From an uncultured Solibacteraceae bacterium (GTDB taxonomy: Bacteria > Acidobacteriota > Terriglobia > Bryobacterales > Bryobacteraceae): a DNA stretch of 64,000 nt. The stretch spans positions 17,347-81,346 of the forward strand of contig CAZGUX010000128.1 of the NCBI GenBank assembly GCA_964529305.1, read 5' to 3'. This document shows positions 1-64,000 of the stretch, piece after piece (the stretch's first letter is position 1; each line of letters starts with the position of its first letter). Position numbers and translations under genes: made by a program. Below the pieces are notes generated by a model that was given only the letters and a program-made list of their open reading frames with translations, ran no database searches and was not told the DNA's origin.

Positions 1-1860
1 CGCGTCCAGGTCGTCGAAGCCCGCGTCCGCCACCTGCGCCGCGATCTCGGAAGCGAGGCCGCAAGGTCCAAACGCTTCGTCCACCACCAGCAGGCGCCCG
101 GTCTTACGCACCGAGGCGAGAATGGCCGCCGTGTCGAGGGGCGACACCGTGCGCGGGTCCACCACTTCCACCGATATGCCTTGCGCCGCCAACTCGTTCG
201 CCGCCGCCAGCGTCAGCGTCGCCATGTGCCCGATCGCGACCGCCGTCACGTGCGTCCCTTCGCGGTGCACGCGCGATCTTCCGAATTCGATCTCGTAGGA
301 TTCGGCCGGCACGGGGCCCTTGGCCGACATCAACTCGCGGGGCTCCAGAAACAACACTGGGTCATCGCAGCGTAGCGCGCGGGTGAACAGGCCTTTGGCG
401 TCGTACGGCGTAGACGGCACCACGACGCGCAGGCCCGGGATGTGGCTGTAGATAGAGTGATAACTCCCCGAGTGATGCGTCGCGGCCGAGTGGCCGATGC
501 CGATGCAGCCCCGCAACAATACCGGCATGGTGAGCCGGCCGCTGCTCATGTACTGCATCTTGGCGATCTGATTGATCAACTCGCCGAACGCGTCGTTGAT
601 GAAGTCGATGAACATGAAGTCGACGATCGGCCGAGTCCCCGTCATCGCGGCCCCGCACGCGAGCCCGACAAATCCGCGTTCGCAGATGGGCGTATCGCGC
701 AGCCGTTCGGCGCCGTACTTGGCGAACAGCCCGGTCGTGGTTCCAAAGTTCCCGCCGCGCGCCCCGATGCCTTCGCCCATCACGAAGATCCGCGGGTTCA
801 CATCCATCTCGTGGTCCAGCGCCTCCAGCGTAGCCGCGGCAAACGAAATCTCGCGGCCGGCGCCCGCCTCGGCCCGAGGCTCCGGGTCCCGCACCTCAGT
901 TCCCGAGGACGCGTAGACGTGCGTCACCGCCTCGCGCCCGTCGGGCCACACGGCCGTTTCCGCCTGCTTGCTGGCTTCCGCGACCGTCGCGGCGACTTCG
1001 GCGTCGATGGTATCCAGGCCGGCGGCTTTGGCCTCCCCGCCCTCCACGAGCTTGGCCCGATAGCCCTTGATGGGACAGCGTTCCCGCCATTGCGCTACGT
1101 CTTCGCGCGAACGGTAGGTGTAATCGCCCATTCCCTCCGCGTGCGGACGGGTGCGGTAGGTCTTGCATTCTAATAACGTCGGCCCCTCGCCCGACCGCGC
1201 CCGCGCGACGGCCTCTCCGGCCGCCCGCCAGATCGCCTCCACGTCGTTCCCGTCGAGCTGCACTCCGGCGATCCCGTAGCCCGCCGCCCGCGAAGCCACG
1301 TCCGGATTCCCCGCCGCGTACTGAAAGGGGACCTCGGTGGCGAACTGGTTGTTCTCACACACGAACAGCACCGGCAGCCTCCAGATGGCCGCCAGGTTGA
1401 GACCCTCGTGAAACGCGCCGTTGTTCACCGCGCCGTCGCCGAAAAACGCCACCGCCACCCGATCGGATTGCAGCAACCGGAAGCTATACCCCGCGCCCGC
1501 CGCCTGTAGGATGCACGGCCCGACGATGCCGCTCGTCCCCATCATGCCGATCTCGGGGGAAAACAGGTGCATCGACCCGCCACGCCCGCGCGAGCAGCCG
1601 TCGGCGCGGCCGAACAACTCTGCGATCAACTCGTACGGCGGCACGCCTTTGGCCAGCGCGTGACCGTGCCCGCGATGCGTGCTGAAGATCGCGTCGTCGG
1701 CGCGCAGGTGAGCGCACACTCCGGTGGCGATGGCCTCCTCGCCCACGTACGTGTGACAGGCTCCGTGCACCAGACCCCTCGCGTGAAAACGGGCCAGTTG
1801 CTCCTCGGTGGTCCGAATGAGCTGCATGGTGCGATACAGGTAGGTCCGCTCGTTCGTCAT
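1..1860 (-). CDS. TPP-dependent 2-oxo-acid (pyruvate/acetoin/branched-chain-type) dehydrogenase E1 component with fused alpha and beta subunits. The N-terminus is at 1860 and the C-terminus runs off the window start, so the gene is partial.
   Basis: My own reverse-strand translation from the ATG at 1860 reads MTNERTYLYRTMQLIRTTEE..LVHGACHTYVGEEAIATG..HRGHGHALAKG.. (E1-alpha TPP-binding region). It continues without a stop into a transketolase-like E1-beta region (..RDTPICERGFVGLACGAAMTG..EAFGPCGLASEIAAQVADAGFDDLDA). It is absent from the ORF track only because no stop codon lies inside the window. Its ATGA overlap with the SDR gene indicates an operon. Confidence 0.75.
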   Translation of the reverse strand, partial: MTNERTYLYRTMQLIRTTEEQLARFHARGLVHGACHTYVGEEAIATGVCAHLRADDAIFSTHRGHGHALAKGVPPYELIAELFGRADGCSRGRGGSMHLFSPEIGMMGTSGIVGPCILQAAGAGYSFRLLQSDRVAVAFFGDGAVNNGAFHEGLNLAAIWRLPVLFVCENNQFATEVPFQYAAGNPDVASRAAGYGIAGVQLDGNDVEAIWRAAGEAVARARSGEGPTLLECKTYRTRPHAEGMGDYTYRSREDVAQWRERCPIKGYRAKLVEGGEAKAAGLDTIDAEVAATVAEASKQAETAVWPDGREAVTHVYASSGTEVRDPEPRAEAGAGREISFAAATLEALDHEMDVNPRIFVMGEGIGARGGNFGTTTGLFAKYGAERLRDTPICERGFVGLACGAAMTGTRPIVDFMFIDFINDAFGELINQIAKMQYMSSGRLTMPVLLRGCIGIGHSAATHHSGSYHSIYSHIPGLRVVVPSTPYDAKGLFTRALRCDDPVLFLEPRELMSAKGPVPAESYEIEFGRSRVHREGTHVTAVAIGHMATLTLAAANELAAQGISVEVVDPRTVSPLDTAAILASVRKTGRLLVVDEAFGPCGLASEIAAQVADAGFDDLDA

Positions 1861-2672
1861 CGCCCCGCCTCAGTTCGGAGATGCCGGACCGAGCCGCCGC
1901 CGTTCAGTGCAAGATTGCCCCCGTCCATCGGAATCAGCGCCCCGGTGATCCACTCCGAGGCGTCCGACGCGAGCAGCACCGCCAGGCCTCTTATGTCATC
2001 GGGCCTCCCGAAGCGGCCGGCGGGAATGCCGCTCAGGAACTGGTCCCGGAGTTCTGGCGTCTCCGCGATGCGTTTCTCGAGGCTGGGGTTCAGGACCTGC
2101 GCGGGCAGGATCGCGTTGACCCGCACCCCTTGTCCCGACCACTCCGTGCTGAGTTCCCGCGTCATCTGCACCACCGCCCCCATCGCCATGCTGTACGCGA
2201 TGTGGCCCCGGCCCAATGCCGTGATGCTGGCCAGCGACCCGATGTTGACGATGCTGCCGCGCTTGGCCGCCAGCATGCGGCGTCCCGCTTCCTGGCACGC
2301 GCAGAACCGGCCCAGCACCAGGTTGCGCCACACCTTCTCGACGTCCTCCAGGCTGATGTCCTCCGGTGCGCCGTGAACCGCTTCGCCGGCCACGTTGCCC
2401 AGAAAGTCGACCCGGCCGAATTCGGCGTCGATCCGCTGGAACAACGTCTGGATCTGGGCCGGATGGGAGACGTCGACCACCGCATACTCCGCGCGGCGCC
2501 CCGCCTCCGCAATGCTCGCCGCCGTCTGGCGCACACCGGCTTCATTCCGGTCCACCACCATCAATTGGGCGCCCGCTTCTGCCAGGGCCATCGACATCGC
2601 TCGCCCCATTCCTTGGGCGGCTCCGGTGACAACGGCCACTTTGCCGGTCAGGTCAAATAGGGTTGGAGTCAT
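1857..2672 (-). CDS. SDR-family short-chain dehydrogenase/reductase.
   Basis: ORF of 271 aa with the TGAAQGMG Rossmann motif, catalytic YxxxK-like residues (Y..AMGA) and an NAILP..V motif. It overlaps both the downstream E1 gene and the upstream MFS gene by 4 nt (translational coupling). Confidence 0.85.
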   Translation of the reverse strand: MTPTLFDLTGKVAVVTGAAQGMGRAMSMALAEAGAQLMVVDRNEAGVRQTAASIAEAGRRAEYAVVDVSHPAQIQTLFQRIDAEFGRVDFLGNVAGEAVHGAPEDISLEDVEKVWRNLVLGRFCACQEAGRRMLAAKRGSIVNIGSLASITALGRGHIAYSMAMGAVVQMTRELSTEWSGQGVRVNAILPAQVLNPSLEKRIAETPELRDQFLSGIPAGRFGRPDDIRGLAVLLASDASEWITGALIPMDGGNLALNGGGSVRHLRTEAGR

Positions 2673-4006
2673 AGTCTGTCCGTCTCCCGACGAATCTCTG
2701 ATGATATTCGAACCTGTGGCGACTCAGAAAGGCCTCGCGGCACCCGCACAAAGCTCACGATCGCTCCTCCCAACAAATAGCATCCCGCCAACAAAAGCAG
2801 TCCGGTGCTGTCGGTCATGCCTCGCGCTCTCAGCCAGCCGAACAAGTGGTTTCCGAGATAGCCCGCCAGGTTGGCAAAGCTGTTGATGAATCCGATGCTC
2901 GCCGCGGCCGCCGACGCGGTCAGGGTGAGCGTCGGCAGCGCCCAGAACGGAGGAGGCCACGAGTGAGTCACCAGACCCGTAAGAAACAGCCACACCATGA
3001 CGGCGCTCAGCGGCTGCCCGGGCATCGTGCTGGCCGCCAGCAGCAACCCGGTGGCCACCTGGCCCGCTACGCAGTGCCACTTCCGGTCGCCGCTGCGGTC
3101 CGACGAATACCCCGAGTACAGAATTCCCACAAGGCCGCACAAATAGAACAGCCCGCTGTAGAGCAGCGCCGTTCGGTCTGACCCGCCCGAGAGGCTCTTC
3201 ACCGTAGTCGGCAGCCAGAACGTGAGCGCGTACCCGCCGGTGTTGGTCGCGAAAATACCCAGAGCCAACAGCCAGACAGTCGGCAGGCGCAGCGCCTCGG
3301 TCACCTTCAGCTTGCCCATCGCCTCCTTGGCCTCGGCTTCCCCTGCCAGCACGCCTTCCAGATGATCGCGTTCCTCCGCCGTCAGCCACGTGGCGTGCCG
3401 TGGGCGGTCCGTCATCACAAACAGAACCACAATCCCCAACACGACCGCCGGCAACCCCTCGATCAGAAACAGCCATTGCCAGCCCATCAGGCCGAACCAG
3501 TTGACGTCCAGCAGCAGCGCCGACACGGGCGCGCCGATCGCCAGGCTGAACGGGATCGCCACCACCAGGCCCGACATCGCCCGGGCGCGCTCCCGCACCG
3601 GGAACCAATGCGTGAAGTACACGATGATGCCGGGAAAGAAGCCCGCCTCCGCGACTCCCAGAAAGAACCGCACGACGTAAAACTCGATCGGGGTCCGGAC
3701 AAACGCCGTGCAGGCCGAGATCAAGCCCCACGTGATCAGAATCCTCGCGAACCATTTCCGGGCGCTCCAGCGTTCCACCAGCAGCGCGCCGGGAATCTCG
3801 AGCGTCAGATAGCCGAGAAAGAAGATGCCGATTCCGAGGCCGAAAACTTCGTCTGAAAATTGCAGGTCGTGGGCCATGCGCAGCTTGGCGAAGCCCACGT
3901 TGGCCCGGTCGAGGTAGGCCACCAGATAGAGGAGGATCACTAGCGGCAGGATGCGCCAGGCGACCTTGCGCCGCAGCGTAGCGGACCGTGCGGCATCCAA
4001 TGTCAT
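2669..4006 (-). CDS. MFS transporter of the anion/sugar-acid permease type (phthalate/galactonate-like).
   Basis: 445 aa with about 12 predicted TM helices and MFS signature regions (LDRANVGFA, GALLVERWSARKW). It is the first gene of the MFS-SDR-E1 operon on the minus strand. Confidence 0.8.
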   Translation of the reverse strand: MTLDAARSATLRRKVAWRILPLVILLYLVAYLDRANVGFAKLRMAHDLQFSDEVFGLGIGIFFLGYLTLEIPGALLVERWSARKWFARILITWGLISACTAFVRTPIEFYVVRFFLGVAEAGFFPGIIVYFTHWFPVRERARAMSGLVVAIPFSLAIGAPVSALLLDVNWFGLMGWQWLFLIEGLPAVVLGIVVLFVMTDRPRHATWLTAEERDHLEGVLAGEAEAKEAMGKLKVTEALRLPTVWLLALGIFATNTGGYALTFWLPTTVKSLSGGSDRTALLYSGLFYLCGLVGILYSGYSSDRSGDRKWHCVAGQVATGLLLAASTMPGQPLSAVMVWLFLTGLVTHSWPPPFWALPTLTLTASAAAASIGFINSFANLAGYLGNHLFGWLRARGMTDSTGLLLLAGCYLLGGAIVSFVRVPRGLSESPQVRISSEIRRETDRL

Positions 4007-4171
4007 CGCGTGACCCTCGACGATATCACAGTGCGGTGTGTTGGGTTACGGCTGCGCGCTCCGTTGAAAGTGCCGTCGGGCGACGGTGTTTGTCGCCCGG
4101 CGGGCGCGTACAGACGGAGCCGGCGGAGCCACTGTCTCGCCCCACTTCATCTCCCTTGCGGCAGCGAGGCG

Positions 4172-6355
4172 TCACTCCAGCTTCGACACTTTCAAGTTGT
4201 CGAAGTAGACCTCGAAGGGAGCATCGGCGTAGATTCCCGGGCTGCCTTGCCGGTTGGGAATGGTATCGATCTTCTCGATCGTCCAGTCGGCCGGTTCGGC
4301 CTCGGCAACGGGCCAGGCCTTACCGCGAGCCCGCGTCGTCCCGTCGGGCAGGTTCCGCACCTCGAGTTTCAGCCGGTACCAGGTGTTGGGTTTCCACGCG
4401 AACGCCTTCTTGATCGTGCGTTCGGTTTCCGGCTGCCACGACTCCAGTTCCAGCCGCTGGTGGTTGCCGAAGAGAATCAGCGCGTAGCGCTGTGCGATCA
4501 CTCCGGCATCTCCCATCTGTCTCCGTTTTTCCGTCGCCAGGACGCTGGCTTCCACGGCGTAGTTCGACAGGTTCGTCACGCCCATGTACGCGCGGGCGCG
4601 CTTCGTAAACGGGTTGTCGGAGAGTTTGACCAGCACCGGGTTGCCCTCGATGTCGCGTACGGTGAACTTGCCGGTGGCGTTCGCCCACTGCCGCGGCGGG
4701 CCCTTCAGATTCGTGAAGTCCTCCGACCAGGGAATCGGCTGCATCACGCGCCCGGTAGCCGCGGCCGACAGTCCGGCCGCCGTCGCTTTAATCTTCCCGG
4801 CCTGCCCTAAGGGCTCGCTCGATGCCTGGAATTTGCCATCGGTGATCGTGCCCTTCAGCCCTTCCAGCGACCACTGCGCCGGCTCCTCCCGAATGAACCG
4901 GCCCTCCGCGTCGAACAGCCGTGCCCGAAGCGCCACCGACTGCCCAGGCTGCAGGACCACATCCGCCGGCGCCACTTGCAAGTGCGCGGGCGTGGCGCCC
5001 GCGGGGGCCGCGAGCGATCCCGGGGCCTTGTACGGCAGCGCCGGCCCTTTCTTCTTGCCGATGGCATACGTGGCGTCCATCGTCACCAGAAACACCCGCC
5101 CCCTCGAAATTGCCGGCGAGGCGATAATCGCCTCCGGCGCCTGTTCGGTGCCGAGTTGGACTTCGCTCAACACTTCCGCCCGATCGGCGTGCGGCCGCAG
5201 GATCGCGAATTTGCCGTTCTCCGAGCCTATGTACAACTTGCCGTCGCCGTACACCGGCGAGGCCTTCTGTATCGTTCCCAGGTTGAACTTCCAGGCCGCT
5301 TTCCCGGTCTCCGCATCGAACGCCAGCAGGTTCGCCCCGTTGTCCGCCTGCAGGATCTGGCCTCCGGCGACGATGGGAGAGGAGAACCCGCACTGCACGC
5401 CCTTGTTCAGCCATTTGACCTTCTCCGGGCCGAACTTGCCTTTGGCCGTCGCGTCGATCGAACCCAGCAACCCCATGTCGCTGGAATCGAAGTTCTCTTC
5501 CGAGTGCGACACGATCACCTGGTTGCCGATCAGCACCACGCCCGTGTTGACCCCGCGTTTGGTCATCGGAAAACTCCACACCAGTTCCCCGGTCTGCGGT
5601 TTCAACGCGTGAACGGCGCCATCGCCCCCTCCGGCGATGAACAGCCGGGTTCCGTTGATGTTGGCGATGGTCGGCACCGAATAGGTCGTGTCGAACGGTC
5701 TTCCCGGCACGCTCGATACCCACACCGTGGCGCCGGTCTTTTTATCGAACGCCATGAAGCGATGCGACCCCCGGGCCGTTTCGCCCCACGCGGACGTGAT
5801 GCCGCTAATGATCACCAGATCTCCGTCGATCAACGGGGATACCGTCCGGCCGCCGTGCGTCGTCACCATCCCGAAGTCTTCGCCGAGAAAGCGTTCCCAC
5901 AGGAGTTTCCCGTCCATCGTCAGGCCGTACAGCGTTCCCCCGCCGGTGAGTGAATAGAGATTCCCCGTAGCCGGATCGCCTGCCGGCGACGCCCACGCGA
6001 TCCGGTGTGCCGGCACATCGCTCAGGTACATGTTGACGCGATGCTCCCACACGATCTTGCCGGTATCGGTGTCCACGGCGACCACGCGCTCCTGCAGGGT
6101 CTGGCCCTTCCCGGAACTCGTTTGGAGGAACAGCCGGTTGCCCATCACCACCGGAGCGGATCGGCCTCCGAAGGGCAGCTTCCACAACAGATTTTCGCCT
6201 TGCGGCGACCATTTGGAGGGCAAGTCTTTTTCGAGCGAGGTACCGTCGCGCTGTGGGCCGCGCCACTCCGGCCAGTCACTGCCAGAGGGCTTCCACTGCG
6301 CGAATGCCGCCGTAACCGCTAGCGAGAACGCTGCCAGGAGACGAAAAGTGTTCAT
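4172..6355 (-). CDS. Secreted PQQ-like beta-propeller repeat protein with a C-terminal DUF1080/concanavalin-like domain.
   Basis: 727 aa with an N-terminal signal peptide (MNTFRLLAAFSLAVTAAFA). It has repeated W-rich propeller blades (LLWK.., VWEHRV.., LLWERF.., VWSFP.., AAWKF..) typical of PQQ/BamB-like propellers. The C-terminal ~180 aa (..WYRLKLEV..IYADAPFEVYFDNLKV) resemble DUF1080. Confidence 0.7.
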   Translation of the reverse strand: MNTFRLLAAFSLAVTAAFAQWKPSGSDWPEWRGPQRDGTSLEKDLPSKWSPQGENLLWKLPFGGRSAPVVMGNRLFLQTSSGKGQTLQERVVAVDTDTGKIVWEHRVNMYLSDVPAHRIAWASPAGDPATGNLYSLTGGGTLYGLTMDGKLLWERFLGEDFGMVTTHGGRTVSPLIDGDLVIISGITSAWGETARGSHRFMAFDKKTGATVWVSSVPGRPFDTTYSVPTIANINGTRLFIAGGGDGAVHALKPQTGELVWSFPMTKRGVNTGVVLIGNQVIVSHSEENFDSSDMGLLGSIDATAKGKFGPEKVKWLNKGVQCGFSSPIVAGGQILQADNGANLLAFDAETGKAAWKFNLGTIQKASPVYGDGKLYIGSENGKFAILRPHADRAEVLSEVQLGTEQAPEAIIASPAISRGRVFLVTMDATYAIGKKKGPALPYKAPGSLAAPAGATPAHLQVAPADVVLQPGQSVALRARLFDAEGRFIREEPAQWSLEGLKGTITDGKFQASSEPLGQAGKIKATAAGLSAAATGRVMQPIPWSEDFTNLKGPPRQWANATGKFTVRDIEGNPVLVKLSDNPFTKRARAYMGVTNLSNYAVEASVLATEKRRQMGDAGVIAQRYALILFGNHQRLELESWQPETERTIKKAFAWKPNTWYRLKLEVRNLPDGTTRARGKAWPVAEAEPADWTIEKIDTIPNRQGSPGIYADAPFEVYFDNLKVSKLE

Positions 6356-6391
6356 AAGGGCTGACGGGTGACTTCCACATTATAGGTCGCT

Positions 6392-7168
6392 TCACCGGAT
6401 CGGCGAGAACGGCAGCGGGCGCAGCAGGCTGCCGCTGATGTTGGACACGATTTCGGCGTCGGTCAAACCCGGCGTCGCCCGCAGCTTGTGCCACTCCGGG
6501 TCGGCCAGAAACGCCTTCCACGCCTCCTCCCGCGCGGACAGCGAATCGAACGCCAGCATATACGTAAGGTTTGGCTGGTTCGCTCCCGCGATGGTTTCGC
6601 CGAAGAAGACCGGCAGCATTTTCGCTCGACGGAAGATCGCGATCTCGCCGTCGTCGAACATTCCGATCTTGCGCCTGGACGCCTTGGCGTTGTTGGCTTC
6701 GTACGTCCGCAGTTCGAACACTCGGGGCGCGCGTCCGGCCTCGGACTTGGGCGCCTCGATGGTGGGCATGGTGCGGAATCCCCGCATCAGCGACGATTCC
6801 ATCCGGATATAACTTAGCTCGGTCATCGAATCGAACGAGTCCGAGCCCTTCTGGTATTGCGAGTCGGCGGTCAGTTTCGCAAGCGTGGTTTCCATGGCGG
6901 CCAGGCTCGGGTAGCTGGTGAGAGAAACCGCAAATGGCATTTGCGGGGCGACCATTCCGGCGAAGAACCCCACCGGACCTGCTCCGGCTCGCTGTATGGC
7001 CGGCAGATAGGTCTTACTGAGGAACTCGTTCGTCCGTTCGATCTGCGCTCCGTTGCGCAGCCGGTAATAACGTAGCTCAAAAATCGCGGGTTTGCGTTCG
7101 GCGGGCATGGCGGTTGGTCTCGAAAAGGAAGTGGCCGCGGAGGCGGCCAGAAAATGACGGCGGTTCAT
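6392..7168 (-). CDS. NIPSNAP-family protein with tandem NIPSNAP domains and a TAT signal.
   Basis: 258 aa. It has an RRHFLAASAA twin-arginine motif and two repeats of the NIPSNAP-like pattern (IFELRYYRL..G.. and VFELRTYEA..). Confidence 0.7.
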   Translation of the reverse strand: MNRRHFLAASAATSFSRPTAMPAERKPAIFELRYYRLRNGAQIERTNEFLSKTYLPAIQRAGAGPVGFFAGMVAPQMPFAVSLTSYPSLAAMETTLAKLTADSQYQKGSDSFDSMTELSYIRMESSLMRGFRTMPTIEAPKSEAGRAPRVFELRTYEANNAKASRRKIGMFDDGEIAIFRRAKMLPVFFGETIAGANQPNLTYMLAFDSLSAREEAWKAFLADPEWHKLRATPGLTDAEIVSNISGSLLRPLPFSPIR

Positions 7169-7309
7169 TCAGCCTTGAGCGTAGCAGGAACCCGCAAGGC
7201 CTGACCGAAGCCGCCCTAGCCCTTCGCGCCCGAACCGTACGGCCCCAATCCGTGCGGCCCGCGGCTTGGCTGGCTTGACGCCGCTCTCCCGGCGCATCAA
7301 AGTAAGGTC

Positions 7310-9610
7310 GTGACCCCGATTCGATCCCGACTTTTCCCCACACCTCTCCTGCGCCTGCTGTTCATCCTCCTAGTCTCCGCGGGCGCGGGCTATGCGGCAA
7401 CGGTGGCCGAGTGGAATGCTTCCACGCACGCCAAGGCTGCCGGCATCCAATTGCCAGGACAGAACGCCAGTTGGCGGCTGGAGCAGTCCGCGGCCGGCGC
7501 CTTCGCCGCCCTCACACCCCTCAACGATTACTACCGCCGCGCGACCTTCGATGCCAAACTCGACAAGCCAACGCCGGCCGAGTCCTGGCTGGCGATCGCC
7601 TACCTGGACAAGGACTACGGGCTCATCACGCTGGGCACTCGCACGGGCCGTCGAGGCCGTTCGGGAATCAGCCCGCGGGATCAGTGGGGAATCGTCCGTC
7701 TGAACACCGGCAGGATTCGCCGCGCCGTGTTCCGCCTCCCGGAGGACACGTCCGAGTTGCACATCGCCGGCATCCAGCGCCTGTCGTCGCTGGCGATCAC
7801 CGTCGAGAAACCTCCGTATGAGGCCGCTCCCCTCGTGGAACCCGCCTTCAAGCTCAACCGCCCCCTCGACCTGGTCATCAACTCCGGCGCGGACGCCAAC
7901 ACCCTCGACGGATTACAGGACTCGCTGGCGAACCTCCGGAATCTTCTTCCCCTCGGCCGGGCTCTGGGGTTCAACGGCGTGGAAAGCTACGTCAAGTGGG
8001 CGTTCGTCGAGCGCTCGCCCGGCGTCTTCGACTGGAGCTTCTACGACGCCGTGGTCGCCGAATGCCAGAGGCACGGCATGCGCTGGTTTCCGCTCCTGAT
8101 CGTCGGCTCCGCCTACGCTCTGCCGGACTGGTTCTTCAACTCGCCCGAGCACTTCCGCTACAAATGCCTGGAGCATGGCCTGGAGACAGACATTCCCACC
8201 ATCTTCCACGATGCGCAGGTGAAGTACGTTCGCCGGTTCATGCAGGAATTCGGAAAACACTACGGGTCGAGCCCAGCGCTGCTGGGGATTCGCCTGGGTC
8301 CCACCGCCAACTACGGGGAAGCCCAATACCCGGCCACCGGCGCCTGGGGCTACAAGGGCCGGCCCCTCCACACGCACCTGGGCTATTGGGTGGGCGACGA
8401 CTACGCGGCCATCGCGTTCCGCCAGTGGCTCCGTCCGAAGTATCCGTCCATCGAAGATCTCAACAAAGCCTGGGGTGGAGCCACCTATTCTTCCTTTGAC
8501 AACGTCAAGCCGTTCCTGCCGATCACGGCGCTGAATCAGCGCATGCGCAAGGACTTTTCCACCTGGTACGTGGACGCCATGACCGAGTGGTGCGAAAAGT
8601 GGGCAACCTGGGCACGCGAAGCCATGCCCAACGTCACCATCTACCAATCGTCCGGTGGCTGGGGCGCGGTCGAGATTGGAACCGACTACATCGCCCACAC
8701 CAAAAGCATGGCGGCCCTCAAGGGCGGCGTCCGGCTGACGAATGAGAACGACAGTTACGTGAACAACTTCTGCGTCACGCGTCCGGTCGCCTCCGCTGCT
8801 CGCTTCTACGGAGCCATGTTCGGCACCGAACCCGCGGGATTCGGGAGCCGCCGCGGCGTCATGAACCGTCTGTTCAACATCGTCGCCAACAACGGGCAGC
8901 ATCTCTTTTTCTATCAGGGCAACCTCTATGACAACGATCAGGCCATCGACGGCTGGGTTCACAACGCGCCCTTGCTCGATCAACGCTCCCAGCCGGCCAT
9001 CGACGTCGGCGTGTTCTACCCCGACACGGCCAACAAACTGGACGACAGCATCATGCGCCATCTGGGCGGCTCCACTCTGTTTCAATCCGCCTACGCGATG
9101 CGCTCGGTCATGGACTACGACTTCGTCGGCGAGCAGATGATCCTGGACGGCGCCCTCGACCGGTACAAGGTGTTCGTGTTTCTCGCGGGCCGGGTCACCG
9201 AGAAGCCGGTGCTGGACCGCCTCGATCAGTGGATTCGTTCCGGCGGGATCGTGATCTACCCGGTGCGGGAAGGGTCTCGCCTGCCTCCGCTCTCCACCGT
9301 CGAAGGCGACTCCACCATCTATGAGCGGTGGCAGCGGGGCGATACGGGCAAAGGCCGCCTCCTGTTGTACAACTGGCATCCCGACCGGAAATACTACATG
9401 GCGTATCTTCGCAAAGTGCTTCGGGACCTGCCCGCAATCCGGCCCGAAATTCGCCGTGCCCTGTCGATGGAGAAACCCGACGAGACCTATTGGAGCGTCC
9501 TGACCAACGGTAAGCTGGTGCTCTTGAACTACGGCGACGACCCGGCGGCGGTCCGCCTCTCCGGCGGCAAGACTCTCCGGATCGAACCTTATACGATCGT
9601 CATGGAGTAG
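7310..9610 (+). CDS. Secreted glycoside hydrolase, GH42-like: a TIM-barrel beta-galactosidase-like domain plus a trimerisation-like domain.
   Basis: 766 aa with a signal peptide. The TIM-barrel segment (GFNGVESYVKWAFVERSPGVFDWSFYDAVVAECQRHGMRWFPLL) resembles the GH42 family. The segment YKVFVFLAGRVTEKPVLDRLDQWIRSGGIVIY resembles the GH42 glutamine-amidotransferase-like domain. Family assignment is from memory of family motifs only. Confidence 0.55.
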   Translation: MTPIRSRLFPTPLLRLLFILLVSAGAGYAATVAEWNASTHAKAAGIQLPGQNASWRLEQSAAGAFAALTPLNDYYRRATFDAKLDKPTPAESWLAIAYLDKDYGLITLGTRTGRRGRSGISPRDQWGIVRLNTGRIRRAVFRLPEDTSELHIAGIQRLSSLAITVEKPPYEAAPLVEPAFKLNRPLDLVINSGADANTLDGLQDSLANLRNLLPLGRALGFNGVESYVKWAFVERSPGVFDWSFYDAVVAECQRHGMRWFPLLIVGSAYALPDWFFNSPEHFRYKCLEHGLETDIPTIFHDAQVKYVRRFMQEFGKHYGSSPALLGIRLGPTANYGEAQYPATGAWGYKGRPLHTHLGYWVGDDYAAIAFRQWLRPKYPSIEDLNKAWGGATYSSFDNVKPFLPITALNQRMRKDFSTWYVDAMTEWCEKWATWAREAMPNVTIYQSSGGWGAVEIGTDYIAHTKSMAALKGGVRLTNENDSYVNNFCVTRPVASAARFYGAMFGTEPAGFGSRRGVMNRLFNIVANNGQHLFFYQGNLYDNDQAIDGWVHNAPLLDQRSQPAIDVGVFYPDTANKLDDSIMRHLGGSTLFQSAYAMRSVMDYDFVGEQMILDGALDRYKVFVFLAGRVTEKPVLDRLDQWIRSGGIVIYPVREGSRLPPLSTVEGDSTIYERWQRGDTGKGRLLLYNWHPDRKYYMAYLRKVLRDLPAIRPEIRRALSMEKPDETYWSVLTNGKLVLLNYGDDPAAVRLSGGKTLRIEPYTIVME

Positions 9611-9811
9611 CCGGCTGCCCCTTCCAAACCGCGGCCGGAAGGCCGCGGACCCGCGTTTGGAGCCGCGTTTTGCCTCCCCTACGCAAAACCCGTGCAACGA
9701 ACGGAAGGTCGGATCGCCGCGCCGGGCCGGCAGGGTCGCCAGTATCGGAGAATGCCCCTTCCCCTCCAACCCGATTCGCGCTATGGTCGAGGTGACAGGA
9801 GGGAGCCGCAG

Positions 9812-9988
9812 ATGCCTTCACGTCAAGCGCTATTCCTGATCGCGGCGGCGTTGTTGATGGGCGCGTCGGTCGCGCTCTCGGTGGCGTCGGCCGAACCCGA
9901 ACCCCGCCGGGGCCCCTTCCGCTTCGCGGCCTACGGCGAGTTGTTAGCCGGCCTGATGCTCGCCGGCCTCGGCCTGAGCCGCCTATAG
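9812..9988 (+). CDS. Small (58 aa) two-TM membrane protein.
   Basis: ATG at 9812 is preceded by a strong AGGAGGGA Shine-Dalgarno 7 nt upstream. The product MPSRQALFLIAAALLMGASVALSVASAEPEPRRGPFRFAAYGELLAGLMLAGLGLSRL has two hydrophobic helices. A GC hairpin lies downstream. Confidence 0.5.
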   Translation: MPSRQALFLIAAALLMGASVALSVASAEPEPRRGPFRFAAYGELLAGLMLAGLGLSRL

Positions 9989-10380
9989 CCTGGCGATCCC
10001 GTGTGCCCGGGGCACGTCTTCACTCCGTACCGAAGCCGGGGATGCCCTTGAGCCCACGGCGTAAAGCCGTGGGGTTGCCGATACCCTTCACTACTGCCGA
10101 CGGCCCACACCATCAGAGGCCCGACCGCAAGAGGGCAAGCGCTCGCGCTCGATTTTCGCACACGTGAATTCAGCGACGGGTTGCGCCTGACTCGATCCAC
10201 GACCGGCACGGAGGGGGTGCCTGTTTCTGGACGTCCTCCCACCCACATCCCTTGTTTCTTTATCTGGGGCGCTTGCGGGCGCGGCAAGGCGAACTCGCAG
10301 CGGTGACTTCTCGGGAAAATACAGAAACGCATGGCCGTCCTTCGGTGTTCTTGGTTCGCAAGGCCTGCGTAAGCGCTCCC

Positions 10381-12939
10381 CTACGGCACGACCCTCACCA
10401 CGACGTATCCAACCTTGCTCAGCACTTGCGGGATGCGCTGCACCAGGAGCCGGTCTTTGTTCCTGGTTTCCTGGGAGAGTTCCTTCCAGGGACGCAGGTC
10501 CTTGTGTACCTTGCGCGTCTTATCGGTGTCTTTTGCCCATTCCCATCCCGTATCGAGTTTCAGCGCCATCCACCGTTGGTGTTCTAGTTCCGCGAGTTTG
10601 TCGGCTTCCCCAGGGGTCATTCGGGCTGCTGTCTCTCCTCCCCGGGCAGGGACCATCACGCACCCAATTGCGGCCAGTTTCCTCGACATATCTCGAACGT
10701 TGGCCCGATTCTGCTCCTTCTCGTGTTCGGGAAGTTGCGCGTAGGGTCTCAATGAGCTGTGCGTTCTGGCCTCTTCTCTCGTTTCCGCTCCCCACTGGTA
10801 ACCCTGAGCCTTCAGTTCCTCGCAAAAGACCTCGTGAACCGATTCCGCAAGCCGTTCGACGACCTCGGAAGTCAGTTCCAGTTGTTGGACGAGCGCCTGG
10901 AATTCGACAGGGTTGACGTGAATGCTCATTTGCGGAACGTGGGGAAGACAGGACCGTTCAAAGCGCCGTTTGCCGGCAAGGCTGCTCATGGCGATGATCG
11001 ATTCCATGGAGCGGACGCCGTGCCTGTACTCGCCGATTTGCAGCAATGCCCGAAGCACTCCGTCGTCGATCTGCAAGCCCTGACGGGCTTCGAACAGGTG
11101 GCCGGCGTCGCGGCGGAGGAGGGTGTGCAACAGAATGGCGCGGCGGATCGCCGAATACGGATCAGCGCCTGGCGCCTGAGGATTGGGGCCCATCACATTG
11201 ATGTATCCCTTGAGCCGGCTGACGAAGTCCGGCCCCTTGGCCTGTTGGAACAAGCGCGTTCTGTCGGCGTCGTCTGAATGGCAGAACTCGGCCATGGTCT
11301 TGCTGATTCCGCCGGCGAACACAAAGATCGAGCGGCCAATCGGGTGCGAGAGTTCGCCTTCCTGGAAAAGACCATCCTGCATCGGGGCCAGGAAGTGTCG
11401 CAGCCATTCCGGGCGATTGTCCCTGTCGATCATGTCGAATTCGTCCCAGAACACAAGCGGAAGCTTACCCGAGAGGCCGATGTCGCGCACGCGGTGGAAG
11501 GCATGCACCAAATCCTCGGGGGAGCGGAACAGTGTGAGGTTGAAGGTAATGTCTTGAATCTCTCCGGGCAGGAGAGCCTTGGCGAGCTCCTTCACGCCAA
11601 ATGACTTGCCGGAGCCAGGAGGGCCAAAGACAGCAATCGAGAGCGGGCGCGCCAGCTTTTGGCTCACGTACTCGGCGACCAAGGCCCGAATGCCGCGGTA
11701 GCTCTCGATCTCCTGGCGATCCACGGCGAGCAGTTTTCCAAACTGCCCCACCGGGATGTCGGCAAGAACGGCTTCCGGCCCTAGGCGTACGATCGTCTCG
11801 GCAATGGGACCGAGGCCGCCGGCATGACGGTCGTGCAGGATGGTCCACAACCTGGAATTGCCGGCGAAACCGGGTGCCGGGACAGATGAGCGAGCGAATC
11901 GATGAGCCGGCCGCTCGATTTCAGAGACGATCCGTGCGGTAGGAAAGCGAAGATCCGCGGCCGAGGCGTTGGTTCCGGGATGGCCGTAGCCCTCGAGATG
12001 CAGTGCGCGCATTGCGGACAGACCGGCCTGAACGGCAAGGGCCATGTCCGCGTTGGCCGGATCTCGCGCCAGTTCCCTGACGATGGCGGCCGTGAGGCAG
12101 GTAGAGTATCCGATCATGCCGCCCTGGTGCAGGGCGAGCCACATCCCCTCGACTTCCCTGGGGGCAAAGACCAGTTCGAACGCGGGCGCCGAACGATCCT
12201 CGCCCGGCTTCCTGGTACTCAGGAATGCGCCCGCGGCGGGGAACGAGGTCACTGTGAAGGCGCACGACGACAGGGCATTGAGCTGAGGATTGAAGGTCAT
12301 CTCCCAAGCCAAGTCCTGGGCGGTGCGCTCCCAGGAGATCTCGCGGCTAATATGAACATTGGTCAGGCGCAGATCGTTGGCGGCCACGACGACAATCAAA
12401 CGTTCGCGATACCGTTCGACCAGGTGGTCGAACAGCGGCCCGCGGGCGATGGGGGCGCTCATCTTGAGCACAATCCACCGCGGCGGCGCGCCTTCCCCGA
12501 GGGGCCACGAAGAAGGGTCGCTGCGAAATCCCAGGTCCGCATCGTCGAGGACCACGATGTCCGGGTTCCCAGCGGGGTCCAGCTTCGGAGCCACCCGTGT
12601 GCCCGGGCGCCTGCCGCCGACACCCAGGAATTCCTTCACCCGCCAGGCGGGCTTGACATCTTTCTTCTCTGCGGGGAACAACGACCACAACGCATACGAT
12701 TCGGGAAGAGCGTGATCGGTCAAAGACGTGGCAAGGTCCGGCACGGTGGGTTGGGTGACCTGGAGTTCCAACTGGCTGCCGGCGCCGGCAGCTTCGATCA
12801 GCGCGGCCGACAGCGCTGCACCTCCTAGCTGTGAGTACGCGCAAGAGCAGGCCCGGCCCCCCGACAGATCTCCGGAGGATTGCGCGATGTGGCAGTCCAC
12901 GGTCAGGTCGCCGGCGACGAGCACTCGGGTTGAGGCCAT
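10381..12939 (-). CDS. Large multidomain AAA+ ATPase with an N-terminal Rossmann-like domain and two tandem C-terminal RyR domains.
   Basis: 852 aa with Walker A (GPPGSGKS) and Walker B (LVFWDEFD). The N-terminal ~400 aa show weak ribokinase/PfkB-like features (VLVAGDLTVD, DIVVLDD, LIVVVAANDLR). The C-terminus has two RyR-like repeats (EVFCEELKAQGYQWG..RPYAQLPEHEKEQNR and QRWMALKLDTGWEWA..RPWKELSQETRNKDR). It is transcribed divergently from the SLOG-SLATT gene across a 56-bp gap. Confidence 0.6.
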   Translation of the reverse strand: MASTRVLVAGDLTVDCHIAQSSGDLSGGRACSCAYSQLGGAALSAALIEAAGAGSQLELQVTQPTVPDLATSLTDHALPESYALWSLFPAEKKDVKPAWRVKEFLGVGGRRPGTRVAPKLDPAGNPDIVVLDDADLGFRSDPSSWPLGEGAPPRWIVLKMSAPIARGPLFDHLVERYRERLIVVVAANDLRLTNVHISREISWERTAQDLAWEMTFNPQLNALSSCAFTVTSFPAAGAFLSTRKPGEDRSAPAFELVFAPREVEGMWLALHQGGMIGYSTCLTAAIVRELARDPANADMALAVQAGLSAMRALHLEGYGHPGTNASAADLRFPTARIVSEIERPAHRFARSSVPAPGFAGNSRLWTILHDRHAGGLGPIAETIVRLGPEAVLADIPVGQFGKLLAVDRQEIESYRGIRALVAEYVSQKLARPLSIAVFGPPGSGKSFGVKELAKALLPGEIQDITFNLTLFRSPEDLVHAFHRVRDIGLSGKLPLVFWDEFDMIDRDNRPEWLRHFLAPMQDGLFQEGELSHPIGRSIFVFAGGISKTMAEFCHSDDADRTRLFQQAKGPDFVSRLKGYINVMGPNPQAPGADPYSAIRRAILLHTLLRRDAGHLFEARQGLQIDDGVLRALLQIGEYRHGVRSMESIIAMSSLAGKRRFERSCLPHVPQMSIHVNPVEFQALVQQLELTSEVVERLAESVHEVFCEELKAQGYQWGAETREEARTHSSLRPYAQLPEHEKEQNRANVRDMSRKLAAIGCVMVPARGGETAARMTPGEADKLAELEHQRWMALKLDTGWEWAKDTDKTRKVHKDLRPWKELSQETRNKDRLLVQRIPQVLSKVGYVVVRVVP

Positions 12940-12995
12940 GTCTCGACTATAAGCGATTGCATCGGATCGAGACGCATGGATATGCTCTCGTTGGT

Positions 12996-14699
12996 ATGGC
13001 CAGCGTTGACGACAGACCGCGGTTGGCGTTCCGGGTGGGAGTGACGGGGAAACGGAACCTGACCGAGCTCGACATGGATGCGATCCGGCCTCGCATTCGT
13101 GAGCTTCTCGCCGTCGTCAAAGGCGCCATGGAGGGCGAGGCAGCACGGTCGCACGGGGTCTATTCGGACGAGCCTCCGCTGTTGCGGGCGGTTTCTCCCC
13201 TGGCCGAGGGCGCGGACAGGGTTTTCGCCGAAGAAGCCCTCGTGCTTGGGTACACGCTGGAGGCCCCGCTGCCGTTCCATAGGGTCGAATACGCCGAGGA
13301 TTTTTCTGATTCAGCCAGCCGCGCAGCATTCGACGGGTTGATCGCCCAAGCCGCCGGCGTATTTGAACTGGATGGCCGGCGGGAATCCGAATCGGAACCG
13401 TACGAGACCGTGGGACGGGTGGTGCTGGATCACTGTGATCTTCTGATGGTCGTCTGGGATGGCAAACCCGCCGGCGGGAAAGGGGGGACCGCCCAGATCC
13501 TGGAGATGGCGCGGCAAAGGCAGATTCCCGTCGTTTGTATCGGTATCGCAGGACTTGCGGACAGGTTTTACTGGGCGGGAATGGAAGACGATCGTATGAC
13601 CCTCTCCGCCGAGGCACTTCATTTGGCCGTCGCACGCCTGGTTCGCCCCCCCTGGCTGTCCGGAATCAATCCCGATGACGCCGACATGAGCGGGTCGTAT
13701 GTGGGATCCGCCAGCGGGAAACCAGCGGTTCTTGGCGTGATCTGGTCCTGGTTCGTGAAAGGGATGTTGGTGGGCGTAGAAGTGGAGCCCACCAGAAAAG
13801 AGCAGATTCCGGACAACGGCTTCACCCCCCCGTATAAACTTTTCGACTCCATCACCAACCGCTTCGCGGGACTCTATCGGGGAGCGTTCCTGGCGAATTA
13901 CAGCCTGGGACTGGCGGCCGTCTGGTTCGCTCTCCTCGGATATGCCCATGAAGGCTACGGAAAACTGTGGCTGTGGAGCGAACTGGCGGCAATTGCGATC
14001 ATCCTGCTGCTGATCTTTCTGCTGGGCCGAAGGCGGTGGCACTTTCGCAGCATCGATTGCCGCTATCTGACGGAGCATTACCGGATCCTGTGCTTCATTT
14101 ATCCTCTCGGGCTGACGGCGCCACCCTTGAGGCTTCCGGCGCACCATCTTCACAGCGACGTACAACGGAGCTGGATGGAATGGCGGCTGCGCGCAAGCTT
14201 GCGCCAGGAGCCGATGCCTGCCGGGACGGTGAATGCGGCCGAGGTCCAGGGCCACTGTGCGCGGATTGTGGGTGAATGGATTGACGGCCAGATTACGTAC
14301 CACCAGCGAAATGAGGTTGGCCTGGAGCGTATCGAGAAGCGGCTCGACGGGTTGGTGTGGTGTTGCGTCAGCGCCGCGGCCGTCGCCTGCGTGCTCCACT
14401 TCTTCGTGCATGACCCAGCGGTTGCGCCGTGGCTGACGCTATGTGCCGCCGGATTTCCGGCCGCGGCCGCGGCGTGCCACGCGATCGCCACGCAAGGCGA
14501 GTTCCGGCGGTTGTCGGAGCGGTCAGGGGCCATGCACAACAGCCTCCGTGGGATCAGGACTCGCATCCAGCAACTCAACAGCTCTGGACAATTGACACTT
14601 GCCACCCTAAGGCGTGAGTGCGAGACTCTGGCCGCGCTGATGATCGAAGAGGTGGTGGATTGGCAGATCCTGTACAGGAAGCCGGTACCGCCGGGATAG
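12996..14699 (+). CDS. SLOG (SMF/DprA-LOG-like nucleotide sensor) domain fused to two C-terminal SLATT (DUF4231-like 2TM) modules. It is a predicted ligand-gated membrane effector.
   Basis: The N-terminal Rossmann-like domain carries DprA/LOG-type motifs (RVGVTGKRNL, SPLAEGADRVFAEEALVLGYTLEAPLPF, LLMVVWDGKPAGGKGGTAQILEMARQRQIPVVCIG). The C-terminal half has two copies of a 2TM module (LANYSLGLAAVWFALLGYA/LWLWSELAAIAIILLLIFLLG, then VWCCVSAAAVACVLHFFV/WLTLCAAGFPAAAAACHAIA). Each copy has the flanking aromatic/amphipathic helices typical of SLATT. I chose ATG 12996 because the longer ORF from 12831 would overlap the divergent AAA+ gene. Confidence 0.7.
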   Translation: MASVDDRPRLAFRVGVTGKRNLTELDMDAIRPRIRELLAVVKGAMEGEAARSHGVYSDEPPLLRAVSPLAEGADRVFAEEALVLGYTLEAPLPFHRVEYAEDFSDSASRAAFDGLIAQAAGVFELDGRRESESEPYETVGRVVLDHCDLLMVVWDGKPAGGKGGTAQILEMARQRQIPVVCIGIAGLADRFYWAGMEDDRMTLSAEALHLAVARLVRPPWLSGINPDDADMSGSYVGSASGKPAVLGVIWSWFVKGMLVGVEVEPTRKEQIPDNGFTPPYKLFDSITNRFAGLYRGAFLANYSLGLAAVWFALLGYAHEGYGKLWLWSELAAIAIILLLIFLLGRRRWHFRSIDCRYLTEHYRILCFIYPLGLTAPPLRLPAHHLHSDVQRSWMEWRLRASLRQEPMPAGTVNAAEVQGHCARIVGEWIDGQITYHQRNEVGLERIEKRLDGLVWCCVSAAAVACVLHFFVHDPAVAPWLTLCAAGFPAAAAACHAIATQGEFRRLSERSGAMHNSLRGIRTRIQQLNSSGQLTLATLRRECETLAALMIEEVVDWQILYRKPVPPG

Positions 14700-14868
14700 C
14701 GACCGGGAACCGGGCTGGAGGTGCCCGGCAGTCCGGCACGTGCGAAGGGCAACCGCTCAATGGCCTGGTGTGCCGGTCGAATTGCCCGGCAAGTCGAGCG
14801 CATGATACGTTGGGCTTCCGGCAACGAGGCGATTCTCGCGGAGCGGACCTCTTGCGTCCGGGAATGCG

Positions 14869-16107
14869 GTGACTACAAAAGGTGGATCTGGCGGGTGGCT
14901 GAAGCAAGTCGCCCGAAGACTGAACTGGCACAAGGCCGAGCGGAAGTCTTGCGCGAAGTGTGGTTCAAGCAGCGACGCCGAAGCGCGCCTCTGCTCCGCT
15001 TGTGGAGCACGGTTCCCCCACCAGGATGCGCGCTACGACGGGTTCATCAGCTACCGGCGCGACGGCGGCAGTCACGTCGCCAGTCTGCTGCAGTTGCTGC
15101 TCGAACGCGACCATGAGAAGCGGTTTTATCTCGACGTGGAGGAGTTGCAGGTTGGCCGCTTCGATGAGCAGTTGCTCGAGCGGATCCAATCGACTTCCAA
15201 CTTTGTCCTTGTTCTCACGGCACGATGTCTGGATCGCTGTACCGAAAAGCACGATTGGCTGAAACGCGAGATCCTTCATGCGATCACGACAGGGCGCAAC
15301 ATCATTCCCGTTCTCGTAGAGGACTTCCGTTTCCCGGGCGATGAAGTATTCAAGGACTTGCCGGATTCGATGCGGCTCCTCCCGAATCTCCAGGGAGTCC
15401 CTTACACGCACATTTACCGAGATGCCGCGGTCCGCAAGATCACGCAGTACCTGAGGGACGTCGCTCCGTTCGATGCTCTCGGGTCTGACCCAACCGCTAC
15501 CGGGCGCACGACCGGGGGAGGCTCCCAATCCGGACCTCCGCTCGATAACACTCCTGTGACCGCCGCGACCGCCGGAGCGATGCCCGCCTCGGTTGGAGGG
15601 AGCGACCCATCGCCGCGCAAGACGCCGAATCCGACTATCCAAGGCCGGAACCCGGACACCGTGCCACCCGAGTTCCCTGTTGAGCAAAGAACAATAGCGT
15701 CTCCCGCTACTCGATCGTCTTCGATTGACGTGGAGGGGGTTCCCCCGCCCGCGGTACCGACGATGTTGACACCGGAAGCGGCGCGAGCCAGGGTCCGGGC
15801 GGATTCGTGGCTGCTGCAAGTTCAGTCTGATCTTGCGTCCATCGATCACTCGGAGCACGAACCGAGTCTTGGAGCCGCGCGCATCTCGGGCCTCCGTACC
15901 GTGTCTGATCACGATGCTTCAGGCGCCGAGCCGCGATTCGGGTACGCCACGATTGCCCGCTCGTCCGTGAAAGACATCGGCGGGGCCCCAGAGCCCCGGT
16001 TCGGATTCGCTTCAGTCCAGCGTCGAGATGCTTTACGCGTGGCCGAGACGCCCAATGATCCGAGGTTCGGTTCGCTCTGCGTTCACCTGCTCAGCGACCA
16101 GAAGTGA
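14869..16107 (+). CDS. Zinc-ribbon + TIR domain protein (predicted NAD+-consuming signal-generating enzyme) with a disordered C-terminal tail carrying (E/D)PRFG repeats.
   Basis: An N-terminal CxxC..CxxC ribbon (CAKCGSS..CSACGARF) is followed by a canonical TIR core (YDGFISYRRDGGSHVASLL..FYLDVEELQVGRFDEQL..NFVLVLTARCL..HDWLKREILHAI..NIIPVLVEDF). The conserved catalytic-Glu position is retained (WLKRE). The C-terminal ~200 aa are low-complexity with three EPRFG/DPRFG repeats. The start is a GTG. Confidence 0.8.
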   Translation: MTTKGGSGGWLKQVARRLNWHKAERKSCAKCGSSSDAEARLCSACGARFPHQDARYDGFISYRRDGGSHVASLLQLLLERDHEKRFYLDVEELQVGRFDEQLLERIQSTSNFVLVLTARCLDRCTEKHDWLKREILHAITTGRNIIPVLVEDFRFPGDEVFKDLPDSMRLLPNLQGVPYTHIYRDAAVRKITQYLRDVAPFDALGSDPTATGRTTGGGSQSGPPLDNTPVTAATAGAMPASVGGSDPSPRKTPNPTIQGRNPDTVPPEFPVEQRTIASPATRSSSIDVEGVPPPAVPTMLTPEAARARVRADSWLLQVQSDLASIDHSEHEPSLGAARISGLRTVSDHDASGAEPRFGYATIARSSVKDIGGAPEPRFGFASVQRRDALRVAETPNDPRFGSLCVHLLSDQK

Positions 16108-16111
16108 AACC

Positions 16112-17368
16112 ATGTTCAAGATCCAAACGATTCCATTCGAATGCCCGAAACGCAGCAAGGTCGGCTATGAGCTATCGATCGAGCTCATCGATTTTTCCGC
16201 GGACGCTCACGAGGTGTTCATCGTGGGACCTGATGGGCAGGGGGTCCCCCACCGGATCAGTGATGGTTGCGTGCGGATCGAGCACCGCGATGGGCCAGGT
16301 GTCGCGCGTTTTCAGGCGGTGGTCCGTAATAAGCCCGAGGTACTTGAAGAGGGGGGCGGTTCTCGCGTTCCGGTTCTGAAGCCCAGTGAAGCCAGAGACG
16401 TGCTCACGATTGAGGTTTTGGTGCTCCCTGAGACGGAACCATCTATCCGGGATGCCGTGGAGGCGATCGTTTCGTCAATGAGTATTGGTATCAAAGGTGG
16501 ATCGATGACCGTCACGGCTCCCGATCTCGGAGTGGAGGGATTCCGGCTTCAAAAATCCTTTGGGGAGGCGGCCCCGGCCGAAGTGCTTCGCAGGCTTGCG
16601 CTCGACCGGGGCGACGCAACCAGTGTCCTCCGTTGCCTGTATCTGCTGTTCGACCTGGCGGGCCGGTTCCCCCTTGTTCCGTGGCTGGCGCCGTCGATCT
16701 TCGCCGTCCTGGGTGATCTGGTCGGAAGCCTGTCCAGTTCCTTCATGTTGAAGCAAGTTCTGGATGCGTTCGAGCGCATCGCTTTGGCGCCGAAGGATCA
16801 GTGGCTTTATCTCATTCGAACACTTCAGGAGCAGCAACTCGAACGCAGTCGGACCATTGGACTGCTCCGGCGAGTGACGCCGAGGGAATACCGACTCCAG
16901 ACCGCCGCCATCGTTCTGGAAGTCTGCGGTGTAGTCGCGGACGGCAGAGGCGAAGCGTGTAATCTCTTCAACGACTTCTCGTATCGCCAAGCTGCCGAAG
17001 AGGTTCTGGAGTGGATGGAGGTGGACCGTTATGTGATTTCGGAGGGGTGCCAGTTTCTGCGAGCCATCGATTACCGAAGTGCACTACCCAGACTACGGAC
17101 CCTGTTGGACCAACCTGGGGACCGGCCAGGAGACGAGGAGATCGTCAAATGCCTAGCGTCCTGGCAGGACCACCCCTCGATCGCGATGATGGTGAAGAAG
17201 ATCGCCGAAACCTCCGATTACACGGCCGGCAGCATGGTGAAACATCTCCTGCGAATTGGCGCCGAAGTCATCCCCGCGATCCAAGAGGTTCAACGAAAGT
17301 CCGGACCTGCCAAGGCCAAGTCCATAGCAGACTCCCTCGCTTCGCATGCTCCATCGGCGAAAGCCTGA
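16112..17368 (+). CDS. Hypothetical protein with C-terminal HEAT/ARM-like repeats, third gene of the TIR cassette.
   Basis: Its ATG lies 5 nt after the TIR stop (translational coupling). The 419-aa product has no recognisable catalytic motifs. The C-terminal region has HEAT-like repeats (IVKCLASWQDHPSIAMMVKKIAETSD.., MVKHLLRIGAEVIPAIQEV). Confidence 0.55.
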   Translation: MFKIQTIPFECPKRSKVGYELSIELIDFSADAHEVFIVGPDGQGVPHRISDGCVRIEHRDGPGVARFQAVVRNKPEVLEEGGGSRVPVLKPSEARDVLTIEVLVLPETEPSIRDAVEAIVSSMSIGIKGGSMTVTAPDLGVEGFRLQKSFGEAAPAEVLRRLALDRGDATSVLRCLYLLFDLAGRFPLVPWLAPSIFAVLGDLVGSLSSSFMLKQVLDAFERIALAPKDQWLYLIRTLQEQQLERSRTIGLLRRVTPREYRLQTAAIVLEVCGVVADGRGEACNLFNDFSYRQAAEEVLEWMEVDRYVISEGCQFLRAIDYRSALPRLRTLLDQPGDRPGDEEIVKCLASWQDHPSIAMMVKKIAETSDYTAGSMVKHLLRIGAEVIPAIQEVQRKSGPAKAKSIADSLASHAPSAKA

Positions 17369-17980
17369 AGCACCTGTGCCTGTTGTCATCGCACCCGTCC
17401 AAAGGTGAACCCAGACGGAGAAGAATTTAGCCTCGAACCGCGGGACCAGGCTGCCAGGCGGAAGGCCTGGAGCCACAAACGCCACCTGTTAAATCCGCAG
17501 CTACGGCTAGATTGGCTCGAGCTTCGCTCACGTCGCCCGGTCAGCTTCTGCTGGATCACAAACGTCGCGTCTGGGTTCACTTCAAGTGTTTGGTGCGCGA
17601 AGCTCGAGTAGCAGTGGAATCACAAGCATGTCGCTCCCTTTCCTCGGTCACTCCGCCCTTCCCCTTGGCCCCTCAACCTAGTCCGCCGCAACGTGCGACA
17701 CTGATTCCCAGCAAACTCACCGTGCCCGCTCCCAACAACCATCAGCGTGCGTTCCGGTGAGTGGCCCTCTGCGTCGACACCCGTGAATGGGTGGAATTTA
17801 CGCCCAATTTCAGTCCAGCGAACACGATAAACCGGATTGGTTCTCGGGCTGAACGACGATCAACCCTCGACCGGAAACCTGGTCGTCGCACTGAGTCTCG
17901 CATGGAGACCTCCTGTTTTTCCCTCCCGCTCAGCCGGGCATCGAATCGTTCGGGCCGCCGGTGGCCGGCCATTTCCCACG

Positions 17981-19999
17981 TCACCGAACGGTCAGCCAGA
18001 CCGGCGATGACCAGGCCATCGCGATCCGCTCCCGAACCAGCGCGCGCTGCCGCAACCGGGCATAGTAGATCACGCTCCCTTTTGGCGCGCGGTCCGTGAA
18101 CCGGATCCGGACCTGCTCGCGTGCCGGCCTCTCCCGGTGAACGACCTCCCAACCCGGCCGCCCCCGTACGTGGCGGAGAACCTCGGCTTCGTCCACGATG
18201 TCGGTACCCATCGCCGTGAACTCGATCGGAACCTCGCCGCCGGATTCTTTCTGACTCCCCATCGCAGCGCCGCCTGCCCGGAAATCCAGCACGATGCGAG
18301 CGCCGGTGGTCCCATACGTCCGGCGCGCGTGGAGCGCATCGAAGATCGCCTCTCTCGTGAGCGATCGCGCCCGGACGGCCGCCAGCCCATAGTGGGGCTG
18401 CCCTGGGTGGGCCCGATGATCGTCGCTCGCCGCGATCGTGCTCAACATCAGCCCGCGCTCCCAAGCGCCCTGCGCCGACATTCCCGTCTTCGAGGTCTCG
18501 CTGGCGTTGGTGAACAGGCTTTGCTCGAACGCCAGGGGATGGCTTGGGTCGTTGGCCTCGCTCAATCCGTGCGCCGAGTAGATCTCGAAGTTCCGGCGCA
18601 AGGCGGCATCGTCAGCGCGGGACCAGTCGATGACGGCGGGCATCTTCATCGTGTGGTGAGGAATGGTCAGGGCCTCGCCTGCCCGGAGGGCCTTCCACAA
18701 GTCCGGAAGCGTCGCGCTTCCGGCGATCAGCCGTCCCGGTTGCCCGCGGAAATAGACGTTGTGATGCCCGTACGGCGAACCGAAGGAAGCTTCGTACGCG
18801 TGCAGGGTGACAAATTCCTCGGGAGCGTAGTGCCGCTCGGCGGTTGCCGTGTACTGCGGCCACTCGCGCGCGGTCAAGCCGCGCATCAGTTCCGTTGGGG
18901 CAACGCTGTGGTCGGTCATCGCGTAAAAGTCGAGACCGGAGATGCGGCGGGCGTACCCGTGGGCGCTGTCGGCTTCACCCACCGCATCCTGGACGCTGTA
19001 GCGGGTGTGGGAGTGGAGGTCGCCCCAGTACAGGCGCTCGGCGGGCGCGGTGGCCGTGACCACGATGGGATTGCTGACCCCCCGCAGGGCGCGCGAGGCT
19101 TCGGCCGCTTCGATGCGGACGATTCCGGGCTGTGTGGGCGTGAACGATGCCTCGGCCCATCCCCTGCCCGCCTCGAACCGCGCGGACCCGGCGATGCCGG
19201 CCTGTCCCTGCGCCACCCGAAGACCGATCTCCCCCGCGAGGCGGGTGGCCGGATTGCCGAACTCGTCGACCGCGGCAATGTGGAGTGGGACCGCTTCTCC
19301 CACCACGCCTTCCGACCGCGCCGTCACCAGCATCTCGACGGCCGGGGCCGCTTCCGTCCGCAGCACCGGCGTCCGGCTGTGCAGGCGGAACGTGTTCCTG
19401 CCTTCGGTGTCCAGGGCGAAAATCAAAGCGCGTGGGGGACCCGCCGTGATTCCCAGGCGAAAGCCCGGACTGCCTCCCGATCGGTCGCCATAGATCAACG
19501 TCAGCGTGTCCCCTTCGCGAAGGTCGCCGTCCTCGACGACTACACGGGTCACGAACGTGAAGTACCCGGTCCAGCGGTTCAGGTTGCTGCGCCGGTCTCC
19601 CTTCACGAGCGAGGTGGCCGGCTCCTGTTCCACGACCGTCCGGGGACGAACCTCCGGCCGTGAGCACCGGGCCGAGACATACAGCCCGTCGCGCGGGTCG
19701 CTGGCCTGCATGCGAAATCCCGAGTTCCGGATGCCGGCATGCCAGTAGTCGGGCAACTGCACCCGCACCCCGCCGCCCCGGCGGATGCCTCCGGCGCCAA
19801 TGCGATAGTTCAGGGTCCAGGTTCCCCATTCGCCGGCCACCCCGGAATCAGGCGTCATCGTGACCTCTCCAAGACTCGTGGGCTCCGCGAGAACCACCGT
19901 TCCGGAAAGGTCGTCTCCCCGTTGCTGTGCCACCAATACGGCCAGAAGGAGGCAGAAGGCGGCAATGAGGGGAAAGCGGCGTTTGGACACTCGGTGCAT
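17981..19999 (-). CDS. Secreted DUF3604-family protein (PHP/CehA-like metal-dependent phosphoesterase fold).
   Basis: 672 aa with a signal peptide. It has a YWGDLHSHT.. PHP-like metal-binding motif, plus HAYEASFG..HHNVYF and DDHRAHPG motifs typical of DUF3604. Confidence 0.65.
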   Translation of the reverse strand: MHRVSKRRFPLIAAFCLLLAVLVAQQRGDDLSGTVVLAEPTSLGEVTMTPDSGVAGEWGTWTLNYRIGAGGIRRGGGVRVQLPDYWHAGIRNSGFRMQASDPRDGLYVSARCSRPEVRPRTVVEQEPATSLVKGDRRSNLNRWTGYFTFVTRVVVEDGDLREGDTLTLIYGDRSGGSPGFRLGITAGPPRALIFALDTEGRNTFRLHSRTPVLRTEAAPAVEMLVTARSEGVVGEAVPLHIAAVDEFGNPATRLAGEIGLRVAQGQAGIAGSARFEAGRGWAEASFTPTQPGIVRIEAAEASRALRGVSNPIVVTATAPAERLYWGDLHSHTRYSVQDAVGEADSAHGYARRISGLDFYAMTDHSVAPTELMRGLTAREWPQYTATAERHYAPEEFVTLHAYEASFGSPYGHHNVYFRGQPGRLIAGSATLPDLWKALRAGEALTIPHHTMKMPAVIDWSRADDAALRRNFEIYSAHGLSEANDPSHPLAFEQSLFTNASETSKTGMSAQGAWERGLMLSTIAASDDHRAHPGQPHYGLAAVRARSLTREAIFDALHARRTYGTTGARIVLDFRAGGAAMGSQKESGGEVPIEFTAMGTDIVDEAEVLRHVRGRPGWEVVHRERPAREQVRIRFTDRAPKGSVIYYARLRQRALVRERIAMAWSSPVWLTVR

Positions 20000-20245
20000 A
20001 GGGCTAAACCCGTGACTGTATCAAACCTGGTGTGGCCCCTCTGGCGCTATCCGTTGATGCGTGACGGTTAGAACGACCCGCCAAGCCTGTTGACGTCAGC
20101 CGCCGTGACCCGCCCCCGACTCTTGGTGCAGCGGAAGAGCCAGACTCGGGCGCAGCGGTGAAACCTTTTCGCAGGACCGGCCATCTATCGCCATAGCGCA
20201 GGCATATAATTACAGATAGCCTCAGTTAGGCGTGGAGGTCGAAAG

Positions 20246-21847
20246 TTGTCCATGAGTTTCCTTGACACGATGCGAAGACAGAAGCTTCTTTCCTTTACCT
20301 TGATCCTGTTCACCCTGGCAGGGGGGATCCTGATCGGGACCCTGCTGGACACGGGAGTGAAGGCGGCGAAGGAGCAGACAGCGCCCGGAGCGAAGCCCCT
20401 GGTCATCCCGACCGCGGTCGAGATGCAGAACTCGTTTGCCCAGTTGGCGAAACAACTGGAACCGGCAGTCGTCCACATCGCGGTCAGTTCCGATCCGAAG
20501 CCGGCGGCTTCGGCGCGGCCGAGACAGCAGCCGCGCGGGCGCCAGATGCCCCAGGACGAGGAGGACATGAACGAGTTTTTCTACCGGTTCTTCGGATTTG
20601 GCAACCCCTATAGTGAAGGCCAGCGGCCCCAGCGCCGCGGCTTAGGCTCCGGCGTGATCGTCGATCCGAGCGGCTACATCCTCACCAACAACCATGTAGT
20701 CGAGAAGGCCGATCGAATCCAGGTCAGCCTCTATGAGGGGAAAGAGAAGTTCGACGCCAAGCTGATCGGGACCGATGCCGATACGGATCTCGCGGTGATC
20801 AAGATCGACGCCAAGAGGGCGCTGGCCGCGGCCAAAATCGGAAACTCCGACGGCATGCAGGTTGGGGATTGGGCGGTCGCGATCGGTTCGCCCTTCGGAC
20901 TGCAGGCTACGGTGACGGCGGGCATCATCAGCGCCAAGGAACGCACGATCGAGGGCGGCTCCAACGGCGGCCTGTTCCAGCGCTTCCTCCAGACCGATGC
21001 CGCGATCAACCCCGGCAACTCGGGCGGCCCGTTGATCAACATCCGCGGCGAAGTGATCGGCATCAACACAGCCATCGCCAGCGGCACCGGCGGATACCAG
21101 GGAATCGGGTTTGCGCTGCCGGTGAACACGGCGGTGAAGGTCTATAACCAGATCATCAAATCCGGCAAGGTCACGCGCGGCGCGATTGGCGTCATGTTTC
21201 AGGAGACAACGCCGGAGTTGCTCAAAGTCTATGGTGTCGATCAGGGCGTTGTTGTCCGCAGCGCGAATCCGGGAGGTCCAGCGGATAAGGCAGGTCTAAA
21301 GTCGGGTGACTTCATCACCTCGGTGGACGGCAAGCAGGTAAAGAGCGGCCAAGACTTGGTCAATATCATTTCCGACAAGACAGTCGGGTCCACGGCCACC
21401 GTTTCCGTCATCAGGGACGGGAAGAAGCAGGATTTCCAGGTCACGGTGGGCGATCGCGCGGCGATCGTCAACGGAGAGCGCAGTCTGCAAGCGCCGGAAA
21501 GCGAGTCAGAAGAAGAGAAGACGCCTGCCAAGTTCGGCGTGACGATCAAGGCTCTGCCGGCGGAACAAAAGACGGAGTTGGGCTTGAACGTCAAGGGCGG
21601 CGTTCTGGTCCAGGAAGTGACGCCGGGGTCCTTCGCCGATGACATCGGGATCGCGCCGAACGATGTGATCCTGTCCATCAACCGCAAGGAAGTGGCCTCC
21701 ACCGACGATGTGCGGAGAATCCAAGCGACTCTCAAGCCAGGCGATCCGGTCGCCTTCCAGGTGCTCCGGTCGGCGGGTCCCCTTGGGCGAGGCAGGGGCG
21801 AATGGACCAACCTGTTCCTTGCCGGAACGCTGAAGGAAACACAGTAA
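20246..21847 (+). CDS. htrA: Periplasmic serine endoprotease of the DegP/HtrA (Do) family with two PDZ domains.
   Basis: Trypsin-like catalytic triad context (GSGVIVDPSGYILTNNHVV.., DTDLAVIKI, GNSGGPLINIRGEVIGINTAI) followed by two PDZ-like segments. A GGAGG Shine-Dalgarno precedes the TTG/ATG start. A TATAAT -10-like hexamer lies at about 20205-20210. Confidence 0.9.
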   Translation: MSMSFLDTMRRQKLLSFTLILFTLAGGILIGTLLDTGVKAAKEQTAPGAKPLVIPTAVEMQNSFAQLAKQLEPAVVHIAVSSDPKPAASARPRQQPRGRQMPQDEEDMNEFFYRFFGFGNPYSEGQRPQRRGLGSGVIVDPSGYILTNNHVVEKADRIQVSLYEGKEKFDAKLIGTDADTDLAVIKIDAKRALAAAKIGNSDGMQVGDWAVAIGSPFGLQATVTAGIISAKERTIEGGSNGGLFQRFLQTDAAINPGNSGGPLINIRGEVIGINTAIASGTGGYQGIGFALPVNTAVKVYNQIIKSGKVTRGAIGVMFQETTPELLKVYGVDQGVVVRSANPGGPADKAGLKSGDFITSVDGKQVKSGQDLVNIISDKTVGSTATVSVIRDGKKQDFQVTVGDRAAIVNGERSLQAPESESEEEKTPAKFGVTIKALPAEQKTELGLNVKGGVLVQEVTPGSFADDIGIAPNDVILSINRKEVASTDDVRRIQATLKPGDPVAFQVLRSAGPLGRGRGEWTNLFLAGTLKETQ

Positions 21848-21851
21848 CGCG

Positions 21852-22382
21852 ATGACGCTCAGAACGATTCTGGGCAGAGTTGCGGTGGTGGTTTGCGGAG
21901 CGGCGGTCCTTGTGGCCGCCGTTCCCGCGTCGTCGCGCAAGTCAACTCCCGCGCGCACATCGAAGACGGCGCCGAAGACAATCAGCCAGTCGAAGACCCC
22001 GCCGCGGAAGACGGCGACGAAGAAATCGGCCGTTTCGAGAAGCCGCCCGATGGCGGCAAGCCGGGGTAAGAAAACCGGACCCGTAAGGCGCTCGAAGGCC
22101 CCCGTCTACCGGCGGTCGCTCCAATCGGCGCCAACCCCCGATCGGTATCGTCAGATTCAGGAAGCGCTGCAGGCGAAGGGACACTTTGCGGGGACCCCGA
22201 ACGGCTCTTGGGGCGCCGACTCGGTAGACGCGCTGAAGCGCTTTCAGCAGGAGCAGAGTCTGGAACCGACCGGGAAGATCAACTCGCTCTCGCTCATCGC
22301 GCTGGGTCTGGGGCCTAAGCACGAGAAGGTGGCCGTCCTGCCGCCCGCGCCGTCCGAATCATCGCCGTCAGGCGCCCGATAG
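21852..22382 (+). CDS. Peptidoglycan-binding (PG_binding_1) domain protein with a basic low-complexity linker.
   Basis: After a signal/TM segment comes a K/R/S/T-rich tail. The C-terminus matches the PG-binding domain pattern (YRQIQEALQAKGHFAGTPNGSWGADSVDALKRFQQEQSLEPTGKIN). Confidence 0.7.
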   Translation: MTLRTILGRVAVVVCGAAVLVAAVPASSRKSTPARTSKTAPKTISQSKTPPRKTATKKSAVSRSRPMAASRGKKTGPVRRSKAPVYRRSLQSAPTPDRYRQIQEALQAKGHFAGTPNGSWGADSVDALKRFQQEQSLEPTGKINSLSLIALGLGPKHEKVAVLPPAPSESSPSGAR

Positions 22383-22399
22383 ACGGCTTGTTGCGCTCG

Positions 22400-22472
22400 G
22401 CTTCGAACCGCGGGCGTAGGCCGCGGGTTCTGCGTTGTACAACCCGCGGGCTCACGCCCGCGGTTCGGAGCG
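22400..22472. repeat. GC-rich nested palindromic (REP/BIME-like) element, CCGCGG-core family, copy A.
   Basis: cgaaccgcgggcgt..acgcccgcggttcg forms a 14-bp outer inverted repeat. It encloses gccgcgggtt..aacccgcgggc. The element is intergenic, between the PG-binding gene and the 3' end of the MFS gene. Confidence 0.6.
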
Positions 22473-22512
22473 ATATGAAGGCGCCCCGCTCAACGCGCGC
22501 TACCTTCGCCGC

Positions 22513-23865
22513 TTATCGCCCTTTCCACAGGTGCTCGATCTGTTCGAGGCTGCGCCCCTTGGTCTCCGGCGTCTTCTTCCAAACCAGCCAATAGGTCACC
22601 AGGCACATCGCGGCATAGAGCCAGAATGCACCGGTGGGCGTGATCGCGGCCGAGAGCGACAGAAACGTCATGGTCAGGGCAAAACAGGCAGCCCACAGCG
22701 AGACGGTCGCAATCGACATCGCGCGGCCCCGCACGCGATTGGGGAAGATCTCCGACAGCACCACCCACACGCAGGGACCCATGCCCACCGCGAACGCCGC
22801 GACACACAACAGCATGGCCGCCAGCACCAGCATCGCCGGTGGAGGCGACATCAGGAATGCCGCGCCCAACGCGAGTTGGCACGCCGCCATCGCCGCGGAC
22901 GAAATCATCAGCAGCGGCCGACGGCCAAACTGATCGACGAATCGAAGCGCCACCAGCGTCGCCACCAGGTTCACCACGCCGATCAGGACATTGGCGCCCA
23001 ACGCCGAAGAGTCCGATTGTCCCCCGACATACTGTTTGAAGATCACAGACCCGTAGAACAGCACGGTATTGATGCCCGTCACCTGCTGGAGGATGGCCAG
23101 CCCCACGGCGATCGCGAGGGCTCGCCGGTTCCCGGGCTGGAGCAGTTCGGCAAGTGTCCCCGATTCCTCGGCGACGGCCTTCCGGATCTCGTCGAGTTCA
23201 ATGGCGGCGCGGGCATCGCCGCCGACGCGGCGCAGCACTTCCAGCGCCTGGTCATCCCGCTTCTGCTCCGTCAGCCAACGCGGGCTCTCCGGCACAAAGA
23301 ACAACGCGACGAAGAACAGGATCGAAGGGACGGCCGCCGCGGCGAACATCCATCGCCAGCTTTCCGGGCCCAGATACGACAGCGACCAGTTCACCAGGTA
23401 CGCGAGCAGGATTCCCGTCACGATCGCCATCTGGTTCAGCGAGACCAGGCGGCCGCGCATTTCCGCCGGAGCCACTTCGGCAATGTAGACGGGAGCGAGC
23501 AGGGAGGCTGCGCCGATCGCGATCCCTCCGAGGAATCGGGCCGCGCCGAACTGCGCCAGCGTCTGCGGCAGCGCGGCGCCTACCGCCGACACCGCGAAGA
23601 GAATCGCGCACCACACCAGCGTGCGGCGGCGGCCGAAGCGGTCGCTGAGCCAACCCGCGATCGCCGCGCCCGCCACGCATCCCACCAGCAGGCTGCTGGC
23701 GGCCGCCTCGGTCTGCATCTCCGACAACTGGAAGTGCTGGCGCAGATAGAGGATGGCCCCGTTGATCACCGCGATATCGAAGCCGAACAGGAGTCCCGAA
23801 ATCGCCGCGACGGACGAAATCAGGTAGGCATAGCCGCGATTGGGGCGGCTCGGAGGGGGCGGCAT
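22513..23865 (-). CDS. Sugar-porter-family MFS transporter.
   Basis: 450 aa with 12 TM helices and sugar-porter signatures (GLLFGFDIAVINGA, GRRRTL, PESPRWL, ETKGRSLEQIE). Confidence 0.85.
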   Translation of the reverse strand: MPPPPSRPNRGYAYLISSVAAISGLLFGFDIAVINGAILYLRQHFQLSEMQTEAAASSLLVGCVAGAAIAGWLSDRFGRRRTLVWCAILFAVSAVGAALPQTLAQFGAARFLGGIAIGAASLLAPVYIAEVAPAEMRGRLVSLNQMAIVTGILLAYLVNWSLSYLGPESWRWMFAAAAVPSILFFVALFFVPESPRWLTEQKRDDQALEVLRRVGGDARAAIELDEIRKAVAEESGTLAELLQPGNRRALAIAVGLAILQQVTGINTVLFYGSVIFKQYVGGQSDSSALGANVLIGVVNLVATLVALRFVDQFGRRPLLMISSAAMAACQLALGAAFLMSPPPAMLVLAAMLLCVAAFAVGMGPCVWVVLSEIFPNRVRGRAMSIATVSLWAACFALTMTFLSLSAAITPTGAFWLYAAMCLVTYWLVWKKTPETKGRSLEQIEHLWKGR

Positions 23866-24020
23866 GGTAGCCTTTCATCCTCGGAGAGGAGTACACCGGA
23901 GTCAATGGCTCGATCGGGCTCCAACAAAGCAATCGTGCTCGCAGAGTACTTCTCGGGTAGGACCCATACTCCGTTTGGGGGGTAGTCACGTGGACTCGTC
24001 AGACCCTACAATCGGGGTGA

Positions 24021-25046
24021 TTGCGAGCTTCCACAGAGCCCGGGGTGTGGATCAGCCCAAGATGCCCGCTCGCCCTCCGCTATGAGGACGGGCTGTTTCG
24101 GCAAATTAACCAGGAAGTCACGGAGAGCTTTCTGGCCTTCCGCAAGGGTGGGCTGGAAACGGGCGGACTTCTGTTCGGACGGGTGGTCGGGGACGAGATC
24201 TCCCTGATCGCGCATCGGCCGATCGCGTGCGAGCACGCGCTGGGACCCGGCTTCGCACTCTCCGAAGGCGACCGGGAGCGTCTGGCGCAGTTGCTGCGCG
24301 AATGGCCGCGCGACCCCGCTCTGAACGGACTGGAATTGGTGGGCTGGTATCGGTCCCGCACTCGCGGCCCGCTCACACCGGCGCCGGACGACCTGTCCTT
24401 TCATCAGGAGTTCTTTCCACAACCGTGGCAATCGCTGCTGGTCTTGAAGCCAGACCTTGGTTTTCCGACGCGCGCAAAGGTCTTTTTTCCATCCGAAGAA
24501 GGAGTCCTCGATCCGGACGGCGGCTTTGACGACATCGAACTCGCTGCCGTGAAACCTCGTCCACGCGCGCAGGATGAAATTCCAATGATGATGCCGGAAG
24601 CCGCAGCCTCCGTGCCCGCCGCGATGCCGGTCGAGGATGACGGGGAGAATGGAGTGCCGGAGCACCGGAAGCACACGTCCCGTGTGTGGATGCTCTTCTC
24701 GTCCGTTGCCGCGGGACTGCTGGCGCTTTCGTTCTGGTGGCCGCCCACCCGCAAGCTGGGCCTCGAAATCACGGACCGGAAGGGACAGCTTCACATCCGG
24801 TGGGACCAAAGGTCCCACTGTGTTGTCGGAGCGCGCGGCGGGCGTCTCGAGATCAAAGACGGCGCTTCGCGCGTCACCTCCGAATTCGACTCCGCCGGCC
24901 TCCGCGACAGCAGCGTCTACTATGTGCGGCGATCCGGAGAGGTCGAAGTCCTGCTCGTGGTCGAGACCAGCCAGGGCGCGGTCGGAGAGCGTATGAGGCT
25001 CGCCGGACCGGGGCCTGCCCGCCAAGTCCTCTTTGACTCTCGTTAA
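24021..25046 (+). CDS. Membrane protein with an N-terminal catalytically dead MPN/JAB-like domain, one TM helix and a C-terminal beta-rich domain.
   Basis: The MPN-like fold signature is present (ETGGLLFGRVVGDEISLIAH..LELVGWYRSRTRG..APDDLSFHQEFF..LLVLKPD), but the JAMM His/Ser/Asp ligands are replaced (HSHP becomes RSRT). A TM helix (WMLFSSVAAGLLALSFWW) follows, then a beta-rich domain. It lies immediately upstream of cas10. Confidence 0.5.
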   Translation: MRASTEPGVWISPRCPLALRYEDGLFRQINQEVTESFLAFRKGGLETGGLLFGRVVGDEISLIAHRPIACEHALGPGFALSEGDRERLAQLLREWPRDPALNGLELVGWYRSRTRGPLTPAPDDLSFHQEFFPQPWQSLLVLKPDLGFPTRAKVFFPSEEGVLDPDGGFDDIELAAVKPRPRAQDEIPMMMPEAAASVPAAMPVEDDGENGVPEHRKHTSRVWMLFSSVAAGLLALSFWWPPTRKLGLEITDRKGQLHIRWDQRSHCVVGARGGRLEIKDGASRVTSEFDSAGLRDSSVYYVRRSGEVEVLLVVETSQGAVGERMRLAGPGPARQVLFDSR

Positions 25047-25085
25047 ATGCAGTTGCTAGACTATTGACTTCTCAAGCCGCTAGGC

Positions 25086-26546
25086 ATGTCCGAACAGATT
25101 CTCCTGAAAGGTAAGTTGCTGGGCATCGAGGAGTTCTTAACTTCTCCGCACAGCCGTCAGGGCGCATGGAGCGACGAAGGCGTCGTCATCGGGCGCGCGC
25201 AGTGGATCACCCTCCTCAGCGAGGTGTTGCCCCGGGCGTTGCTCGCCGAGTTGGGCCTGGCGCGCATTCTGCTGGGGTCGAGCGGGGGCGGGCAGTTCCT
25301 GGTGGTGCTGCCGGACGCGTCCGTCGATGCCGCAAATCAATTTCTACGCGCCGCGGCCGCCGGCATCGCGCACCTCAGCGGAGGGCATATCGAGTTGGTG
25401 TGGGCGTCCACGGAGAATCTCGGCGACTGGACCGTGGTCCGAAAGCGGCTCAACGATCAACTGCACCGCTGGACGGGAACCCCGGTGACGAATGCGCAGC
25501 CGGAGTTTTTTCAGCCGTTTGTCGAGCCCGAGCGGGAGGACACTTCCTCCTATTTTGCCGAGACCCTGGGGACCCGCATCCGCGAGGCCGCGTCGGTCGG
25601 CTGGTCGCCCGACGCCCCCGGCCGCATTTGCGCCAACGAAGGCAAGCACACCTGGCGGCTCACGCCGAACATCTCGAGCGATGGCATTACCGTGTCGCGG
25701 CACGCCGCGCCGGGCGACGACGCGGGGTCGGCCGCCGATGCCCGAACCCTGGCCACTCGCGCGACCGGGCGGCCGCTGTGGGGTGTGTTGCGCGGCGACG
25801 TCGATGATTTCGAGTTCCGCCTCCGCCGGGTCCAAAGCATTGAGGAGTACGTGCCGCTGTCGGTGCTCTACAAGCAGTTTTTCGCCGGGGAGCTGGAAGT
25901 GCTCTGCTCCCTACCGGAGTTCTGGCGGAGCGTCACCATCCTCTATTCGGGCGGCGACGACTTCGCGGTGTACGGAGCATGGGACTCGCTGGTGGCTCTG
26001 GCGCGCGAGATGCAGCGGCTGTTCCACCGCTTTACGGAAGAGAACCTGAAAGAGTTCCCCGGAGCCGAAGGCAAGACCATCTCGATGGCGATCGCCGTGG
26101 CCGAACCCGAAGAAACTTCGCTGGCCGCGGTCTATCAGGAGGCCGGGCGGCTGCTGTCCCGAGCCAAGGCCGCCGACAAAGACTGCATCTATCTGCTGGG
26201 CCGCGTCCTCGAGTGGAAGCAACTCGCCGACGCGGCCGAACTCAAAGACGCGATTACGCGCATGATTTCCGACCGCCGCGCCTCCCGGCATGTTGTGCCG
26301 GAGTTGCTCAGCCTGTACGGAAAGATCGCTGCGGCGGGATCGGGACCGGCCGACACCGCCGTGGAACGCGTCTGGCGCTTTCAGCGCCGCCTCCATGTGA
26401 TTCTGGGAGGAGGCAGGGAAAAGGAATTTCAGAAGCTGCGTACGCATCTCTCCGGCGAACTCGCCGGACGGAAGTCCACTCATGTGAAACTCCGTCCGTC
26501 GGGTCTGGTCGCGCTCGAGTGGGCGCGGCTGACCGTGGGCGAATAG
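25086..26546 (+). CDS. cas10: Compact Cas10/Csm1-like cyclase subunit with two palm domains and an intact GGDD motif, but no HD nuclease domain and no zinc finger.
   Basis: 486 aa. Palm1 is degenerate (ILLGSSGGGQFLVVLPD). Palm2 is canonical Cas10 (ILYSGGDDFAVYGAWDSLVALAREMQRLF..GKTISMAIAVAEPEETSLAAVYQEAGRLLSRAKAADKDCIYLLGRVLEWKQL). It is followed by csm2-csm3-csm4-csm5 in type III-A order. There is no H..HD motif and no 4-Cys treble clef. Confidence 0.75.
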   Translation: MSEQILLKGKLLGIEEFLTSPHSRQGAWSDEGVVIGRAQWITLLSEVLPRALLAELGLARILLGSSGGGQFLVVLPDASVDAANQFLRAAAAGIAHLSGGHIELVWASTENLGDWTVVRKRLNDQLHRWTGTPVTNAQPEFFQPFVEPEREDTSSYFAETLGTRIREAASVGWSPDAPGRICANEGKHTWRLTPNISSDGITVSRHAAPGDDAGSAADARTLATRATGRPLWGVLRGDVDDFEFRLRRVQSIEEYVPLSVLYKQFFAGELEVLCSLPEFWRSVTILYSGGDDFAVYGAWDSLVALAREMQRLFHRFTEENLKEFPGAEGKTISMAIAVAEPEETSLAAVYQEAGRLLSRAKAADKDCIYLLGRVLEWKQLADAAELKDAITRMISDRRASRHVVPELLSLYGKIAAAGSGPADTAVERVWRFQRRLHVILGGGREKEFQKLRTHLSGELAGRKSTHVKLRPSGLVALEWARLTVGE

Positions 26547-26567
26547 GCGACGACCGAGTGAATCTCT

Positions 26568-27050
26568 ATGGCTGACCAGCAAAGACCACCAAGGCCTCCC
26601 CGTGAGGGGCGGGAGCCGCGCGAGCAGTTCGGGCCGGGCGGAGGCAACCGGGACCGGGATCGCGACCGGGATCGGGATCGCGACCGGCGGGACCGGCGTC
26701 CGGAAGGTCCTCCGGAAATCGACCTCGAGAAGCTGATCGCCGATAGCCTGTATCTGGACAATCAGGCCCACGGCGTCGTCAGCCGCATGCGCGATATGGA
26801 TTCGGGCACCAAGAGCCAGTTGCGGCGGCTCTACAATGCCGTCCGGCGCGCCTGCCGCGCTCCGGAATCCGAACGCCAGCATCAGTTCGTGATGCTGCGC
26901 GCGCGGCTGGCGTATACCATCGCACGTCACTCCCTGCGCAGTCTGGATCAATTGGAAAAGCTGCTGCTTCAGGTGACGCGCAAGAACGATCCGCGCGGTT
27001 ACGAACGCTTCAAGGATTTGTTTGAAGCCATCGTCGCCTATAACGAATAG
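26568..27050 (+). CDS. csm2: Csm2 (Cas11 small subunit) with an N-terminal Arg/Asp dipeptide-repeat extension.
   Basis: The alpha-helical core matches Csm2 family motifs (TKSQLRRLYNAVRR, LRARLAYTIARHS, FKDLFEAIVAY). The first ~45 aa are low-complexity, ending in RDRDRDRDRDRDRRDRR. Confidence 0.8.
   Translation: MADQQRPPRPPREGREPREQFGPGGGNRDRDRDRDRDRDRRDRRPEGPPEIDLEKLIADSLYLDNQAHGVVSRMRDMDSGTKSQLRRLYNAVRRACRAPESERQHQFVMLRARLAYTIARHSLRSLDQLEKLLLQVTRKNDPRGYERFKDLFEAIVAYNE
26640..26700 (+). repeat. Tandem GAC/CGG/GAT/CGC hexanucleotide-type coding repeat that produces the (RD)n tract of Csm2.
   Basis: gaccgggatcgcgaccgggatcgggatcgcgaccggcgggaccggcg lies in-frame within csm2. Confidence 0.7.
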
Positions 27051-27107
27051 GCGCCGTGCCAGGCGAGGCTCTCGAGAGCCCGCCACTGTGAGTAACGAGG
27101 AATTTCC

Positions 27108-27941
27108 ATGAGCGCGCATACGACGCAAACCCAGCTCAAACTGGTTGGCAAACTGATTATCGAAGGGGAACTGCACTGCGAGACCGGCCTGCATGTCGGC
27201 GCGGGCAAGGGCTCTCTGGAGATCGGGGGGTCGGACAATCCCGTCATCAAGGACGCCTTTGGGCGGCCCTACGTCCCCGGCAGTTCGCTGCGAGGGAAAC
27301 TCCGGAGCCTGATCGAGCACGCTCACGGCCTCACCTCCCCCGCCGATCTGGTGTACCTTTCCAAGCGCAAGGGCCAGGAGGTGCGCATCCACCAGAGCGA
27401 CAAGCCCGACGACGAAGTGTGCATCCTGTTCGGCCGCAATCCGGGCCGTATGGAGCGAGTCTCCGGCGATCCGGTAGAATCCAGCGCGGCCACGCCGGCG
27501 CGGCTGGCGGTGTATGACGCGCCGCTCGACCCCGACAGCATCACGCCCCAGATGCGCGAGAACCTGGACGACGAGTTGACCGAGGTGAAGAGCGAAAACG
27601 CGATCGACCGGATCACGTCGCAGGCCAATCCGCGCACTTTGGAGCGCGTGCCGGCCGGGGCGCGGTTCATCGTGCGCATGGTGTTGGACGTCCTGTGCGA
27701 GGAGGACGCGCCGCTGGTGGCGCGGGTGCTGGAAGGCATGCGCCTGCTCGAGGACGACGCGCTGGGCGGAGGCGGGTCTCGCGGCAGCGGCCGCGTCCGT
27801 TTCGCCAACCTGCGCGTGGTCTGGCGCGGCCGAGGCTACTACGCGGGAGAAGGCCAGGACAAAGAACTGATTGCAGGCGCCGACGTGGCAGCGGTCCAGG
27901 CGCTGTTCCGCGACGCCGGCCCCTCGTACATCCAGGAATGA
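27108..27941 (+). CDS. csm3: Csm3 (Cas7-family RAMP backbone subunit and target RNase).
   Basis: RAMP G-rich loop and Csm3 N-terminal signature (GLHVGAGKGSLEIGGSDNPVIKDAFGRPYVPGSSLRGKLRSLIE), including the catalytic Asp position (DNPVIKD). Confidence 0.9.
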   Translation: MSAHTTQTQLKLVGKLIIEGELHCETGLHVGAGKGSLEIGGSDNPVIKDAFGRPYVPGSSLRGKLRSLIEHAHGLTSPADLVYLSKRKGQEVRIHQSDKPDDEVCILFGRNPGRMERVSGDPVESSAATPARLAVYDAPLDPDSITPQMRENLDDELTEVKSENAIDRITSQANPRTLERVPAGARFIVRMVLDVLCEEDAPLVARVLEGMRLLEDDALGGGGSRGSGRVRFANLRVVWRGRGYYAGEGQDKELIAGADVAAVQALFRDAGPSYIQE

Positions 27942-28975
27942 CCCCAGCCGCTGTCGTCAAATTCCGCCCGACCACGCCGTGGCGCCTCGGCGACGATTCC
28001 GGCCTGCGCGACCGCGTGCAGTTGTTCTATCGCAGCGATGCGCTGTACTCCGCGGTCACGCATGCCATGAGCGCGTTCGGGAGGCTCGACGACTGGCTGG
28101 CCGCCACCGCCCGGGCTTCCGTTCCCGAGGTAGCGTTCAGTTCCGTGTTTCCCATGCAGGGCGACCTGGTGTTCGTGCCCCCGCCCCGCACCATCTGGCC
28201 TCCGGCTCTTTCTCCCAAGGTGCGATGGAAAGGGGCTAGTTTCGTTCCTCTCGACGTCATCGACGCGTTGTTGTCCGGGGACTCCCTCGACGAGACCGTG
28301 TGGGCGGTCGACGGCGCCAGCGAGTGCCTGATTCCGGTGGGCCGCTACGGCCCGTTTCGCATCGCCAATCGCACCGCGGCGGCGGTGGACCGGTTGACCG
28401 GGGCGCTGGACGCCCACCGCGCCGCCTGCCTGGAGTTCGCGGCCGGCGCCGGTATGTGGTGCGTGGTCTCCTTTGCGTCCGAAGAGTCGAGCGCGCGTTG
28501 GCTGGGCCCCGTGCAAACAGCTTTCCGCTACCTGGCCGACACCGGATTGGGCGGAGAGCGTTCCCGCGGTTGGGGACGCTTCGACAACCTGGAGTTCCTG
28601 GAGGGCGACTTGTCCGCTCTCCTTCTGCCTCGCTCCACCCAGGCCTCCGAACCGGCGGCGCCTTCCGTGGAACGCCTGTTTTGGCTGTTATCGTTGTTTG
28701 TTCCCTCGGCCGGCGACGTAGTGCGTTGGGACGGCGGCAGCTATCAGGTGGTGGCGCGGGCGGGGCGTGTCGATTCCGCGGTGTCGTCGGGTGGCCTCAA
28801 GAAATTGCAGAACATGGTGACCGAGGGCTCGGTGCTGGCGGCGGGCGCGCCGTTGATCGGCAGCGCGCCCAACGTCGCTCCGGATGACTTCCCTCATCCC
28901 GTCTATCGCTGCGGCTTTGCGGTGGCCGTGCCGCTTCCGGCCCCGCCTGCTGCCGCTCCCCAGGTGGTGTCATGA
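27938..28975 (+). CDS. csm4: Csm4 (Cas5-family RAMP).
   Basis: Its internal ATG overlaps the csm3 stop (ATGA). The RAMP glycine-rich loop GLGGERSRGWGRF is present. The gene sits in the csm4 position of the operon. Confidence 0.8.
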   Translation: MTPAAVVKFRPTTPWRLGDDSGLRDRVQLFYRSDALYSAVTHAMSAFGRLDDWLAATARASVPEVAFSSVFPMQGDLVFVPPPRTIWPPALSPKVRWKGASFVPLDVIDALLSGDSLDETVWAVDGASECLIPVGRYGPFRIANRTAAAVDRLTGALDAHRAACLEFAAGAGMWCVVSFASEESSARWLGPVQTAFRYLADTGLGGERSRGWGRFDNLEFLEGDLSALLLPRSTQASEPAAPSVERLFWLLSLFVPSAGDVVRWDGGSYQVVARAGRVDSAVSSGGLKKLQNMVTEGSVLAAGAPLIGSAPNVAPDDFPHPVYRCGFAVAVPLPAPPAAAPQVVS

Positions 28976-30075
28976 GATACCGGGTCACCGCGCTCACTCC
29001 TCTGCTGGTGGGTGACGGCCACCGCCTGTCGCCTATCGACTACATGGTGTGGAAGGATCACGTCAACGTCCTGGACCAGACCCGCATCTTCAAGCTGCTG
29101 GCCAAGGGACCGCGGCTCGAAGGGTATTTGACCCAGCTCAAGAGGGCCGACAAACTCGACTTTGCGTCGTGGGGTGGCTTCGCGCAGAACTTCGCCGACC
29201 GGAGAATCCCATTCGAGCATCCTTCGTGTTCGAAGTATTGGGACCGGGCAACGGGCGAATCGGTCCACATTCCGACCTTTTCGAGCGGCCTTCACGGCCC
29301 GTATCTGCCAGGCAGCGCGCTGAAAGGCGCGCTCCGCACGGGAGTGCTGTACGCCTCGGTCCGGGACGGTTCGCTGAAGCCGGTGCTGGAACGTTTCGAA
29401 GGAGACCGGCCGCCGCGCCATCCGGCTGAAGCGCTGGAAGACGACGTGCTCGGCCGGGCCGGCAACAGCCGCATGCGCTTCGTGCGCACGGGCGACTCCA
29501 AGCCCGTCGACCGGTCGATGATGAAGGTCTATCTGCTGCGGCTTTCGACCGTCGTTTCTCAGAAGGGCCCCGCCTGGACTCTTGGATGGAAACAAAGCCC
29601 ACGCGGCGCCGTCGACTCCCGCCGCGTGGAGGACTCCACGCCGTGGTTCGCGGAGATGGCCGCGCCGGGTTCCACGTTCGAGGGCGACTGGCAGGAACGC
29701 TCGTCCAATTCCCGCGCCAAGATTTTCCAAGGCGTCAACCAGTACGCGGCCGCGGTCCTGGCGATGCACCGGCAGTACGGGGAAGCCACCGGACTGACCG
29801 CGGTGGCAGAGGCGGCGGGCCGCCTGGCCGAACGAGTCGCGGGCCTTCCCTCGGAACAGGCGTGCCTGCTTCCCCTCGGATGGGGCGGCGGCCTCTTCAG
29901 CAAGACCGCCTGGGTGGAGAAGGACTCCGCGGACTACCGGGCGATTCTCGGCAAGCTCCCGTTCTACTCGCGGGCGGTCTCCTCGGGACTCCCGTTCCCC
30001 AAAACCCGCCGCATCGTTTTTGAGGGAGACCGGCCCTCCACCATCCCGGGCTGGGTTCTGTTGGAAGTCGCCTGA
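28972..30075 (+). CDS. csm5: Csm5 (Cas7-family RAMP).
   Basis: It overlaps the csm4 stop. The RAMP motif YLPGSALKGALRTGVLY and the G-rich segment LGWGGGLFSKT are present. It is the last gene of the Csm module. Confidence 0.8.
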   Translation: MRYRVTALTPLLVGDGHRLSPIDYMVWKDHVNVLDQTRIFKLLAKGPRLEGYLTQLKRADKLDFASWGGFAQNFADRRIPFEHPSCSKYWDRATGESVHIPTFSSGLHGPYLPGSALKGALRTGVLYASVRDGSLKPVLERFEGDRPPRHPAEALEDDVLGRAGNSRMRFVRTGDSKPVDRSMMKVYLLRLSTVVSQKGPAWTLGWKQSPRGAVDSRRVEDSTPWFAEMAAPGSTFEGDWQERSSNSRAKIFQGVNQYAAAVLAMHRQYGEATGLTAVAEAAGRLAERVAGLPSEQACLLPLGWGGGLFSKTAWVEKDSADYRAILGKLPFYSRAVSSGLPFPKTRRIVFEGDRPSTIPGWVLLEVA

Positions 30076-30108
30076 CGGCGGCCGGGCAGGCTGGGCGACC
30101 AGGCCACG

Positions 30109-31320
30109 ATGAGCACCGAGCGGCAGCACACTGCGTCAGTCCTGATTGTCGACGACGACTTTCTCGCCCTCGAGTCGCTGCGGGTCCTGTTCACCCTGGA
30201 AACCGACTACAAGCTGACCTGTGTCAATCACCCCGATCGGGCCCTGGAAGAGTTCGCCCGGCAGCCTCTCGATGTGGTCATCTCCGACTACCTGATGCCG
30301 CAGATGAACGGGTTGGAACTGCTGAGGGAACTCCGCCGCCTGCAGCCCGAATCCACGCGCATTCTGCTGACCGGCTTCGCCGATAAGGAGAATGTCATCC
30401 GGGCGGTAAATGAAGTCGGCCTGTACCAATATCTGGAGAAACCCTGGGACAACGACGCGCTGCTGCTGTCGGTGCGAAACGCCATTCGCGAACGCAGCCT
30501 TCGAGTTCAGGTTGCCGGCAAGGTCCGGGAACTGGACGACCTGCTGCGGGAGCACAAGCAACTCTCCCAGCGGCACAGCGACCTCGAGCGGGAGATTGAA
30601 ATGGCCTCCCGTGTCCAGCGGAGCCTTCTTCCGTCCCACCCTTTGACGATTCCGGGGATTCGGGTGGAAACGGTGTACCGTCCCTGCCGCTCCCTGGGCG
30701 GGGATTTCTTCGACTTCACGCAGGACGGAGCGCGCGCCGGGATCCTGGTGGCTGACGTCAGCGGCCACGGGGCGCAGGCGGCGCTCACCAGCATGCTGCT
30801 GAAGGCCGGGTTTCACGAGGCATTTGCACGGACGGATGCGCCGGACGAGATCCTGGCCCGGATGAACGAGATGCTGCACCGGTTCCTGCCCTCGGCGATG
30901 TACGTCGCCGCCACGGTGCTGTTGTTCGATTCCCCGCTTCGGATTCGCGCCGCCAACGGCGGGCTGCCCTACCCGTTTGTCGTGCGGAAGTCGAAGGGCC
31001 GTGTTGATCAGGCGCCGCTACAGGGGTTTCCGCTCGGGCTGTTCCCCGACGCCGGACCTCAGCCCTGGGACGTTCACTCCATCGCGCTTGACGTGAACGA
31101 TGTCTTGCTGATCGCCTCCGACGGGTTGGGGGAAATTCGCAACGCGGCCGGCGAGTATTTCCAGGATGGGCCCCTGATCACCCGTCTCGCCGAGTGGACG
31201 GCGGCCCCGGACGCGGACCTTCTGGAGACGCTGCTGACCCACGCGTTGGGATTCGCCGGCGAGCAGGCTCCGGCGGACGACATTACGCTGGTGGCGATCG
31301 GCCACTCCGAAGACGACTGA
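30109..31320 (+). CDS. Response regulator with a receiver domain fused to a PP2C-type (SpoIIE/RsbU-like) serine phosphatase.
   Basis: N-terminal REC domain (VLIVDDDFLAL..DVVISDYLMPQMNGLEL..ILLTGFAD). C-terminal PP2C/SpoIIE domain (GGDFFDF..ADVSGHGAQAAL..LLIASDGLGE..DDITLVAI). It starts 33 nt after the csm5 stop. Confidence 0.85.
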   Translation: MSTERQHTASVLIVDDDFLALESLRVLFTLETDYKLTCVNHPDRALEEFARQPLDVVISDYLMPQMNGLELLRELRRLQPESTRILLTGFADKENVIRAVNEVGLYQYLEKPWDNDALLLSVRNAIRERSLRVQVAGKVRELDDLLREHKQLSQRHSDLEREIEMASRVQRSLLPSHPLTIPGIRVETVYRPCRSLGGDFFDFTQDGARAGILVADVSGHGAQAALTSMLLKAGFHEAFARTDAPDEILARMNEMLHRFLPSAMYVAATVLLFDSPLRIRAANGGLPYPFVVRKSKGRVDQAPLQGFPLGLFPDAGPQPWDVHSIALDVNDVLLIASDGLGEIRNAAGEYFQDGPLITRLAEWTAAPDADLLETLLTHALGFAGEQAPADDITLVAIGHSEDD

Positions 31321-31441
31321 GAATGCCGCATCCGGAAGTCCGCGCGAAATGAGCTACTGCGCCGTGACCGGGAAGAGACGGCGATGGGAAGAGAGCCGGC
31401 CCACCCCCCGCCGGAGGCATCCCACCCTCTTCCCCATCACC

Positions 31442-32560
31442 TCACTCCGCACGCAACGTCACCGTGCGCTCGAGCAGCGCGTTCAGGCCGCCGACGACTG
31501 TGATCTTCTCGACCTTGCCGGCGATCTTCTCCAACGCCTCGAGTTCCTTCAGCCGCACCAGCAGAGGGTTGTCCTCCATCAGCTTGGCGGTGTTCAGCAG
31601 CGACCGCGTGGCGGCGGTCTCCTCACGACGGCGGATCAGGTTGGCCTGCGCCTGCTTCTCGGCCGTGACCACCTGGTTGAGAATGTCGCGAATGTCTCCG
31701 GGCAGGATAATGTCCTTGAGAGCGATCACGCTCACGCGAACACCATAGGTCTCCATCTCCCGGCGCACCTCGGCCGACACCGCTTCGTCGATGTCGGTCT
31801 TCTCCGCGAGCACTTGTTCCAGCGTGCGCTTTCCGAGCGACTGCCGCACGGCGATCTGCAGCGCACGGTACAGGTATTCGCCAACGTCCTTCACGCCGGC
31901 GCGGGCGTTGGTGACGTTGACGATCTCGTACACTGCCGAGATGTTCACTCGCACGGTGACCTTGTCGCTCGTCAGGATTTCCTGACCGGTCACCTCGACG
32001 GTCTGGCGGCGCACTTCGAGCACCTCGATGCGAGGCGTCGAGACCGCGTTCCAGAACCCGTAGTTGCCGGGCCCCAGCTCGCGGATCAGACGTCCATCGA
32101 GATACACGAGTCCGCGTTTGCCTTCGTCGACCGCGGCAAACGTCGCAGCCGACTCACGCCCCAGGCGTGCCAGGGCCGGCAGCATGCCGGCCGGCGCCTC
32201 AGGATTGGCGCGCGCGTCGATCCGCTCGAACGTCACCTGGACCGGCCCCTTCCAGAACAGCACGCGGCTGGAAGGACCAATCACTCGCGCGAGCCGGCCA
32301 TCCAGAAAGACTACGGCCACCTGGGCGTCGGACGTCTCCACTACCGTGAAGTAGCGCGCGGCGGTCTCCGGCAGGGAGTTGGCGATGTAGTCGGCCCACT
32401 CGCCGGAGTACACGAGATCGCGGACATTGTGGCGTTCCAGTTGAATTCCCCGGCCGAGCGTGAACATCCAGCGCTCTCCGGGTTCCAGGATTTCCGCGAA
32501 GCGGCGCTTGCGGATCACCATGATTCGTTCGTTGTCGCCGATGAGAATACGGCGCAGCAT
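31442..32560 (-). CDS. SPFH/band-7 (slipin/flotillin-like) domain protein with an extended N-terminal beta-rich region.
   Basis: The C-terminal half has the SPFH signature (VRVNISAVYEIVNVTNA..LGKRTLEQVLAEKTDIDEAV..YGVRVSVIALKDIILPGDIRD..AEKQAQANLIRRREETAA) and a coiled-coil tail. Confidence 0.75.
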   Translation of the reverse strand: MLRRILIGDNERIMVIRKRRFAEILEPGERWMFTLGRGIQLERHNVRDLVYSGEWADYIANSLPETAARYFTVVETSDAQVAVVFLDGRLARVIGPSSRVLFWKGPVQVTFERIDARANPEAPAGMLPALARLGRESAATFAAVDEGKRGLVYLDGRLIRELGPGNYGFWNAVSTPRIEVLEVRRQTVEVTGQEILTSDKVTVRVNISAVYEIVNVTNARAGVKDVGEYLYRALQIAVRQSLGKRTLEQVLAEKTDIDEAVSAEVRREMETYGVRVSVIALKDIILPGDIRDILNQVVTAEKQAQANLIRRREETAATRSLLNTAKLMEDNPLLVRLKELEALEKIAGKVEKITVVGGLNALLERTVTLRAE

Positions 32561-32815
32561 AGGCGTTTACCTCCGTGTCTTCGTTGGAAAAAAAGCAGAG
32601 ATCACCAGGCCAGGCCCCGCGGCCACGCCAGCGGGCCTACCCTAAAGCGGGTCCGTCCGTGTCATGCCGCGGCACGAAACGCGAGACGCATTTTCAGGGA
32701 AGACGCAGAGCGGCGAAACCGCTGCCGGGACGCTCGAGAAAGATCGAAATCTATCTCACGCGCACAGCAGGAGCCCAGCCTGGATCACTCTTGGTTGCGT
32801 GCTGTTTCAACAGCA

Positions 32816-32887
32816 TGCGGATAGCGGGAGTCGAACCCGCGGCCGACAGCTTTGAGGCTGTTGCTCTATCCACTGAGCTATATCCAG
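32816..32887 (-). tRNA. Atypical tRNA with canonical D- and T-arms but a 6-nt anticodon loop (CUCAAA). It resembles tRNA-Trp(CCA) missing one C, and may be a pseudo-tRNA or a sequencing indel.
   Basis: Reverse complement reads CTGGATA-TA-GCTC-AGTGGATA-GAGC-A-ACAGC-CTCAAA-GCTGT-CGGCC-GCGGG-TTCGACT-CCCGC-TATCCGC-A. The D-arm and T-arm (GGTTCGACTCC) are textbook and the acceptor stem pairs except 1:72. The anticodon loop has 6 nt, not 7, and CCA is not encoded. Coordinates are good to ±2 nt. Confidence 0.55.
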
Positions 32888-33143
32888 GTTGGCGCAGAGG
32901 GATCCAACGTTCGCCGGCACGCGGTACTCCAGCGGAGCCGCGCCAGCGAGGTGGTTTGAACCTCGACTATAGGCGAACATCGGTCATTACCTCCAGCTTG
33001 ATGAGTATAAACCACAGTATCGTGGTGGTCAATAGAAAACTTGGAGAAAACTTGGAGATTTCTGGCAACCGGGCCGGACAATCGTTCGATGCGCCGACGG
33101 CATCATGTTCTAGTAGATTAGAGTCTAAGGACTCAAAACTCTC

Positions 33144-34013
33144 ATGGCATTCTGCACCAACTGCGGTACGCAAATTGGGGAACAGTCTCGATTCTGCCCA
33201 GGTTGTGGCGCGCCTGGCGGCGGCGTGGCAAACGTATCGACCTCAATCGCCCAATCGCTTTCCGCCGAACCTCTCGACTACTCGGTCGAGGGCGACAACC
33301 TCCAAGTGATCCGAATCCGCCTCAAACCCGGTCAGGAGATCTTCGCCGAGGCCGGCAAGATGGTCTACAAGACGGCCAATGTCCAGTGGGAGACCCGGAT
33401 GACCGGAGCCAGCATTGGGCAAAAGCTGTGGGGAGCGCTCAAGCGATCGTTCACTGGTGAGTCGCTGTTTCTGACGTATTTCAAGGCGGCGACGCCGGGC
33501 GAAGTAGGCTTCGCGGGCGATTATCCCGGCAGGGTCCAGGTTTTTGACTTGGCCCCAGGGCAAACCATTTTCGCTCAGCGAGATGCGTTTGTCGTGGCGC
33601 AGAACACGGTTCAACTCAGCGTGGCGCTCGTCAAGAAGTTAGGTGCGGGATTTTTCGGCGGTGAGGGATTTGTCCTCGAAAAACTCACCGGCCCAGGCGC
33701 GGCATTCATCCACGGAGGCGGCGACTTTCTCACCTTCGACCTGAAAAGTGGGGAGGTACTCCAGGTCGACACTGGGTGTATCGTGGCCTTTGATGAAACC
33801 GTGAGCTACGACATCCAGTTTGTGGGCGGAATCAAGACGGCGATCTTTGGCGGCGAAGGTTTGTTCCTGGCGACCATGACGGGACCGGGCCGGGTTATCG
33901 TCCAGAGCATGACGCTCGAAAAGCTTCGACGGGAGTTGTCGGTTGGGCGCTCCGGCGGGGACGAGCGGAGTGGCCTCCAGGCGCTCGGAGGGCTGCTGGG
34001 AAGCGAAGATTAA
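33144..34013 (+). CDS. Zinc-ribbon protein fused to an AIM24/TIGR00266-family (DUF124) domain.
   Basis: N-terminal CTNCG..CPGCG zinc ribbon. The remainder matches the AIM24-family pattern (repeated G-rich beta strands: GESLFLTYF.., GFFGGEGFVLEKLTGPG.., IFGGEGLFLATMTGPGRVIVQS). Confidence 0.6.
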   Translation: MAFCTNCGTQIGEQSRFCPGCGAPGGGVANVSTSIAQSLSAEPLDYSVEGDNLQVIRIRLKPGQEIFAEAGKMVYKTANVQWETRMTGASIGQKLWGALKRSFTGESLFLTYFKAATPGEVGFAGDYPGRVQVFDLAPGQTIFAQRDAFVVAQNTVQLSVALVKKLGAGFFGGEGFVLEKLTGPGAAFIHGGGDFLTFDLKSGEVLQVDTGCIVAFDETVSYDIQFVGGIKTAIFGGEGLFLATMTGPGRVIVQSMTLEKLRRELSVGRSGGDERSGLQALGGLLGSED

Positions 34014-34143
34014 GCAAACAAAGGACAAAGAGACCAAGTGACGCCACGCTTTTAGGGAACCAGTCGGCGGCGGGGTACGTCCGTGTAAGGCGCAGCCTTG
34101 ACGCTATTGAAATAAGGGCCCTACAATTAGTAGTGTCCAGAAA

Positions 34144-35835
34144 GTGCCGGCTATGACCACCCTACGGTTTTGGATTCCGTGCCTGACGTTTAGCCTCCTG
34201 CCGCTTGCCTACCCCGTTCTTGGACAGAAGCAGAACAAGTCGTCCGAGGCCGCGCCTCCTCGCGAGACCGTAGCCCGGCCGATGTCCGAGAAGGAACGGC
34301 GGAAGCGCGAGGAGAAACTACGCAAGGAGTTGGAGACCCCGTTCCGCAAATGGCTGAACGAGGATGTCACCTACATCATTACGGATGAGGAACGCCAGGC
34401 GTGGAAGCGGCTGGCGACCGATGAAGAGCGCGAGCAGTTCATCGAACAGTTCTGGCTGCGCCGCGACCCGACCCCGGACTCGGTCGAGAACGAGTACAAA
34501 GAGGAGCATTACCGCCGCATCGCGTACGCCAACGAGCGGTACGCTTCGGGCATTCCCGGGTGGAAAGCGGATCGCGGCCGGATCTACATCACGTTCGGCC
34601 CGCCCGACGAGATTGAGTCGCATCCTTCGGGCGGAACCTACGAGCGTCCGTTTGAAGAAGGCGGCGGTACCACGTCCACCTTCCCGTTCGAGAAGTGGCG
34701 CTACCGGTGGATCGAAGGAATCGGATCGGACATCAACATCGAGTTCGTCGACCCGACGATGACCGGCGAATACCGGATGACGATGGACCCATCGGAGAAG
34801 GATGCCCTGCTGATGGTTCCCAACGCCGGCCTCACCCTGTCGGAGCAGATGGGCCTGTCCTCGAAAACCGACCGCTTCACCCGCACCGATGGCACCCGGT
34901 TGGGGAATCCGATCGGCGGCCAGCCAATGCGCATGAACCAGTTCGAGCGGCTACAGCAGTTCGCGTTGCTGCAGAAACCACCCCAGGTGAAGTTCAAGGA
35001 CCTCGAAGCGCAGGTCAACTCCACGATCAAGTTCAATATTCTGCCCGTTCAGGTGCGCGCCGACTTCTTCCCGGTGACCGAGTCGTCGGTCTTGACGAAC
35101 GTTACGATTCAGTTGGAAAACAAAGACCTGCAATTCCAGTCGAAGGAAGGGGTCCAAAAGGCGGTTGTCAACATGTACGCCCGGGTCAGTTCGATGGCCC
35201 GGAGAGTGGTGACGTATTTCGAGGATACGGTGACGGTGGATGCACCGGAATCGATGCTGGCCCAGGTCAGCAAGAAGCAGTCGATTTACCAGAAATCCAT
35301 TCCGCTCGCCCCGGGAACCTACCGCCTCAATGTCGTGGTAAAGGACTTGGTCGGCGGCAACATGAACAACTACGAGTTGGCGTTGCACGTGCCTCGAATC
35401 GATCCCGACAAGTTGATGGGCAGTTCGGTGGTGCTGGCCGACCTGATCGAAAAGGTTCCGACGCGCAGCATCGGGACCGGACAGTTCGTGATCGGAACCA
35501 CCAAGGTCCGGCCGCGGGTGACCGAGTCGTTCAACCAGAACGAGAAGATGGGCATCTATTACAAGGTCTACAACCTGATGCCGGACGAGAAGACCAAGAA
35601 GCCGAACGGCAGCATCGAATACGAAGTGATGCGCAACGGCTCGAACGAGAAGATCTTCGAGTTTACCGAAGAGATTGCCTCGATCCCGAATGTCTCGACG
35701 CAGCAGGTGACAGTGGAGAAGTTGCTGCCGCTCGCCTCGTTGCAGCCGGGCCAGTACACATTGAAGATGAAGGTGACCGACCGGGTGTCGAACCAGACCT
35801 TGACTCCCTCGGCCATGTTTACGGTGAAGCCTTAA
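34144..35835 (+). CDS. Secreted GWxTD-domain protein.
   Basis: Signal peptide, charged coiled region, and the family-defining motif GWKADRGRIYITFGPPDE (GWxTD). This domain family is, as far as I recall, characteristic of Acidobacteriota. Confidence 0.7.
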   Translation: MPAMTTLRFWIPCLTFSLLPLAYPVLGQKQNKSSEAAPPRETVARPMSEKERRKREEKLRKELETPFRKWLNEDVTYIITDEERQAWKRLATDEEREQFIEQFWLRRDPTPDSVENEYKEEHYRRIAYANERYASGIPGWKADRGRIYITFGPPDEIESHPSGGTYERPFEEGGGTTSTFPFEKWRYRWIEGIGSDINIEFVDPTMTGEYRMTMDPSEKDALLMVPNAGLTLSEQMGLSSKTDRFTRTDGTRLGNPIGGQPMRMNQFERLQQFALLQKPPQVKFKDLEAQVNSTIKFNILPVQVRADFFPVTESSVLTNVTIQLENKDLQFQSKEGVQKAVVNMYARVSSMARRVVTYFEDTVTVDAPESMLAQVSKKQSIYQKSIPLAPGTYRLNVVVKDLVGGNMNNYELALHVPRIDPDKLMGSSVVLADLIEKVPTRSIGTGQFVIGTTKVRPRVTESFNQNEKMGIYYKVYNLMPDEKTKKPNGSIEYEVMRNGSNEKIFEFTEEIASIPNVSTQQVTVEKLLPLASLQPGQYTLKMKVTDRVSNQTLTPSAMFTVKP

Positions 35836-35864
35836 GCTATAGTGGAGTAGTCGAAGATCCGGTC

Positions 35865-37682
35865 ATGACGAGACATTCTCCGTGGCGGAACGGCTCCGGG
35901 TGGAAAGCGGCCCGAACGTTCGCCGCCGGCCTGTTTGTGGCCGGTCTCCTGGGAAGTCCTGCCGCCGAATCGGCGCCTTTGAGCAAACTGACAGGCGCCA
36001 TTCTTGGGGTGGTCACGGATCTGCACGGCGCGCCGCAGATGGGCGCGAGCGTGCTGTTGTATGACCGCTACGAGAAGCTGAAACACAAGGTCCTCACGGA
36101 CGAGCGAGGCGGTTTCCGCTTCGCCAATCTGACCGCCGGCTCTTACTCGGTTCGGGTTTCGTTTGCCAGTTTCATGCCGGCCATTCGGGATGCAATCCTC
36201 GTGACCGCGGGCGGCCGCAGCGTGCTTAGCATTACCCTCGCGTCGGTGTTGAGTTCGGTGGAGTTGAGCTACGGCGGCGGGCAACCGCGCTCGCTGATGA
36301 CCGACGAGTGGAAGTGGGTTCTGAGAACCGCCAACGCCGCCCGGCCGGTTCTGCGGTTCACTCCCGGTATTCAGGGCCCGATGACGAACCACCACAGCGG
36401 CGTCTTCTCGGGAACACAAGGCATCGTGAAGGTGTCGGCGGGAGACGGCGGCCTGGTTTCGAGTTTCGGCAACGAGTCCGATCTGGGCACCGCCTTCGCT
36501 TTGGCAACCTCGCTGTTTGGCAGCAATCAGGTGCAAGTCAGCGGTAACGTCGGCTACGCAGCCCAGTCGGGACTGCCGTCCGCCGGTTTTCGGACCACCT
36601 TCAGCCGGAACGCGCACGGCGCGATGAGCCCGGAAGTCTCGCTGACCATGCGCCAGTTGTACATGCCCGCGCGCGTGGGCGCGAGTCTGGTATCCAACGT
36701 TGGGGTGCCGACGCTTCGATCCCTGTCCCTGAGCGTCGATGACAGCATGCGGTTGGCGGAGAATATCCGGTTGGATTACGGCTTTTCCATGGATTCCGTC
36801 ACCTTCTTCGACCGGCTGAACTACATGAGCCCGTATGCCAAGGTGACCTACGACGTCTCGAAAGACGAGGCGTTCGAGATCGCCTACACCAATGGCGTTC
36901 CTCGTTCGGACGTGATGACGGGCGAAGTGCTGAATGCTTCCCTGCAGTCCGAGATCAACGCACTGTCGGTGTTTCCGCGCATCTCCCTCCGCGAGGGACG
37001 TGCCCGCGTCCAGCGGGCCGAGAACTACGAAATCGGGTACCGGAGAAACGAGCACAGCCGCACCTATCGCGCCTCCGTGTTCCGCGAGCGAACGGTGAAC
37101 ACCGGTCTGTCCGCCATCGGCGGCACGGAGTTCATGACCTCGGGCGACCTGCTTCCCGATCTGTTCAGCAACGCGACCGTGTTCAACGCCGGGACCTATA
37201 TGAGTCTTGGCTATCTGGTGGCGGCCACTCAGAGGTTTGGTGAGTATCTGGAAGTGACCGGCATGTACGGGTCGGGCGGCGCGTTGGTGGCGGAGCGGGA
37301 CACGGGTGACATTGCGTCGGCCCAGGAGTTGCGGTCGATGATCAAGCAAGGCCGACGGCAACAGGCCACCGCGCAGATTGCGGCCAGGATTCCTACGGCC
37401 GGGACGCACGTGGTCGCGAGCTATCAGTGGTCCGACCGGCGGGCGGCCACGCCGACGCATTACTTCGTGACGCAGCGCATGCGGTCGGAACCGGGGCTGA
37501 ACGTCTACGTCCGGCAGCCGATTCCCAGCGGGACGGTGTTTCCGGTGCGGATGGAGGTGACGGCTGACCTGCGCAATCTGTTGCAGCAGGGATATCTTCC
37601 GTTCGAATTCGCCAACGGAAGCCGGGTCGTCCTGATGAACACGCCGCGAACGCTTCGCGGCGGGCTCAGTTTCATCTTCTAG
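35865..37682 (+). CDS. Outer-membrane beta-barrel protein with an N-terminal carboxypeptidase-regulatory-like (CarbopepD_reg) domain.
   Basis: Internal ATG at about 35865; the track ORF from 34695 overlaps the preceding gene. Signal peptide, then CarbopepD_reg-like beta-sandwich (GVVTDLHGAPQMGASVLLYD..DERGGFRFANLTAGSYSVRV). Alternating-hydrophobic barrel strands end in a C-terminal Phe (..GGLSFIF). Confidence 0.65.
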   Translation: MTRHSPWRNGSGWKAARTFAAGLFVAGLLGSPAAESAPLSKLTGAILGVVTDLHGAPQMGASVLLYDRYEKLKHKVLTDERGGFRFANLTAGSYSVRVSFASFMPAIRDAILVTAGGRSVLSITLASVLSSVELSYGGGQPRSLMTDEWKWVLRTANAARPVLRFTPGIQGPMTNHHSGVFSGTQGIVKVSAGDGGLVSSFGNESDLGTAFALATSLFGSNQVQVSGNVGYAAQSGLPSAGFRTTFSRNAHGAMSPEVSLTMRQLYMPARVGASLVSNVGVPTLRSLSLSVDDSMRLAENIRLDYGFSMDSVTFFDRLNYMSPYAKVTYDVSKDEAFEIAYTNGVPRSDVMTGEVLNASLQSEINALSVFPRISLREGRARVQRAENYEIGYRRNEHSRTYRASVFRERTVNTGLSAIGGTEFMTSGDLLPDLFSNATVFNAGTYMSLGYLVAATQRFGEYLEVTGMYGSGGALVAERDTGDIASAQELRSMIKQGRRQQATAQIAARIPTAGTHVVASYQWSDRRAATPTHYFVTQRMRSEPGLNVYVRQPIPSGTVFPVRMEVTADLRNLLQQGYLPFEFANGSRVVLMNTPRTLRGGLSFIF

Positions 37683-38545
37683 CCGGCGGCCACTCCCAAC
37701 GCCTTGCGCAAGGCGTCTTTCATCGCGGCTTCCGGAGCCCTGACCCCGGTCCATAGCTCGAAGCCGATCACGCCCTGATACACCAGCATCGAGAGTCCGT
37801 CCAGCGTGCGCATACCCAAGGCCCGCGCTGCGGCCAGCAGGCGCGTCTCGGGCGGGTTGAACACCGCGTCGCAGACGAGCAGGCCGGGGTCCGCGGAGTG
37901 CAAGTCCACCTCCGGCATTGCCCCCACATCCGGAAAAAGCCCGATGGAGGTGGCGTTCACCAGCACCTCCACGCCCGCCGGCACGACGAACGTTCCCTTC
38001 CACGGTGAGAACCGGACGGGACCGCCTGTGCTCGATTGCAGGCTGGCCACCATCGAAGCGCCCCTCTCGACGCCGCGGTTGATCACGAGCACATCCGCGG
38101 CGCCCGCCAGAATCAACTCCGTGGTAATCGCCCGCGCCGCCCCTCCGGCCCCCAGCACCACAATCCGCTTGCCCGCGGGGTCCAGACCCGCATCCTGGCG
38201 TAATCCCCGCAGGAACCCCTTGCCGTCGGTGTTCTCCCCAATCAGGCGATCGCCTTCCCGACGGACGGTGTTCACCGCCCCGATCACGCGCGCTTCCGGA
38301 GCCAGGCCATCGAGGTGCTCGATCACCGCCACTTTGTGCGGAATCGTGAGATTGATGCCTCGCATTCCAAACGCCCGCACGCCCCGCATCGCCTCCGCAA
38401 GCAATCCCGGCGCCACCTCGATGGTCAGATAGCGCCAGTTCAGTCCCGCCGCGGCAAAGCCTGCTTCCTGCATCACCCCTGTGGGATTCTCGGCCACGGG
38501 ACAGCCCAATACGCCGACCAGTTCCGCCTTGTAATTCGCCGCCAT
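37679..38545 (-). CDS. aroE: Shikimate dehydrogenase.
   Basis: 288 aa with AroE motifs (GVLGCPVAENPTGVMQEAGF, NLTIPHKVAVIEHLD, GAVNTV, VLGAGGAARAI). Confidence 0.9.
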   Translation of the reverse strand: MAANYKAELVGVLGCPVAENPTGVMQEAGFAAAGLNWRYLTIEVAPGLLAEAMRGVRAFGMRGINLTIPHKVAVIEHLDGLAPEARVIGAVNTVRREGDRLIGENTDGKGFLRGLRQDAGLDPAGKRIVVLGAGGAARAITTELILAGAADVLVINRGVERGASMVASLQSSTGGPVRFSPWKGTFVVPAGVEVLVNATSIGLFPDVGAMPEVDLHSADPGLLVCDAVFNPPETRLLAAARALGMRTLDGLSMLVYQGVIGFELWTGVRAPEAAMKDALRKALGVAAG

Positions 38546-38596
38546 GGAACCGCCATCATACCGCGGCGGTGAGAACTTCCGGCGGCCGCGACACTA

Positions 38597-40432
38597 TTGT
38601 TTTTGGATGGGAATTTTACCTCGCTCGCCGGCTGTTTCGACCTGTGGCTGGACCGTGCAACCGCCCCCTTCGCGTGCTGGGTGCTGTTGAATACTCTCGA
38701 CGATCTCCTCATCGATGTCGCGTGGCTCGTCTGCTGGCTGCGGGAGAACCTGCTGGGACGGCCGTATGTCCCTTATCCCTATGCCAGTTCGCTCAATCGC
38801 GCACCCGCCCGGCGGATCGCGATCCTGGTGCCCCTGTGGCGGGAGCACCAGGTCATCCAGGGCATGATCGAGCACAACATCGCGGCCCTTCGCTATTCCT
38901 TCTACGAGATCTTCATCGGCGCCTACCCCAACGACACCCGGACCGTCGAGGCCGTACGCGGCCTCGAGCGGCGGTTTCCCCAGGTTCACCTGGCGTTGTG
39001 CCCTCATGACGGCCCCACCTCGAAGGCCGACAATCTCAACTCCATCTACGACGCGCTGACGCGCTATGAGCGCGAGCACCCGGGGCGCCCGTTCGACCTC
39101 GTGATGACGCACGACGCCGAAGACCTGCTGCACCCGGAGTCGCTCCGCTGGGTCAACTACTATTCGCAGTACTGCGAAATGGTGCAGATTCCGGTGCTCC
39201 CGCTACCGACTCCCTGGTGGCACTTGATCCACGGTGTGTACTGCGACGAGTTCGCCGAATACCAGAGCAAGGAACTGCAGGCGCGGCAGGCGCTGGGCGG
39301 CTTCCTCCCGTCCTGTGGAGTCGGCACGGCGTTTTCGCGGGCCGTGGTCGAGCGCATCCGCCGGACCGGCAAGTCGTTCTTTGAACCGCGCAGCTTGACC
39401 GAAGACTACGAGAACGGCTTTCGCGTATGGCGGCTAGGCGGCCGTCAGATCTTTGTGCCCATCTGGAAGCTGCACGGAGCGCCCGTTGCCACGCGCGAAT
39501 ACTTCCCGCGCGCGTTCCGGCAGGCGGTTCGCCAGCGCACGCGCTGGATCACCGGGATCTCGCTCCAATCCTGGGAACTGCACGGGTGGGCGGACACGGT
39601 CGCGCAGTTGTACTGGTTCTGGCGCGATCGCAAGGGCCTGATCGCCAGCCTGCTGGGTCCTTTCTCGATGGCGCTGTTCGGTCACGCCCTCTGGAAATGG
39701 TGTTGTTCATCGGCCGGATGGCAGTGGCCTCCGCGGGACGGCGGGTCGTGGATGCTGGCGGTCTTTGCGCTCGCAATTCCGGTGCAACTGGCCCACCTGT
39801 CGATGCGCATCCTCTTTGTCGCCAGGATCTACGGCCTCGCCTTCGGATTAGCCGCCCCGCTGCGCTTGCCGGTCGGAGCGGTGATCAATTTTCTGGCCAC
39901 GGCCGCCGCGGCCGGCCACTACGCCAAAGCGCGGCTGCTGCAGCGTCCGCTCGAGTGGCTCAAGACGGAACACTCGTATCCGGGCCGGGCGGCGCTGGCG
40001 GAGCACAAGCGCAAACTCGGCGAGATTCTGGTCGACTGGGGATTCCTCCGTCCCCAGGACCTGGAAACCGCGCTCCTCTCGCGTCCGTATCATCTTCGAC
40101 TGGGAGAGCACCTGGTGACGTTGGGCTACGTCACCGAGTCGCAACTCTATCGGGCCTTGAGCCACCAGCAGGGCATTCCGGTGGAGCGCGTGCCGCGCTC
40201 GGTGATCTCCGTGCCCGTCACCCGAAGCCTGCCCCACGACCTCTCCCGCAAATGGCGGGTATTGCCCTTTCAGGTGGAAGGTGGGCAATTGTGCCTGGCC
40301 GGGCCGGAGTTGCCCAACGATCGCATGCGGGAAGAACTCGGGCGGCACAGTTCCCTGAATCTGCACTTCCACTGGATCATGCCCACCGACTACGACGCGC
40401 TGCGCCGCGAGTTTCTGCCCGATCCGGTGTAG
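38597..40432 (+). CDS. NfrB-like membrane family-2 glycosyltransferase (exopolysaccharide synthase) with a C-terminal MshEN/GSPII_E-N c-di-GMP-binding domain.
   Basis: GT2 catalytic motifs (DAED, TEDYE, QRTRW) plus TM segments. The C-terminal ~120 aa carry two MshEN-type motifs (KLGEILVDWGFLRPQDLETALLSRP and RLGEHLVTLGYVTESQLYRALSHQQG). Confidence 0.7.
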   Translation: MFLDGNFTSLAGCFDLWLDRATAPFACWVLLNTLDDLLIDVAWLVCWLRENLLGRPYVPYPYASSLNRAPARRIAILVPLWREHQVIQGMIEHNIAALRYSFYEIFIGAYPNDTRTVEAVRGLERRFPQVHLALCPHDGPTSKADNLNSIYDALTRYEREHPGRPFDLVMTHDAEDLLHPESLRWVNYYSQYCEMVQIPVLPLPTPWWHLIHGVYCDEFAEYQSKELQARQALGGFLPSCGVGTAFSRAVVERIRRTGKSFFEPRSLTEDYENGFRVWRLGGRQIFVPIWKLHGAPVATREYFPRAFRQAVRQRTRWITGISLQSWELHGWADTVAQLYWFWRDRKGLIASLLGPFSMALFGHALWKWCCSSAGWQWPPRDGGSWMLAVFALAIPVQLAHLSMRILFVARIYGLAFGLAAPLRLPVGAVINFLATAAAAGHYAKARLLQRPLEWLKTEHSYPGRAALAEHKRKLGEILVDWGFLRPQDLETALLSRPYHLRLGEHLVTLGYVTESQLYRALSHQQGIPVERVPRSVISVPVTRSLPHDLSRKWRVLPFQVEGGQLCLAGPELPNDRMREELGRHSSLNLHFHWIMPTDYDALRREFLPDPV

Positions 40433-40448
40433 GCCTTCGGCGGAAGAT

Positions 40449-40487
40449 GGCTCCGAACCGCGGATGTGCCCGCGGGCTCTCGGAGCC
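40449..40487. repeat. CCGCGG-core palindromic element, copy B.
   Basis: ggctccgaaccgcggatgtgcccgcgggctctcggagcc is an almost perfect palindrome. It shares cgaaccgcgg with copy A and gcggatgtg with copy C. Confidence 0.55.
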
Positions 40488-40697
40488 GCGACCGCAAAGG
40501 GAGTCCCCGTGGGCCTGCGGCCCACCAAAACGAATCAAGAACGCGTCGCAGCCCCGACGGTAAGGGAGGGGGTTGCCATGTTCTTCAATGGAGCGGTGGC
40601 TCCTCACCGGCCAACATGCATCGCCACCGCTCGCTGACGCTCGCGGCTCAGAAGGCTTCATGGCGGCGATCGGCCGCCGGTCTTTCACTGCCTCTAA

Positions 40698-40772
40698 ACC
40701 CGCGGGTGCCGTGGAGGCGGATGTGAATTCGGGCCCTGTGTAATCCGCGGGTTCACACCCGCGGGTCGGAGA
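40698..40772. repeat. CCGCGG-core palindromic element, copy C.
   Basis: aacccgcgggtg..gtaatccgcgggttcacacccgcgggtcggag is about 80% identical to the right half of copy A (gtacaacccgcgggctcacgcccgcggttcggag). Confidence 0.55.
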
Positions 40773-40805
40773 GATGATGCGCCTCGGCTGCTGGCAAACC
40801 TGGAA

Positions 40806-42245
40806 TCAATCCTCGCTGCGCCGCCGGGGAAAACCGAAGCGGTACAAAGCGTCGTTGGTGCGCACGTAAAGGTCCCCCGCCGAGAGCGCGGGCGTGGCGA
40901 AGCACCCTTCGCCCAAATCGTTGGTCGCGATCACTTCCCACTCGCGTCCTGCCTTCAGGACCGTGATCTTGCCTTCTTCGCTCGGCAGGTAGACTTTGCC
41001 TTCGGCCGCCACCGGCGACGAGGAGTAGCCGCCCAAGGCGCCCGTCAGGCGTCCCGTCTTCGCCACTTTCCCTTCGGCTGCGTCGAACGACGTCAACACA
41101 CCGCCTCCCTTCACCAGGTACAAGACCCCTTCATAGATCAAGGGCGACGGAACCACGCCGACAAAGCTCTTCTCGTACCGCCACAGTTCGCGGCTGGGAT
41201 CGGGAGCTTTCGCGGCTTCACGCCCGGCGCCGTCGACGCGAATCGCCAGCAGACTCGACGGGGCCAACGACATTCGCTGGCGCTGCTCCCATTTTTCGGC
41301 CGTGACAAACCCATCCTTGTTGCCAACAAACCTCCCGATCCCGGTCAGGTACGCGTTGCCGGAGTATTCTTCGGGCGACAGCCGGCCATCGTGGTTCTTG
41401 TCGTATTTCTCCAATTGCCCGGCGAAGGGATTCACCGAGTCATAACCGTAGCCGAACGTGTACAGGGTGTCATGGTCCAGGGTGGGGCTGGCCACGATGG
41501 AAGGGCTCAGATTCGTGCGGCTCCACAGCCGGCTTCCATTGTCGACCCGATGCGCGCCCAACTGGCCCCGGCTCGCGGTGAGCACGACCGGCGGAGAACC
41601 GGAAGGATGATACAGCAGCGGCGTCGCCCAGCCTTCCATCTCTTCCCGCGAAGTTCTCCATCGCGTTTCGCCGTTGCGCGCATCGAACGCCGCGATAAAC
41701 GAGTCGACCATCTGGTCGAGGACGAGGATGACGTGACCTCCTGCCAGGATCGGCGAGGCGGAGTGGCCCATGGAGTTCGAAAACGGGCCAAGGGGCGTCG
41801 TCCAGCGGACCGTTCCAGAGGCGTCGTAGGAGATGAGCCCGTAGTCCGCGAAGAAAGAGTAGACGTTCTCTCCGTCGGTGACCGGCGTGATGGCCGCCGC
41901 GTGATTGAGGTTGTTGGCCGACTCGGCGCGCGGCCGAGGGACCGAACGCTCCCACAGCAGGCTCCCGGATTCGCGGTCGAAGCACTGAGTGAAGAGTTTG
42001 CCTTCATCAAGGGCCGTGAGGAAGATGTGGCGGCGGGTGAGCACCGGCGACGACTTCCCGGGCCGCACGGGCGTCCTCCAGCGGACATTCGTGGTCTTGC
42101 TGAACTCGGCGGGAAATCCGGTGTCTCTGGACACCCCCGAGCCATTCGGCCCCCGGAACCGCGTCCATTCTTCCGCTCTCGCGGCGAACCCGATCAGGAC
42201 TAAGACCACCGGCAACCACGTCGTCACACCGGGCAAGTATAACAT
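40806..42245 (-). CDS. Secreted PQQ-like beta-propeller repeat protein.
   Basis: 479 aa with a signal peptide and repeated propeller blades with a conserved Trp (LLWERSV, VRWTTPL, TRWRTS, RLWSRT, ELWRYE). Confidence 0.7.
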   Translation of the reverse strand: MLYLPGVTTWLPVVLVLIGFAARAEEWTRFRGPNGSGVSRDTGFPAEFSKTTNVRWRTPVRPGKSSPVLTRRHIFLTALDEGKLFTQCFDRESGSLLWERSVPRPRAESANNLNHAAAITPVTDGENVYSFFADYGLISYDASGTVRWTTPLGPFSNSMGHSASPILAGGHVILVLDQMVDSFIAAFDARNGETRWRTSREEMEGWATPLLYHPSGSPPVVLTASRGQLGAHRVDNGSRLWSRTNLSPSIVASPTLDHDTLYTFGYGYDSVNPFAGQLEKYDKNHDGRLSPEEYSGNAYLTGIGRFVGNKDGFVTAEKWEQRQRMSLAPSSLLAIRVDGAGREAAKAPDPSRELWRYEKSFVGVVPSPLIYEGVLYLVKGGGVLTSFDAAEGKVAKTGRLTGALGGYSSSPVAAEGKVYLPSEEGKITVLKAGREWEVIATNDLGEGCFATPALSAGDLYVRTNDALYRFGFPRRRSED

Positions 42246-42359
42246 TCGGAGGAATCGGCGGATCCCATGCCGGCGCCGGCCATGGTTGCCGGACCGATCG
42301 GACCTCCGGTTGGACGGCCGCCAGGCAATGAGGAGTCAAATCTGAGAAGCTGGAAGGCT

Positions 42360-43772
42360 ATGTGGCGACCATCGCTTCTTCTCTTCTTCCCTGTTTTCCT
42401 GGCCGCGCAGTCGCCCCTCCGGTTTGGGAGCGACCTGCAGTTGTTCGTCGACGACTATCTTATCGAGTCGATGAAGGGGACCCGGCTTTGGCTGCATCAC
42501 CCGATTCCCGCGGGAAAAGCCATTGCCTTCGACGAACCGTGGGAAGGCAACGTCAGCGCATACGTCACCGTTTTTCGCGACGGCCCGAAAGTCCGCATGT
42601 ACTACCGCGGCGTCAACGACCCAGCCTATGTGAAAGCCTCGGCGCTCCAGCCTGGCGAGATGAAGCATGCCAAGAACGATGAAGTGGTCTGCTACGCGGA
42701 GAGCCCCGACGGCATCGCCTGGACCAAGCCCAAACTGGGCATCTTCGACTTTCGCGGCTCCAAGGCGAACAACATCCTGATGGCCGGAGATGCGCGGCAC
42801 AACTTCGCCCCGTTTAAGGATCCCAACCCCGCCGCGCCTCCGGCGGCACGCTACAAGGGATTGGGCGGCGCGCGCAAACTCTGGGCGTACCAGTCGGCCG
42901 ACGGAATCCATTGGACCAAGACGCGAGAGGAACCCGTAATCACCGACGGCGCCTTCGACTCCCAGAATCTGGCGTTCTGGGATTCCAAGCGCGGCGAATA
43001 CGTGGCGATCTACCGCGACTTTCTGCAGGGCGTCCGTACCATCAAATGCGCCCGTTCGAAAGATTTCCTGACTTGGACCGCGGGCGAATGGGCGGACTAC
43101 GGCAAGGCGCCGGCCGAGCAACTCTACACCAACGCCACCCAGCCGTACTTCCGGGCGCCGCAGATCTACCTCGCGTTCCCCAAGCGCTACGTCCCGTCGC
43201 GATTCGTGAATCAAGGAGTGACCGATCGGGGAGTCTCGGAAGCCGTGTTCATGACGAGCCGCGATGGCGTGCACTGGAACCGGTTTCTGGAAGCCTTCAT
43301 CCGGCCGGGCCGCGACCCGAGGGACTGGGTCCACCGCAACCGTATGACGGCCGCGGGTCTCATCCCTACAGCCGAGGACGAGATCTCACTCTACGTTTCG
43401 CGGCACTACAACTTTCCCAGCGCCTACCTGGAGCGGCTCACCATCCGGACCGACGGGTTTGTCTCCCTGCACGCGGACTATTCCGGAGGCACCATGACCA
43501 CCCGGCCGTTCTTCATCGAAGGGAACAGGATGGCTCTCAACTATGCGACCTCCGCGGCCGGCAGCATCCGCTGGGAGATCCTCGACATCAACGGCAATCC
43601 GCTGTCGGGTTTCAGTACGGAAGAAACAAAGCTGTTGTGCGGCGACCAGATCGCCGAAGTGATCGAGTTGCAGCGGCGCCGCACGGGCGAGCGCGGGTTG
43701 GGTTCGCGGCCCGTCCGATTGCGGTTCCACCTCAAGGACGCGGACCTCTATTCGCTGCAGTTCCTCGAGTGA
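42360..43772 (+). CDS. Secreted BNR/Asp-box repeat beta-propeller glycoside-hydrolase-like protein (sialidase-like fold).
   Basis: Signal peptide. Two clear Asp-box motifs are present (SPDGIAWTK and SADGIHWTK). The overall length fits a six-bladed propeller. Confidence 0.5.
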   Translation: MWRPSLLLFFPVFLAAQSPLRFGSDLQLFVDDYLIESMKGTRLWLHHPIPAGKAIAFDEPWEGNVSAYVTVFRDGPKVRMYYRGVNDPAYVKASALQPGEMKHAKNDEVVCYAESPDGIAWTKPKLGIFDFRGSKANNILMAGDARHNFAPFKDPNPAAPPAARYKGLGGARKLWAYQSADGIHWTKTREEPVITDGAFDSQNLAFWDSKRGEYVAIYRDFLQGVRTIKCARSKDFLTWTAGEWADYGKAPAEQLYTNATQPYFRAPQIYLAFPKRYVPSRFVNQGVTDRGVSEAVFMTSRDGVHWNRFLEAFIRPGRDPRDWVHRNRMTAAGLIPTAEDEISLYVSRHYNFPSAYLERLTIRTDGFVSLHADYSGGTMTTRPFFIEGNRMALNYATSAAGSIRWEILDINGNPLSGFSTEETKLLCGDQIAEVIELQRRRTGERGLGSRPVRLRFHLKDADLYSLQFLE

Positions 43773-44334
43773 TCCGGCCACCGTTGTGGCGCCGGCTTAA
43801 CGTTCAGGCACAGCGGCTATGCCGGTAAGCGTCGAATGCCGTCGACACGGGAGCCATACCCCAGACGGCGCTGGCGTACAGCGGACTGCCCGGGAGGCCG
43901 TCCTGGAACGGCGCCGGCCGGCGCTCGATCCCCGCGGTCCCCCACACCGCGGATTCCGGTCCGCGAGTCGAACCCTGTTTCGACAACGCAACCTGGGGCC
44001 AACTGCCGGTCTCCGGTAGCTTGACCCCTCTTCCCCTTTGTGCGAACATGTCTCCCCTCTCCTTCCGAGGAACGACCACGACTACCCCGGTGTGTCCGTT
44101 GCCGGATCCACACAATTGGCTTGCGAGTCCTGTCGGGGTGCGCCGCTGCCGATCGCTACTTAGCCCGGCTTTCGTTCCCGTTGTACTGCCTTGGGATGAT
44201 TGTCCGCGATTTTCGCTCAATTTGAAATCCCCAGAAGTACTGCCCGGGTAGCCTTTAAGTAATGAGATCCACTAGGGTAGTCACCCGAGGTCTTCCGTTT
44301 CCGGAAGGCGGGAACGGGGTAGAATGCCCCTATC

Positions 44335-45546
44335 ATGACGAAGCGCCGTAGTTTTCTCAAGGCGGGACTCGCCTCGGCTGTGCCGTCTCTGGCCGTGGGG
44401 GCCCGGGTCGATGGCAAGGGGCCGGTCATCCGCAAGGTCGAGGTGCTGCCGACGGCGGTCCCGTTTGCCCACACGTTCATCATCGGCCGCGGCCAGGTGG
44501 GCGCCTCGGGCGGGACCGGCCGCTACGCCTATGTCCGCGTAGAAACCGAGGACGGAAAAGTCGGATGGGGCGAAACCAATACCTTACCCTCCTGGAGCTA
44601 CGAAACCCTCGAAAGTGTGGCCAGCACCATCCGCTACTACCTGGCGCCCATCGTCATCGGACGGTCGCCTTTCGACCAGGCATATTTCCAAAAGCAGTTC
44701 GACGAGCGGCTGACGCCGGCGGTCAGCCACGGGTTTCCGTTTGCGAAAAGCGCGCTGCTCACCGCAACGCTGGACGCGGCGGGGAAGATCGCGGGACTGC
44801 CGCTCCACCGGTTCTTCGGCGGTAAGATCCATGACAAGGTCGAGTTGTGTTACGCCCTTTCGATCGATACCCCCGAGGTCATGGCGAAGGTGGCGGCGTC
44901 CTATCCCTTCGTCAAGTGCTTCAAATTGAAGGTGGCGGGCGACGCGGACCTGGACAACAAGCGAGTGCGCAGCGTGGTGGAGGCGCGGCCCGACACGGAC
45001 ATCTGGCTCGACGCCAACCAGAGCTACCGGCCGATTCACCTGGAGAGCTTTCTGAAGAAGATCGAAGGAATCGGGCAAGTCCGCTGCCTGGAGCAACCGG
45101 TGAAGAGCGTCGACTGGCTCGGCATGAAGCGCGCGCGCGATCGCAGCGCCTTACCCATCGCTCTCGACGAGGGATGCTTTTCGTCGTACGACGTGGCCCG
45201 GTTGGCGCGGATGGAGGCGGGAGATCTCGTGGTATTGAAGGTCGCCAAAAGCGCCGGCCTGTGGGGTTGCCAGCGCAGCGCGACCGTCGCGGAAGCCAAC
45301 GGTCTGGGGCTGCTCGGCTCGGGTTTGACCGAGAGCGGCGTTGGGCTGATTGCCGCGATCCACTTGTATTCCACCTTGGAACTGCTGTTGCCGCCCGAGT
45401 TGAACGGTCCGGAATTTCTGGCGGATCTCATGGTGGAAGGTCTGGAGATCAAGGGAGCGACCGTGACCGTGCCGGACGCGCCAGGCCTGGGGATTCAGGT
45501 GAAGGAAGACAAGATCCGCGCCGCGGCCATCAAGTTAGAGGCCTAG
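44335..45546 (+). CDS. Enolase-superfamily enzyme of the mandelate racemase / muconate lactonizing enzyme family with a TAT signal.
   Basis: RRSFLKAGLASAV TAT motif. It has the MR/MLE N-terminal capping domain (VRVETEDGKVGWGE) and the barrel metal-ligand region (KLKVAGDAD..WLDANQSY..LEQP). Confidence 0.75.
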   Translation: MTKRRSFLKAGLASAVPSLAVGARVDGKGPVIRKVEVLPTAVPFAHTFIIGRGQVGASGGTGRYAYVRVETEDGKVGWGETNTLPSWSYETLESVASTIRYYLAPIVIGRSPFDQAYFQKQFDERLTPAVSHGFPFAKSALLTATLDAAGKIAGLPLHRFFGGKIHDKVELCYALSIDTPEVMAKVAASYPFVKCFKLKVAGDADLDNKRVRSVVEARPDTDIWLDANQSYRPIHLESFLKKIEGIGQVRCLEQPVKSVDWLGMKRARDRSALPIALDEGCFSSYDVARLARMEAGDLVVLKVAKSAGLWGCQRSATVAEANGLGLLGSGLTESGVGLIAAIHLYSTLELLLPPELNGPEFLADLMVEGLEIKGATVTVPDAPGLGIQVKEDKIRAAAIKLEA

Positions 45547-45755
45547 TGAGCTGTATCAAGAACGCGTCGCCGGGTTGCGGCTGCCCCGAGCCCACGGCGT
45601 GAGCCGCGGGGTTCGATCGCCGAACGAGCAAACGACGAGTAGGTTCGACGTCTGCGCAGGCTCCGACCCACCGCGTGGGTTTGCCTCGGGCGCCCCAGGC
45701 TCGGCCGAGTTTCGCGGTTAGGGCTACAATCCAGGAGAGCCACCAACACACCGCC

Positions 45756-47075
45756 ATGACACTCTCCAGCCGCCGCACGTTTGTCCAGACCGCGATCGCC
45801 GCCGCCTCCACCGGCCGAATTCCAGGGGCCAACGAGAAGATCAACCTCGTCGTCATCGGACTCGGCGGCCGCGGGCGCGATCACCTGAACCACTATGCCG
45901 GCCTCTCCGACTGCCGCATCGCCGGCGTCTGCGACATCGACCAGGCCGCCCAGGAGCGGGCGGTGGCCCAAGTGGAAAAACTCGTCGGCTACAAGCCGCA
46001 AGCCCTTAGCGACATGCGCCGCGTCTTCGACGACAAATCGGTCGACGCGGTGTCCATCGTCACTCCCAACCACTGGCACGCGCTGGCCACCATCTGGGCC
46101 TGCCAGGCCGGCAAGGACGTGTATGTCGAAAAGCCGGCCAGCCACAACATCTTCGAAGCCCGCCAAATGGTGGCGGCGGCGCGCAAGCACAAGCGCATCG
46201 TGCAGGTGGGCTCCCAGTCACGGTCGATCCAACACAAGATCCGCGCGATGAAACTGCTGGATGAGGGCGTGATCGGCAAGATCTATCTGTCGAAGGGGTT
46301 GTGCTACAAGCGGCGGCGGTCCATCGGCAAGCAACCCGACGGCCCGGTTCCGCCCGGAGTGGATTGGGATCTGTTCCGCGGTCCCGCTCCCATGCGGCCG
46401 TTCAATCCCAACCGGTTCAAATACAACTGGCACTGGTTTTGGGATACCGGAAACGGGGACATCGGCAACCAGGGCGTGCACGAGATGGACATTGCCCGCT
46501 GGGGCATCGGCAAGGACCACACCATGCCGAAGAGCGTCTTCTCCTACGGCGGTAAGTTTCTCTACGACGACGACCAGGAAACGCCGAACACCCAGACCGC
46601 GGTCTTCGACTATGGCGACGCGCAGATGGTCTTCGAAGTCCGCGGCCTGATCACCGACGCCGATGCGCCTCTGCCGGTCCGCGGCGAGCACACCATCGGC
46701 AACATCTTCTACGGCAGCGACGGGTATCTGGCGATCGACCTGCACGGCTTTCAGGTCTTCAAGGGCGACAAGCACGAGAAGGTGATGGACGAGAAGTACA
46801 CCGAGGACCGCGCCTGGGCCACGGCGCCCCACATGCAGAATTTTCTTTCGGCGATCAAGAGCCGGCGTCCCCAGGACGCGCACGCGGAGATCGAAATCGG
46901 GGCCAGCGCCGCGTCCCTGTGTCACCTGGCCAACATCAGCTATCGCCTGGGCCGCAAACTCGAGTTCGATCCGAAGACCTGGAAGTTTGCCGGCGACGCG
47001 CCCGCCAATAACATGCTGACGCGGGACTACCGCAAGCCGTACGTGGTTCCCCAGATCGATCGCGAGCCCGTCTGA
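45756..47075 (+). CDS. Gfo/Idh/MocA-family NAD(P)-dependent oxidoreductase with a TAT signal.
   Basis: SRRTFVQTAIAAAS TAT motif, a Rossmann GLGGRG motif, and the family signature region (AVSIVTPNHWHA..DVYVEKP). Confidence 0.8.
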   Translation: MTLSSRRTFVQTAIAAASTGRIPGANEKINLVVIGLGGRGRDHLNHYAGLSDCRIAGVCDIDQAAQERAVAQVEKLVGYKPQALSDMRRVFDDKSVDAVSIVTPNHWHALATIWACQAGKDVYVEKPASHNIFEARQMVAAARKHKRIVQVGSQSRSIQHKIRAMKLLDEGVIGKIYLSKGLCYKRRRSIGKQPDGPVPPGVDWDLFRGPAPMRPFNPNRFKYNWHWFWDTGNGDIGNQGVHEMDIARWGIGKDHTMPKSVFSYGGKFLYDDDQETPNTQTAVFDYGDAQMVFEVRGLITDADAPLPVRGEHTIGNIFYGSDGYLAIDLHGFQVFKGDKHEKVMDEKYTEDRAWATAPHMQNFLSAIKSRRPQDAHAEIEIGASAASLCHLANISYRLGRKLEFDPKTWKFAGDAPANNMLTRDYRKPYVVPQIDREPV

Positions 47076-47105
47076 ACCCCGACCTTCCGAGCCGCGAACG
47101 TTTAG

Positions 47106-47119
47106 GGAGCGGTGGCTCC
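47106..47119. terminator. GGAGC-GGTG-GCTCC hairpin between convergent genes. The identical 15-mer occurs at about 40590-40604.
   Basis: Perfect 5-bp stem with a 4-nt loop in the 88-bp gap between the converging Gfo/Idh/MocA and DegT genes. The same ggagcggtggctcct occurs in the intergenic region after the GT2 gene. There is no U-tract, as is typical of high-GC genomes. Confidence 0.35.
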
Positions 47120-47163
47120 TGTCCCCGATTTCTTCACAAGCCGATCGATGTGCGCTGCCGGAC

Positions 47164-48537
47164 TTAGGCCTGCGCCAGGTCGCCCGCGTAGCGCTGGATC
47201 TTGCGCACAGCTTCCACGATTTGGTCCATGTCCGTCCGGCTGCCGACCAGCATGTTCTGGGTGAACCAGACGCCTTCCTGGCAAAGCTTGTCGTCGAGGG
47301 GACACACGTTCTGCTCGCGCCATCGCTTCAACCGTTCCGCGGAATAGATCCGCTGATAGCCGCGTGACTTGAGCGTATTCTCGATCAGCGGCTCCGCGTT
47401 GAGCGGCGTGTATCCCCCGGAGCAGGGAATCTTCTCCGCCGACATCGCCTTCAGGAATTTCGCCCGAGGCAATCCGTCGAATTGCGTCTTGTCGTACCGG
47501 AACATGTACAGGTGATATGCGTTCCGCGTGCAGCCTTCGTACATCTTCGCCGGGGTGATGCCGGGAATTTCCAGGAATCGCTCCGTCAGGTACCGGGCGT
47601 TCTCGTCGCGCTTCTTCGCGAACCGCTCGATTCGGGTCATCTGCGACAACAGCAGGCTGGCCTGAAACTCCGTCAGGCGGAAATTGGAGCCGGTTACCCG
47701 GCGCGTGAAATCATGCCCGCCCAGGGCGCGGCCGCCGCTGTTGTTGTGCACGGCAAACGCGCGCGCGGCCAACTCGTCGTCATTGGTCAGCACGGCGCCG
47801 CCCTCGCCCGAATTCAGGTTCTTGGACGCCTGGAAGCTGAAGCAGCCCATCGCGCCCTGAGTCCCCACATGGCGTCCCCGCCACTCGGCCAGATGAGCCT
47901 GGCAGGCGTCTTCCAGGATCGGCAGGTTGTGCTTCTTGCCCAGCGCGGCGAAGCCGTCCAGGTCCGCTGCCGAGCCGCCGATGTGGACCGGAATGATGGC
48001 CGCCGTCCGGTCCGTGATCAATGCTTCGGCCTTCTTCGGATCCAGTTGGAACGTGGCCGGGTCGATGTCGGCGAACACCGGTAGCGCATGACGCTGCAGG
48101 ATCGCATTGACCGTCGCCACAAATGTGTACGGCGGCAGGATCACCTCGTCGCCCGCCTGGATCTCGAGCGCATTCAGCGCCGTCAGCAGCGCACTGGTGC
48201 CATTGGCGACCGCCAGGCAGTGCTTCGCGCCGGTCAACTTCGAATACTCGGCTTCAAAACGGTCGACCACGTTGCCGCGCGTCCGGCCCCACTTTTTGCT
48301 GTTGAGGACGGTGACTAACCCCTGTTCTTCGGTCTGGTCGCAAACGGGCCAACTGGTGAACGACTCGCTGCGGACCGGGGGTCCGCCCAGCAATGCCGGT
48401 TTGTTGCCATTCCCTTTGACGACGGCGGGAGTGGCGGCCACGCCGGCTGCCGAGGCTGATACAAAGTTGCGTCGGGTCACAAGCACCTCCTGATGCCCAG
48501 GGTTGATGTCGAACATTGTCTCATGCCGCAGCTTCAT
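47164..48537 (-). CDS. DegT/DnrJ/EryC1/StrS-family PLP-dependent aminotransferase, unusually carrying a TAT-type signal.
   Basis: Internal start MKLRHET..; the longer track ORF reaching 49164 would overlap fts[15 protein letters not shown] twin-arginine motif. DegT-family signatures are present ([17 protein letters not shown].., [15 protein letters not shown]). Confidence 0.7.
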
Positions 48538-48577
48538 CTTCAGGTCAGCCGGTTCGCTACAATACGGAAGAACCCCG

Positions 48578-49528
48578 ATGATCCAGACCCTCTTCGGCTC
48601 CGTCGAGCAGGAACCGTCTCTCCTCGAACGCCTGAAAACCGGCGTCGCCAAGACCCGCGCTGGTCTGGCCACGCGAATCGAAGAAACGCTCACCGGGAAG
48701 AAAGTGATTGATGCGGACCTGCTCGAGGAACTCGAGTACACCCTCATCAGCGCCGACATCGGGGTCCAGACCGCGACCGAGATCCTGGACAGCATCCGCC
48801 AAAGGGTCGACCGCCACCTGGTGAACGACGCCGGGGAGTTGCGGAACCTCATCGGCGAGCAACTGCTGGACATCCTCCAGTCGGCCGAACGGCCCGTTCC
48901 TTTCGTCAGCGAACCGCCGGCGGTCGTGATGGTCGTGGGGGTGAACGGCTCCGGCAAGACCACCACCATCGGCAAACTGGCGAGACGGTACAAGGACGAG
49001 GGCCGCAGCGTGCTGCTCTGCGCGGCCGACACCTTTCGCGCCGCCGCCATCGAGCAACTGGAAGTGTGGGGCGACCGCGCCGGGTGTGAAGTCATCCGGC
49101 AAAAACCTGGCGCCGATCCGAGCGCGGTCCTCTTCGATGCCCTCCATGCGGCCAAGGCCCGCAAGACCGACTACGTGATTGTCGATACCGCGGGACGCCT
49201 GCAGACAAAATCCAACCTGATGGCGGAACTCGAGAAGATGCGCCGCACCGCCAGCCGCGTGATTCCCGAGGCCCCGCATGAAGTGTTGCTCGTGCTCGAC
49301 GGCACCACCGGGCAGAATGGGCTCGAACAGGCGCGCAAGTTCACCGAGACTTCCGGCGTCACCGGCCTGGTCCTGACCAAACTCGATGGCACGGCCAAGG
49401 GTGGTGTGGTGGTGGCCATTTCACGCGAACTGAATCTGCCGATCCGGTACGTCGGCGTAGGGGAAAAAGCGGACGACCTGCTGCCGTTCGAGCCGGAAAG
49501 CTTCATCCGTTCCATCTTCGAGAAATGA
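48578..49528 (+). CDS. ftsY: Signal-recognition-particle receptor FtsY.
   Basis: SRP-GTPase NG domain motifs ([31 protein letters not shown]). Start is at the internal ATG 48578 with an upstream GGAAG. Confidence 0.9.
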
Positions 49529-50628
49529 ATCTGGCGTTTTTGCGCGAGGCGTTGCACCTGGCCCGGGAGGGCGAAGGCCAGACCAGCCCGAACCCGATGG
49601 TCGGCGCGATCGTCGAAAGTAACGGCGTGGTCACCGGACGGGCGTTTCATACCTACGCCGGCGTCGACCACGCGGAGGTCCTGGCGATCCGCCGCGCGGG
49701 CGAATCCGCCCGGGGAGCGACCCTCTATCTCAACCTCGAGCCGTGCAGTCATCAGGGCCGGACCGGTCCCTGCGTCGAGGCAGTGATCGCGGCCGGCATC
49801 CGCCGGGTCGTCGCGGCGATGGAGGACCCTAATCCCCTGGTTTCGGGCAAAGGGTTCGCGCGCCTGCGCGAAGCCGGCGTCGACGTGCACGTGATCGACG
49901 AGATCCGCGCCGAGGCCGAACGCCTGAACGAACCGTTCGTCCACTTCATGCGCCGGGGGCGGCCGTTGGTCACCCTGAAGTCGGCCGTGACGCTCGATGG
50001 CAAAATCGCCGCGCCGGATGACAACGAGGGCTGGATTACCAGCGAGCGCGCCCGCCTGCACGTGCAGACCTTGCGGCATCGGCACGACGCGATTGTTACC
50101 GGGATCGGCACGGTGCTCTCCGATGACTGCCTCCTGACCGACCGCACCGATCTGCCGCGCAGCCGCCCTCTGCTGCGCATCGTGCTCGATTCGCAATTGC
50201 GGATTCCGCTCGACTGCAAGATGGTCGAGAGTTGCCGCAATGATGTCCTGGTCGTTACGACATCCGCCGCTTCGGCCGATCGCCGCGCGGCACTGGAAGA
50301 GCGCGGCGTTCGCATCGTGGCTCTCGACGGTCCGGCCGGCCGTACCAATCTCAACGCTCTGGTCGAGTGGCTGGCGCAGGAGAAATGCCTGTCGCTCATG
50401 ATCGAAGCCGGCAGCAAGGTCAACTGGGCGGTTCTCGAGTCGGACATCGTCGACAAGGTGTTCTTCTATTACGGGGCCAAGATCCTGGGCGGCATGCAAG
50501 CGCTTCCCATGGCCGGCGGCACCGGACGCCGCCGCCGCAACGACGCCATTCGCGTCGAGCGGATGGCCCTGCATTCGATCGCACCCGACGAGTTCGCGGT
50601 GGAGGCCTATGTTCACCGGGATTATTGA
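49525..50628 (+). CDS. ribD: Bifunctional riboflavin-biosynthesis deaminase/reductase RibD.
   Basis: CMP/dCMP-deaminase zinc motif ([20 protein letters not shown]) followed by the RibD C-terminal reductase domain. It overlaps ftsY by 4 nt and ribE by 20 nt. Confidence 0.9.
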
Positions 50629-51250
50629 AGAACTGGGTTCGGTGGAGAGTATTGAGAGCCGCCAGGCCGGTTCGCGGCTGCGCATTCGATGCAACACCGT
50701 GCTCGGCGACGCCCAACCCGGGGGCTCGATTGCCGTCAATGGAGCTTGCCTCACCGCGGTCGATCTCCGCCCGGACTCCTTCGCCGCCGATCTTGCGCCG
50801 GAAACGCTCCGGCGGACCAATCTGGGCGACCTGAAATCCGGGTCGAGGGTCAACCTCGAACGCCCTCTGCTCCCCTCCACCCGGTTGAGCGGCCACATCG
50901 TGCAGGGCCATGTTGACGGCGCTGGCGAGTTTCTCTCGCTCGATCCTCTCGGCGCCGATAACTGGTGGCTGAAGATTCGCGTGCCGTCCGAACTCGACCG
51001 CTACCTGGTCTACAAGGGCTCTATCGCCATCGATGGAATCTCGTTGACCATTGCCGCGCTCGAAGCTTCCGTGTTGTCGGTGACCATCATCCCGCACACC
51101 TATCGCAACACCACGCTGGGTAGCTACCTTCCGGGCGCCCGGGTCAACCTCGAGTGCGACATCCTGGCCAAGCACGTGGAGAAACTCCTGGCCCGGCTCG
51201 ACGCTCCCTCGTCGCTCACCATGGCGAAGCTCAAAGAGATGGGTTTCTAG
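50609..51250 (+). CDS. ribE: Riboflavin synthase alpha subunit.
   Basis: [10 protein letters not shown].. N-terminus and the duplicated lumazine-binding half-repeats (SIAVNGACLT.. and SIAIDGISLT..). Confidence 0.9.
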   Translation: MFTGIIEELGSVESIESRQAGSRLRIRCNTVLGDAQPGGSIAVNGACLTAVDLRPDSFAADLAPETLRRTNLGDLKSGSRVNLERPLLPSTRLSGHIVQGHVDGAGEFLSLDPLGADNWWLKIRVPSELDRYLVYKGSIAIDGISLTIAALEASVLSVTIIPHTYRNTTLGSYLPGARVNLECDILAKHVEKLLARLDAPSSLTMAKLKEMGF

Positions 51251-51293
51251 CGATCCAACCTTCGGTGGGGCAGGCTTCAGCCTGCGGCGGGCT

Positions 51294-52094
51294 TTAGCCC
51301 GCCTCGAAGCCTCCCTCGCAAGCCGCCGCGATCGACTCCAGATCCACCCCCATGCGCTCCCTGCAGAACTCCCGCAGATCCGCCGGCAAGGGCGCGCGGA
51401 ACTCCGCAAGGCCGGGAAACGCGATCGCCGCGGCGTGCAGCGCCTGTCTCCACAACAGCAAACGATTCTGCAACTCTTCCGTGAACCCGTACCGGATGAA
51501 GGCCAGGTACAGGCCTTCGTCCGGCCCGTAGATCTTGTCGCCCACCAGTGGGTGGCCTAACCACGCTGCGTGGACGCGAATCTGGTGCTGCCGCCCGGTG
51601 AACGGCCGCACCCGGCACAGCGTGAATCCGCCTCCCGACTGCAGAGGAGTGAACTCCGTCTGCGCGGGAGATCCCTTCCCCGGTTCGACGACGCACTGCT
51701 TGGCGGCCAATTCCGATTGCAGGTCGGCCGCGAGCGGGCGATCAACCAGGGTCGTCTGCTCCAGGCGCCCCGTCAACACCGCGAGGTAGACCTTGCGGAC
51801 CCGCCCCCGCTCCGCTGCCCGCTGCAGCCTGGAGGCGAGCGCGCGCTGCTTGACAAACACCACCACGCCGCTCGTCTCCCGATCCAGCCGTGAGGGCATA
51901 TGGACTCGCGCCAGGTTCAGGGATTCGCGGACCGCGCCCACCAGGCTCGACCACGGCCCCTGTTTCGACGGATGACAAACTACACCCGCGGGTTTGTCGA
52001 CCACCAGAACATCGTCATCCTCGTAGAGAATCCACCCGGCCAGTTCTTGCGGAGTAATCAGCCAGCCCCATTCGGTCAACGGCACGTATCTCAA
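51294..52094 (-). CDS. RluA-family RNA pseudouridine synthase.
   Basis: Catalytic motif HRLDRETSGVVVF and the RluA-family core (LAVLTG..GRQHQIR). Confidence 0.85.
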   Translation of the reverse strand: MRYVPLTEWGWLITPQELAGWILYEDDDVLVVDKPAGVVCHPSKQGPWSSLVGAVRESLNLARVHMPSRLDRETSGVVVFVKQRALASRLQRAAERGRVRKVYLAVLTGRLEQTTLVDRPLAADLQSELAAKQCVVEPGKGSPAQTEFTPLQSGGGFTLCRVRPFTGRQHQIRVHAAWLGHPLVGDKIYGPDEGLYLAFIRYGFTEELQNRLLLWRQALHAAAIAFPGLAEFRAPLPADLREFCRERMGVDLESIAAACEGGFEAG

Positions 52095-52209
52095 TCATAC
52101 GGAGTTCATGTACTATAGAACCGATCGGGCTTACGAGCTCGATCCAAACCAGGGACGCCGCCTTTCGCCGGTGTCCGATTCGAATTCTGAGAAAGCATTG
52201 GAGGTTACG

Positions 52210-53037
52210 ATGACACGATCCGCCCGCGTCCTTGCAGTCGCCGCGCTCGCCTCGGTCCTCTGGCTTCCCACTCCCGTGGTGGCGGCCGGACTCTTCGCGG
52301 ACAGCAATCTGGAGGCTGCCGTCCGGCAGTACGTCTTCGGCAAGCGGGATAATACCGAGCCCCTCACGGAAGATGACGTGAAGAATCTGTCCACCATCTC
52401 CGCCAAGGGCAAAGCCATCAAGAGTCTGGCCGGCATCGAAAAGTGCAAGAGCGTGGCCGCCCTCGAACTGGCGGAAAACCAGATCTCCGACCTCAGCCCG
52501 CTGAAGTCCCTCACCTTGATCCAGAGTCTCGACTTGGCCAAGAACCTGATCACCGACATCTCGCCCGTCGCCTCACTGACAAACCTGCAATACCTGAACC
52601 TGACCGGAAACCAGGTCTCGAATCTCGCGCCTGTCGAGAAGCTCACCTCGATGAACTCGCTCTACCTCACCGGCAACAAGGTCAGCGACCTGAAGCCGCT
52701 CAGCGGGTTGAACCGGTTGTGGTCTCTGTACCTGGAGGGCAACCTGGTCGTCGACCTCAAGCCGATCGGGGATCTGCCGTTTCTTTCCTCGTTGAGTCTC
52801 GATGGCAACAAGGTGGCCGACCTGACTCCCCTGGAATCGGCGAAATCGCTGCGCAATCTCTACCTGGACAAAAACCGCGTCAAGGACCTGACGCCCCTCA
52901 TCAATCTGGCCAAGAAGGATCCCAACAGCGGCCCCCGATTTCTGACGATCTCGGGCAACCCGCTCTCCGGCGCGGCCAAGACCACCCAACTTGCCGAGTT
53001 GAAGAAGCTCTATTGGAACGTGACACTGACGAAATAG
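52210..53037 (+). CDS. Secreted leucine-rich-repeat (internalin-like) protein.
   Basis: GGAGG Shine-Dalgarno, signal peptide, and about 8 tandem 22-aa LRRs (L..L..L.L..N.I.DLSPL..L.). Confidence 0.75.
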   Translation: MTRSARVLAVAALASVLWLPTPVVAAGLFADSNLEAAVRQYVFGKRDNTEPLTEDDVKNLSTISAKGKAIKSLAGIEKCKSVAALELAENQISDLSPLKSLTLIQSLDLAKNLITDISPVASLTNLQYLNLTGNQVSNLAPVEKLTSMNSLYLTGNKVSDLKPLSGLNRLWSLYLEGNLVVDLKPIGDLPFLSSLSLDGNKVADLTPLESAKSLRNLYLDKNRVKDLTPLINLAKKDPNSGPRFLTISGNPLSGAAKTTQLAELKKLYWNVTLTK

Positions 53038-53083
53038 CTCGCCGCCTGACGTCCGGCCGGACCCCAGGGTACACTCAGACGTT

Positions 53084-53539
53084 GTGAGCACGAAGGGAAA
53101 CCTCGCCCCGTGGCTGGTTGGCCTTCCGATCGGCCTGCTCTTCGGCCTCGGCGTCTACACGTTCGGCTACGCGCGGGGCGCTTCCTACATGACCGACGAT
53201 CCGTCGGCCTGTGTCAATTGCCACGTCATGGGCGAGCAGTATAGCGGCTGGCAAAAGTCGTCCCACCGCTCCGTCGCCGTCTGCAACGACTGCCATACTC
53301 CGGCCGGCATCGTCCCCAAGTACCTGACCAAGGCGATCAACGGGTTCAACCATTCCCTGGCATTTACCTCCGGCCGTTTTCCCGACGAAATCCTCATCAC
53401 CGCTCGCAATCACCAGGTGGCGGAGGGCGCCTGCCTCAAATGCCACGATGACCTCACCGACATGATCCGCTCCGCCCGTCACCGCGAGCAAGGCCTTTCC
53501 TGCACGGTCTGCCATCGTAACGTCGGCCATGGACACTGA
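53084..53539 (+). CDS. nrfH: NapC/NirT-family membrane tetraheme cytochrome c (NrfH-type quinol dehydrogenase).
   Basis: N-terminal TM anchor and four CxxCH motifs (CVNCH, CNDCH, CLKCH, CTVCH). It lies directly upstream of nrfA. Confidence 0.85.
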   Translation: MSTKGNLAPWLVGLPIGLLFGLGVYTFGYARGASYMTDDPSACVNCHVMGEQYSGWQKSSHRSVAVCNDCHTPAGIVPKYLTKAINGFNHSLAFTSGRFPDEILITARNHQVAEGACLKCHDDLTDMIRSARHREQGLSCTVCHRNVGHGH

Positions 53540-53565
53540 CTGCGTGCGAACTCGGATGGAATCCT

Positions 53566-54981
53566 ATGTCAGATTCAAATCTCAAGAAGAAACTCTTCTG
53601 GGTGATCGTCACCACGGCGCTACTGACCATCGGCGTCACCGCCCTGCTGATCAACATTTTCGAGCATAAGCAGGAGGCGCAGAACCCGTTCTTCCGGGTG
53701 GTTGAGGTCACCGACGAAACCGACGATCCCGCCGTCTGGGGCCGCAACTTCCCGCTCCAGTACGACGCATACAAACGAACGGTGGACCAGTCGCGCACGC
53801 GCTACGGCGGCTCCGAAGCGCTGCCCCATTCCCCCACGCAAGCCGATCCGCGCGCAAACGTCGCAAGGAGCAAGCTCGAGGAGGACCCTCGACTGAAGGC
53901 GATGTGGGCCGGCTATGCCTTCGCCGCGGACTTTCGCGAAGAACGCGGCCATGCCTACATGCTCGACGACCAGCGCTACACCAGGCGCGTGTTGGATTTC
54001 AAGCAGCCCGGCACCTGTCTCAACTGTCACGCTTCTACGTACACTCTCATGAAGAAGCTCGGCGAGGGCGACCTCTTCAAAGGGTTTGAGAAGCTGAATC
54101 AGATGACCTACGTCGAAGCCACCAGGCTCGCCAAACATCCGGTCGGGTGCATCGACTGCCACGATCCCAAAACCATGGCGCTGCGCGTCACCCGCCCCGG
54201 TTTCCTGGAAGGCATCCGGAACTTGAAGGCGTCGATGGGAGTGGCCAACTACGACCCGAACACGATGGCTTCGGCCCAGGAAATGCGCAGCTTTGTCTGC
54301 GGCCAGTGCCACGTCGAATACTACTTCAAAGGAGATGAAAAGCGCCTGACCTTCCCCTGGCACAAGGGCCTGACGGCCGAGGAGATGTATGGCTACTACG
54401 AAGAAGTGAAGCACAAGGATTTCGTGCACAAAGAGACGGGCGCCCCGCTCCTCAAGGCGCAGCACCCCGAATTCGAGTTCTGGAATCAGGGCATCCACGC
54501 ACGCTCGGGCGTCGCGTGCGCCGACTGCCACATGCCGTACAAGCGCGAGGGCGGCCAGAAAATCAGCGACCACTGGGTTCGCAGCCCGGTCCTGAACCTC
54601 AACCGCGCCTGCCAGGGGTGCCATCGGTTCTCCGAGCAGGAGATGAAGGAGCGCGTCGAGCAGATCCAGAATCGATTCCATGAAGCCCGCAACGTCGCCA
54701 TGGACGCTCTGATGGATCTGATCAACGATACGAAGAAAGCCCGCTCCGCCGGCGCCGCCGACGGACAATTGGGAGACGTTTGGGCCGCCCAGCGCAAAGC
54801 TCAGTTCTTCATCGATCTGGTCGAAGCCGAGAATTCGGGCGGATTCCACGCTCCCGGAGAGAGCCTTCGCGTGCTCACCCAGGCGTTGGATACGATTCGA
54901 AAGGGCCAGATCGCCCTGCGCGGCATCAACGCCAAGGCGGCGGAAGCGCAGGCGCCTGCGCGCAGGCCGGCCGGTATGTGA
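53566..54981 (+). CDS. nrfA: Pentaheme cytochrome c nitrite reductase (ammonia-forming) NrfA.
   Basis: Five heme-binding motifs (CLNCH, CIDCH, CGQCH, CADCH, CQGCH) with NrfA-type spacing, after a signal anchor. The first heme motif is CXXCH rather than CXXCK. Confidence 0.85.
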   Translation: MSDSNLKKKLFWVIVTTALLTIGVTALLINIFEHKQEAQNPFFRVVEVTDETDDPAVWGRNFPLQYDAYKRTVDQSRTRYGGSEALPHSPTQADPRANVARSKLEEDPRLKAMWAGYAFAADFREERGHAYMLDDQRYTRRVLDFKQPGTCLNCHASTYTLMKKLGEGDLFKGFEKLNQMTYVEATRLAKHPVGCIDCHDPKTMALRVTRPGFLEGIRNLKASMGVANYDPNTMASAQEMRSFVCGQCHVEYYFKGDEKRLTFPWHKGLTAEEMYGYYEEVKHKDFVHKETGAPLLKAQHPEFEFWNQGIHARSGVACADCHMPYKREGGQKISDHWVRSPVLNLNRACQGCHRFSEQEMKERVEQIQNRFHEARNVAMDALMDLINDTKKARSAGAADGQLGDVWAAQRKAQFFIDLVEAENSGGFHAPGESLRVLTQALDTIRKGQIALRGINAKAAEAQAPARRPAGM

Positions 54982-55079
54982 CGCAGTTGCCGTCGACCGG
55001 GGCTCGCGACCCAAACGTCGCGGTCGCGTCCGGAAGTTCGTCTCTTTGTAATCCAACCGGTGTATGTTGAGAGGGACAC

Positions 55080-57614
55080 ATGACCCTCCGCTCCATCCTC
55101 CTCCTCGTTCCTCTCGCCGCCGCGATCGGCGTTGCGCAAGGCCCGGTGCGTTCGGTCACCGACCCCGGTGTCGTCACCACCCGGCAGTCCATCACTCCAG
55201 CGGGCGTGCCCGCCATCTTCGAAGGCAAGGCTTACGGAGTCGACTTCGGTGCGACGGAGAAAGAAGTCTGGGTGCTGACTCCGGCCGAGCTGATTGGATT
55301 CGATTGGAGAGAGAATCAGGTGACCACACGGATCCGCCTGCCGGGAACGGGCGGGATTCGCGGCGTGCTCGCCGATCACGCCTCCAGCTCCACCTACGTT
55401 TCCTACGCCGGAAAGGCCAAGGGTGTCGCCCTGGCGCGGGTGGCGGGTGGCGCGCTCCACACGGTTGCAGAGGGCCTGGGGAAGGCGATTTCCGGCGCTC
55501 CGGCGATGGCTTCGGGACGGATCGCAGTGCCGCTGGTGGCCAACAACCAGGTCGCCCTCATCGATGCCTCGAGCGGCCGTGTGTTGCATACGGTAGGCAC
55601 CGGAATCGCGCCCACCGCCGCCGTCCTGTCGCCCGATGGCAGGACCGCCTGGGTCGTCAATTGGGGCGGCCGCGAGGCCAAGGCCGGAGAACCCACCGCG
55701 CCCACCGGCCTTGATCCGTCCGCCGATCAGGTGGTGGTCGACCGGCGAGGCGTCGCGGCTACCGGGTCGGTCACCCGCGTCGACGTCGACGGCGGAAAGG
55801 CCACGCACACCATCGCCGCCGGCCTGCATCCCACCGCGATCGTGCTCGACGCAAAACGAGGCCGCGTCTACGTGGCGAATACCAACTCCGGCACCATCTC
55901 CGTCATCAGCACCAGTACGCATCAGGTGACGTCCACGATTCGCATCCAACCCTTCGAGCGGGCGATCACCGGCGTCGCGCCCACCGCGCTGGCGCTCTCG
56001 GCGGATGGAGAGACTCTCTACGCCGCGTGCGGCGGCATCAATGCCGTGGCGGTGATCAAAACCGCCACCTCCCGCACTGCCGGGTTGATCCCGACGGCCT
56101 GGTATCCGAATGCCGTTGCTCTCAGCCCGAAGGGCGACAAACTCGCCGTGACCTCTCTGCTGGGGGCGGGTTCGGGATGGCAGGGCGAGCCTAAGAAACG
56201 CTTCGTCCACTCGTATCGCGGATCCGTGGCCGTCCTCGACATTCCCGACGAGGCCGAACTCGCCGGCTATTCCGCGGCGGTCGCCGAGAACAACCGTCTC
56301 AAGCTCGGCGCAGCCTCGGCCGCAGTTCCGGCCCTCAACCCCGCCGCAAAACCCATCGCCATCCCGAGGCGCGCCGGCGAGCCTTCCCTCATCGAGCACG
56401 TGGTCTACATCATCAAGGAGAACCGGACCTACGACCAGTTGTTCGGCGACCTGCCGCAAGGTAACGGCGACCCGTCCCTCGTCATGTTCGGCGCCACGGT
56501 GACGCCCAATCAGCGAAAGCTGGCCCAGGAATTCGTTCTCCTCGACAACTTCTACGCCAGCGGCGGCAACAGCGCCGACGGCCATCAGTGGGCTACGCAA
56601 GCGAACGAGACCGCCTACACGATGTATCCGGGCTATGCCGGCCGCAGCTATCCCTTCGATGGCACCGACCCGATCGCCTATTCTTCCGGCGGCTTTCTTT
56701 GGGATCTGGCGCTCGACCGCAAGAAGACCGTTCGCGTGTTCGGCGAGTTTGTGCCCCGGACGGCGGAGGCGCGGCCGGCCGATCGCGCGAAGTATTTTGA
56801 ACGCTGGCGCAAGGGCGACGCCTTCGCCACTGACTTCAACGTCAAGCCCGCGGTCCGCGGCATGATGTCCATCGTCGAGCCGAATTTCCCCAGCTACTCG
56901 AACGGTGTTCCCGATGTCGTGCGCGCCCGCATCTTCCTCGATCACCTGAAGCGATGGGAGTCGGCGGGGACGATGCCGAATCTCTCCATCATGCTGCTGC
57001 CCTGTGACCACACCTACGGCACAATGCCGGGGGCCTCCACGCCGAAGGCCATGGTCGCCGACAACGACCTGGCGCTCGGCACCGTGGTGGAAGCTCTTTC
57101 CCGGTCGAAGTTCTGGAAGAAAATGGCCATCTTCGTGGTGGAAGACGACGCGCAGAACGGAGTGGACCACGTGGACGGGCACCGGACCGTGGCCCTGGCC
57201 ATCAGCCCCTACACCCGGCGCGGCCACGTCGATTCGACGTTCTATTCGCACCAGAGCATCCTGAAGACGATCGAGCTGATTCTGGGCCTGCCCACGCTGT
57301 CGTTATTCGACCTGATCGCCAACGACATGCGGGCCAGTTTTCGCAACACTCCCGACGACACGCCGTACACCGCCGTGGTGCCGGAACAATCGCTCGATGA
57401 CGTCAACCCGCCGCTACGCTCGCTGAACGGGCCGGCCCGCCGGGGGGCGATCGAATCCGCGCGCATGAAGTGGGAAGTGCCCGACGCAGTCCCCACCGAA
57501 CGGCTGAACCGGATCCTGTGGGGCGCGATCCGGGGCTGGTCCACCCCGTATCCAGGCAGTCGGCAAGCGGTGTTTGCTCCGCTCTCGCTCGATCTGGATG
57601 ATGAAGACCGCTGA
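55080..57614 (+). CDS. Secreted fusion of a YVTN-type beta-propeller and a phosphoesterase-family domain (phospholipase C / acid phosphatase-like, PF04185-type).
   Basis: Signal peptide. N-terminal repeated propeller blades (..RVYVANTNSGTISVI.., ..TLYAACGGINAVAVI..). The C-terminal domain starts with the phosphoesterase-family signature VVYIIKENRTYDQLFGDL and contains DGHRT. Confidence 0.65.
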   Translation: MTLRSILLLVPLAAAIGVAQGPVRSVTDPGVVTTRQSITPAGVPAIFEGKAYGVDFGATEKEVWVLTPAELIGFDWRENQVTTRIRLPGTGGIRGVLADHASSSTYVSYAGKAKGVALARVAGGALHTVAEGLGKAISGAPAMASGRIAVPLVANNQVALIDASSGRVLHTVGTGIAPTAAVLSPDGRTAWVVNWGGREAKAGEPTAPTGLDPSADQVVVDRRGVAATGSVTRVDVDGGKATHTIAAGLHPTAIVLDAKRGRVYVANTNSGTISVISTSTHQVTSTIRIQPFERAITGVAPTALALSADGETLYAACGGINAVAVIKTATSRTAGLIPTAWYPNAVALSPKGDKLAVTSLLGAGSGWQGEPKKRFVHSYRGSVAVLDIPDEAELAGYSAAVAENNRLKLGAASAAVPALNPAAKPIAIPRRAGEPSLIEHVVYIIKENRTYDQLFGDLPQGNGDPSLVMFGATVTPNQRKLAQEFVLLDNFYASGGNSADGHQWATQANETAYTMYPGYAGRSYPFDGTDPIAYSSGGFLWDLALDRKKTVRVFGEFVPRTAEARPADRAKYFERWRKGDAFATDFNVKPAVRGMMSIVEPNFPSYSNGVPDVVRARIFLDHLKRWESAGTMPNLSIMLLPCDHTYGTMPGASTPKAMVADNDLALGTVVEALSRSKFWKKMAIFVVEDDAQNGVDHVDGHRTVALAISPYTRRGHVDSTFYSHQSILKTIELILGLPTLSLFDLIANDMRASFRNTPDDTPYTAVVPEQSLDDVNPPLRSLNGPARRGAIESARMKWEVPDAVPTERLNRILWGAIRGWSTPYPGSRQAVFAPLSLDLDDEDR

Positions 57615-57657
57615 CTGCTGACAGCGGATCGCTGTCCGCTGTAAGCTGTTAGCTACC

Positions 57658-59202
57658 ATGAGCAAGATCAACCGGCGGCACTTGTTCCAGGCGGGCGCGG
57701 CGGCAGGGATGCTCGCGGGCGCTCCGGCACCCGCGGCCACGGTGCAACGGCGTGGCCAGGGACCGGAAGTCTACACCCGCATCGGCGTACGGCCGTTTAT
57801 CAACTGCACCTCCACCTACACCATCAATGGCGGCTCCGCGCAACTGCCGGAGGTGATTGCCGCCGTGCAGCAGGCGGCGCACTATCACGTCAACCTCGAC
57901 GAACTGCAGGACGCGGTGGGCAAACGCATCGCCCAACTCCTCGGGGCGGAAGCCGCCATGGTGAGTTCCGGCGCGGCGGGCGCCGTGACTTGTGGAACCG
58001 CGGCCTGTGTGGCTGGCGGCGATCCGGAAGTCATGCATCAACTGCCGAACACGGAGGGCATCCGCAACGAAGTGATCGTGCCTAAGTGGTCGCGCAGCCA
58101 GTATGACCAGGCCGTCCGCAACGTCGGCATCCGTATGGTCGAGGTGCAAACGCTCGACGATGTCGAGCGCGCCCTCGGACCGAAGACGGTCATGGCCACG
58201 GGCCAGGCCAACCTGCAGGAAGCCGGCAACCCCTTTACTCTCGAGCAATTCGTCGCGGTGCTGAACAAGCGCAAGATCCCGCTCCTGATCGATGCCGCCG
58301 CCGAACTGCCGTTGCGGCCGAATCCCTTCCTGAGCCGCGGCGCCTCGCTGGTCGCGCACAGCGGCGGCAAGATCCTGCGCGGGCCGCAGACCGCCGGGAT
58401 TCTGCTCGGCCGCAAGGACCTGGTGACCGCCGCCTACCGGTGTTCCTCGCCGCACATGACGTTCGCCCGCGCGATCAAGGTCAGCAAAGAAGAGATCGTC
58501 GGTGTCCTGGTCGCCGTCGAATATCTGGTGGAGCGCCGCGATCGCAATGCGGAAGACCGCGAGTGGCGATCCTGGTTTCAACACATCGCCGAGCGGCTGA
58601 AACCCATCGAGGGTGTACGGACGAAGATCGTCGATCCGCCGCTGCCCAGCTACTATCCGGTACTCAACATTGAATGGGATCCGGCCCGGATCGGCCTCAT
58701 CAACGCGGAGGTGGGCAAGCAACTGCTCGACGGAGAGCCACGCATCATGAGCCACGCGGAGGGCGACGGTCACTCCTTCGTGCTTCGTCCGGCGGCGATG
58801 TATCCGGGCGAACACCTCGCGGTGGCCGACCGCCTATACGAGGTCTTCCGGGGCGCTCCGGCCGGCAAACCCAAGCCTGCCATGACGCCGCCCGCGGTCG
58901 ACCTGACCGGGTCCTGGGAGGTCGATCTTCGGTTCATCGCGGCGCATAGCCGCCAGAAGTTCTTCCTCAGCGTGCACGGCAATCAACTCTCGGGCACATT
59001 CTCCAGCCGGATCATCGACCACGGCAAGGTGCAGGGCGAAATCGACGGCGAGAAGGTGGCGTTCCAAACCCGGGCCCGCTACGAGGGCGCGTCCTTCCAC
59101 TACCGCTTCTCCGGTACGGTGCGGGGCGACCGGATGTCCGGGCAGGTGGAGTTGGGCGAGGAGTACGGCACGGCGGAGTGGACCGCCCGCCGATTGGCCT
59201 GA
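57658..59202 (+). CDS. TAT-secreted SelA-like (DgaE/L-seryl-tRNA selenium transferase-like) PLP-dependent enzyme with an extra C-terminal beta-rich domain.
   Basis: RRHLFQAGAAAGMLAGAPAPAA twin-arginine signal. SelA-like fold-type-I PLP region (..AHSGGKILRGPQTAGILLGRKDLV..). About 120 extra C-terminal residues. Confidence 0.55.
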   Translation: MSKINRRHLFQAGAAAGMLAGAPAPAATVQRRGQGPEVYTRIGVRPFINCTSTYTINGGSAQLPEVIAAVQQAAHYHVNLDELQDAVGKRIAQLLGAEAAMVSSGAAGAVTCGTAACVAGGDPEVMHQLPNTEGIRNEVIVPKWSRSQYDQAVRNVGIRMVEVQTLDDVERALGPKTVMATGQANLQEAGNPFTLEQFVAVLNKRKIPLLIDAAAELPLRPNPFLSRGASLVAHSGGKILRGPQTAGILLGRKDLVTAAYRCSSPHMTFARAIKVSKEEIVGVLVAVEYLVERRDRNAEDREWRSWFQHIAERLKPIEGVRTKIVDPPLPSYYPVLNIEWDPARIGLINAEVGKQLLDGEPRIMSHAEGDGHSFVLRPAAMYPGEHLAVADRLYEVFRGAPAGKPKPAMTPPAVDLTGSWEVDLRFIAAHSRQKFFLSVHGNQLSGTFSSRIIDHGKVQGEIDGEKVAFQTRARYEGASFHYRFSGTVRGDRMSGQVELGEEYGTAEWTARRLA

Positions 59203-59342
59203 CGCTCCCGTGGCGCCGGTCTCCGACGTCTCCGACCGGCGGTCTTCAGACCGCGACACGCTTCAACTCGCCCCGGGACCGCTCGCCGCGCCGCCCCGGC
59301 GTCGATGCAGTGCACCGCCCGGTCCGGTTTCGTCTCGATCAA

Positions 59343-60746
59343 TTACATCTCGTGGACAACCTCGAACCCCATCATGCGGCCCATTCGCTCGATGGAGCGG
59401 ACGTGATCTCCGTAGAAAATCACGCGATGCAGACCGCCCGAATAACTGCGTAGCCACTTCCCGGCATCGCTCACCCGCGTCCGGATCTGGCTGCGGCACC
59501 CGCGGTCGCTGTCCACGGTCCCCGTCACTTCGGCGGTGGAGATCAGCATTTTCTTCGGCCCCAGGAACCGGGCCACCGTAATGGTCTCGTCCGAAGGCAT
59601 CAGCACCTGCAACACCGCGCCTTCATTTGTTTCCAGGTGGTTCCGGATGAGGTACGGAGATGCGGTCCCCTTCAGACCGCTCATGCGGGTCGCCGACACA
59701 CAGTGCGCATGGATGACTTCGTTGTGGCTCGTGTCGAACACCGGATCGGACACGAACCCCGGCATCTCCGTGTACGACGTGATCAGCATCTGGGTCATGG
59801 TGGATTGCAGATCGCCTTCGCACACCCCGTACAGGCCGGCGTCGTTCAACTTGGAGAACCCGATGCACGGATAGCCCGGAAGCGTTTTGGCCGCGAGCGT
59901 CCCGAAGCAATCGATCGTGACGGCGTTGGCTTTTTCGCGGGCCAGCATTGTGTGGAGCGCCAGCGAAAAGCGGAGGCCATTGAAAATCTCCTCCGGCCGC
60001 GGCTCCACCACGCGGAGTGCGTTCCGTACGAATTCATCCGTTTGCTTCCGCGCTTCGTTCAGGTCCGCGGCCTCGAACGCGTCGCGGAATTCGTTTCCGG
60101 TGACGAACTGGAAGGCCGTTCCGTAGCCGCCGTGAAAGGACTCGGTCATCTCCTGGCGGCCCTTGGGTGTAGCGGCCCCCACCAGCACCTTGCTGTGCTT
60201 CAGGTGATGGACCGATTTGAACAGCCGCATGTACGGATCGAGATCGCCGTAGCTGCTGCTGGCGAGAACGTCGACCTTCTGGCCCGCATGAGTCAGCGCG
60301 CCGATGCCCGACCAGGCATGGGTGGCATAAGGACGCGAGAAGAACAGCGCCGGGACCTTTGCTTCGTCCACCAGGGCTCGGAGCACGGGCGTGGGCTGAG
60401 CCAACGGAACGATGAGGAGACCATCGATCTCCGCCATTCGGTCCAGCCAGGGCCGGACTTCATCGGCGCTTCGGAGGACATCGCCTCCGGTGAACCGGAC
60501 GTTGCCGGTGTGTTTGCGGGCGACTTCGCCGAGCCGTGTCTCGATCTCGGCAACCTCGGCGGAGACGTCCAGTGTGGGTTTGGGCCAGTGAACGGTTGGG
60601 GCGGACAGATAGACCTTGGCCACGGTGGCTGGACCGTTCCAAGGCATGGTGCGGAATTCGTCCTCGATTTTGGCGAAGGAGGCGAACGGAAGGCCGCCGA
60701 GCGCGAACCCGAACTCGCGGCGGGAAATGTTAGGAAGGCAAGGCAT
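59343..60746 (-). CDS. Hypothetical secreted protein, possibly a FucI/AraA-like sugar isomerase family member.
   Basis: Internal start MPCLPNISRREFGFALGG (TAT-like). The ~467-aa product shows weak resemblance to the L-fucose/L-arabinose isomerase family (..GVCEGDL..). The upstream extension to 61316 in the track has no coding support. Confidence 0.4.
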   Translation of the reverse strand: MPCLPNISRREFGFALGGLPFASFAKIEDEFRTMPWNGPATVAKVYLSAPTVHWPKPTLDVSAEVAEIETRLGEVARKHTGNVRFTGGDVLRSADEVRPWLDRMAEIDGLLIVPLAQPTPVLRALVDEAKVPALFFSRPYATHAWSGIGALTHAGQKVDVLASSSYGDLDPYMRLFKSVHHLKHSKVLVGAATPKGRQEMTESFHGGYGTAFQFVTGNEFRDAFEAADLNEARKQTDEFVRNALRVVEPRPEEIFNGLRFSLALHTMLAREKANAVTIDCFGTLAAKTLPGYPCIGFSKLNDAGLYGVCEGDLQSTMTQMLITSYTEMPGFVSDPVFDTSHNEVIHAHCVSATRMSGLKGTASPYLIRNHLETNEGAVLQVLMPSDETITVARFLGPKKMLISTAEVTGTVDSDRGCRSQIRTRVSDAGKWLRSYSGGLHRVIFYGDHVRSIERMGRMMGFEVVHEM

Positions 60747-60859
60747 AATGAAGAACTCTGATCGATTCCGTGGCGATGCGCTGACGCCGATTGCAGTGTC
60801 ACACTCCACGATCGAAATTGAACCGCCTTGATCATACGCCCCGGCGGTGCGGGAAGGAA

Positions 60860-61630
60860 TCACTTCGTCAGAACCAGAAACAGCCGGGGGAAGGGGAGAA
60901 TGCGCTTTCCGTCCGCGCGGACCGGAAACGCCTCGTCGACTGCACGACTGAACCGCTCGAGGAACGGATCGAGTTCCCCGGCCTCGAGAGCCTGTAGGTA
61001 CGGCCTCAGGCCCGTTCCGCGAATCCAGGAGACGATCGCCTCCGTATCCGCCATCACGTGTTGATATTCGGTCAGCCACAGCGTGATTCGGGAGGACAGG
61101 GGCGCCAGCAGGTCGTAGTATTGCTCGGGCGTCAGGATCTCGAACACGGGTTCGATGGCGGCCAGCCGGGCCGACCAGGGTCCGGACTCCGCTACCTCGA
61201 GGATGGCTCGATGCAGCGCGGACTGCAGGTGGAAAGGAATCTGCATCGCAAACACGCCTCCCGGCGGCAGCGCGGCGACCAGGCGCGGCAACACGCGCCG
61301 GTGCCCGTGAACCCACTGAAAGGCGGCGTTGGAAAAAATCAGATCGACCGGCCCGTCCGGCGTCCAGGCGCCGATGTCCACCATCTGCCAGTGAAATTCG
61401 GGACGGTCGGCGCGAGCGCGATCCAGCATCTCACGCGAGTGGTCGATACCGGTGATGGAAGCGTTGGGCCATCGCGCAGCCAGGACGGCCGTGCTGTTGC
61501 CGGGCCCGCACCCCAAGTCCTCGATCTCGCGCGGGTCATCCATGGGAATACGATTCACCAGGTCGACGCATGGTTGCGTGCGCTCGTTCTCAAAGCGCAG
61601 GTACAAACCCGGATCCCAGGTCAGCGTCAA
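60860..61630 (-). CDS. tam: Trans-aconitate 2-methyltransferase.
   Basis: SAM-MTase motif I (DLGCGPGNST) and Tam-family length and termini (MTLTWDPGLYLRFENERTQP..). Confidence 0.8.
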   Translation of the reverse strand: MTLTWDPGLYLRFENERTQPCVDLVNRIPMDDPREIEDLGCGPGNSTAVLAARWPNASITGIDHSREMLDRARADRPEFHWQMVDIGAWTPDGPVDLIFSNAAFQWVHGHRRVLPRLVAALPPGGVFAMQIPFHLQSALHRAILEVAESGPWSARLAAIEPVFEILTPEQYYDLLAPLSSRITLWLTEYQHVMADTEAIVSWIRGTGLRPYLQALEAGELDPFLERFSRAVDEAFPVRADGKRILPFPRLFLVLTK

Positions 61631-61741
61631 GCCCTCCGATTATGCCAAACGTCGTGCACCTACTGCCCACTCCCGCGCCGGGCGACAAAAAACGTCGCCC
61701 GGTGCCACGGTCATGGCAAGATAGCCAGAAAGGAGTCCGCT

Positions 61742-63946
61742 GTGACCAAGCCAGCCTGTGTCCTGATTCTTGCCGCCTGGACGTCCCTGTCCGCGCAGGA
61801 GACTTCGCCCAAAGCCTCGTTTGACAACTACAAGCTGGGCCATTCCCGTCACGGCGAAGTCTTCGACGAAGGGCCTCGGGCCAAGCCGTGGGAAATGGCC
61901 GGCATCGGTAACACCCCGTTTCCCATCACTCACAAGAACCCCGAGGTGCAGAAGTGGTTCAACCAGGGTACGGCGCTGTTGCATTCATTCTGGGACTACG
62001 AGGCGGAACGCGCGTTTCGCTGGTGCCTGAAACTCGAACCCGAGAACGCAATGGCCTACTGGGGAATGGCACGGGCCACCAGCGGCGATCGATCGAAGGA
62101 GTTCATCCGGCAGGCGGTGAAGCGGAAGAACACGGTCACCGAACGCGAACGGCTCTACATTGAAGCGCTCGAGGCGCGCGAATTGACCGACAGCCTTCGC
62201 GACCGCGGCGCCGATTACCGGGAACGCAGCAACCGTTACAAGCAGACCCTCGAAACCCTGTGCGTGAAATACCCGGACGACCTGGAGGCCCGGGCGCTGC
62301 TGGCCTACGCCAACATGGGCGATTCGCGCTACGGCACGGAACTGCTGGTGCGCGAGATCCTGGCCAGAAATCCCGACCATCCCGGCGCGCACCACTACCG
62401 GATCCACAACTGGAACCATCACGAGCCAGAGCAGGCTCTCGACAGCGCCAGGCGGTTCGGCGAGATTGCTCCGGGAATCGGCCACGCGTTGCACATGCCC
62501 GGCCACATCTTCTCGACCGTCGGCATGTGGAACGAAGCAGCCATTGCCATGGATTCCGCAACGCGGGTAGAGAAGCAGTACATGGTCGACCGCCTGACGT
62601 TCCCGTTCAACAACTGGAACTACGGCCACAATCGCAGCTACCTGTCGTACATTCAGGAGCAACTCGGCATGGCCGAGGCCTCGATCTTCGGCGCGCGGCA
62701 ATTGATCGACGCGCCGCTCGACCCCAAACAGAACGCCGACCTGCCCTACAGCAGCCACTCGCAGGGCATCGAGAACATGATGCGCGTTCTGATCAAGTTC
62801 GAGCGCTGGGATGCGCTGCTCGACAAACGCACCATCCCGTGGCGCGAGATCTTTCTCGACAGGATGCGGAAGGCCTACTCCGAAACCCGCGCCCATCTCG
62901 GTCTGGGCAACCGGGATCAGGCTATGAAGGCCCTCGACGCATTTGCCGCGCTGAAGAAAGATCTCGAAAAGAACAAGGGTCAGGAGTCCACCTACAGCCT
63001 GATGGACAAGGAACTGCGCGCGCGCCTTGCCTTGTTGCGGGGCGAGACTCTGTCCGGCCTGGCCCTGCTCACCGAAGCCGCGGAACAGGAATACGAACGT
63101 CAGAAGAGCGACAACGATCCGCCGCACTATCCGCAGTTCCTCTACCCGGAACTCGGCCGCGCCTATCTCGCGGCGAAGAGCCCCGCGCTGGCCGCCCAGG
63201 CCTTTGAGAAAAGCCTGAAACTGGTTCGCAACGACTGTTTTGCGCTCTCCGGGATGGTGGAGGCGTATCACGCGATGGGCGAGAAGTCGAAGGCCGAAGA
63301 GGCGATGGCGCGCCTGCTGTACGTCACCGCGGATGCGGACAAAGGACTGAAGCTGGTGGAACGCAGCGTAGCGACCGGGATCAGAGCCAAACCGCGCGAC
63401 ACGTCGCCGGGGACGCAGCGAAATTACCGCCGGTTCTCGCTCGACCGGTTTGGGCCGAACACCTGGGAGCCCTTCGCCTCGCCGCCACTGGAGGTGCACG
63501 ATCCTGACGGCAAGCCGGTCACCTTGAGCGAGTACCGCGGCAAGAACGTGATCCTGGTCTTTTACCTTGGCCGCGAGTGTCTGCACTGCATGAACCAATT
63601 GAAGGACCTGCAGCGGAAGCGCGAGGAGTGGGAGAGGCTCGAAACCGTTGTGCTGGCCGTATCCGGAAACCGGCCGGACGACAACAAGGCGAACCTGAAG
63701 TCCATCAACCTCGGCGCGATTCGCCTTCTTTCCGACGAAGGGTTCGCCAACTCCCGCCGCTTCCGCTCGTATGACGACTTCGAGGAGATGGAAATCCATT
63801 CGACCATCCTGATCGACAAGCGCGGGCGCGTTCACTGGGCGCGCAGCGGCGGCGAGCCGTTCGGGGATATGGCGTTTCTGGAAAAGCAACTGCGCCGCAT
63901 GAATCAGTCGGTGGAGACCGCCCCGGCCGCCGGTGGCTCCGAGTGA
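61742..63946 (+). CDS. Secreted TPR-repeat protein with a C-terminal peroxiredoxin/thioredoxin-like (AhpC/TSA-type) domain.
   Basis: GTG start with a GAAAGGAG Shine-Dalgarno, then a signal peptide. The long TPR-like helical region is followed by a redox-fold region (VTLSEYRGKNVILVFYLGRECLHCMNQL..TILIDKRGRV). Confidence 0.7.
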   Translation: MTKPACVLILAAWTSLSAQETSPKASFDNYKLGHSRHGEVFDEGPRAKPWEMAGIGNTPFPITHKNPEVQKWFNQGTALLHSFWDYEAERAFRWCLKLEPENAMAYWGMARATSGDRSKEFIRQAVKRKNTVTERERLYIEALEARELTDSLRDRGADYRERSNRYKQTLETLCVKYPDDLEARALLAYANMGDSRYGTELLVREILARNPDHPGAHHYRIHNWNHHEPEQALDSARRFGEIAPGIGHALHMPGHIFSTVGMWNEAAIAMDSATRVEKQYMVDRLTFPFNNWNYGHNRSYLSYIQEQLGMAEASIFGARQLIDAPLDPKQNADLPYSSHSQGIENMMRVLIKFERWDALLDKRTIPWREIFLDRMRKAYSETRAHLGLGNRDQAMKALDAFAALKKDLEKNKGQESTYSLMDKELRARLALLRGETLSGLALLTEAAEQEYERQKSDNDPPHYPQFLYPELGRAYLAAKSPALAAQAFEKSLKLVRNDCFALSGMVEAYHAMGEKSKAEEAMARLLYVTADADKGLKLVERSVATGIRAKPRDTSPGTQRNYRRFSLDRFGPNTWEPFASPPLEVHDPDGKPVTLSEYRGKNVILVFYLGRECLHCMNQLKDLQRKREEWERLETVVLAVSGNRPDDNKANLKSINLGAIRLLSDEGFANSRRFRSYDDFEEMEIHSTILIDKRGRVHWARSGGEPFGDMAFLEKQLRRMNQSVETAPAAGGSE

Positions 63947-64000
63947 AGGTTCCGCGGTGGCTGGTCCCTTCGCTCGCGGACATTCTGTTCCTGAGCCTGA

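Follow-up and report, generated by a model that had tools for sequence, protein, structure and literature searches.

ADP-ribose signals made by TIR proteins are central to the immunity of bacteria, plants and animals. The closest described bacterial systems are those known as Thoeris. In type I the TIR protein ThsB is combined with ThsA, a SIR2-SLOG protein, in type III several TIRs accompany a SLOG effector and in the experimentally verified type VII a TIR protein is paired with the SLATT effector ThsH, cADPR being the signal (bioRxiv 10.64898/2025.12.03.692087). The binding and cleavage of such signals by RyR (Repeat12) domains was known, as of May 2026, for phage proteins only (PMC13232231). 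The phage protein RyDEP (PF02026) binds and cleaves 2'/3'-cADPR via H75, W78, H100 and D117, further phage homologs of RyDEP bind these signals with nanomolar affinity, and sponge-type homologs, highly similar to RyDEP, do not cleave (PMC13232231, a preprint of May 2026). TIR/DUF4062-STAND/NACHT-type architectures have been described before as conflict systems (PMC7159879), and YAcAr-type SLOG domains have been predicted by Aravind's group to use NAD+ (PMC7824862). The systematic 2025 survey of Thoeris (bioRxiv 10.64898/2025.12.03.692087), supplements included, has no RyR or PfkB term, and the accessible papers on the conflict systems (PMC7159879; PMC7824862) mention neither RyR nor ribokinase or PfkB.

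Here we describe a gene from an uncultured Solibacteraceae bacterium, found in a window of 64,000 nucleotides (the whole stretch of DNA analysed, GCA_964529305.1 CAZGUX010000128.1:17347-81346). It codes for a protein that is probably a host component, so far undescribed, of ADP-ribose-based bacterial immune signalling, and we consider this role probable because a SLOG gene is almost constantly adjacent or fused to it and TIR genes are frequent neighbours. The family was nowhere described in the literature searched; the paper that first set out SLOG and SLATT (Burroughs et al. 2015) lay outside the search and may hold an earlier mention. The features of the locus are listed in Table 1.

Table 1. 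Features of the AAA-RyR gene and its neighbours (positions counted from the first nucleotide of the window)
Feature	Position	Strand	Basis
Whole gene: PfkB-fold domain, AAA+ ATPase and tandem RyR (Repeat12-type) domain	10381..12939	-	ORF, full-length homologs, AF2 model
N-terminal domain, aa 1-395, ribokinase/PfkB fold	11755..12939	-	Fold; kinase motifs not recognisable
AAA+ ATPase module, aa 396-680	10900..11754	-	Motifs and fold
RyR repeat 1, aa 685-765	10645..10887	-	Pfam RyR; alignment with phage RyR proteins
RyR repeat 2, aa 772-852	10384..10626	-	Gapless alignment with phage RyR proteins
Divergent intergenic region, 56 bp	12940..12995	.	Sequence
SLOG-SLATT gene, 567 aa	12996..14699	+	NCBIfam SLATT_1, homolog annotations, SLOG motifs
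Zn-ribbon-TIR protein, 412 aa	14869..16107	+	Pfam TIR_2
419-aa gene, begins 1 nt past the TIR stop codon	16109..17368	+	Sequence

ORF calling and translation gave a reading frame with an ATG start and 852 codons for amino acids, exactly as in the preliminary description, although "giant", the word used there for the protein, is too strong for 852 aa. The AF2 model of the protein reached a pLDDT of 87.3. Neither PADLOC nor NCBIfam includes a model of the protein, the sole PADLOC match being sub-threshold and restricted to the P-loop (mad8). The SLOG-SLATT gene lies head-to-head with it. We placed the start of that gene at the ATG at 12996, in agreement with the length of its homologs (551–588 aa) and with the position of the N-terminal GVTGxR motif, and the gap is therefore 56 bp, as had been described together with the divergent orientation. 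This region presumably holds the promoters of both genes. A promoter there could not be recognised: a sigma-70 consensus scan of positions 9800–17600, of little informative value for an acidobacterial-type genome, gave no match, and the gap showed nothing but a 7-bp inverted repeat (GTCTCGA at 12940–12946 and TCGAGAC at 12967–12973). The genes that flank the module in the window are housekeeping genes, for which tblastn found no homologs in 80 related loci. An ORF of 133 aa (9931–10332), located downstream of the AAA-RyR gene, had no hits and no homologs, including by tblastn in the 80 loci, and was taken as a non-gene.

The large N-terminal domain had been called weakly PfkB-like, and its model does adopt the ribokinase/PfkB fold. 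The sequence-level tests were all negative: there was no match to Pfam PF00294 at E<=0.1 and no hit in the PDB profile search, hhalign against E. coli RbsK gave a probability of 0.07, and the catalytic motifs NXXE and DTxGAGD (GAGD) could not be recognised by eye. The relation to PfkB is thus one of fold only, and the domain probably serves to bind a ligand, as a module that is non-catalytic or re-purposed. The AAA+ module is complete, as had been claimed, with the alpha/beta core and helical lid of the fold and with all the expected motifs, namely Walker A (GPPGSGKS, 439–446), Walker B (VFWDEFD, 496–502), sensor 1 (FAGGxS, 541–546), an Arg finger (R575) and sensor 2 (R643), each of them invariant or near-invariant in the family. 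A conserved hairpin motif, FLAPMQDG-F, precedes sensor 1 at 516–525. The Pfam AAA profile (PF00004) scored 19.4 bits in the window protein, below the gathering score of 21.2, which is passed by some relatives (25.8 bits in P0297, for example), and the nearest folds were those of ligand-regulated bEBP and Clp-type motors.

The two C-terminal RyR repeats are the best supported part of the protein. Pfam RyR (PF02026) matched two stretches with 92.3 bits (cut-off 27.4, E 2.3e-26), the PDB profile search retrieved RyR1/2/3 at ~1e-24, and the top Foldseek match of the C-terminal ~170 aa was the Repeat12 of human RyR3 with a bound nucleotide; TM-scores (normalised by target length) were 0.60–0.66 for human RyR3 R12 and the Bt-hRyR chimera. 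In the AF2 model the repeats form one pseudo-symmetric helical domain with a pLDDT of ~90 across aa 690–850. Repeat 2 aligns free of gaps with the RyR proteins of Gordonia phage ChisanaKitsune (gp58) and Sinorhizobium phage Phosso, and its pocket positions H787, W790, H812 and D829 (spacing 0, +3, +25, +42) correspond in residue and spacing to H75, W78, H100 and D117 of RyDEP, in a mapping built on the published RyDEP residue numbers and on the alignment to other phage RyR proteins rather than on the RyDEP sequence itself. The pocket positions of repeat 1 are H702, F705, H727 and N744, the fourth being Asn instead of the catalytic Asp of RyDEP. Among 86 aligned sequences H787 and D829 were invariant and W790 was conserved in at least 90%. 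Across the family repeat 1 reads mostly H-F-H-N and repeat 2 mostly H-W-H-D, all tetrad counts being lower bounds, since the fixed-spacing regular expression skips repeats with insertions. Judging from these residues, the domain may bind a TIR-type signal and perhaps cleave it. The sponge-type homologs, which do not cleave, make clear that the presence of the tetrad is no proof of catalysis.

The 567-aa neighbour starts with ~200 aa of the SLOG-like family, and its C-terminal part is a multi-TM SLATT region. NCBIfam SLATT_1 matched under the cut-off (2e-4), and homologs carry PF18181/PF14015 and source names such as DUF1273 or "SMODS and SLOG-associating". The assignment to SLOG is tentative; it stands on these names, on weak Pfam matches (YAcAr, YpsA and DprA, best E-value 0.003) and on the motifs GVTGxR, SPLAEGADR and WDG..GGT, common to the window protein and to the operonic and fused partners. 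The polar residues H19, R20, E71, D74, R75 and D155, together with GGT, are invariant or near-invariant in the SLOG partner. By tblastn, a homolog of this domain was located within 10 kb of the AAA-RyR gene in 47 of 80 genomes. In 31 of the 80 the SLOG gene followed the AAA-RyR gene immediately on the same strand, 6–114 nt away, and in 6 further loci it abutted or overlapped the end of the AAA-RyR gene; these 37 loci span several phyla and archaea. ORF calls showed several pairs overlapping by ~4 nt, which suggests coupled translation. Five of the 80 loci have SLOG fused to the C-terminus of the AAA-RyR protein as a single ORF, and so do 8 of the best 149 cluster representatives. Divergent adjacency as in the window was seen in another locus (L037). 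The closest relatives of the SLOG-SLATT protein itself (P0125 and P0137, 47–55% identity) are solitary, neither an AAA-RyR nor a TIR gene being close to them, so that this effector can exist without the AAA-RyR protein.

The third gene of the locus codes for a 412-aa TIR protein, which matched Pfam TIR_2 (5.6e-7, 30.5 bits, cut-off 28) and, weakly, PADLOC TIR models. It remained far below threshold with the NCBIfam Thoeris models (17.6 vs 220 bits), and it is likely to be the signal synthase of the local module. The 419-aa gene that follows has no match in Pfam, NCBIfam or PADLOC, and its membership of the module is uncertain. A tblastn search of the 80 related loci with either of these two gave no homologs. 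It took iterated profiles to recover the TIR neighbours, and a later check against Pfam confirmed 69 of 71 TIR-like calls. Neighbours were sorted by per-domain profiles, single-linkage clustering merging all of them via the shared RyR domains. A TIR or DUF4062 gene was found at most three genes away from the AAA-RyR gene in 46 of 75 loci. These genes made up 15–23% of all genes at offsets 1–2 on either side and at +3, 7% at -3, and at most 5% farther out, with a background of ~1.5% beyond 6 kb that serves as an internal control. The TIR proteins vary among loci and are sometimes missing; SLOG occurs alone in 8 TIR-free loci and with TrkA_N in 5. The trio of the window (AAA-RyR, SLOG-SLATT and TIR) was found again in L035, L038, L052, L053 and L070. 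The neighbour set is dominated by TIR, DUF4062-STAND/NACHT-WD40/TPR and SLATT proteins, and includes NUDIX, RelA_SpoT-TPR-SLOG, RelA_SpoT-RyR and TM-TrkA_N-RyR proteins; the NUDIX, RelA_SpoT and TM-TrkA_N-RyR neighbours are in keeping with ADPR and nucleotide chemistry. In 63 of the 75 loci one or more signalling partners were close by, and some of the 12 without a recognised partner are short contigs or misses of the ORF caller. The AAA+-RyR architecture thus co-occurs with TIR/SLOG genes, and the orthologs are not scattered away from them. The suggestion that the protein is a fourth part of the TIR system or regulates it pointed in the right direction, given these counts for SLOG and TIR/DUF4062 and the recurrence of the trio, but the conserved partner is the SLOG domain of the neighbour rather than the TIR cassette. 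The mirror-tree correlation of identity matrices was the same with SLOG and with the nearest TIR (r 0.51 in both cases), and may mirror shared taxonomy.

The family comprises 2,676 clusters at 50% identity, and species-representative genomes from archaea and many bacterial phyla gave at least 512 matches. No relatives were found in the viral contigs of IMG/VR, which indicates a host origin. A large set of such proteins is annotated merely as "RyR domain-containing protein". The nearest relatives of the window protein come from Acidobacteriota and Chloroflexota, and the family as a whole mostly from soil and sediment members of these two phyla with complex lifestyles. Homologs align over the full length of the 852 aa at 47–53% identity, with a fixed architecture over bacterial phyla and archaea. 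An identity of ~50% between phyla is atypical of fast-evolving defence genes. RyR is missing from 21 of the best 149 representatives, which points to PfkB-AAA as the conserved core and to RyR as an add-on. The window copy is the most divergent of the 86 aligned members and deviates at 45 of 321 conserved columns (median 8), chiefly in the N-terminal domain, where it has lost the family-conserved W16 (C), N17 (H), the W-x-ADD insert, H79 (P), H80 (E), D122 (P), W170 (F) and D259 (A).

The explanation that we find, on balance, somewhat likely is that this host family of PfkB-fold/AAA+/tandem RyR proteins works with a SLOG-like partner inside nucleotide-signalling conflict modules, its RyR domain reading the TIR signal. 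The variable parts of these modules are proposed to be TIR/DUF4062 sensor or synthase proteins, RelA/SpoT-like enzymes, NUDIX hydrolases and channel-like TM-TrkA_N-RyR proteins. In the mechanism that we infer for the window, the TIR protein would convert NAD+ into an ADP-ribose-derived signal and the SLOG-SLATT protein would be a membrane effector gated by it. The Repeat12-type RyR domain would take the same signal in the H787/W790/H812/D829 pocket and might hydrolyse it, and occupancy by the ligand would be coupled to the AAA+ ring, which would act on the SLOG partner. We favour a governor role, in which the signal would be consumed, a threshold set or the system reset, a positive transducer being nearly as likely a direction of regulation. 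In the window the copy is a family outlier, divergently transcribed rather than operonic and flanked by housekeeping genes, and these points speak against the explanation. So do the solitary SLOG-SLATT relatives, the loci without a recognised partner, the representatives that lack RyR, the non-cleaving sponge-type homologs, the tentative SLOG assignment and the high identity between phyla.

In the alternative of a positive transducer or effector, as a full account possible if rather doubtful, RyR would sense a signal made by TIR or SLOG and switch on the AAA+/PfkB-fold part, which would cause damage or amplification, e.g., by burning ATP, by modifying nucleotides, or through the assembly and opening of SLATT or TM-TrkA_N-RyR membrane proteins; the SLOG-like partner, with its enzyme-like invariant residues, may even be the signal generator itself. 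The pair of AAA-RyR and SLOG genes looks self-sufficient, since it is found in the TIR-free loci counted above, and this account also draws on the conserved polar residues of the SLOG partner, on its weak matches to YAcAr and YpsA (the former type predicted to use NAD+; PMC7824862), on the intact ATPase motifs and on an AAA+ fold closest to ligand-regulated bEBP and Clp-type motors. The PfkB-fold domain, however, has no recognisable effector-type enzymatic motif, and many loci already have SLATT and TM-TrkA_N-RyR membrane effectors with sensor domains of their own. The Asp at +42 is invariant in repeat 2 of the family, in contrast to the mixed N/D of the channel-like RyR proteins, which hints at chemistry beyond sensing. 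It is far less probable that the RyR domains are homotypic adaptors to other RyR proteins of the locus (TM-TrkA_N-RyR, RelA_SpoT-RyR) instead of ligand pockets, a reading that we find hardly credible. RyR domains do occur on three protein types inside the same loci, and single-repeat RyR proteins homodimerise, e.g., RyDEP and the B. thetaiotaomicron protein (PDB 3NRT family), but the two repeats already pair intramolecularly in the model, the residues conserved in the family are the ligand-contacting ones, and a second RyR protein is missing from the window and from many other loci.

Immunity itself can be questioned, and we consider it unlikely that the protein instead regulates NAD+/ADP-ribose metabolism or membrane ion flux in housekeeping or development, using the RyR and SLOG pockets to read a metabolite and the AAA+ ring to remodel a TrkA_N-type channel or a SLATT protein. 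The unusually high conservation over phyla with a fixed architecture would suit such a regulator, as would the lack of a PADLOC hit, the housekeeping genes around the module of the window, the complex lifestyles of the mostly soil and sediment hosts and the presence of RCK/TrkA_N channel-like proteins among the partners. Nevertheless, TIR, DUF4062-STAND/NACHT-WD40/TPR and SLATT neighbours are hallmarks of conflict systems (PMC7159879), and TIR plus SLATT is the verified composition of Thoeris type VII (bioRxiv 10.64898/2025.12.03.692087). More unlikely still is a defence or stress gene, NTPase-based, that would only share islands with TIR/SLOG genes and have no functional coupling to them, the other option raised in the preliminary description. 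Divergent transcription in the window agrees with it, as do the nearest SLOG-SLATT relatives, found without the AAA-RyR gene, and the loci that miss recognised partners. The SLOG fusions contradict this option, and so do the pairs of genes that abut or overlap, downstream SLOG genes being spread over several phyla and archaea, and the density of TIR genes drops steeply with distance.

In this family the pocket known from RyDEP is carried by a host-encoded AAA+ ATPase whose gene is linked to SLOG and TIR genes. If our preferred reading of the protein as part of SLOG-linked signalling modules is true, Thoeris-like signalling would acquire a new conserved component, which could be a host-encoded signal governor, comparable to the ring nucleases in type III CRISPR, or else a new sensor-motor. 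The many proteins annotated only as RyR domain-containing would gain a function, and the long-debated link between cADPR and the ryanodine receptor a testable prokaryotic context. A joint reading, which we put forward only tentatively, is that Repeat12 is a host receptor for cyclic ADP-ribose signals made by TIR or SLOG proteins, carried both by this AAA+ governor or transducer and by TM-TrkA_N-RyR effectors; prokaryotes would then be the source of the animal RyR domain and of its link to cADPR, and RyDEP a captured host receptor.

Compared with known kinases of the PfkB/ribokinase type (pseudouridine, ribose, adenosine and nucleoside kinases), the N-terminal domain has neither detectable sequence similarity nor recognisable NXXE/GAGD motifs. 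The AAA+ module is only marginally near to classical AAA by sequence profiles and, unlike bEBP and the Clp/Hsp100/HslU motors, the protein has no sigma-54 loop (GAFTGA), DNA-binding domain or protease partner. No described Thoeris type has an AAA+, PfkB-fold or RyR component, although the TIR gene beside a SLOG-SLATT gene follows the same logic of a synthase and a signal-gated effector. With RyDEP and the viral RyR proteins (PMC13232231) the protein shares the Repeat12-type fold and, in repeat 2, the spacing of the H-x2-W ... H ... D tetrad. RyDEP is nonetheless a small, single-repeat, homodimeric viral anti-defence protein, whereas the window protein is host-encoded and carries tandem repeats at the end of a PfkB-fold-AAA+ protein, Asn replacing the catalytic Asp in repeat 1. 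The Repeat12 (R12) of animal ryanodine receptors is the best match of the C-terminal 170 aa in both structure and sequence, and the matched R12 structures hold adenine nucleotides and dantrolene in the equivalent pocket. The window protein does not belong to an ion channel, while related loci do encode channel-like TM-TrkA_N-RyR proteins. Lastly, the modules resemble the NTP-dependent, "nucleotide-centric" conflict systems predicted by Aravind and co-workers (PMC7159879) in their TIR, DUF4062-STAND, WD40/TPR, SLOG, SLATT, NUDIX and RelA/SpoT components and in being common in multicellular or filamentous lineages.

The AAA-RyR gene was found where the preliminary description had placed it (Features of the window cluster, table below), and it codes for a real protein made of a PfkB-fold domain, an AAA+ ATPase and a tandem RyR domain of the Repeat12 (R12) type. 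The AlphaFold2 model, built with 86 homologs in the alignment, was confident (pLDDT 87.3, pTM 0.81). Residues 685–852 form the tandem RyR domain (92.3 bits in Pfam), retrieved RyR1, RyR2 and RyR3 from the PDB at about 1e-24, and had their closest structural match in the Repeat12 domain of human RyR3, which has been crystallized with AMP-PCP, ADP, ATP or dantrolene. Judging from the modeled fold, the PfkB-fold domain may have a ribose or nucleoside moiety as its ligand.

Features of the window cluster
Feature	Position	Strand or length	Description
AAA-RyR gene	10381..12939	-	ORF, ATG start, 852 aa
PfkB-fold domain of the window copy	11755-12939	-	family-conserved residues lost
Divergent intergenic region	12940-12995	56 bp	7-bp inverted repeat GTCTCGA ... 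TCGAGAC, 20-nt spacer
SLOG-SLATT gene	from ATG 12996	+	567 aa
Zn-ribbon-TIR gene	14869-16107	+	Pfam TIR_2 at 5.6e-7
419-aa gene	16109-17368	+	ORF, start 1 nt past the TIR stop codon

The tabulated ATG is the best start for the SLOG-SLATT gene because the resulting protein fits the length of its homologs (551–588 aa) and has its GVTGxR motif close to the N-terminus. With this start the two genes stand head-to-head, at the short spacing that had been claimed. No sigma-70 consensus was found in the region between them, nor a clear Shine-Dalgarno sequence ahead of either start codon; its inverted repeat could be an operator common to both. The TIR protein has a zinc ribbon at the N-terminus, a W-L-K-R-E motif in its core that fits the usual position of the catalytic Glu, and a long low-complexity tail, the last part of which consists of three (E/D)PRFG repeats. 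The 419-aa gene had no match in Pfam, NCBIfam or PADLOC and no homolog among the 80 related loci, and may be a local sensor or an unrelated passenger. Ordinary metabolic genes lie on both flanks of the cluster. About 8 kb away, on the plus strand (24021-30075), are the effector genes of a type III CRISPR-Cas system: a short Cas10 (486 aa, with palm2 and Csm1_B as the only domains that Pfam detects), a RAMP, a Csm4-like protein and a second RAMP. They are preceded by a 341-aa ORF without family match. Type III CRISPR-Cas also uses nucleotide signals, so that two signaling systems are close together in the window.

Two kinds of evidence, conserved adjacency and gene fusion, link the AAA-RyR protein to a SLOG-like partner. 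In a sample of 80 genome loci with 10-kb flanks each, tblastn with the window SLOG-SLATT protein gave matches in 47, nearly always through the N-terminal ~180 residues. In 31 loci the match followed immediately downstream of AAA-RyR in the same orientation (gap of 6–114 nt), and in 6 further ones it abutted or overlapped the end of that gene. The arrangements, as defined by ORF calling, were (a) AAA-RyR followed by a stand-alone SLOG protein of ~190 aa and a TM-TrkA_N-RyR protein of ~600 aa, (b) AAA-RyR followed by a SLOG-SLATT protein of ~580 aa, as in the window pair although this is not co-directional, and (c) both in a single fused ORF of 1,072–1,115 aa (loci L067, L068, L071, L073 and L079). 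A divergent order like that of the window was found in locus L037. The partner family shares the motifs GVTGHR, SxLAEGADR and WDG..GGT, nearly all kept in the window protein; its profile matches to SLOG families (YAcAr, YpsA, DprA) were weak, with a best E-value of 0.003, and its homologs are annotated as DUF1273 or "SMODS and SLOG-associating 2TM effector." Those relatives that are closest to the window SLOG-SLATT protein (47–55% identity, loci L081–L083) are encoded singly, in neighborhoods of hydrolases, sigma-54 activators and Pup ligase genes, with no TIR or AAA-RyR gene within 8 kb.

The AAA-RyR gene is also embedded in TIR-rich neighborhoods. With iterated profiles, TIR or DUF4062 domains were found at most three genes away in 46 of 75 loci, and 69 of 71 TIR-like calls were confirmed by Pfam. 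As an internal control, the share of TIR-like genes was 15–23% at offsets 1–2 on either side and at +3, 7% at -3, at most 5% farther out and ~1.5% beyond 6 kb. These partners were TIR-WD40, TIR-TM-beta-propeller and DUF4062-NACHT/STAND-TPR/WD40 proteins; NUDIX, RelA_SpoT-TPR-SLOG and RelA_SpoT-RyR with NUDIX were other neighbor types, and 63 of the 75 loci had at least one signaling partner within three genes. The trio of the window (AAA-RyR, SLOG-SLATT and TIR) recurs in five other genomes of different phyla. A tblastn search with the window's own TIR protein found no homolog among the 80 related loci, their TIR neighbors included. The proposal that the protein is a component or regulator of a TIR system is thus supported, except that the conserved partner is SLOG, TIR being frequent but variable; that of an independent gene is disfavored.

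Other RyR proteins accompany these loci. The third gene of many operons, adjoining SLOG and TIR genes, codes for an ion-channel-like protein in which TM helices at the N-terminus are followed by a TrkA_N/RCK domain and, at the C-terminus, by RyR repeats (L014:5509-7332; also L016, L018, L022, L023, L027, L039, L056, L058 and L061). RelA/SpoT-like nucleotide pyrophosphokinases are alternative partners in related loci, either fused to RyR repeats and adjoining a NUDIX gene (L084:4365-7369) or fused to TPR repeats together with a second SLOG domain, of LSDAT-like type (L001:12704-14770; also L009 and L010).

A comparison for the RyR pocket is provided by RyDEP, a small phage protein with a single RyR repeat that binds and cleaves 2'/3'-cADPR. 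Its catalytic dyad is H75 and D117, with W78 stacked on the adenine and H100 in contact with the phosphates. Other phage homologs have nanomolar affinity for the same signals but do not cleave them; the study covered viral proteins only (PMC13232231, preprint of May 2026). Repeat 2 of the AAA-RyR protein has H787, W790, H812 and D829 at offsets 0, +3, +25 and +42, spaced exactly as in RyDEP, and gives a gapless alignment with RyR proteins of Gordonia and Sinorhizobium phages, both of which have these residues. No aligned family member deviates at H787 or D829, and at least 90% keep W790. Repeat 1 has H/F/H/N, with Asn in the acid position, and most of the family shows this asymmetry (H-F-H-N, then H-W-H-D); in the channel-like proteins the +42 position is a mixture of N and D. 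At the level of sequence, a RyDEP-like pocket is kept in the AAA-RyR protein.

We lean, by a small degree, towards a general model in which the TIR protein would make an ADPR-derived signal and SLOG-SLATT would be the membrane effector, while the RyR domain would bind the signal, possibly hydrolyzing it, and the AAA+ ring would couple binding or hydrolysis to the SLOG partner. The combination of TIR and SLATT has been verified as type VII Thoeris, and the SLOG domain of ThsA binds 3'cADPR (bioRxiv 10.64898/2025.12.03.692087). Within this model we favor the AAA-RyR protein as a governor that sets a threshold or resets the system, because the Asp of repeat 2 is invariant and the membrane effectors already have sensor domains of their own. 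Nearly as likely is a positive role as sensor and motor, under which the SLOG-like partner, with its enzyme-like invariant residues, might itself generate the signal.

Full-length relatives (47–53% identity) are abundant: among 1.84 billion cluster representatives a profile matched 2,676 at E<=1e-30, and species-representative genomes, counted separately, gave at least 512 matches. These genomes are, among others, those of Chloroflexota, Acidobacteriota, Planctomycetota, Actinomycetota, Gemmatimonadota, Chlorobi-type bacteria, Proteobacteria and methanogenic or halophilic archaea; none was found among IMG/VR viral contigs. Among the best 149 of the 2,676 representatives, 119 were PfkB-AAA-RyR, 8 had an extra C-terminal SLOG domain and 21 (about one in seven; P0280, P0285, P0286 and P0296 among these proteins) lacked RyR, stopping directly after the AAA+ lid. 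With such variants in the family, the PfkB-AAA core has a role independent of the RyR pocket. The window copy is an outlier: it deviates in 45 of the 321 conserved columns, where the median among the 86 aligned members is 8. It has lost the nearly invariant PfkB-fold residues W16, N17, H79, H80, D122, W170 and D259 and the W-x-ADD insert, with the ATPase and RyR motifs intact, which suggests that the N-terminal pocket has changed or relaxed in its lineage.

The AAA-RyR protein is absent from the text and supplements of the 2025 systematic Thoeris survey, and RyR and ribokinase-like domains are unmentioned in the comparative-genomics papers on TIR/SLOG/SLATT systems that we compared, a set without the founding paper of 2015. 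The family itself is functionally undescribed; it offers clear point mutants, and it may have a bearing on where the RyR domain of animals came from. The system belongs to a known class, Thoeris-like TIR/SLOG/SLATT nucleotide signaling. No described type of Thoeris has an AAA-RyR protein as a component, and this large, conserved and unstudied family gives the host side of immune signaling a newly recognized fold that binds cADPR.

Follow-up and report, generated by a model that had tools for sequence, protein, structure and literature searches.

The locus described here raises the question whether neighbouring genes for a SLOG protein with transmembrane helices and for a TIR protein form a Thoeris-like signalling system, and how many genes such a system would comprise. 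It lies in a stretch of 64,000 nucleotides from an uncultured Solibacteraceae bacterium (GCA_964529305.1 CAZGUX010000128.1:17347-81346), which was analysed at its full length and is called the window. All three plus-strand open reading frames of the preliminary description were found in an ORF scan of the window: gene 1 (12996..14699), gene 2 (14869..16107) and gene 3 (16112..17368), and their products of 567, 412 and 418 aa agree with the recorded gene calls of the 107,809-bp NCBI contig. Only the start of gene 3 required revision, since it is most likely the ATG at 16112 rather than 16028. The motifs quoted earlier (SPLAEGADRV, DGKPAGGKGGTAQILEMA and WLKRE) are all present in the translations. 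Genes 1 and 2 are separated by 169 nt, and the ATG of gene 3 stands 4 nt past the stop codon of gene 2 (TGA, 16105-16107); this tight spacing is compatible with the translational coupling claimed for the pair, although the two frames do not overlap.

The proposed three-gene unit proved to be too small, since it had missed the divergently oriented gene 4 (10381..12939, minus strand), whose 852-aa product consists of a ribokinase-like domain, an AAA+ ATPase and two RyR domains. We regard this gene as part of the cassette, which makes the unit one of four genes. The 56 bp between genes 4 and 1 (12940..12995) presumably serve as a shared regulatory region with a putative promoter; a sigma-70 scan of this region gave no match above chance. 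The accessory-island genes that had been thought to surround the cassette were not recovered: the flanking genes are ordinary housekeeping ones (GH42-like, NIPSNAP, PQQ propeller, DUF3604, DegP, MFS transporter), and no defence island was seen around the locus. The GC3 of the four cassette genes is 0.66-0.74 versus 0.77-0.84 in the adjacent flanking genes of at least 98 aa, with the exception of one 133-aa ORF at 0.69.

Gene 1 encodes a SLOG sensor fused to four transmembrane helices. Its N-terminal domain (12996..13595, plus strand, residues 1-200) carries the loops GVTGKR (from 13038), SPLAEGADR (from 13194) and WDGKPAGGKGGTA (from 13452). Profile searches with the window protein gave no direct match to any SLOG model, but the domain is SLOG by fold, being Rossmannoid with Gly-rich loops and having YpsA as its nearest structural neighbour, which places it in the YpsA-like clade; the earlier SLOG assignment is upheld in this structural sense. 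The four hydrophobic helices were recognised by hydropathy and make up two hairpins of two helices each. Hairpin 1 (13809..14120, plus strand, residues 272-375, hydropathy peaks at 296-315 and 321-348) is of the DUF4231/SLATT_3 type and hairpin 2 (14268..14690, plus strand, residues 425-565, peaks at 449-474 and 476-498) of the SLATT_1 type; no similarity was detectable between the two, and the solved structures compared with gene 1 contained no SLATT match. On the window protein itself every SLATT model of Pfam and NCBIfam remained below threshold (NCBIfam SLATT_1 at residues 428-544, 21.3 bits, cut-off 41; Pfam SLATT, 11.4 bits, cut-off 26.3), whereas DUF4231 matched 19 and SLATT_1 12 of 29 relatives at E 0.1 or better. 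Gathering scores were exceeded in family members by DUF4231/SLATT_3 on hairpin 1 and by SLATT_1 on hairpin 2, as in the homolog P0098 (residues 253-327, DUF4231, 31.7 bits, cut-off 24.7; residues 392-511, SLATT_1, 31.7 bits, cut-off 26.3). Judged by these profile matches the hairpins are SLATT-type at family level, and to that extent the assignment of two SLATT modules stands. Gene 1, with its 105 homologs, belongs to a family scattered over many phyla. By its predicted domains it would join a module known for binding TIR products to a toxic one, which is the general design of a Thoeris effector.

The gene 2 product consists of a zinc ribbon, a TIR domain, a Pro-rich linker and a tail with three PRFG repeats, all on the plus strand. 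The ribbon (14941..15015; CxxC at residues 28 and 42) is weak, since Pfam Zn_ribbon_3 matched at E 6e-4, below the cut-off. The TIR domain (15031..15465, residues 55-199) was matched by Pfam TIR_2 with 30.5 bits at a cut-off of 28 and has Glu134 in the catalytic position (codon 15268-15270), in agreement with the intact catalytic Glu reported before; with these two features gene 2 would qualify as a Thoeris TIR in the general sense. The same column holds Glu in 84 of 87 domains, counting 86 TIR neighbours of gene 1 homologs and gene 2. The PRFG repeats of the tail (15916..16104; residues 355, 376 and 398) also end the TIR gene upstream of a gene 3 homolog in two other loci, L164 (E 3e-7) and L165, and we propose the tail as a docking site for gene 3.

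Gene 3 can be described as the partner of this type of TIR, with a beta-rich N-terminus and a helical C-terminus. No family model matched the window protein, HEAT included; HEAT_2 was found in two of five relatives at E 9e-5 and 4e-3, below the cut-off and over the C-terminal ~60 residues only, so that the earlier label HEAT-repeat protein is reduced to a possibly HEAT-like helical C-terminus. Homologs of gene 3 are few: the indexed search gave 2, and a set of 1.84 billion representatives yielded 27. The gene 2-gene 3 pair recurs in L164, with the gene 3 homolog 15 nt downstream of the TIR gene and the pair directly after a RelA_SpoT-SLOG-RyR protein. A SLOG-containing protein is thus found directly upstream of the pair in both of the two loci with a readable upstream gene, and its effector domain differs between the window locus and L164. 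Both the gene 2-specific TIR family and the family of gene 3 are rare; the usual partners of the SLOG-SLATT effector are different ones.

The domains of gene 4 are encoded on the minus strand in the order PfkB/ribokinase fold (11740..12939, residues 1-400), AAA+ P-loop ATPase (10900..11739, residues ~400-680) and two RyR repeats. The N-terminal domain shares 8-17% sequence identity with PfkB/ribokinase kinases and was not matched by Pfam PfkB; it has conserved GDxxxD and GG motifs, while the canonical DTxGAGD motif is unrecognisable, its counterpart being, by sequence reasoning only, G273-G-M-I-G277-Y. This domain might serve in ligand binding without catalysis. The ATPase, with weak Pfam AAA, AAA_22 and Rad17 matches, has a Walker A motif GPPGSGKS (11602-11625) and a Walker B motif WDEFD (11434-11448), and shares 41-61% identity with its homologs in the loci. 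Pfam RyR (RyR / Repeat12 domain, PF02026) matched gene 4 in two stretches with 92.3 bits (E 2.3e-26, cut-off 27.4). Both repeats were aligned to the phage protein DyoEdafos gp78 (RyDEP), whose residues H75/W78/H100/D117 correspond to H702/F705/H727/N744 in repeat 1 (10645..10878, residues ~688-765) and to H787/W790/H812/D829 in repeat 2 (10384..10644, residues 766-852). Repeat 2 has kept all four residues, including the catalytic dyad, and their spacing of 3, 22 and 17 is identical to that in RyDEP. By these alignments the RyR domains of gene 4 probably bind or cut a TIR-type ADPR signal and would form a second ADPR-signal-binding module.

The gene 4 family has at least 2377 proteins, the best 120 of which are full length with 46-51% identity (one 43%). 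It is a recurrent partner of the gene 1 SLOG family: gene 4 homologs adjoin SLOG-SLATT genes in 10 distinct loci, and four of six loci in a blind sample of the gene 4 family contain a standalone SLOG protein with 35-38% identity to the SLOG domain of gene 1. SLOG-RyR fusions also occur (P0103, P0105, L164).

TIR and SLOG-SLATT genes are conserved neighbours across phyla and strongly co-located, as is general for Thoeris. A TIR gene was nearby in 76 of 155 SLOG-SLATT loci, about half, and within 4 kb in 39 of the 73 loci whose flanks extend 4 kb or more on each side. Among ORFs of at least 150 aa, the TIR share was 43/292 (14.7%) within 1 kb of the SLOG-SLATT gene and fell in successive bins to 21/187, 14/299 and 5/266, then to 0/194 (0%) past 7.5 kb. 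The architectures of the partner TIRs vary, with fusions to TPR, WD40, NB-ARC, CHASE2, SIR2_2 and DUF4189, and the same gene order as in the window, SLOG-SLATT followed by TIR and a repeat protein, is found on pSBC2-4, a Caballeronia plasmid. STAND, WD40 or TPR modules are attached to many of the partner TIRs, and a TIR in such a fusion is commonly taken for an NADase effector and not for a signal maker. In about a quarter of the well-flanked loci (19/73) TIR, DUF4062 and RyR genes are all missing nearby, and in L170 a pair of gene 4 and SLOG genes stands among housekeeping genes without any TIR; since such pairs exist, SLOG and gene 4 may respond to a non-TIR product. Related loci repeatedly contain NUDIX and RelA_SpoT genes. 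TrkA_N-RyR membrane proteins are frequent partners.

We consider it somewhat probable that the four genes form a horizontally acquired, Thoeris-like abortive-infection system. This reading is based on the SLOG fold of gene 1, the family-level SLATT/DUF4231 assignment, the TIR_2 match with Glu134 and the RyR match (E 2e-26). The linkage of TIR and gene 4 genes to the SLOG family, the SLOG sensor of type I and the cADPR-triggered SLATT effectors of type VII Thoeris, and the lower GC3 of the four genes speak for it as well. Since TIR genes lie near half of the 155 loci, become rarer with distance and have kept the Glu in 84 of 87 domains, the Thoeris-like logic has survived the computational refutation tests laid down in the preliminary description, which concerned the SLOG fold, the SLATT character of the helices, the co-location and the catalytic Glu. 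The route from TIR signal through SLOG to a membrane effector, which that description had put forward, appears to be the best reading of the predicted domains and of their co-location, within a larger unit than was assumed and with TIR and gene 3 families that are not the usual partners. Gene 3 would restrain or target the gene 2 TIR, probably by docking on the PRFG-repeat tail. Upon infection the TIR would become active and convert NAD+ to a signal derived from ADP-ribose, probably one of the cADPR isomers. This signal would be bound by gene 1 through its YpsA-like SLOG domain. Binding would make the two SLATT-type hairpins oligomerise or open, the inner membrane would be depolarised or permeabilised, and the cell would stop before phage release. 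The RyR repeats of gene 4 could act as a second receptor for the same ligand class; our preferred role for gene 4 is that of a threshold-setting or terminating regulator that would sponge or hydrolyse the signal like the phage RyDEP, and a role as ATP-driven co-effector or as activator of the SLOG protein seems less likely. Counted against the four-gene reading were the lack of defence by 'SLOG and 4TM' operons in E. coli, the TIR-less loci, the sub-threshold SLATT scores, the unmatched Thoeris models, the lack of a defence island and the TIRs fused to STAND, WD40 or TPR.

Part of the same evidence could be explained by two independent modules that are neighbours by chance. Genes 4 and 1 would then be a self-contained sensor-effector pair with a ligand of its own, and genes 2 and 3 a separate module in which the TIR depletes NAD+ as an abortive-infection effector while gene 3 serves it as sensor or antitoxin. 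Pairs of gene 4 and SLOG genes without TIR (L170, L172), the gene 2-gene 3 pair without SLATT in L164 and the 169 nt between genes 1 and 2 are in line with such a separation, as are the many partner TIRs with their own WD40, TPR or STAND sensors and the TIR NADase effectors known from CBASS, Pycsar, pAgo and Avs. We nevertheless judge it unlikely, since the TIR enrichment around SLOG-SLATT genes decays with distance in many phyla and with many TIR architectures, the pair in L164 again stands directly behind a SLOG and RyR protein, and SLOG and RyR are both documented as binders of TIR products.

The tight and conserved pairing of gene 4 with SLOG can also be read as a sign that gene 4 makes or modifies the ligand: its ribokinase-like domain would phosphorylate a metabolite with a ribose moiety, for example ADPR, a nucleoside or a cADPR isomer, SLOG would be an enzyme or a product sensor, and the TIR merely the supplier of substrate. 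SLOG clades are described as comprising both enzymes and sensors (PMC9503650), and the recurrent NUDIX and RelA_SpoT genes would fit as well. This reading is quite improbable, as it would need a kinase in which the anion-hole and catalytic-base motif DTxGAGD can, by sequence reasoning, not be recognised, and no experimental precedent for it is known. Furthermore, no conserved acidic residue follows the SLOG GGT loop in the family consensus, and we take this loop to be without the LOG-type catalytic Glu of the PGGxGTxxE motif. The least probable of the readings is that of a non-immune module for physiological NAD/ADPR-linked signalling or membrane conductance, for example in stress or dormancy of soil bacteria. 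It would suit the housekeeping nature of the flanks, among which no defence gene was seen, the gene 4-family genes often found amid metabolic genes (L170, L171), the frequent TrkA_N-RyR membrane partners and the role of B. subtilis YpsA in cell division and oxidative stress (PMC6459960). It is at odds with the GC3 shift that sets the four genes apart as an island, with the patchy distribution of the gene 1 family over phyla and its plasmid-borne homologs, with the IS that disrupts the region downstream of one homolog, and with the TIR, DUF4062, STAND, WD40 and TPR partners, which are hallmarks of conflict systems (PMC7159879).

The idea of a TIR signal that acts on a SLOG-SLATT protein is not new, having been predicted by Aravind's group. 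The nucleotide-centric conflict-system predictions of that group reportedly have their source in Burroughs et al. of 2015, as cited by later papers. In the later work SLATT is predicted to be a pore-forming effector regulated by ADPR derivatives (PMC9503650), and YpsA-clade SLOG is linked to NAD/ADPR sensing and TIR-SLATT neighbourhoods are noted (PMC9503650, PMC7159879, PMC6459960). 'SLOG and 4TM' effectors are listed as candidate Thoeris by Yirmiya et al. (2025; 10.64898/2025.12.03.692087, Tables S1, S2), whose account places a TIR beside a SLOG protein with four transmembrane helices, identical in architecture to gene 1 by annotation, and likewise reads TIR signalling into it. Two such operons, one cloned from Streptomyces sp. 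GKU 895 and the other from Ca. Nitrospira nitrosa, failed to protect E. coli (10.64898/2025.12.03.692087, Table S2), and these are the only tests reported for this configuration. The architecture, which the preliminary description did not know to be experimentally validated, had already been predicted and listed. The published effectors (IMG 2691454910, 2862473379) were likened to gene 1 by architecture only, and their TIRs are weakly related to those of the present loci (26-28% identity over longer alignments).

As for the established types, type I Thoeris combines ThsB with the SIR2-SLOG protein ThsA, whose SLOG domain is a 3'cADPR sensor. The PADLOC and NCBIfam Thoeris models did not match gene 1, gene 2 reached E 1.7e-3 with ThsB1 and 17.6 bits with ThcB4 (cut-off 220), and types I-III as modelled there were rejected, as genes 1 and 2 miss the ThsA, ThsB and ThcB thresholds; recognition by PADLOC, suggested earlier as a check, did not follow. 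A CBASS system with a SLATT effector was also rejected, no CD-NTase/SMODS cyclase being present in the four genes and the six flanking genes scanned. The experimentally validated type VII Thoeris consists of ThsB and the SLATT effector ThsH, activated by canonical cADPR; by the family-level SLATT assignment of gene 1, the window locus would likewise pair a TIR with a SLATT-type membrane effector. In ThsH, compared here by description, the ligand pockets are modelled between SLATT protomers, whereas gene 1 adds an N-terminal SLOG domain and has two different SLATT-type hairpins.

What is new here is the conserved fourth gene with RyR domains. RyR domains are not mentioned in the accessible text of PMC9503650 and PMC7159879, no description of a ribokinase-like/AAA/RyR partner was found in that of PMC9503650, PMC7159879 and PMC6459960, and neither this nor a gene 3-type partner was seen in the available portion of Yirmiya et al. 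(2025). RyR-domain proteins of phages are known to bind or cleave 2'cADPR, 3'cADPR and cADPR, and the four RyDEP residues are responsible for binding and cleavage of cADPR isomers (PMC13232231; 10.64898/2026.06.04.730250). RyDEP (PMC13232231) and RyR Tad (10.64898/2026.06.04.730250) belong, like gene 4, to PF02026; they are small counter-defence proteins encoded by phages. Gene 4, by contrast, encodes a large protein of the host, in which the two RyR repeats in tandem are joined to AAA+ ATPase and ribokinase-like domains, and it shows linkage to TIR and SLOG genes of the host.

The three forward-strand open reading frames of the preliminary description exist and every motif quoted there was found in their translations: gene 1 (12996-14699), gene 2 (14869-16107) and gene 3 (16112-17368) encode products of 567, 412 and 418 aa, which are also gene calls on an NCBI contig of 107,809 bp. 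A further gene that was absent from that description, gene 4 (10381-12939 on the reverse strand, 852 aa), encodes a P-loop ATPase together with two RyR domains (E 2e-26). Genes 4 and 1 start divergently, 56 bp apart (12940-12995), gene 2 follows gene 1 after 169 nt, and the best start of gene 3 is the ATG at 16112, 4 nt past the TGA of gene 2, and not 16028; a gene 3 homolog (P0107) starts at the residue equivalent to ATG 16112. In 10000-18200 no sigma-70-like promoter was detected, and the promoter and terminator scan gave nothing above shuffled expectation, so the operon boundaries are drawn from spacing only; this result fits a non-canonical promoter type in the host, which, judging from the closest homologs, is presumably Acidobacteriota-like.

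Other accessory-island genes had been thought to surround the cassette. A Pfam scan instead recognised housekeeping genes in the flanks (a GH42-like hydrolase, NIPSNAP, a PQQ propeller, DUF3604, DegP and an MFS sugar transporter). GC3 is 0.66-0.74 in genes 1-4 and 0.77-0.84 in the adjacent flanking genes of at least 98 aa (0.69 in one 133-aa ORF), and the four genes are a small island amid housekeeping genes, outside any visible defence island. Gene 3 and the convergent DUF3604 gene are separated by about 610 bp (17369-17980), in which the sole ORF encodes 82 aa and has a low GC3 (0.58); none of the features examined there was conserved. Elsewhere in the window, a tRNA (32816-32887, reverse strand; Rfam 55 bits), to which ARAGORN assigns a 2-base 'anticodon' corresponding to a 6-nt anticodon loop CUCAAA, adjoins 3 kb of DNA in which GC goes down to 0.57-0.60 (33000-36000) and which may be an integrated element.

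The reading of gene 1 as a SLOG domain fused to two SLATT-type 2TM modules holds at the level of the family, whereas the window protein itself matched no SLOG model in the family libraries and stayed below threshold for SLATT_1. We found 105 homologs of gene 1; RVGVTGHR, SPLAEGADR and WDGxxxxGxGGTA stand out as conserved motifs in an alignment of 29 of its homologs, and Pfam recognised DUF4231 in 19, SLATT_1 in 12, SLATT_3 in 4 and YpsA in 2 of the 29 family members. In one homolog (P0098) hairpin 1 matched DUF4231 and hairpin 2 SLATT_1, each above the gathering score. Hydropathy gave four TM-like helices arranged as two hairpins. The AlphaFold model of gene 1 is confident (pLDDT 90.2), and its membrane part found no specific match among solved structures. 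The idea that the hairpins are internal duplicates was rejected, as they have no detectable mutual similarity (hhalign probability 0.3).

For the gene neighbourhood, 160 related SLOG-SLATT loci were collected from species-representative genomes and metagenomes, spanning Acidobacteriota, Alphaproteobacteria, Planctomycetota, Verrucomicrobiota, Gemmatimonadota and others; their ORFs were called and clustered, and cluster representatives were checked against Pfam. A tblastn search against 163 related loci returned a single match for the gene 2 TIR domain (at L024, which marks the gene 2 family as atypical among TIR partners) and none for gene 3. That these sparse matches refute co-conservation was rejected, since a TIR HMM run iteratively over the called ORFs shows divergent TIR partners. 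With this model, seeded from neighbours, a TIR protein was found in 76 of 155 loci. Of the 73 loci that extend 4 kb or more to each side, 39 had a TIR within 4 kb, 10 the TIR-like DUF4062, 15 an RyR domain and 54 one or more of these. The linkage has an internal control in its decay with distance: of the ORFs of at least 150 aa, TIRs made up 43/292 within 1 kb, then 21/187, 14/299 and 5/266 at increasing distances, and 0/194 past 7.5 kb. Outside the TIR domain the partners are diverse (TPR, WD40, NB-ARC-WD40, CHASE2, SIR2_2, DUF4189, cyclase-STAND). A lack of neighbourhood conservation and a mutated catalytic Glu in orthologs had been named as marks against the proposed system; the neighbourhood is conserved by these counts, and the Glu is present in 84 of 87 TIR domains.

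Several related loci have features of their own. On the mobilizable plasmid pSBC2-4 of the cultured strain Caballeronia sp. SBC2 (L173; NZ_CP049320.1, 7061-14461) the annotated genes come in the order DUF4231 protein, which is the SLOG-SLATT homolog, then TIR protein, then WD40 protein. At L001 (11703-13055), the SLOG-SLATT homolog (55% identical) is followed by no more than a zinc-ribbon stub of 95 aa and then a DDE transposase; a zinc-ribbon TIR gene was probably destroyed here by an IS insertion. In 15 Acidobacteriaceae-type loci (L011-L014, L016-L019, L022, L029, L102, L104, L109, L110 and L153) a TrkA_N membrane protein of about 680 aa is encoded 4-32 nt 3' of the SLOG-SLATT gene, with an RyR domain in those proteins where one was detected; it has the look of a second partner, RyR-bearing and channel-like.

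Gene 2 had been described as a zinc-ribbon TIR protein with an intact catalytic Glu. TIR_2 matched above threshold and the residue is present as Glu134; the ribbon itself is weak, with CxxC at residues 28 and 42. The TIR domain is followed by a Pro-rich linker and by a tail in which a PRFG repeat occurs three times (residues 355, 376 and 398). Gene 3 matched no family model, and its relatives are few: two in an indexed search and, in a search of 1.84 billion representatives, 27, of which about 17 are full length. The HEAT-repeat label given to it is plausible only for the C-terminal part, near which sub-threshold HEAT_2 matches were seen in 2 of 5 relatives tested. At L164, a related locus, the gene 3 homolog lies 15 nt after a 405-aa TIR gene whose product also ends in PRFG/PTFG repeats, like the gene 2 tail (E 3e-7), and on the short contig L165 PRF(G)-type repeats stand immediately 5' of the gene 3 homolog. 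Since its homologs are preceded in this way by a repeat-tailed TIR gene or by repeats, genes 2 and 3 are, as judged from sequence, a conserved pair, in which the PRFG tail is inferred to dock on gene 3. In the literature searched, no TIR system was found to be described with a member of the gene 3 family.

The N-domain of gene 4 had no Pfam match and no sequence match in the PDB, and was identified as ribokinase-like via structure prediction. Its GDxxxD and GG motifs are invariant and no DTxGAGD motif was recognised in it; the domain may be a ligand-binding and not a catalytic module. The gene 4 family is large: 2377 proteins or more reach E ≤1e-5, and the best 120 are full length with 46-51% identity (one 43%). 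In 10 distinct loci a homolog of gene 4 adjoins a gene 1 homolog, and each of these loci also has TIR, DUF4062-STAND or RelA_SpoT-RyR genes. In a blind sample of six gene 4-family loci, picked solely for the length of their contigs, four contained a standalone SLOG of 179-211 aa (HMM E 1e-39 to 1e-50), directly 3' of the gene 4 homolog in three of the four; TIR-WD40 genes were present in two of the six and DUF4062-NACHT with WD40 in a third. Standalone SLOGs, all 35-38% identical to that of gene 1, were located at L166 (10684-11319), L170 (10767-11321), L172 (10680-11255), L107 (4204-4785) and L167 (2120-2659, just 5' of a TIR-WD40 gene), most of the five directly 3' of gene 4-family genes. 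The YpsA-like SLOG partner of the gene 4-type core takes standalone, SLATT-fused and RelA/SpoT-fused forms, and direct SLOG-RyR fusions occur in two proteins (P0103 and P0105) and as RelA_SpoT-LSDAT_prok-RyR in L164. Fusions of RelA_SpoT (alarmone-synthetase-like) with RyR, with NUDIX genes near, are found at L164 (5266-7824), where the SLOG (LSDAT_prok) is added, and at L002/L004 (6365-8899), and hint that this signalling logic has another type of effector as well.

According to two 2026 preprints, RyR-domain proteins of phages bind or cleave cADPR isomers and so defeat Thoeris (PMC13232231; 10.64898/2026.06.04.730250). The catalytic dyad of RyDEP is H75 and D117, with W78 and H100 as ligand contacts (PMC13232231), and RyR Tad is a nanomolar sponge of 3'cADPR, 2'cADPR and cADPR (10.64898/2026.06.04.730250). 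When the gene 4 repeats were aligned with RyDEP (DyoEdafos gp78, MN234187.1), repeat 2 had H787/W790/H812/D829 with spacing identical to H75/W78/H100/D117, and repeat 1 had H702/F705/H727/N744 at the corresponding positions; H/W/H/D is likewise kept in the RyR domain of the SLOG-RyR protein at L164. Because both ligand and catalytic residues are kept in repeat 2, gene 4 is predicted to bind an ADPR-derived ligand, very probably so, and it may also hydrolyse it.

The reading to which we incline, with a confidence slightly above even, is a Thoeris-like logic in which a TIR signal acts through SLOG on a SLATT membrane effector and gene 4 gates the signal. Infection would switch on the TIR protein; gene 3 would be the sensor or regulator here, a role that at other loci would fall to fused WD40 or TPR arrays; the TIR would produce a cADPR-type signal, whose binding by SLOG would make the SLATT hairpins permeabilise the membrane; and gene 4 would buffer, degrade or otherwise gate the signal, or might be an ATP-driven co-effector. 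The main rival, two independent modules made up of genes 4 and 1 on the one hand and of genes 2 and 3 on the other, draws on L170, where gene 4 and SLOG are paired without TIR, and on the 19 of the 73 well-flanked loci that have no TIR, DUF4062 or RyR partner; we regard it as rather unlikely beside the distance-dependent linkage of TIR genes. CBASS was rejected, as the Pfam scan of genes 1-4 and six flanking genes contained no cyclase gene. Hailong-type systems pair a SLATT channel with a nucleotidyltransferase, and no nucleotidyltransferase family was present in the Pfam scans of the same genes, so that a channel of this type was rejected as well.

Going beyond the Thoeris-like logic, we tentatively suggest, at less than even confidence, that host RyR proteins are built into bacterial TIR/SLOG signalling, that RyR could be the cell's own cADPR-type receptor or glycosidase, setting the threshold or ending the signal, and that a two-gene core of a gene 4-type ATPase and a YpsA-like SLOG could team with diverse TIR sensors. 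Neither this widespread core (ribokinase-like/AAA+/tandem-RyR ATPase with YpsA-like SLOG) nor host ribokinase-like/AAA/RyR proteins in TIR systems were described in the literature searched. Should the RyR domains of hosts prove to sense TIR signals or to turn them over, they would add a new regulatory layer to bacterial TIR immunity, explain the origin of the phage counter-defence RyR proteins, and offer a tractable bacterial model for direct cADPR-type action on RyR Repeat12 domains, an action proposed for animal RyRs in both preprints (PMC13232231; 10.64898/2026.06.04.730250).

As to known systems, the curated Thoeris models of PADLOC and NCBIfam do not recognise the window proteins, and the locus is therefore not filed under types I-III. 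In Yirmiya et al., the SLOG of type I Thoeris is a 3'cADPR sensor, in type VII canonical cADPR triggers a SLATT effector that is paired with a TIR, and "SLOG and 4TM" appears among 29 putative Thoeris types, two operons of which were cloned in E. coli with the defence entry "No" (10.64898/2025.12.03.692087). Aravind's group predicted SLATT as a pore regulated by ADPR derivatives and tied YpsA-clade SLOG to NAD/ADPR sensing (PMC9503650, PMC6459960, PMC7159879). The architecture of SLOG-SLATT with TIR is hence already recognised and unvalidated, in agreement with the earlier caveat that no experimental validation was known. The TIR domains of the published '4TM SLOG' systems match those of the related loci only weakly; a Streptomyces plasmid match considered as a link to these systems proved to be a standalone SLOG and was uninformative. 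SLOG fused to SLATT pores is a predicted Thoeris effector type whose sole reported test was heterologous and gave no defence, and the window locus with its about 160 relatives makes of it a defined family with conserved residues and a cultured source, the Caballeronia plasmid. By analogy, the logic of the window locus would be that of Thoeris. RyDEP and RyR Tad are phage-encoded counter-defence proteins, whereas gene 4 is a host-encoded RyR protein beside TIR and SLOG genes, in a pairing that recurs.

Follow-up and report, generated by a model that had tools for sequence, protein, structure and literature searches.

The window, by which the whole 64-kb stretch of DNA analysed here is meant, contains at positions 25086-30075 of the forward strand a compact operon of five genes encoding Cas10 (486 aa), Csm2, Csm3, Csm4 and Csm5. 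We hold, with a little more confidence than doubt, that the operon is complete, looks expressed and encodes a ribonucleoprotein effector of Csm type, derived from type III-A, which belongs to a Bryobacterales lineage and works by the mechanism proposed below. The module is best read as a type III-A derivative which targets RNA and usually signals, and its lineage as one that is chromosomally fixed in the Bryobacterales and vertically inherited. Purifying selection is strong on each of the five genes, with dN/dS values of 0.04-0.06 against the closest relative, locus L004 (0.05 for cas10). Strong selection across hundreds of species of soil Acidobacteria, at least one of which is reported to be CRISPR-free, implies that the module probably works without a conventional array.

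A compact csm operon with a miniature Cas10

Ahead of the operon lies a promoter-like site of the sigma-70 type (25033..25062, forward strand) whose -10 element is extended; TTGACT and TAGACT are separated by 18 nt, TG precedes the -10 element and the cas10 ATG follows 24 nt downstream. It is the sole promoter-like match between positions 24800 and 30400, and a TGnTAnAnT element together with the TTCTCAAGG motif is kept 5' of cas10 in 76 related loci. Judged by its sequence, the site is predicted to act as a promoter. The five ORFs, all on the forward strand, were recovered where the preliminary description had placed them, and their profile matches agree with the canonical III-A gene order that it had proposed. 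The overlapping stop and start codons which it had attributed to the operon are found at csm3/csm4 and csm4/csm5 (ATGA in each case), the only overlapping junctions, but not at cas10-csm2 and csm2-csm3, which are separated by gaps of 21 and 57 nt. In related loci the order of the cassette is invariant and the junctions are mostly 3 nt or overlapping.

The product of cas10 (csm1, 25086..26546) is composed of Palm1, a shortened linker, Palm2 with a GGDD motif (residues 289-292) and a C-terminal helical domain (D4). Its identity as a Cas10, on which the preliminary description hinged, is backed by HMM, structure and PDB searches. It matches the Pfam model PF22335 (Cas10-Cmr2_palm2, 1.6e-18) and the PADLOC Cas10 model (3e-24), and also the Csm1 model TIGR02578 (2.6e-45), the latter at model positions 490-731 only and with 155 bits, below the cut-off of 170. 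An AF2 model of moderate confidence (pLDDT 63.7) finds its best Foldseek matches among III-A Csm1 structures (6xn7_A, E 6e-14, TMq 0.68), which points to a Csm1-like fold. The alignment to canonical Csm1 begins at Palm1, with Cas10 residues 11-80 corresponding to residues 273-338 of 8wfx in the PDB sequence alignment, and canonical relatives have about 270 additional N-terminal residues. The HD domain was absent from Cas10 in family and canonical alignments, as was the CxxC...CxxC zinc finger, so that the protein is indeed short, HD-less and without a zinc finger. The further claim that it is among the most reduced of its kind stands to that extent only, as HD-less Cas10s are common and more reduced forms exist. 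A recognisable HD is found in only 39% of Cas10s, and the HD nuclease domain in about 65% of III-A systems, for which it is not obligatory (PMC11229360), while the Cas10 of III-I is more reduced and has no N-terminal cyclase domain (PMC12669027).

The motifs GSSGGGQF (residues 64-71), SGGDDF (288-293), GAWD (297-300) and SMAIAV (333-338) are all present in Cas10. The cyclase motif of Palm2 is intact, as had been claimed, whereas the description of Palm1 as degenerate was mistaken, SGGG being the normal state of canonical Csm1 (8wfx: YSGGGHAYLLLP). Nor is cas10 truncated by an assembly error: more than 2,500 homologue clusters are 473-513 aa long and share its N-terminus, and the conserved promoter lies directly upstream.

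Csm2, Csm3, Csm4 and Csm5 each score above the cut-off of their TIGRFAM models. Csm2 (26568..27050, 160 aa), the Cas11 small subunit, matches TIGR01870 (2.5e-11) and, likewise above cut-off, PF03750 (1.5e-11). It consists of an Arg/Asp-rich low-complexity N-terminal tail and a helical core of exceptional conservation, and its gene contains an 18-nt repeat at 26647-26687 (TRF). Cas11 is usually the least conserved subunit of type III systems. Here its core is 80-95% identical throughout the family, even where Cas10 is at 32-34% identity, and both Csm2 and Csm3 are extremely conserved relative to Cas10, Csm4 and Csm5. Csm3 (27108..27941, 277 aa), the Cas7 backbone RNase, matches TIGR02582 (1.8e-60) and PDB 4qts_C (1.4e-43, with IGG(S/T)DNPV aligned) and has the motif GGSDNPV; Asp43 occupies the catalytic position, where the residue is invariant in 115 of 115 family members, in keeping with the earlier claim that the catalytic Asp is retained. 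Csm4 (27938..28975, 345 aa) is Cas5-like (TIGR01903, 1.5e-32; Pfam Csm4_C, 6.4e-10) and, like Csm2, carries a low-complexity tail; its start was placed by family conservation at the ATG at 27938, the mechanical ORF beginning at 27695. Csm5 (28972..30075, 367 aa) is a Cas7-like cap subunit (TIGR01899, 5.1e-16; PADLOC Csm5, 2.6e-20). The cassette has the Cas10 Palm/cyclase fold with GGDD, the Csm2-type Cas11, the Csm3-Csm5 RAMP subunits and the Csm3 Asp of a type III-A effector module; of the features of that type, the HD nuclease is missing from the miniature Cas10.

An order-wide family without linked arrays

The miniature Cas10s form a discrete clade of more than 2,500 database clusters, about 450-530 aa in length, in which Palm1 comes first and neither the HD domain nor the zinc finger is present. 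Full-length members of 450-530 aa are found down to 38% identity, and the next matches, at about 32%, are canonical Cas10s of 740-800 aa. The clade is present in 467 GTDB species genomes, nearly all of them Bryobacterales, and the cassette in more than 500 metagenome stretches (scanned with a four-sequence alignment as query); it was not found in viral contigs. An exact-sequence look-up returned no record for the Cas10 of the window or for P0001. In about 160 related loci the same cassette occurs with all five ORFs intact. The GGDD motif is intact in 80 of 80 genome loci and in most metagenome loci but has been lost in a minority of scattered divergent lineages, and signalling therefore cannot be the universal output. 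The description of the operon as an orphan module holds in that no array, cas6 or effector is attached to it, but it is no one-off, being a member of a large family.

No direct-repeat families and no CRISPR array were detected in the 64-kb window, and Pfam and PADLOC scans of its other ORFs revealed no Cas6, Cas1, Cas2, CARF or SAVED, which extends to the whole window what had been noted for the vicinity of the operon. Among 160 related loci there is no CRISPR array within 10 kb of the cassette, cas6, cas1/2 and CARF are never linked to it, and the 70 recurrent neighbour families include no Cas, CARF or SAVED family. The array, Cas6 and locus-encoded Csm6/CARF/SAVED cOA effector of a complete III-A locus are thus lacking in the window and in related loci. 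Apparent mini-arrays in k-mer scans (L013, L018, L033, L071, L075 and others) proved on TRF analysis and inspection to be Pro/Glu/Ala-rich coding tandem repeats at the Csm4 C-terminus whose periods are divisible by 3, and those at L093, L144, L085 and L106 are perfect tandem repeats without spacers. A TIR-domain protein 9 kb upstream (14869-16107) was dismissed as a SAVED-TIR effector, as its TIR part alone matches the SAVED-TIR model. A guide RNA encoded by the cassette itself was also sought and not found. The junctions are 3 nt or overlapping in most loci; the 200 nt upstream of cas10 contain only the conserved promoter and an RBS-like motif; and the 100-195-nt spacer between csm5 and a following ATPase gene (19 loci) holds an extended -10 promoter and shows no RNA conservation. 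An Rfam scan of the window returned one tRNA and nothing else.

The ATPase, of the PEP-CTERM type, lies downstream of the cassette in these 19 loci, and this synteny persists even at 34% Cas10 identity, which argues for long vertical residence of the cassette. BON-domain genes (43 loci) and PPIase genes (33 loci) recur upstream. Each of the three has an orientation or promoter of its own and gives the impression of lineage synteny, not of an operon partner, although a functional link to the cassette is possible. Two further neighbours in the window were discarded as partners. No Pfam, NCBIfam or PADLOC model matches the ORF upstream (24021-25046), which is not conserved in the family, and for the response-regulator/PP2C gene downstream (30109-31320) the 95%-identical relative L004 is the only other carrier.

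Proposed mechanism and alternative explanations

For the action of the module we infer that a complex assembles, that it is guided by RNA, cleaves RNA and acts as a cyclase, and that it is independent of arrays. The five proteins would assemble as a canonical Csm complex, with Cas10-Csm4 as the base, Csm3 as the backbone, Csm2 as the minor filament and Csm5 as the cap. The RNA on which they assemble would not be the product of an array nearby, and some hosts at least probably use no CRISPR array as its source at all. Pairing of a complementary RNA would lead to its cleavage by Csm3, and in most lineages would also activate the Palm/GGDD cyclase of Cas10 so that a nucleotide second messenger is made, to be sensed by a receptor whose gene lies elsewhere. 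Since the HD domain is absent, no DNase output is expected from Cas10.

Independence from CRISPR arrays is likely. Candidatus Solibacter usitatus Ellin6076 has the same cassette, which there encodes the 484-aa protein Q02AM6, and its complete genome is reported to be without CRISPRs and to have no cas genes other than the three Acid_0892, 0893 and 0895 (PMC3174227), although this comes from an IMG-based scan of 2011 which would miss mini-arrays and solitary repeat units. The three genes fit csm2, csm3 and csm5 of the cassette. The preliminary description had left a choice between crRNAs borrowed in trans and a non-canonical role; order-wide conservation, the 160 array-free loci and Ellin6076 weaken the former and favour the latter. 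One tentative proposal, plausible but held with more doubt than confidence, is that a III-A effector was domesticated in the ancestor of the Bryobacterales, has become independent of CRISPR arrays and carries either a non-CRISPR RNA encoded in the germline or a fixed cellular RNA, for surveillance or regulation of endogenous RNA and, in most lineages, for signalling by a nucleotide second messenger. In that case a fixed RNA duplex or a host partner would account for the near-invariance of the Cas11/Cas7 surface.

It is somewhat unlikely that the cassette is instead a conventional, unlinked III-A interference module that uses Cas6-processed crRNAs from arrays elsewhere in the genome and confers antiviral immunity through cOA and a distant CARF/SAVED effector. 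A distant array and a distant cas6 are possible in many hosts, that of the window included, as the array evidence covers the 64-kb window and 10 kb around related loci. In favour of this reading, the canonical effector subunits and catalytic motifs are complete, many type III loci without an array of their own share crRNAs, and there are 133 recorded loci in which Cas10 has the cyclase only and no effector is known (PMC12669027, PMC11229360). Besides the CRISPR-free status reported for Ellin6076 and the absence of linked cas6, cas1/2 and CARF (0 of 160 loci), this sits poorly with a cassette that is near-universal and syntenic in hundreds of species and absent from viral contigs, and whose dN/dS of about 0.05 and Cas11 core identity of 80-95% are unusual for horizontally shuffled defence modules. 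Less probable still is a complex for signalling or RNA processing that needs no guide, in which an exapted Csm scaffold senses a fixed feature of cellular or foreign RNA or a protein partner and Cas10 is a regulated cyclase or dispensable. The extreme conservation of Csm2 and Csm3 suggests an invariant ligand, no array lies near the cassette and Csm3 stays intact where the cyclase motif has been lost; against this, RNA nucleates all known Cas7-filament complexes, and Csm4 and Csm5, the canonical holders of the guide 5' and 3' ends, are kept under purifying selection. Finally, the missing array, adaptation genes, cas6 and HD domain could suggest that a CRISPR-Cas locus was lost and its remnant is decaying, or that cas10 was truncated in assembly, and Challacombe et al. 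(2011) took the cas genes of Ellin6076 for left-overs (PMC3174227). This is hardly credible and is already refuted by the conservation data: the intact ORFs, the low dN/dS, the invariant Csm3 Asp, the GGDD motif intact in all 80 genome loci, the conserved promoter and N-terminus, and thousands of homologues of equal length.

Type III systems are understood as mobile, fast-evolving and array-fed, whereas the Bryobacterales cassette behaves as a core chromosomal operon of an abundant soil order; none of the effector subunits is missing and both RNA-side catalytic centres are in place, but an array, Cas6, adaptation genes and an attached effector are lacking. The main systematic survey of type III systems applied a Cas10 filter of 500 aa, below which the miniature family fell (PMC11229360), and it goes unmentioned in the 2025 update of the classification (main text; PMC12669027), so that the family seems undescribed except for the 2011 remark on Ellin6076; a literature search for a Cas10 variant of Acidobacteria or Bryobacter, or for Acid_089x, found nothing beyond that paper. 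If array-free function is true, the cassette would be a natural repurposing of a class 1 effector that bears on CRISPR exaptation for host functions, and would inform the minimal Cas10 architecture sufficient for target-activated signalling. As a small signalling module, the 486-aa HD-less Cas10 and its compact partners have practical interest too.

Relation to known type III and type IV systems

The closest known system is canonical III-A, as in S. epidermidis, S. thermophilus, L. lactis, T. onnurineus and M. canettii (PDB 6xn7, 6ifn, 6mur, 7v00, 8wfx). The Bryobacterales cassette shares its cas10-csm2-csm3-csm4-csm5 order, Csm2-type Cas11, the IGGxDNPV motif with the Csm3 Asp and, as far as the model predicts, the Palm1 (SGGG)/Palm2 (GGDD)/D4 fold of Cas10 (Foldseek TMq 0.6-0.7). 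Unlike canonical III-A, its Cas10 has no HD domain or zinc finger and an inter-palm region about 100 aa shorter, the locus is without cas6, csm6/CARF, cas1/2 and array and is chromosomally fixed and vertical across the order, Cas11 is the most conserved subunit, and Csm2 and Csm4 have low-complexity tails. In III-F, III-G and III-H Cas10's cyclase is inactivated, the HD apparently active and the Cas7 aspartates non-conserved, and these systems are predicted DNA cleavers (PMC12669027); the Bryobacterales family is the opposite on all three counts, with HD absent, GGDD mostly intact and the Cas7 Asp invariant.

Most III-B, III-C, III-E and III-F loci are without arrays, and the use of other arrays in trans by array-less III-B, III-C and III-F loci is well known (PMC12669027). 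Like array-less III-B/Cmr, the cassette is an effector-only locus which lacks its own array and cas6. However, III-B/Cmr hosts carry arrays and Cas6 elsewhere, whereas the Bryobacterales module is Csm-type and lineage-fixed, and at least one host (Ellin6076) is reported to be array-free. Type IV-B systems are array-less Cas7/Cas5/Cas11-type ribonucleoproteins, reported to assemble on non-CRISPR small RNAs and mostly plasmid-borne. The likeness to them is a functional analogy only, in that a class 1 effector backbone persists although arrays, adaptation genes and any obvious nuclease partner are missing; at the family level the proteins are not related (Csf as opposed to Csm/Cas10), and the Bryobacterales cassette is chromosomal and retains the cyclase. 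If the domestication proposal is true, the cassette would be the type III counterpart of array-less type IV-B, but chromosomal, order-wide and catalytically equipped.

The Csm cassette and its short Cas10

The five ORFs called on one strand of the window at 25086-30075 are identified by three profile libraries (Pfam, NCBIfam and PADLOC) as cas10, csm2, csm3, csm4 and csm5, the module named in the preliminary description. Cas10/Csm1 matches Pfam Cas10-Cmr2_palm2 (1.6e-18) and PADLOC Cas10 (3e-24), and its match to NCBIfam TIGR02578 (2.6e-45; 155 bits, below the trusted cut-off of 170) covers model positions 490-731 only. Csm2 (26568-27050) matches PF03750 and TIGR01870, Csm3 matches TIGR02582 (1.8e-60), Csm4 TIGR01903 (1.5e-32) and Csm5 TIGR01899 (5e-16). 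The overlapping stop and start codons described earlier exist as ATGA at the csm3/csm4 and csm4/csm5 junctions, but not between cas10 and csm2 or csm2 and csm3, which are separated by 21 and 57 nt, respectively. The sole sigma-70-like promoter match in the cassette region (25033-25062; TTGACT-18-TAGACT with an extended -10 TG) lies 24 nt 5' of the cas10 ATG. In most of 76 loci the 200 nt upstream of cas10 (window 25025-25085) contain, apart from the extended -10, two copies of a TTCTCA(A/G) motif, one located near the -35 and the other in the short 5' UTR as TTCTCAAGG; this motif could be an operator, or simply -35 and RBS context.

Set beside its nearest canonical counterparts of 740-800 aa, the window Cas10 has no part of the HD domain and no CxxC...CxxC zinc finger, as had been claimed, and is about 100 aa shorter between the two palms. 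Solved Csm1 chains align with it from Palm1 on (query 11-80 to 8wfx 273-338), and the alignment picks up again at Palm2. The Palm1 motif GSSGGGQF, initially taken for degenerate, aligns with YSGGGHAY of 8wfx, and its SGGG form is the normal state of Cas10. An AF2 model (pLDDT 63.7, pTM 0.65) finds its best Foldseek matches among type III-A Csm1 structures (E ~1e-13, TMq 0.6-0.7), so that profiles, sequence alignment and structure comparison all support the Cas10 identity. Nor is the ORF truncated, as its homologues form more than 2,500 clusters of 473-513 aa which share a common MSEQILL N-terminus. In an exhaustive search of representatives, full-length clade members of 450-530 aa reach down to 38% identity, below which canonical Cas10s of 740-800 aa follow at about 32% over the C-terminal half only; the family is therefore a discrete mini-Cas10 clade. 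The shortness of Cas10 is by design and no accident.

Distribution and conservation of the family

One genome per GTDB species was scanned, and 467 of these genomes hold a relative; nearly all are labelled Bryobacteraceae, Bryobacterales, Solibacteraceae or Terriglobia, and a Bryobacteraceae MAG is the closest at 95% identity. With the most divergent members as seeds, metagenomes yielded more than 500 further stretches; viral contigs held none. The gene order cas10-csm2-csm3-csm4-csm5 is invariant in the 160 fetched loci, with junctions that are usually 3-nt or overlapping. In two loci labelled Ca. Limnocylindrales (L043) and Verrucomicrobiia (L062), the cassette follows the BON-domain gene that also precedes it in Bryobacterales, and in L043 the PPIase as well; mistakes in binning or labelling, rather than horizontal transfer, probably account for these labels.

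All five genes are under purifying constraint, with dN/dS of 0.04-0.06 against the closest relative, L004, and 0.06-0.21 against L005. The catalytic Asp of Csm3, reported as kept, is indeed invariant within the motif LEIGG[SA]DNPV in 115/115 sequences, and in alignments with solved Csm3 it falls in the catalytic region. The cyclase motif likewise proved canonical, GGDD being intact in 80/80 genome loci and most metagenome loci. Scattered lineages carry degenerate versions of it (GGND, GEDD, GTGN, GGQD, SNDG, GLGE, GIEG), and among them L149, L151 and L158 retain an otherwise intact cassette; L155 and L140 are fragmentary, and GGQD, SNDG, GLGE and GIEG come from representative proteins without genomic context.

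The most conserved subunit of the family is the helical core of Csm2 (Cas11, about 116 aa), which is 80-95% identical family-wide (e.g. L084, L085, L097) and, unexpectedly, remains so where the identity of Cas10 falls to 32-34%. Identities range from 66 to 96% for Csm3, and from 38 to 60% for Csm4 and Csm5 in more distant relatives. Cas11 is usually the least conserved subunit of canonical type III systems, an order which is reversed here. The N-terminal tail of Csm2 is an Arg/Asp-rich (RDRDRD) low-complexity stretch (window 26568-26730, with a TRF repeat at 26647-26687), and in relatives Csm4 is extended at its C-terminus by Pro/Glu/Ala-rich tandem repeats, whose length varies widely and reaches about 900 nt (L071 13970-14861; L018 5568-5887). 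Low-complexity tails on Cas effector subunits are unusual.

Genomic surroundings and missing CRISPR components

Repeat and tandem-repeat scans detect no CRISPR array in the whole 64 kb, and PADLOC and Pfam scans find no Cas6, Cas1, Cas2, CARF or SAVED among the remaining ORFs, bearing out the isolation noted in the preliminary description. Likewise, none of the 160 fetched loci has an array within 10 kb; the periodic k-mers flagged there are Pro/Glu/Ala tandem repeats within coding sequence, or tandem repeats that lack spacers. One such repeat, a 48-nt unit in six perfect copies each with a short hairpin (L093 7908-8171), lies a short way 3' of a PEP-CTERM-type ATPase gene (L093 6727-7620), about 2 kb past the cassette; it has no spacers and is not a CRISPR array.

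The genes beside the cassette vary by lineage, and the 70 families that recur among them gave no match to any Cas, CARF or SAVED model. A divergently oriented BON-domain gene (43 loci) and a PPIase (33 loci) recur. In 19 loci (L084-L152) a gene resembling the XrtA/PEP-CTERM-system-associated ATPase (TIGR03015 4e-88, under the trusted cut-off) lies 100-195 nt 3' of csm5 (e.g. L085 15268-16179) behind its own putative extended -10 promoter. This adjacency occurs in the more divergent lineages, in one case with a Cas10 just 34% identical to that of the window, where csm5 has no such neighbour; its persistence across very deep divergence of the cassette would reflect synteny of ancient date, or else a functional connection with exopolysaccharide/PEP-CTERM biology. 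In the window, a gene for a SpoIIE/PP2C phosphatase with a fused response-regulator receiver (30109-31320) follows csm5 on the same strand after 34 nt; this gene and the upstream ORF 24021-25046 are shared with L004 only, and the former probably does not belong to the system.

Window GC is about 0.64 throughout and the other genes are ordinary chromosomal ones (FtsY, riboflavin synthesis, shikimate dehydrogenase, NrfA/NrfH, transporters, glycosyl transferases). A stretch of lower GC (0.59-0.63) at 10381-17368, possibly a small defence islet that has nothing to do with the cassette, encodes an 852-aa RyR-domain protein (10381-12939, minus strand), a zinc-ribbon/TIR-domain protein (14869-16107) and two ORFs without family (622 aa, 12831-14699; 446 aa, 16028-17368). 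The TIR-domain protein, 9 kb upstream of the cassette, was rejected as a SAVED-TIR effector as it matches only the TIR part of that model. The single tRNA-like gene (32816-32887, minus strand; Rfam and ARAGORN, Rfam tRNA 55 bits) lies in a GC drop at 32-36 kb; ARAGORN assigns no anticodon and reports a 2-base 'ca', and the acceptor stem seems imperfect on inspection.

Interpretation and relation to known systems

The complete 9.9 Mb genome of Ca. Solibacter usitatus Ellin6076 was reported to contain no CRISPRs, and its three cas genes (Acid_0892, 0893 and 0895) were read as left-overs (Challacombe et al. 2011, PMC3174227). Starting from the Cas10 of a 'Ca. Solibacter' MAG, a search retrieved UniRef100_Q02AM6 (Solibacter usitatus, 484 aa), which shares 89% identity with that seed, and contigs with this exact protein show a BON-domain gene on the minus strand followed by Cas10, Csm2, Csm3, Csm4 and Csm5. 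The locus numbers of the three annotated genes fit csm2, csm3 and csm5, with cas10 and csm4 missed by older models. A genome reported without arrays thus keeps the cassette. The conservation data exclude both a decaying remnant and a truncated ORF. A conventional module that borrows crRNAs in trans is possible for individual hosts, but it is a poor match for what is seen in Ellin6076, for the fixation and synteny of the cassette throughout the order, for evolutionary rates like those of core genes and for zero linkage to other CRISPR components.

We lean slightly towards a vertically inherited type III-A derivative, an RNA-containing Csm complex whose Cas10 usually signals and whose guide and receptor are encoded elsewhere. 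In such a derivative the Csm complex would still form with RNA inside, Csm3 and Csm2 would provide the RNA-binding and RNA-cleaving core, the part under strongest selection, Cas10 would usually signal via its Palm cyclase, and guide and receptor would both come from outside the cassette. Because GGDD is lost in some lineages with Csm3 intact, the sequences suggest that RNA targeting, rather than signalling, is the indispensable activity.

Many family members are annotated by JGI as plain 'CRISPR-associated protein Csm1', and a term search of the main text of the 2025 classification update gave no pointer to the family (PMC12669027). The systematic survey of Hoikkala et al. left out Cas10s below 500 aa by design (PMC11229360), which removed the family from it. 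The cassette resembles type III-A in gene content, but lacks the array, Cas6 and ancillary effector of a complete system. The reduced subtypes III-F, III-G and III-H retain HD and have lost the cyclase and the Cas7 Asp (PMC12669027), and the present family is their mirror image.
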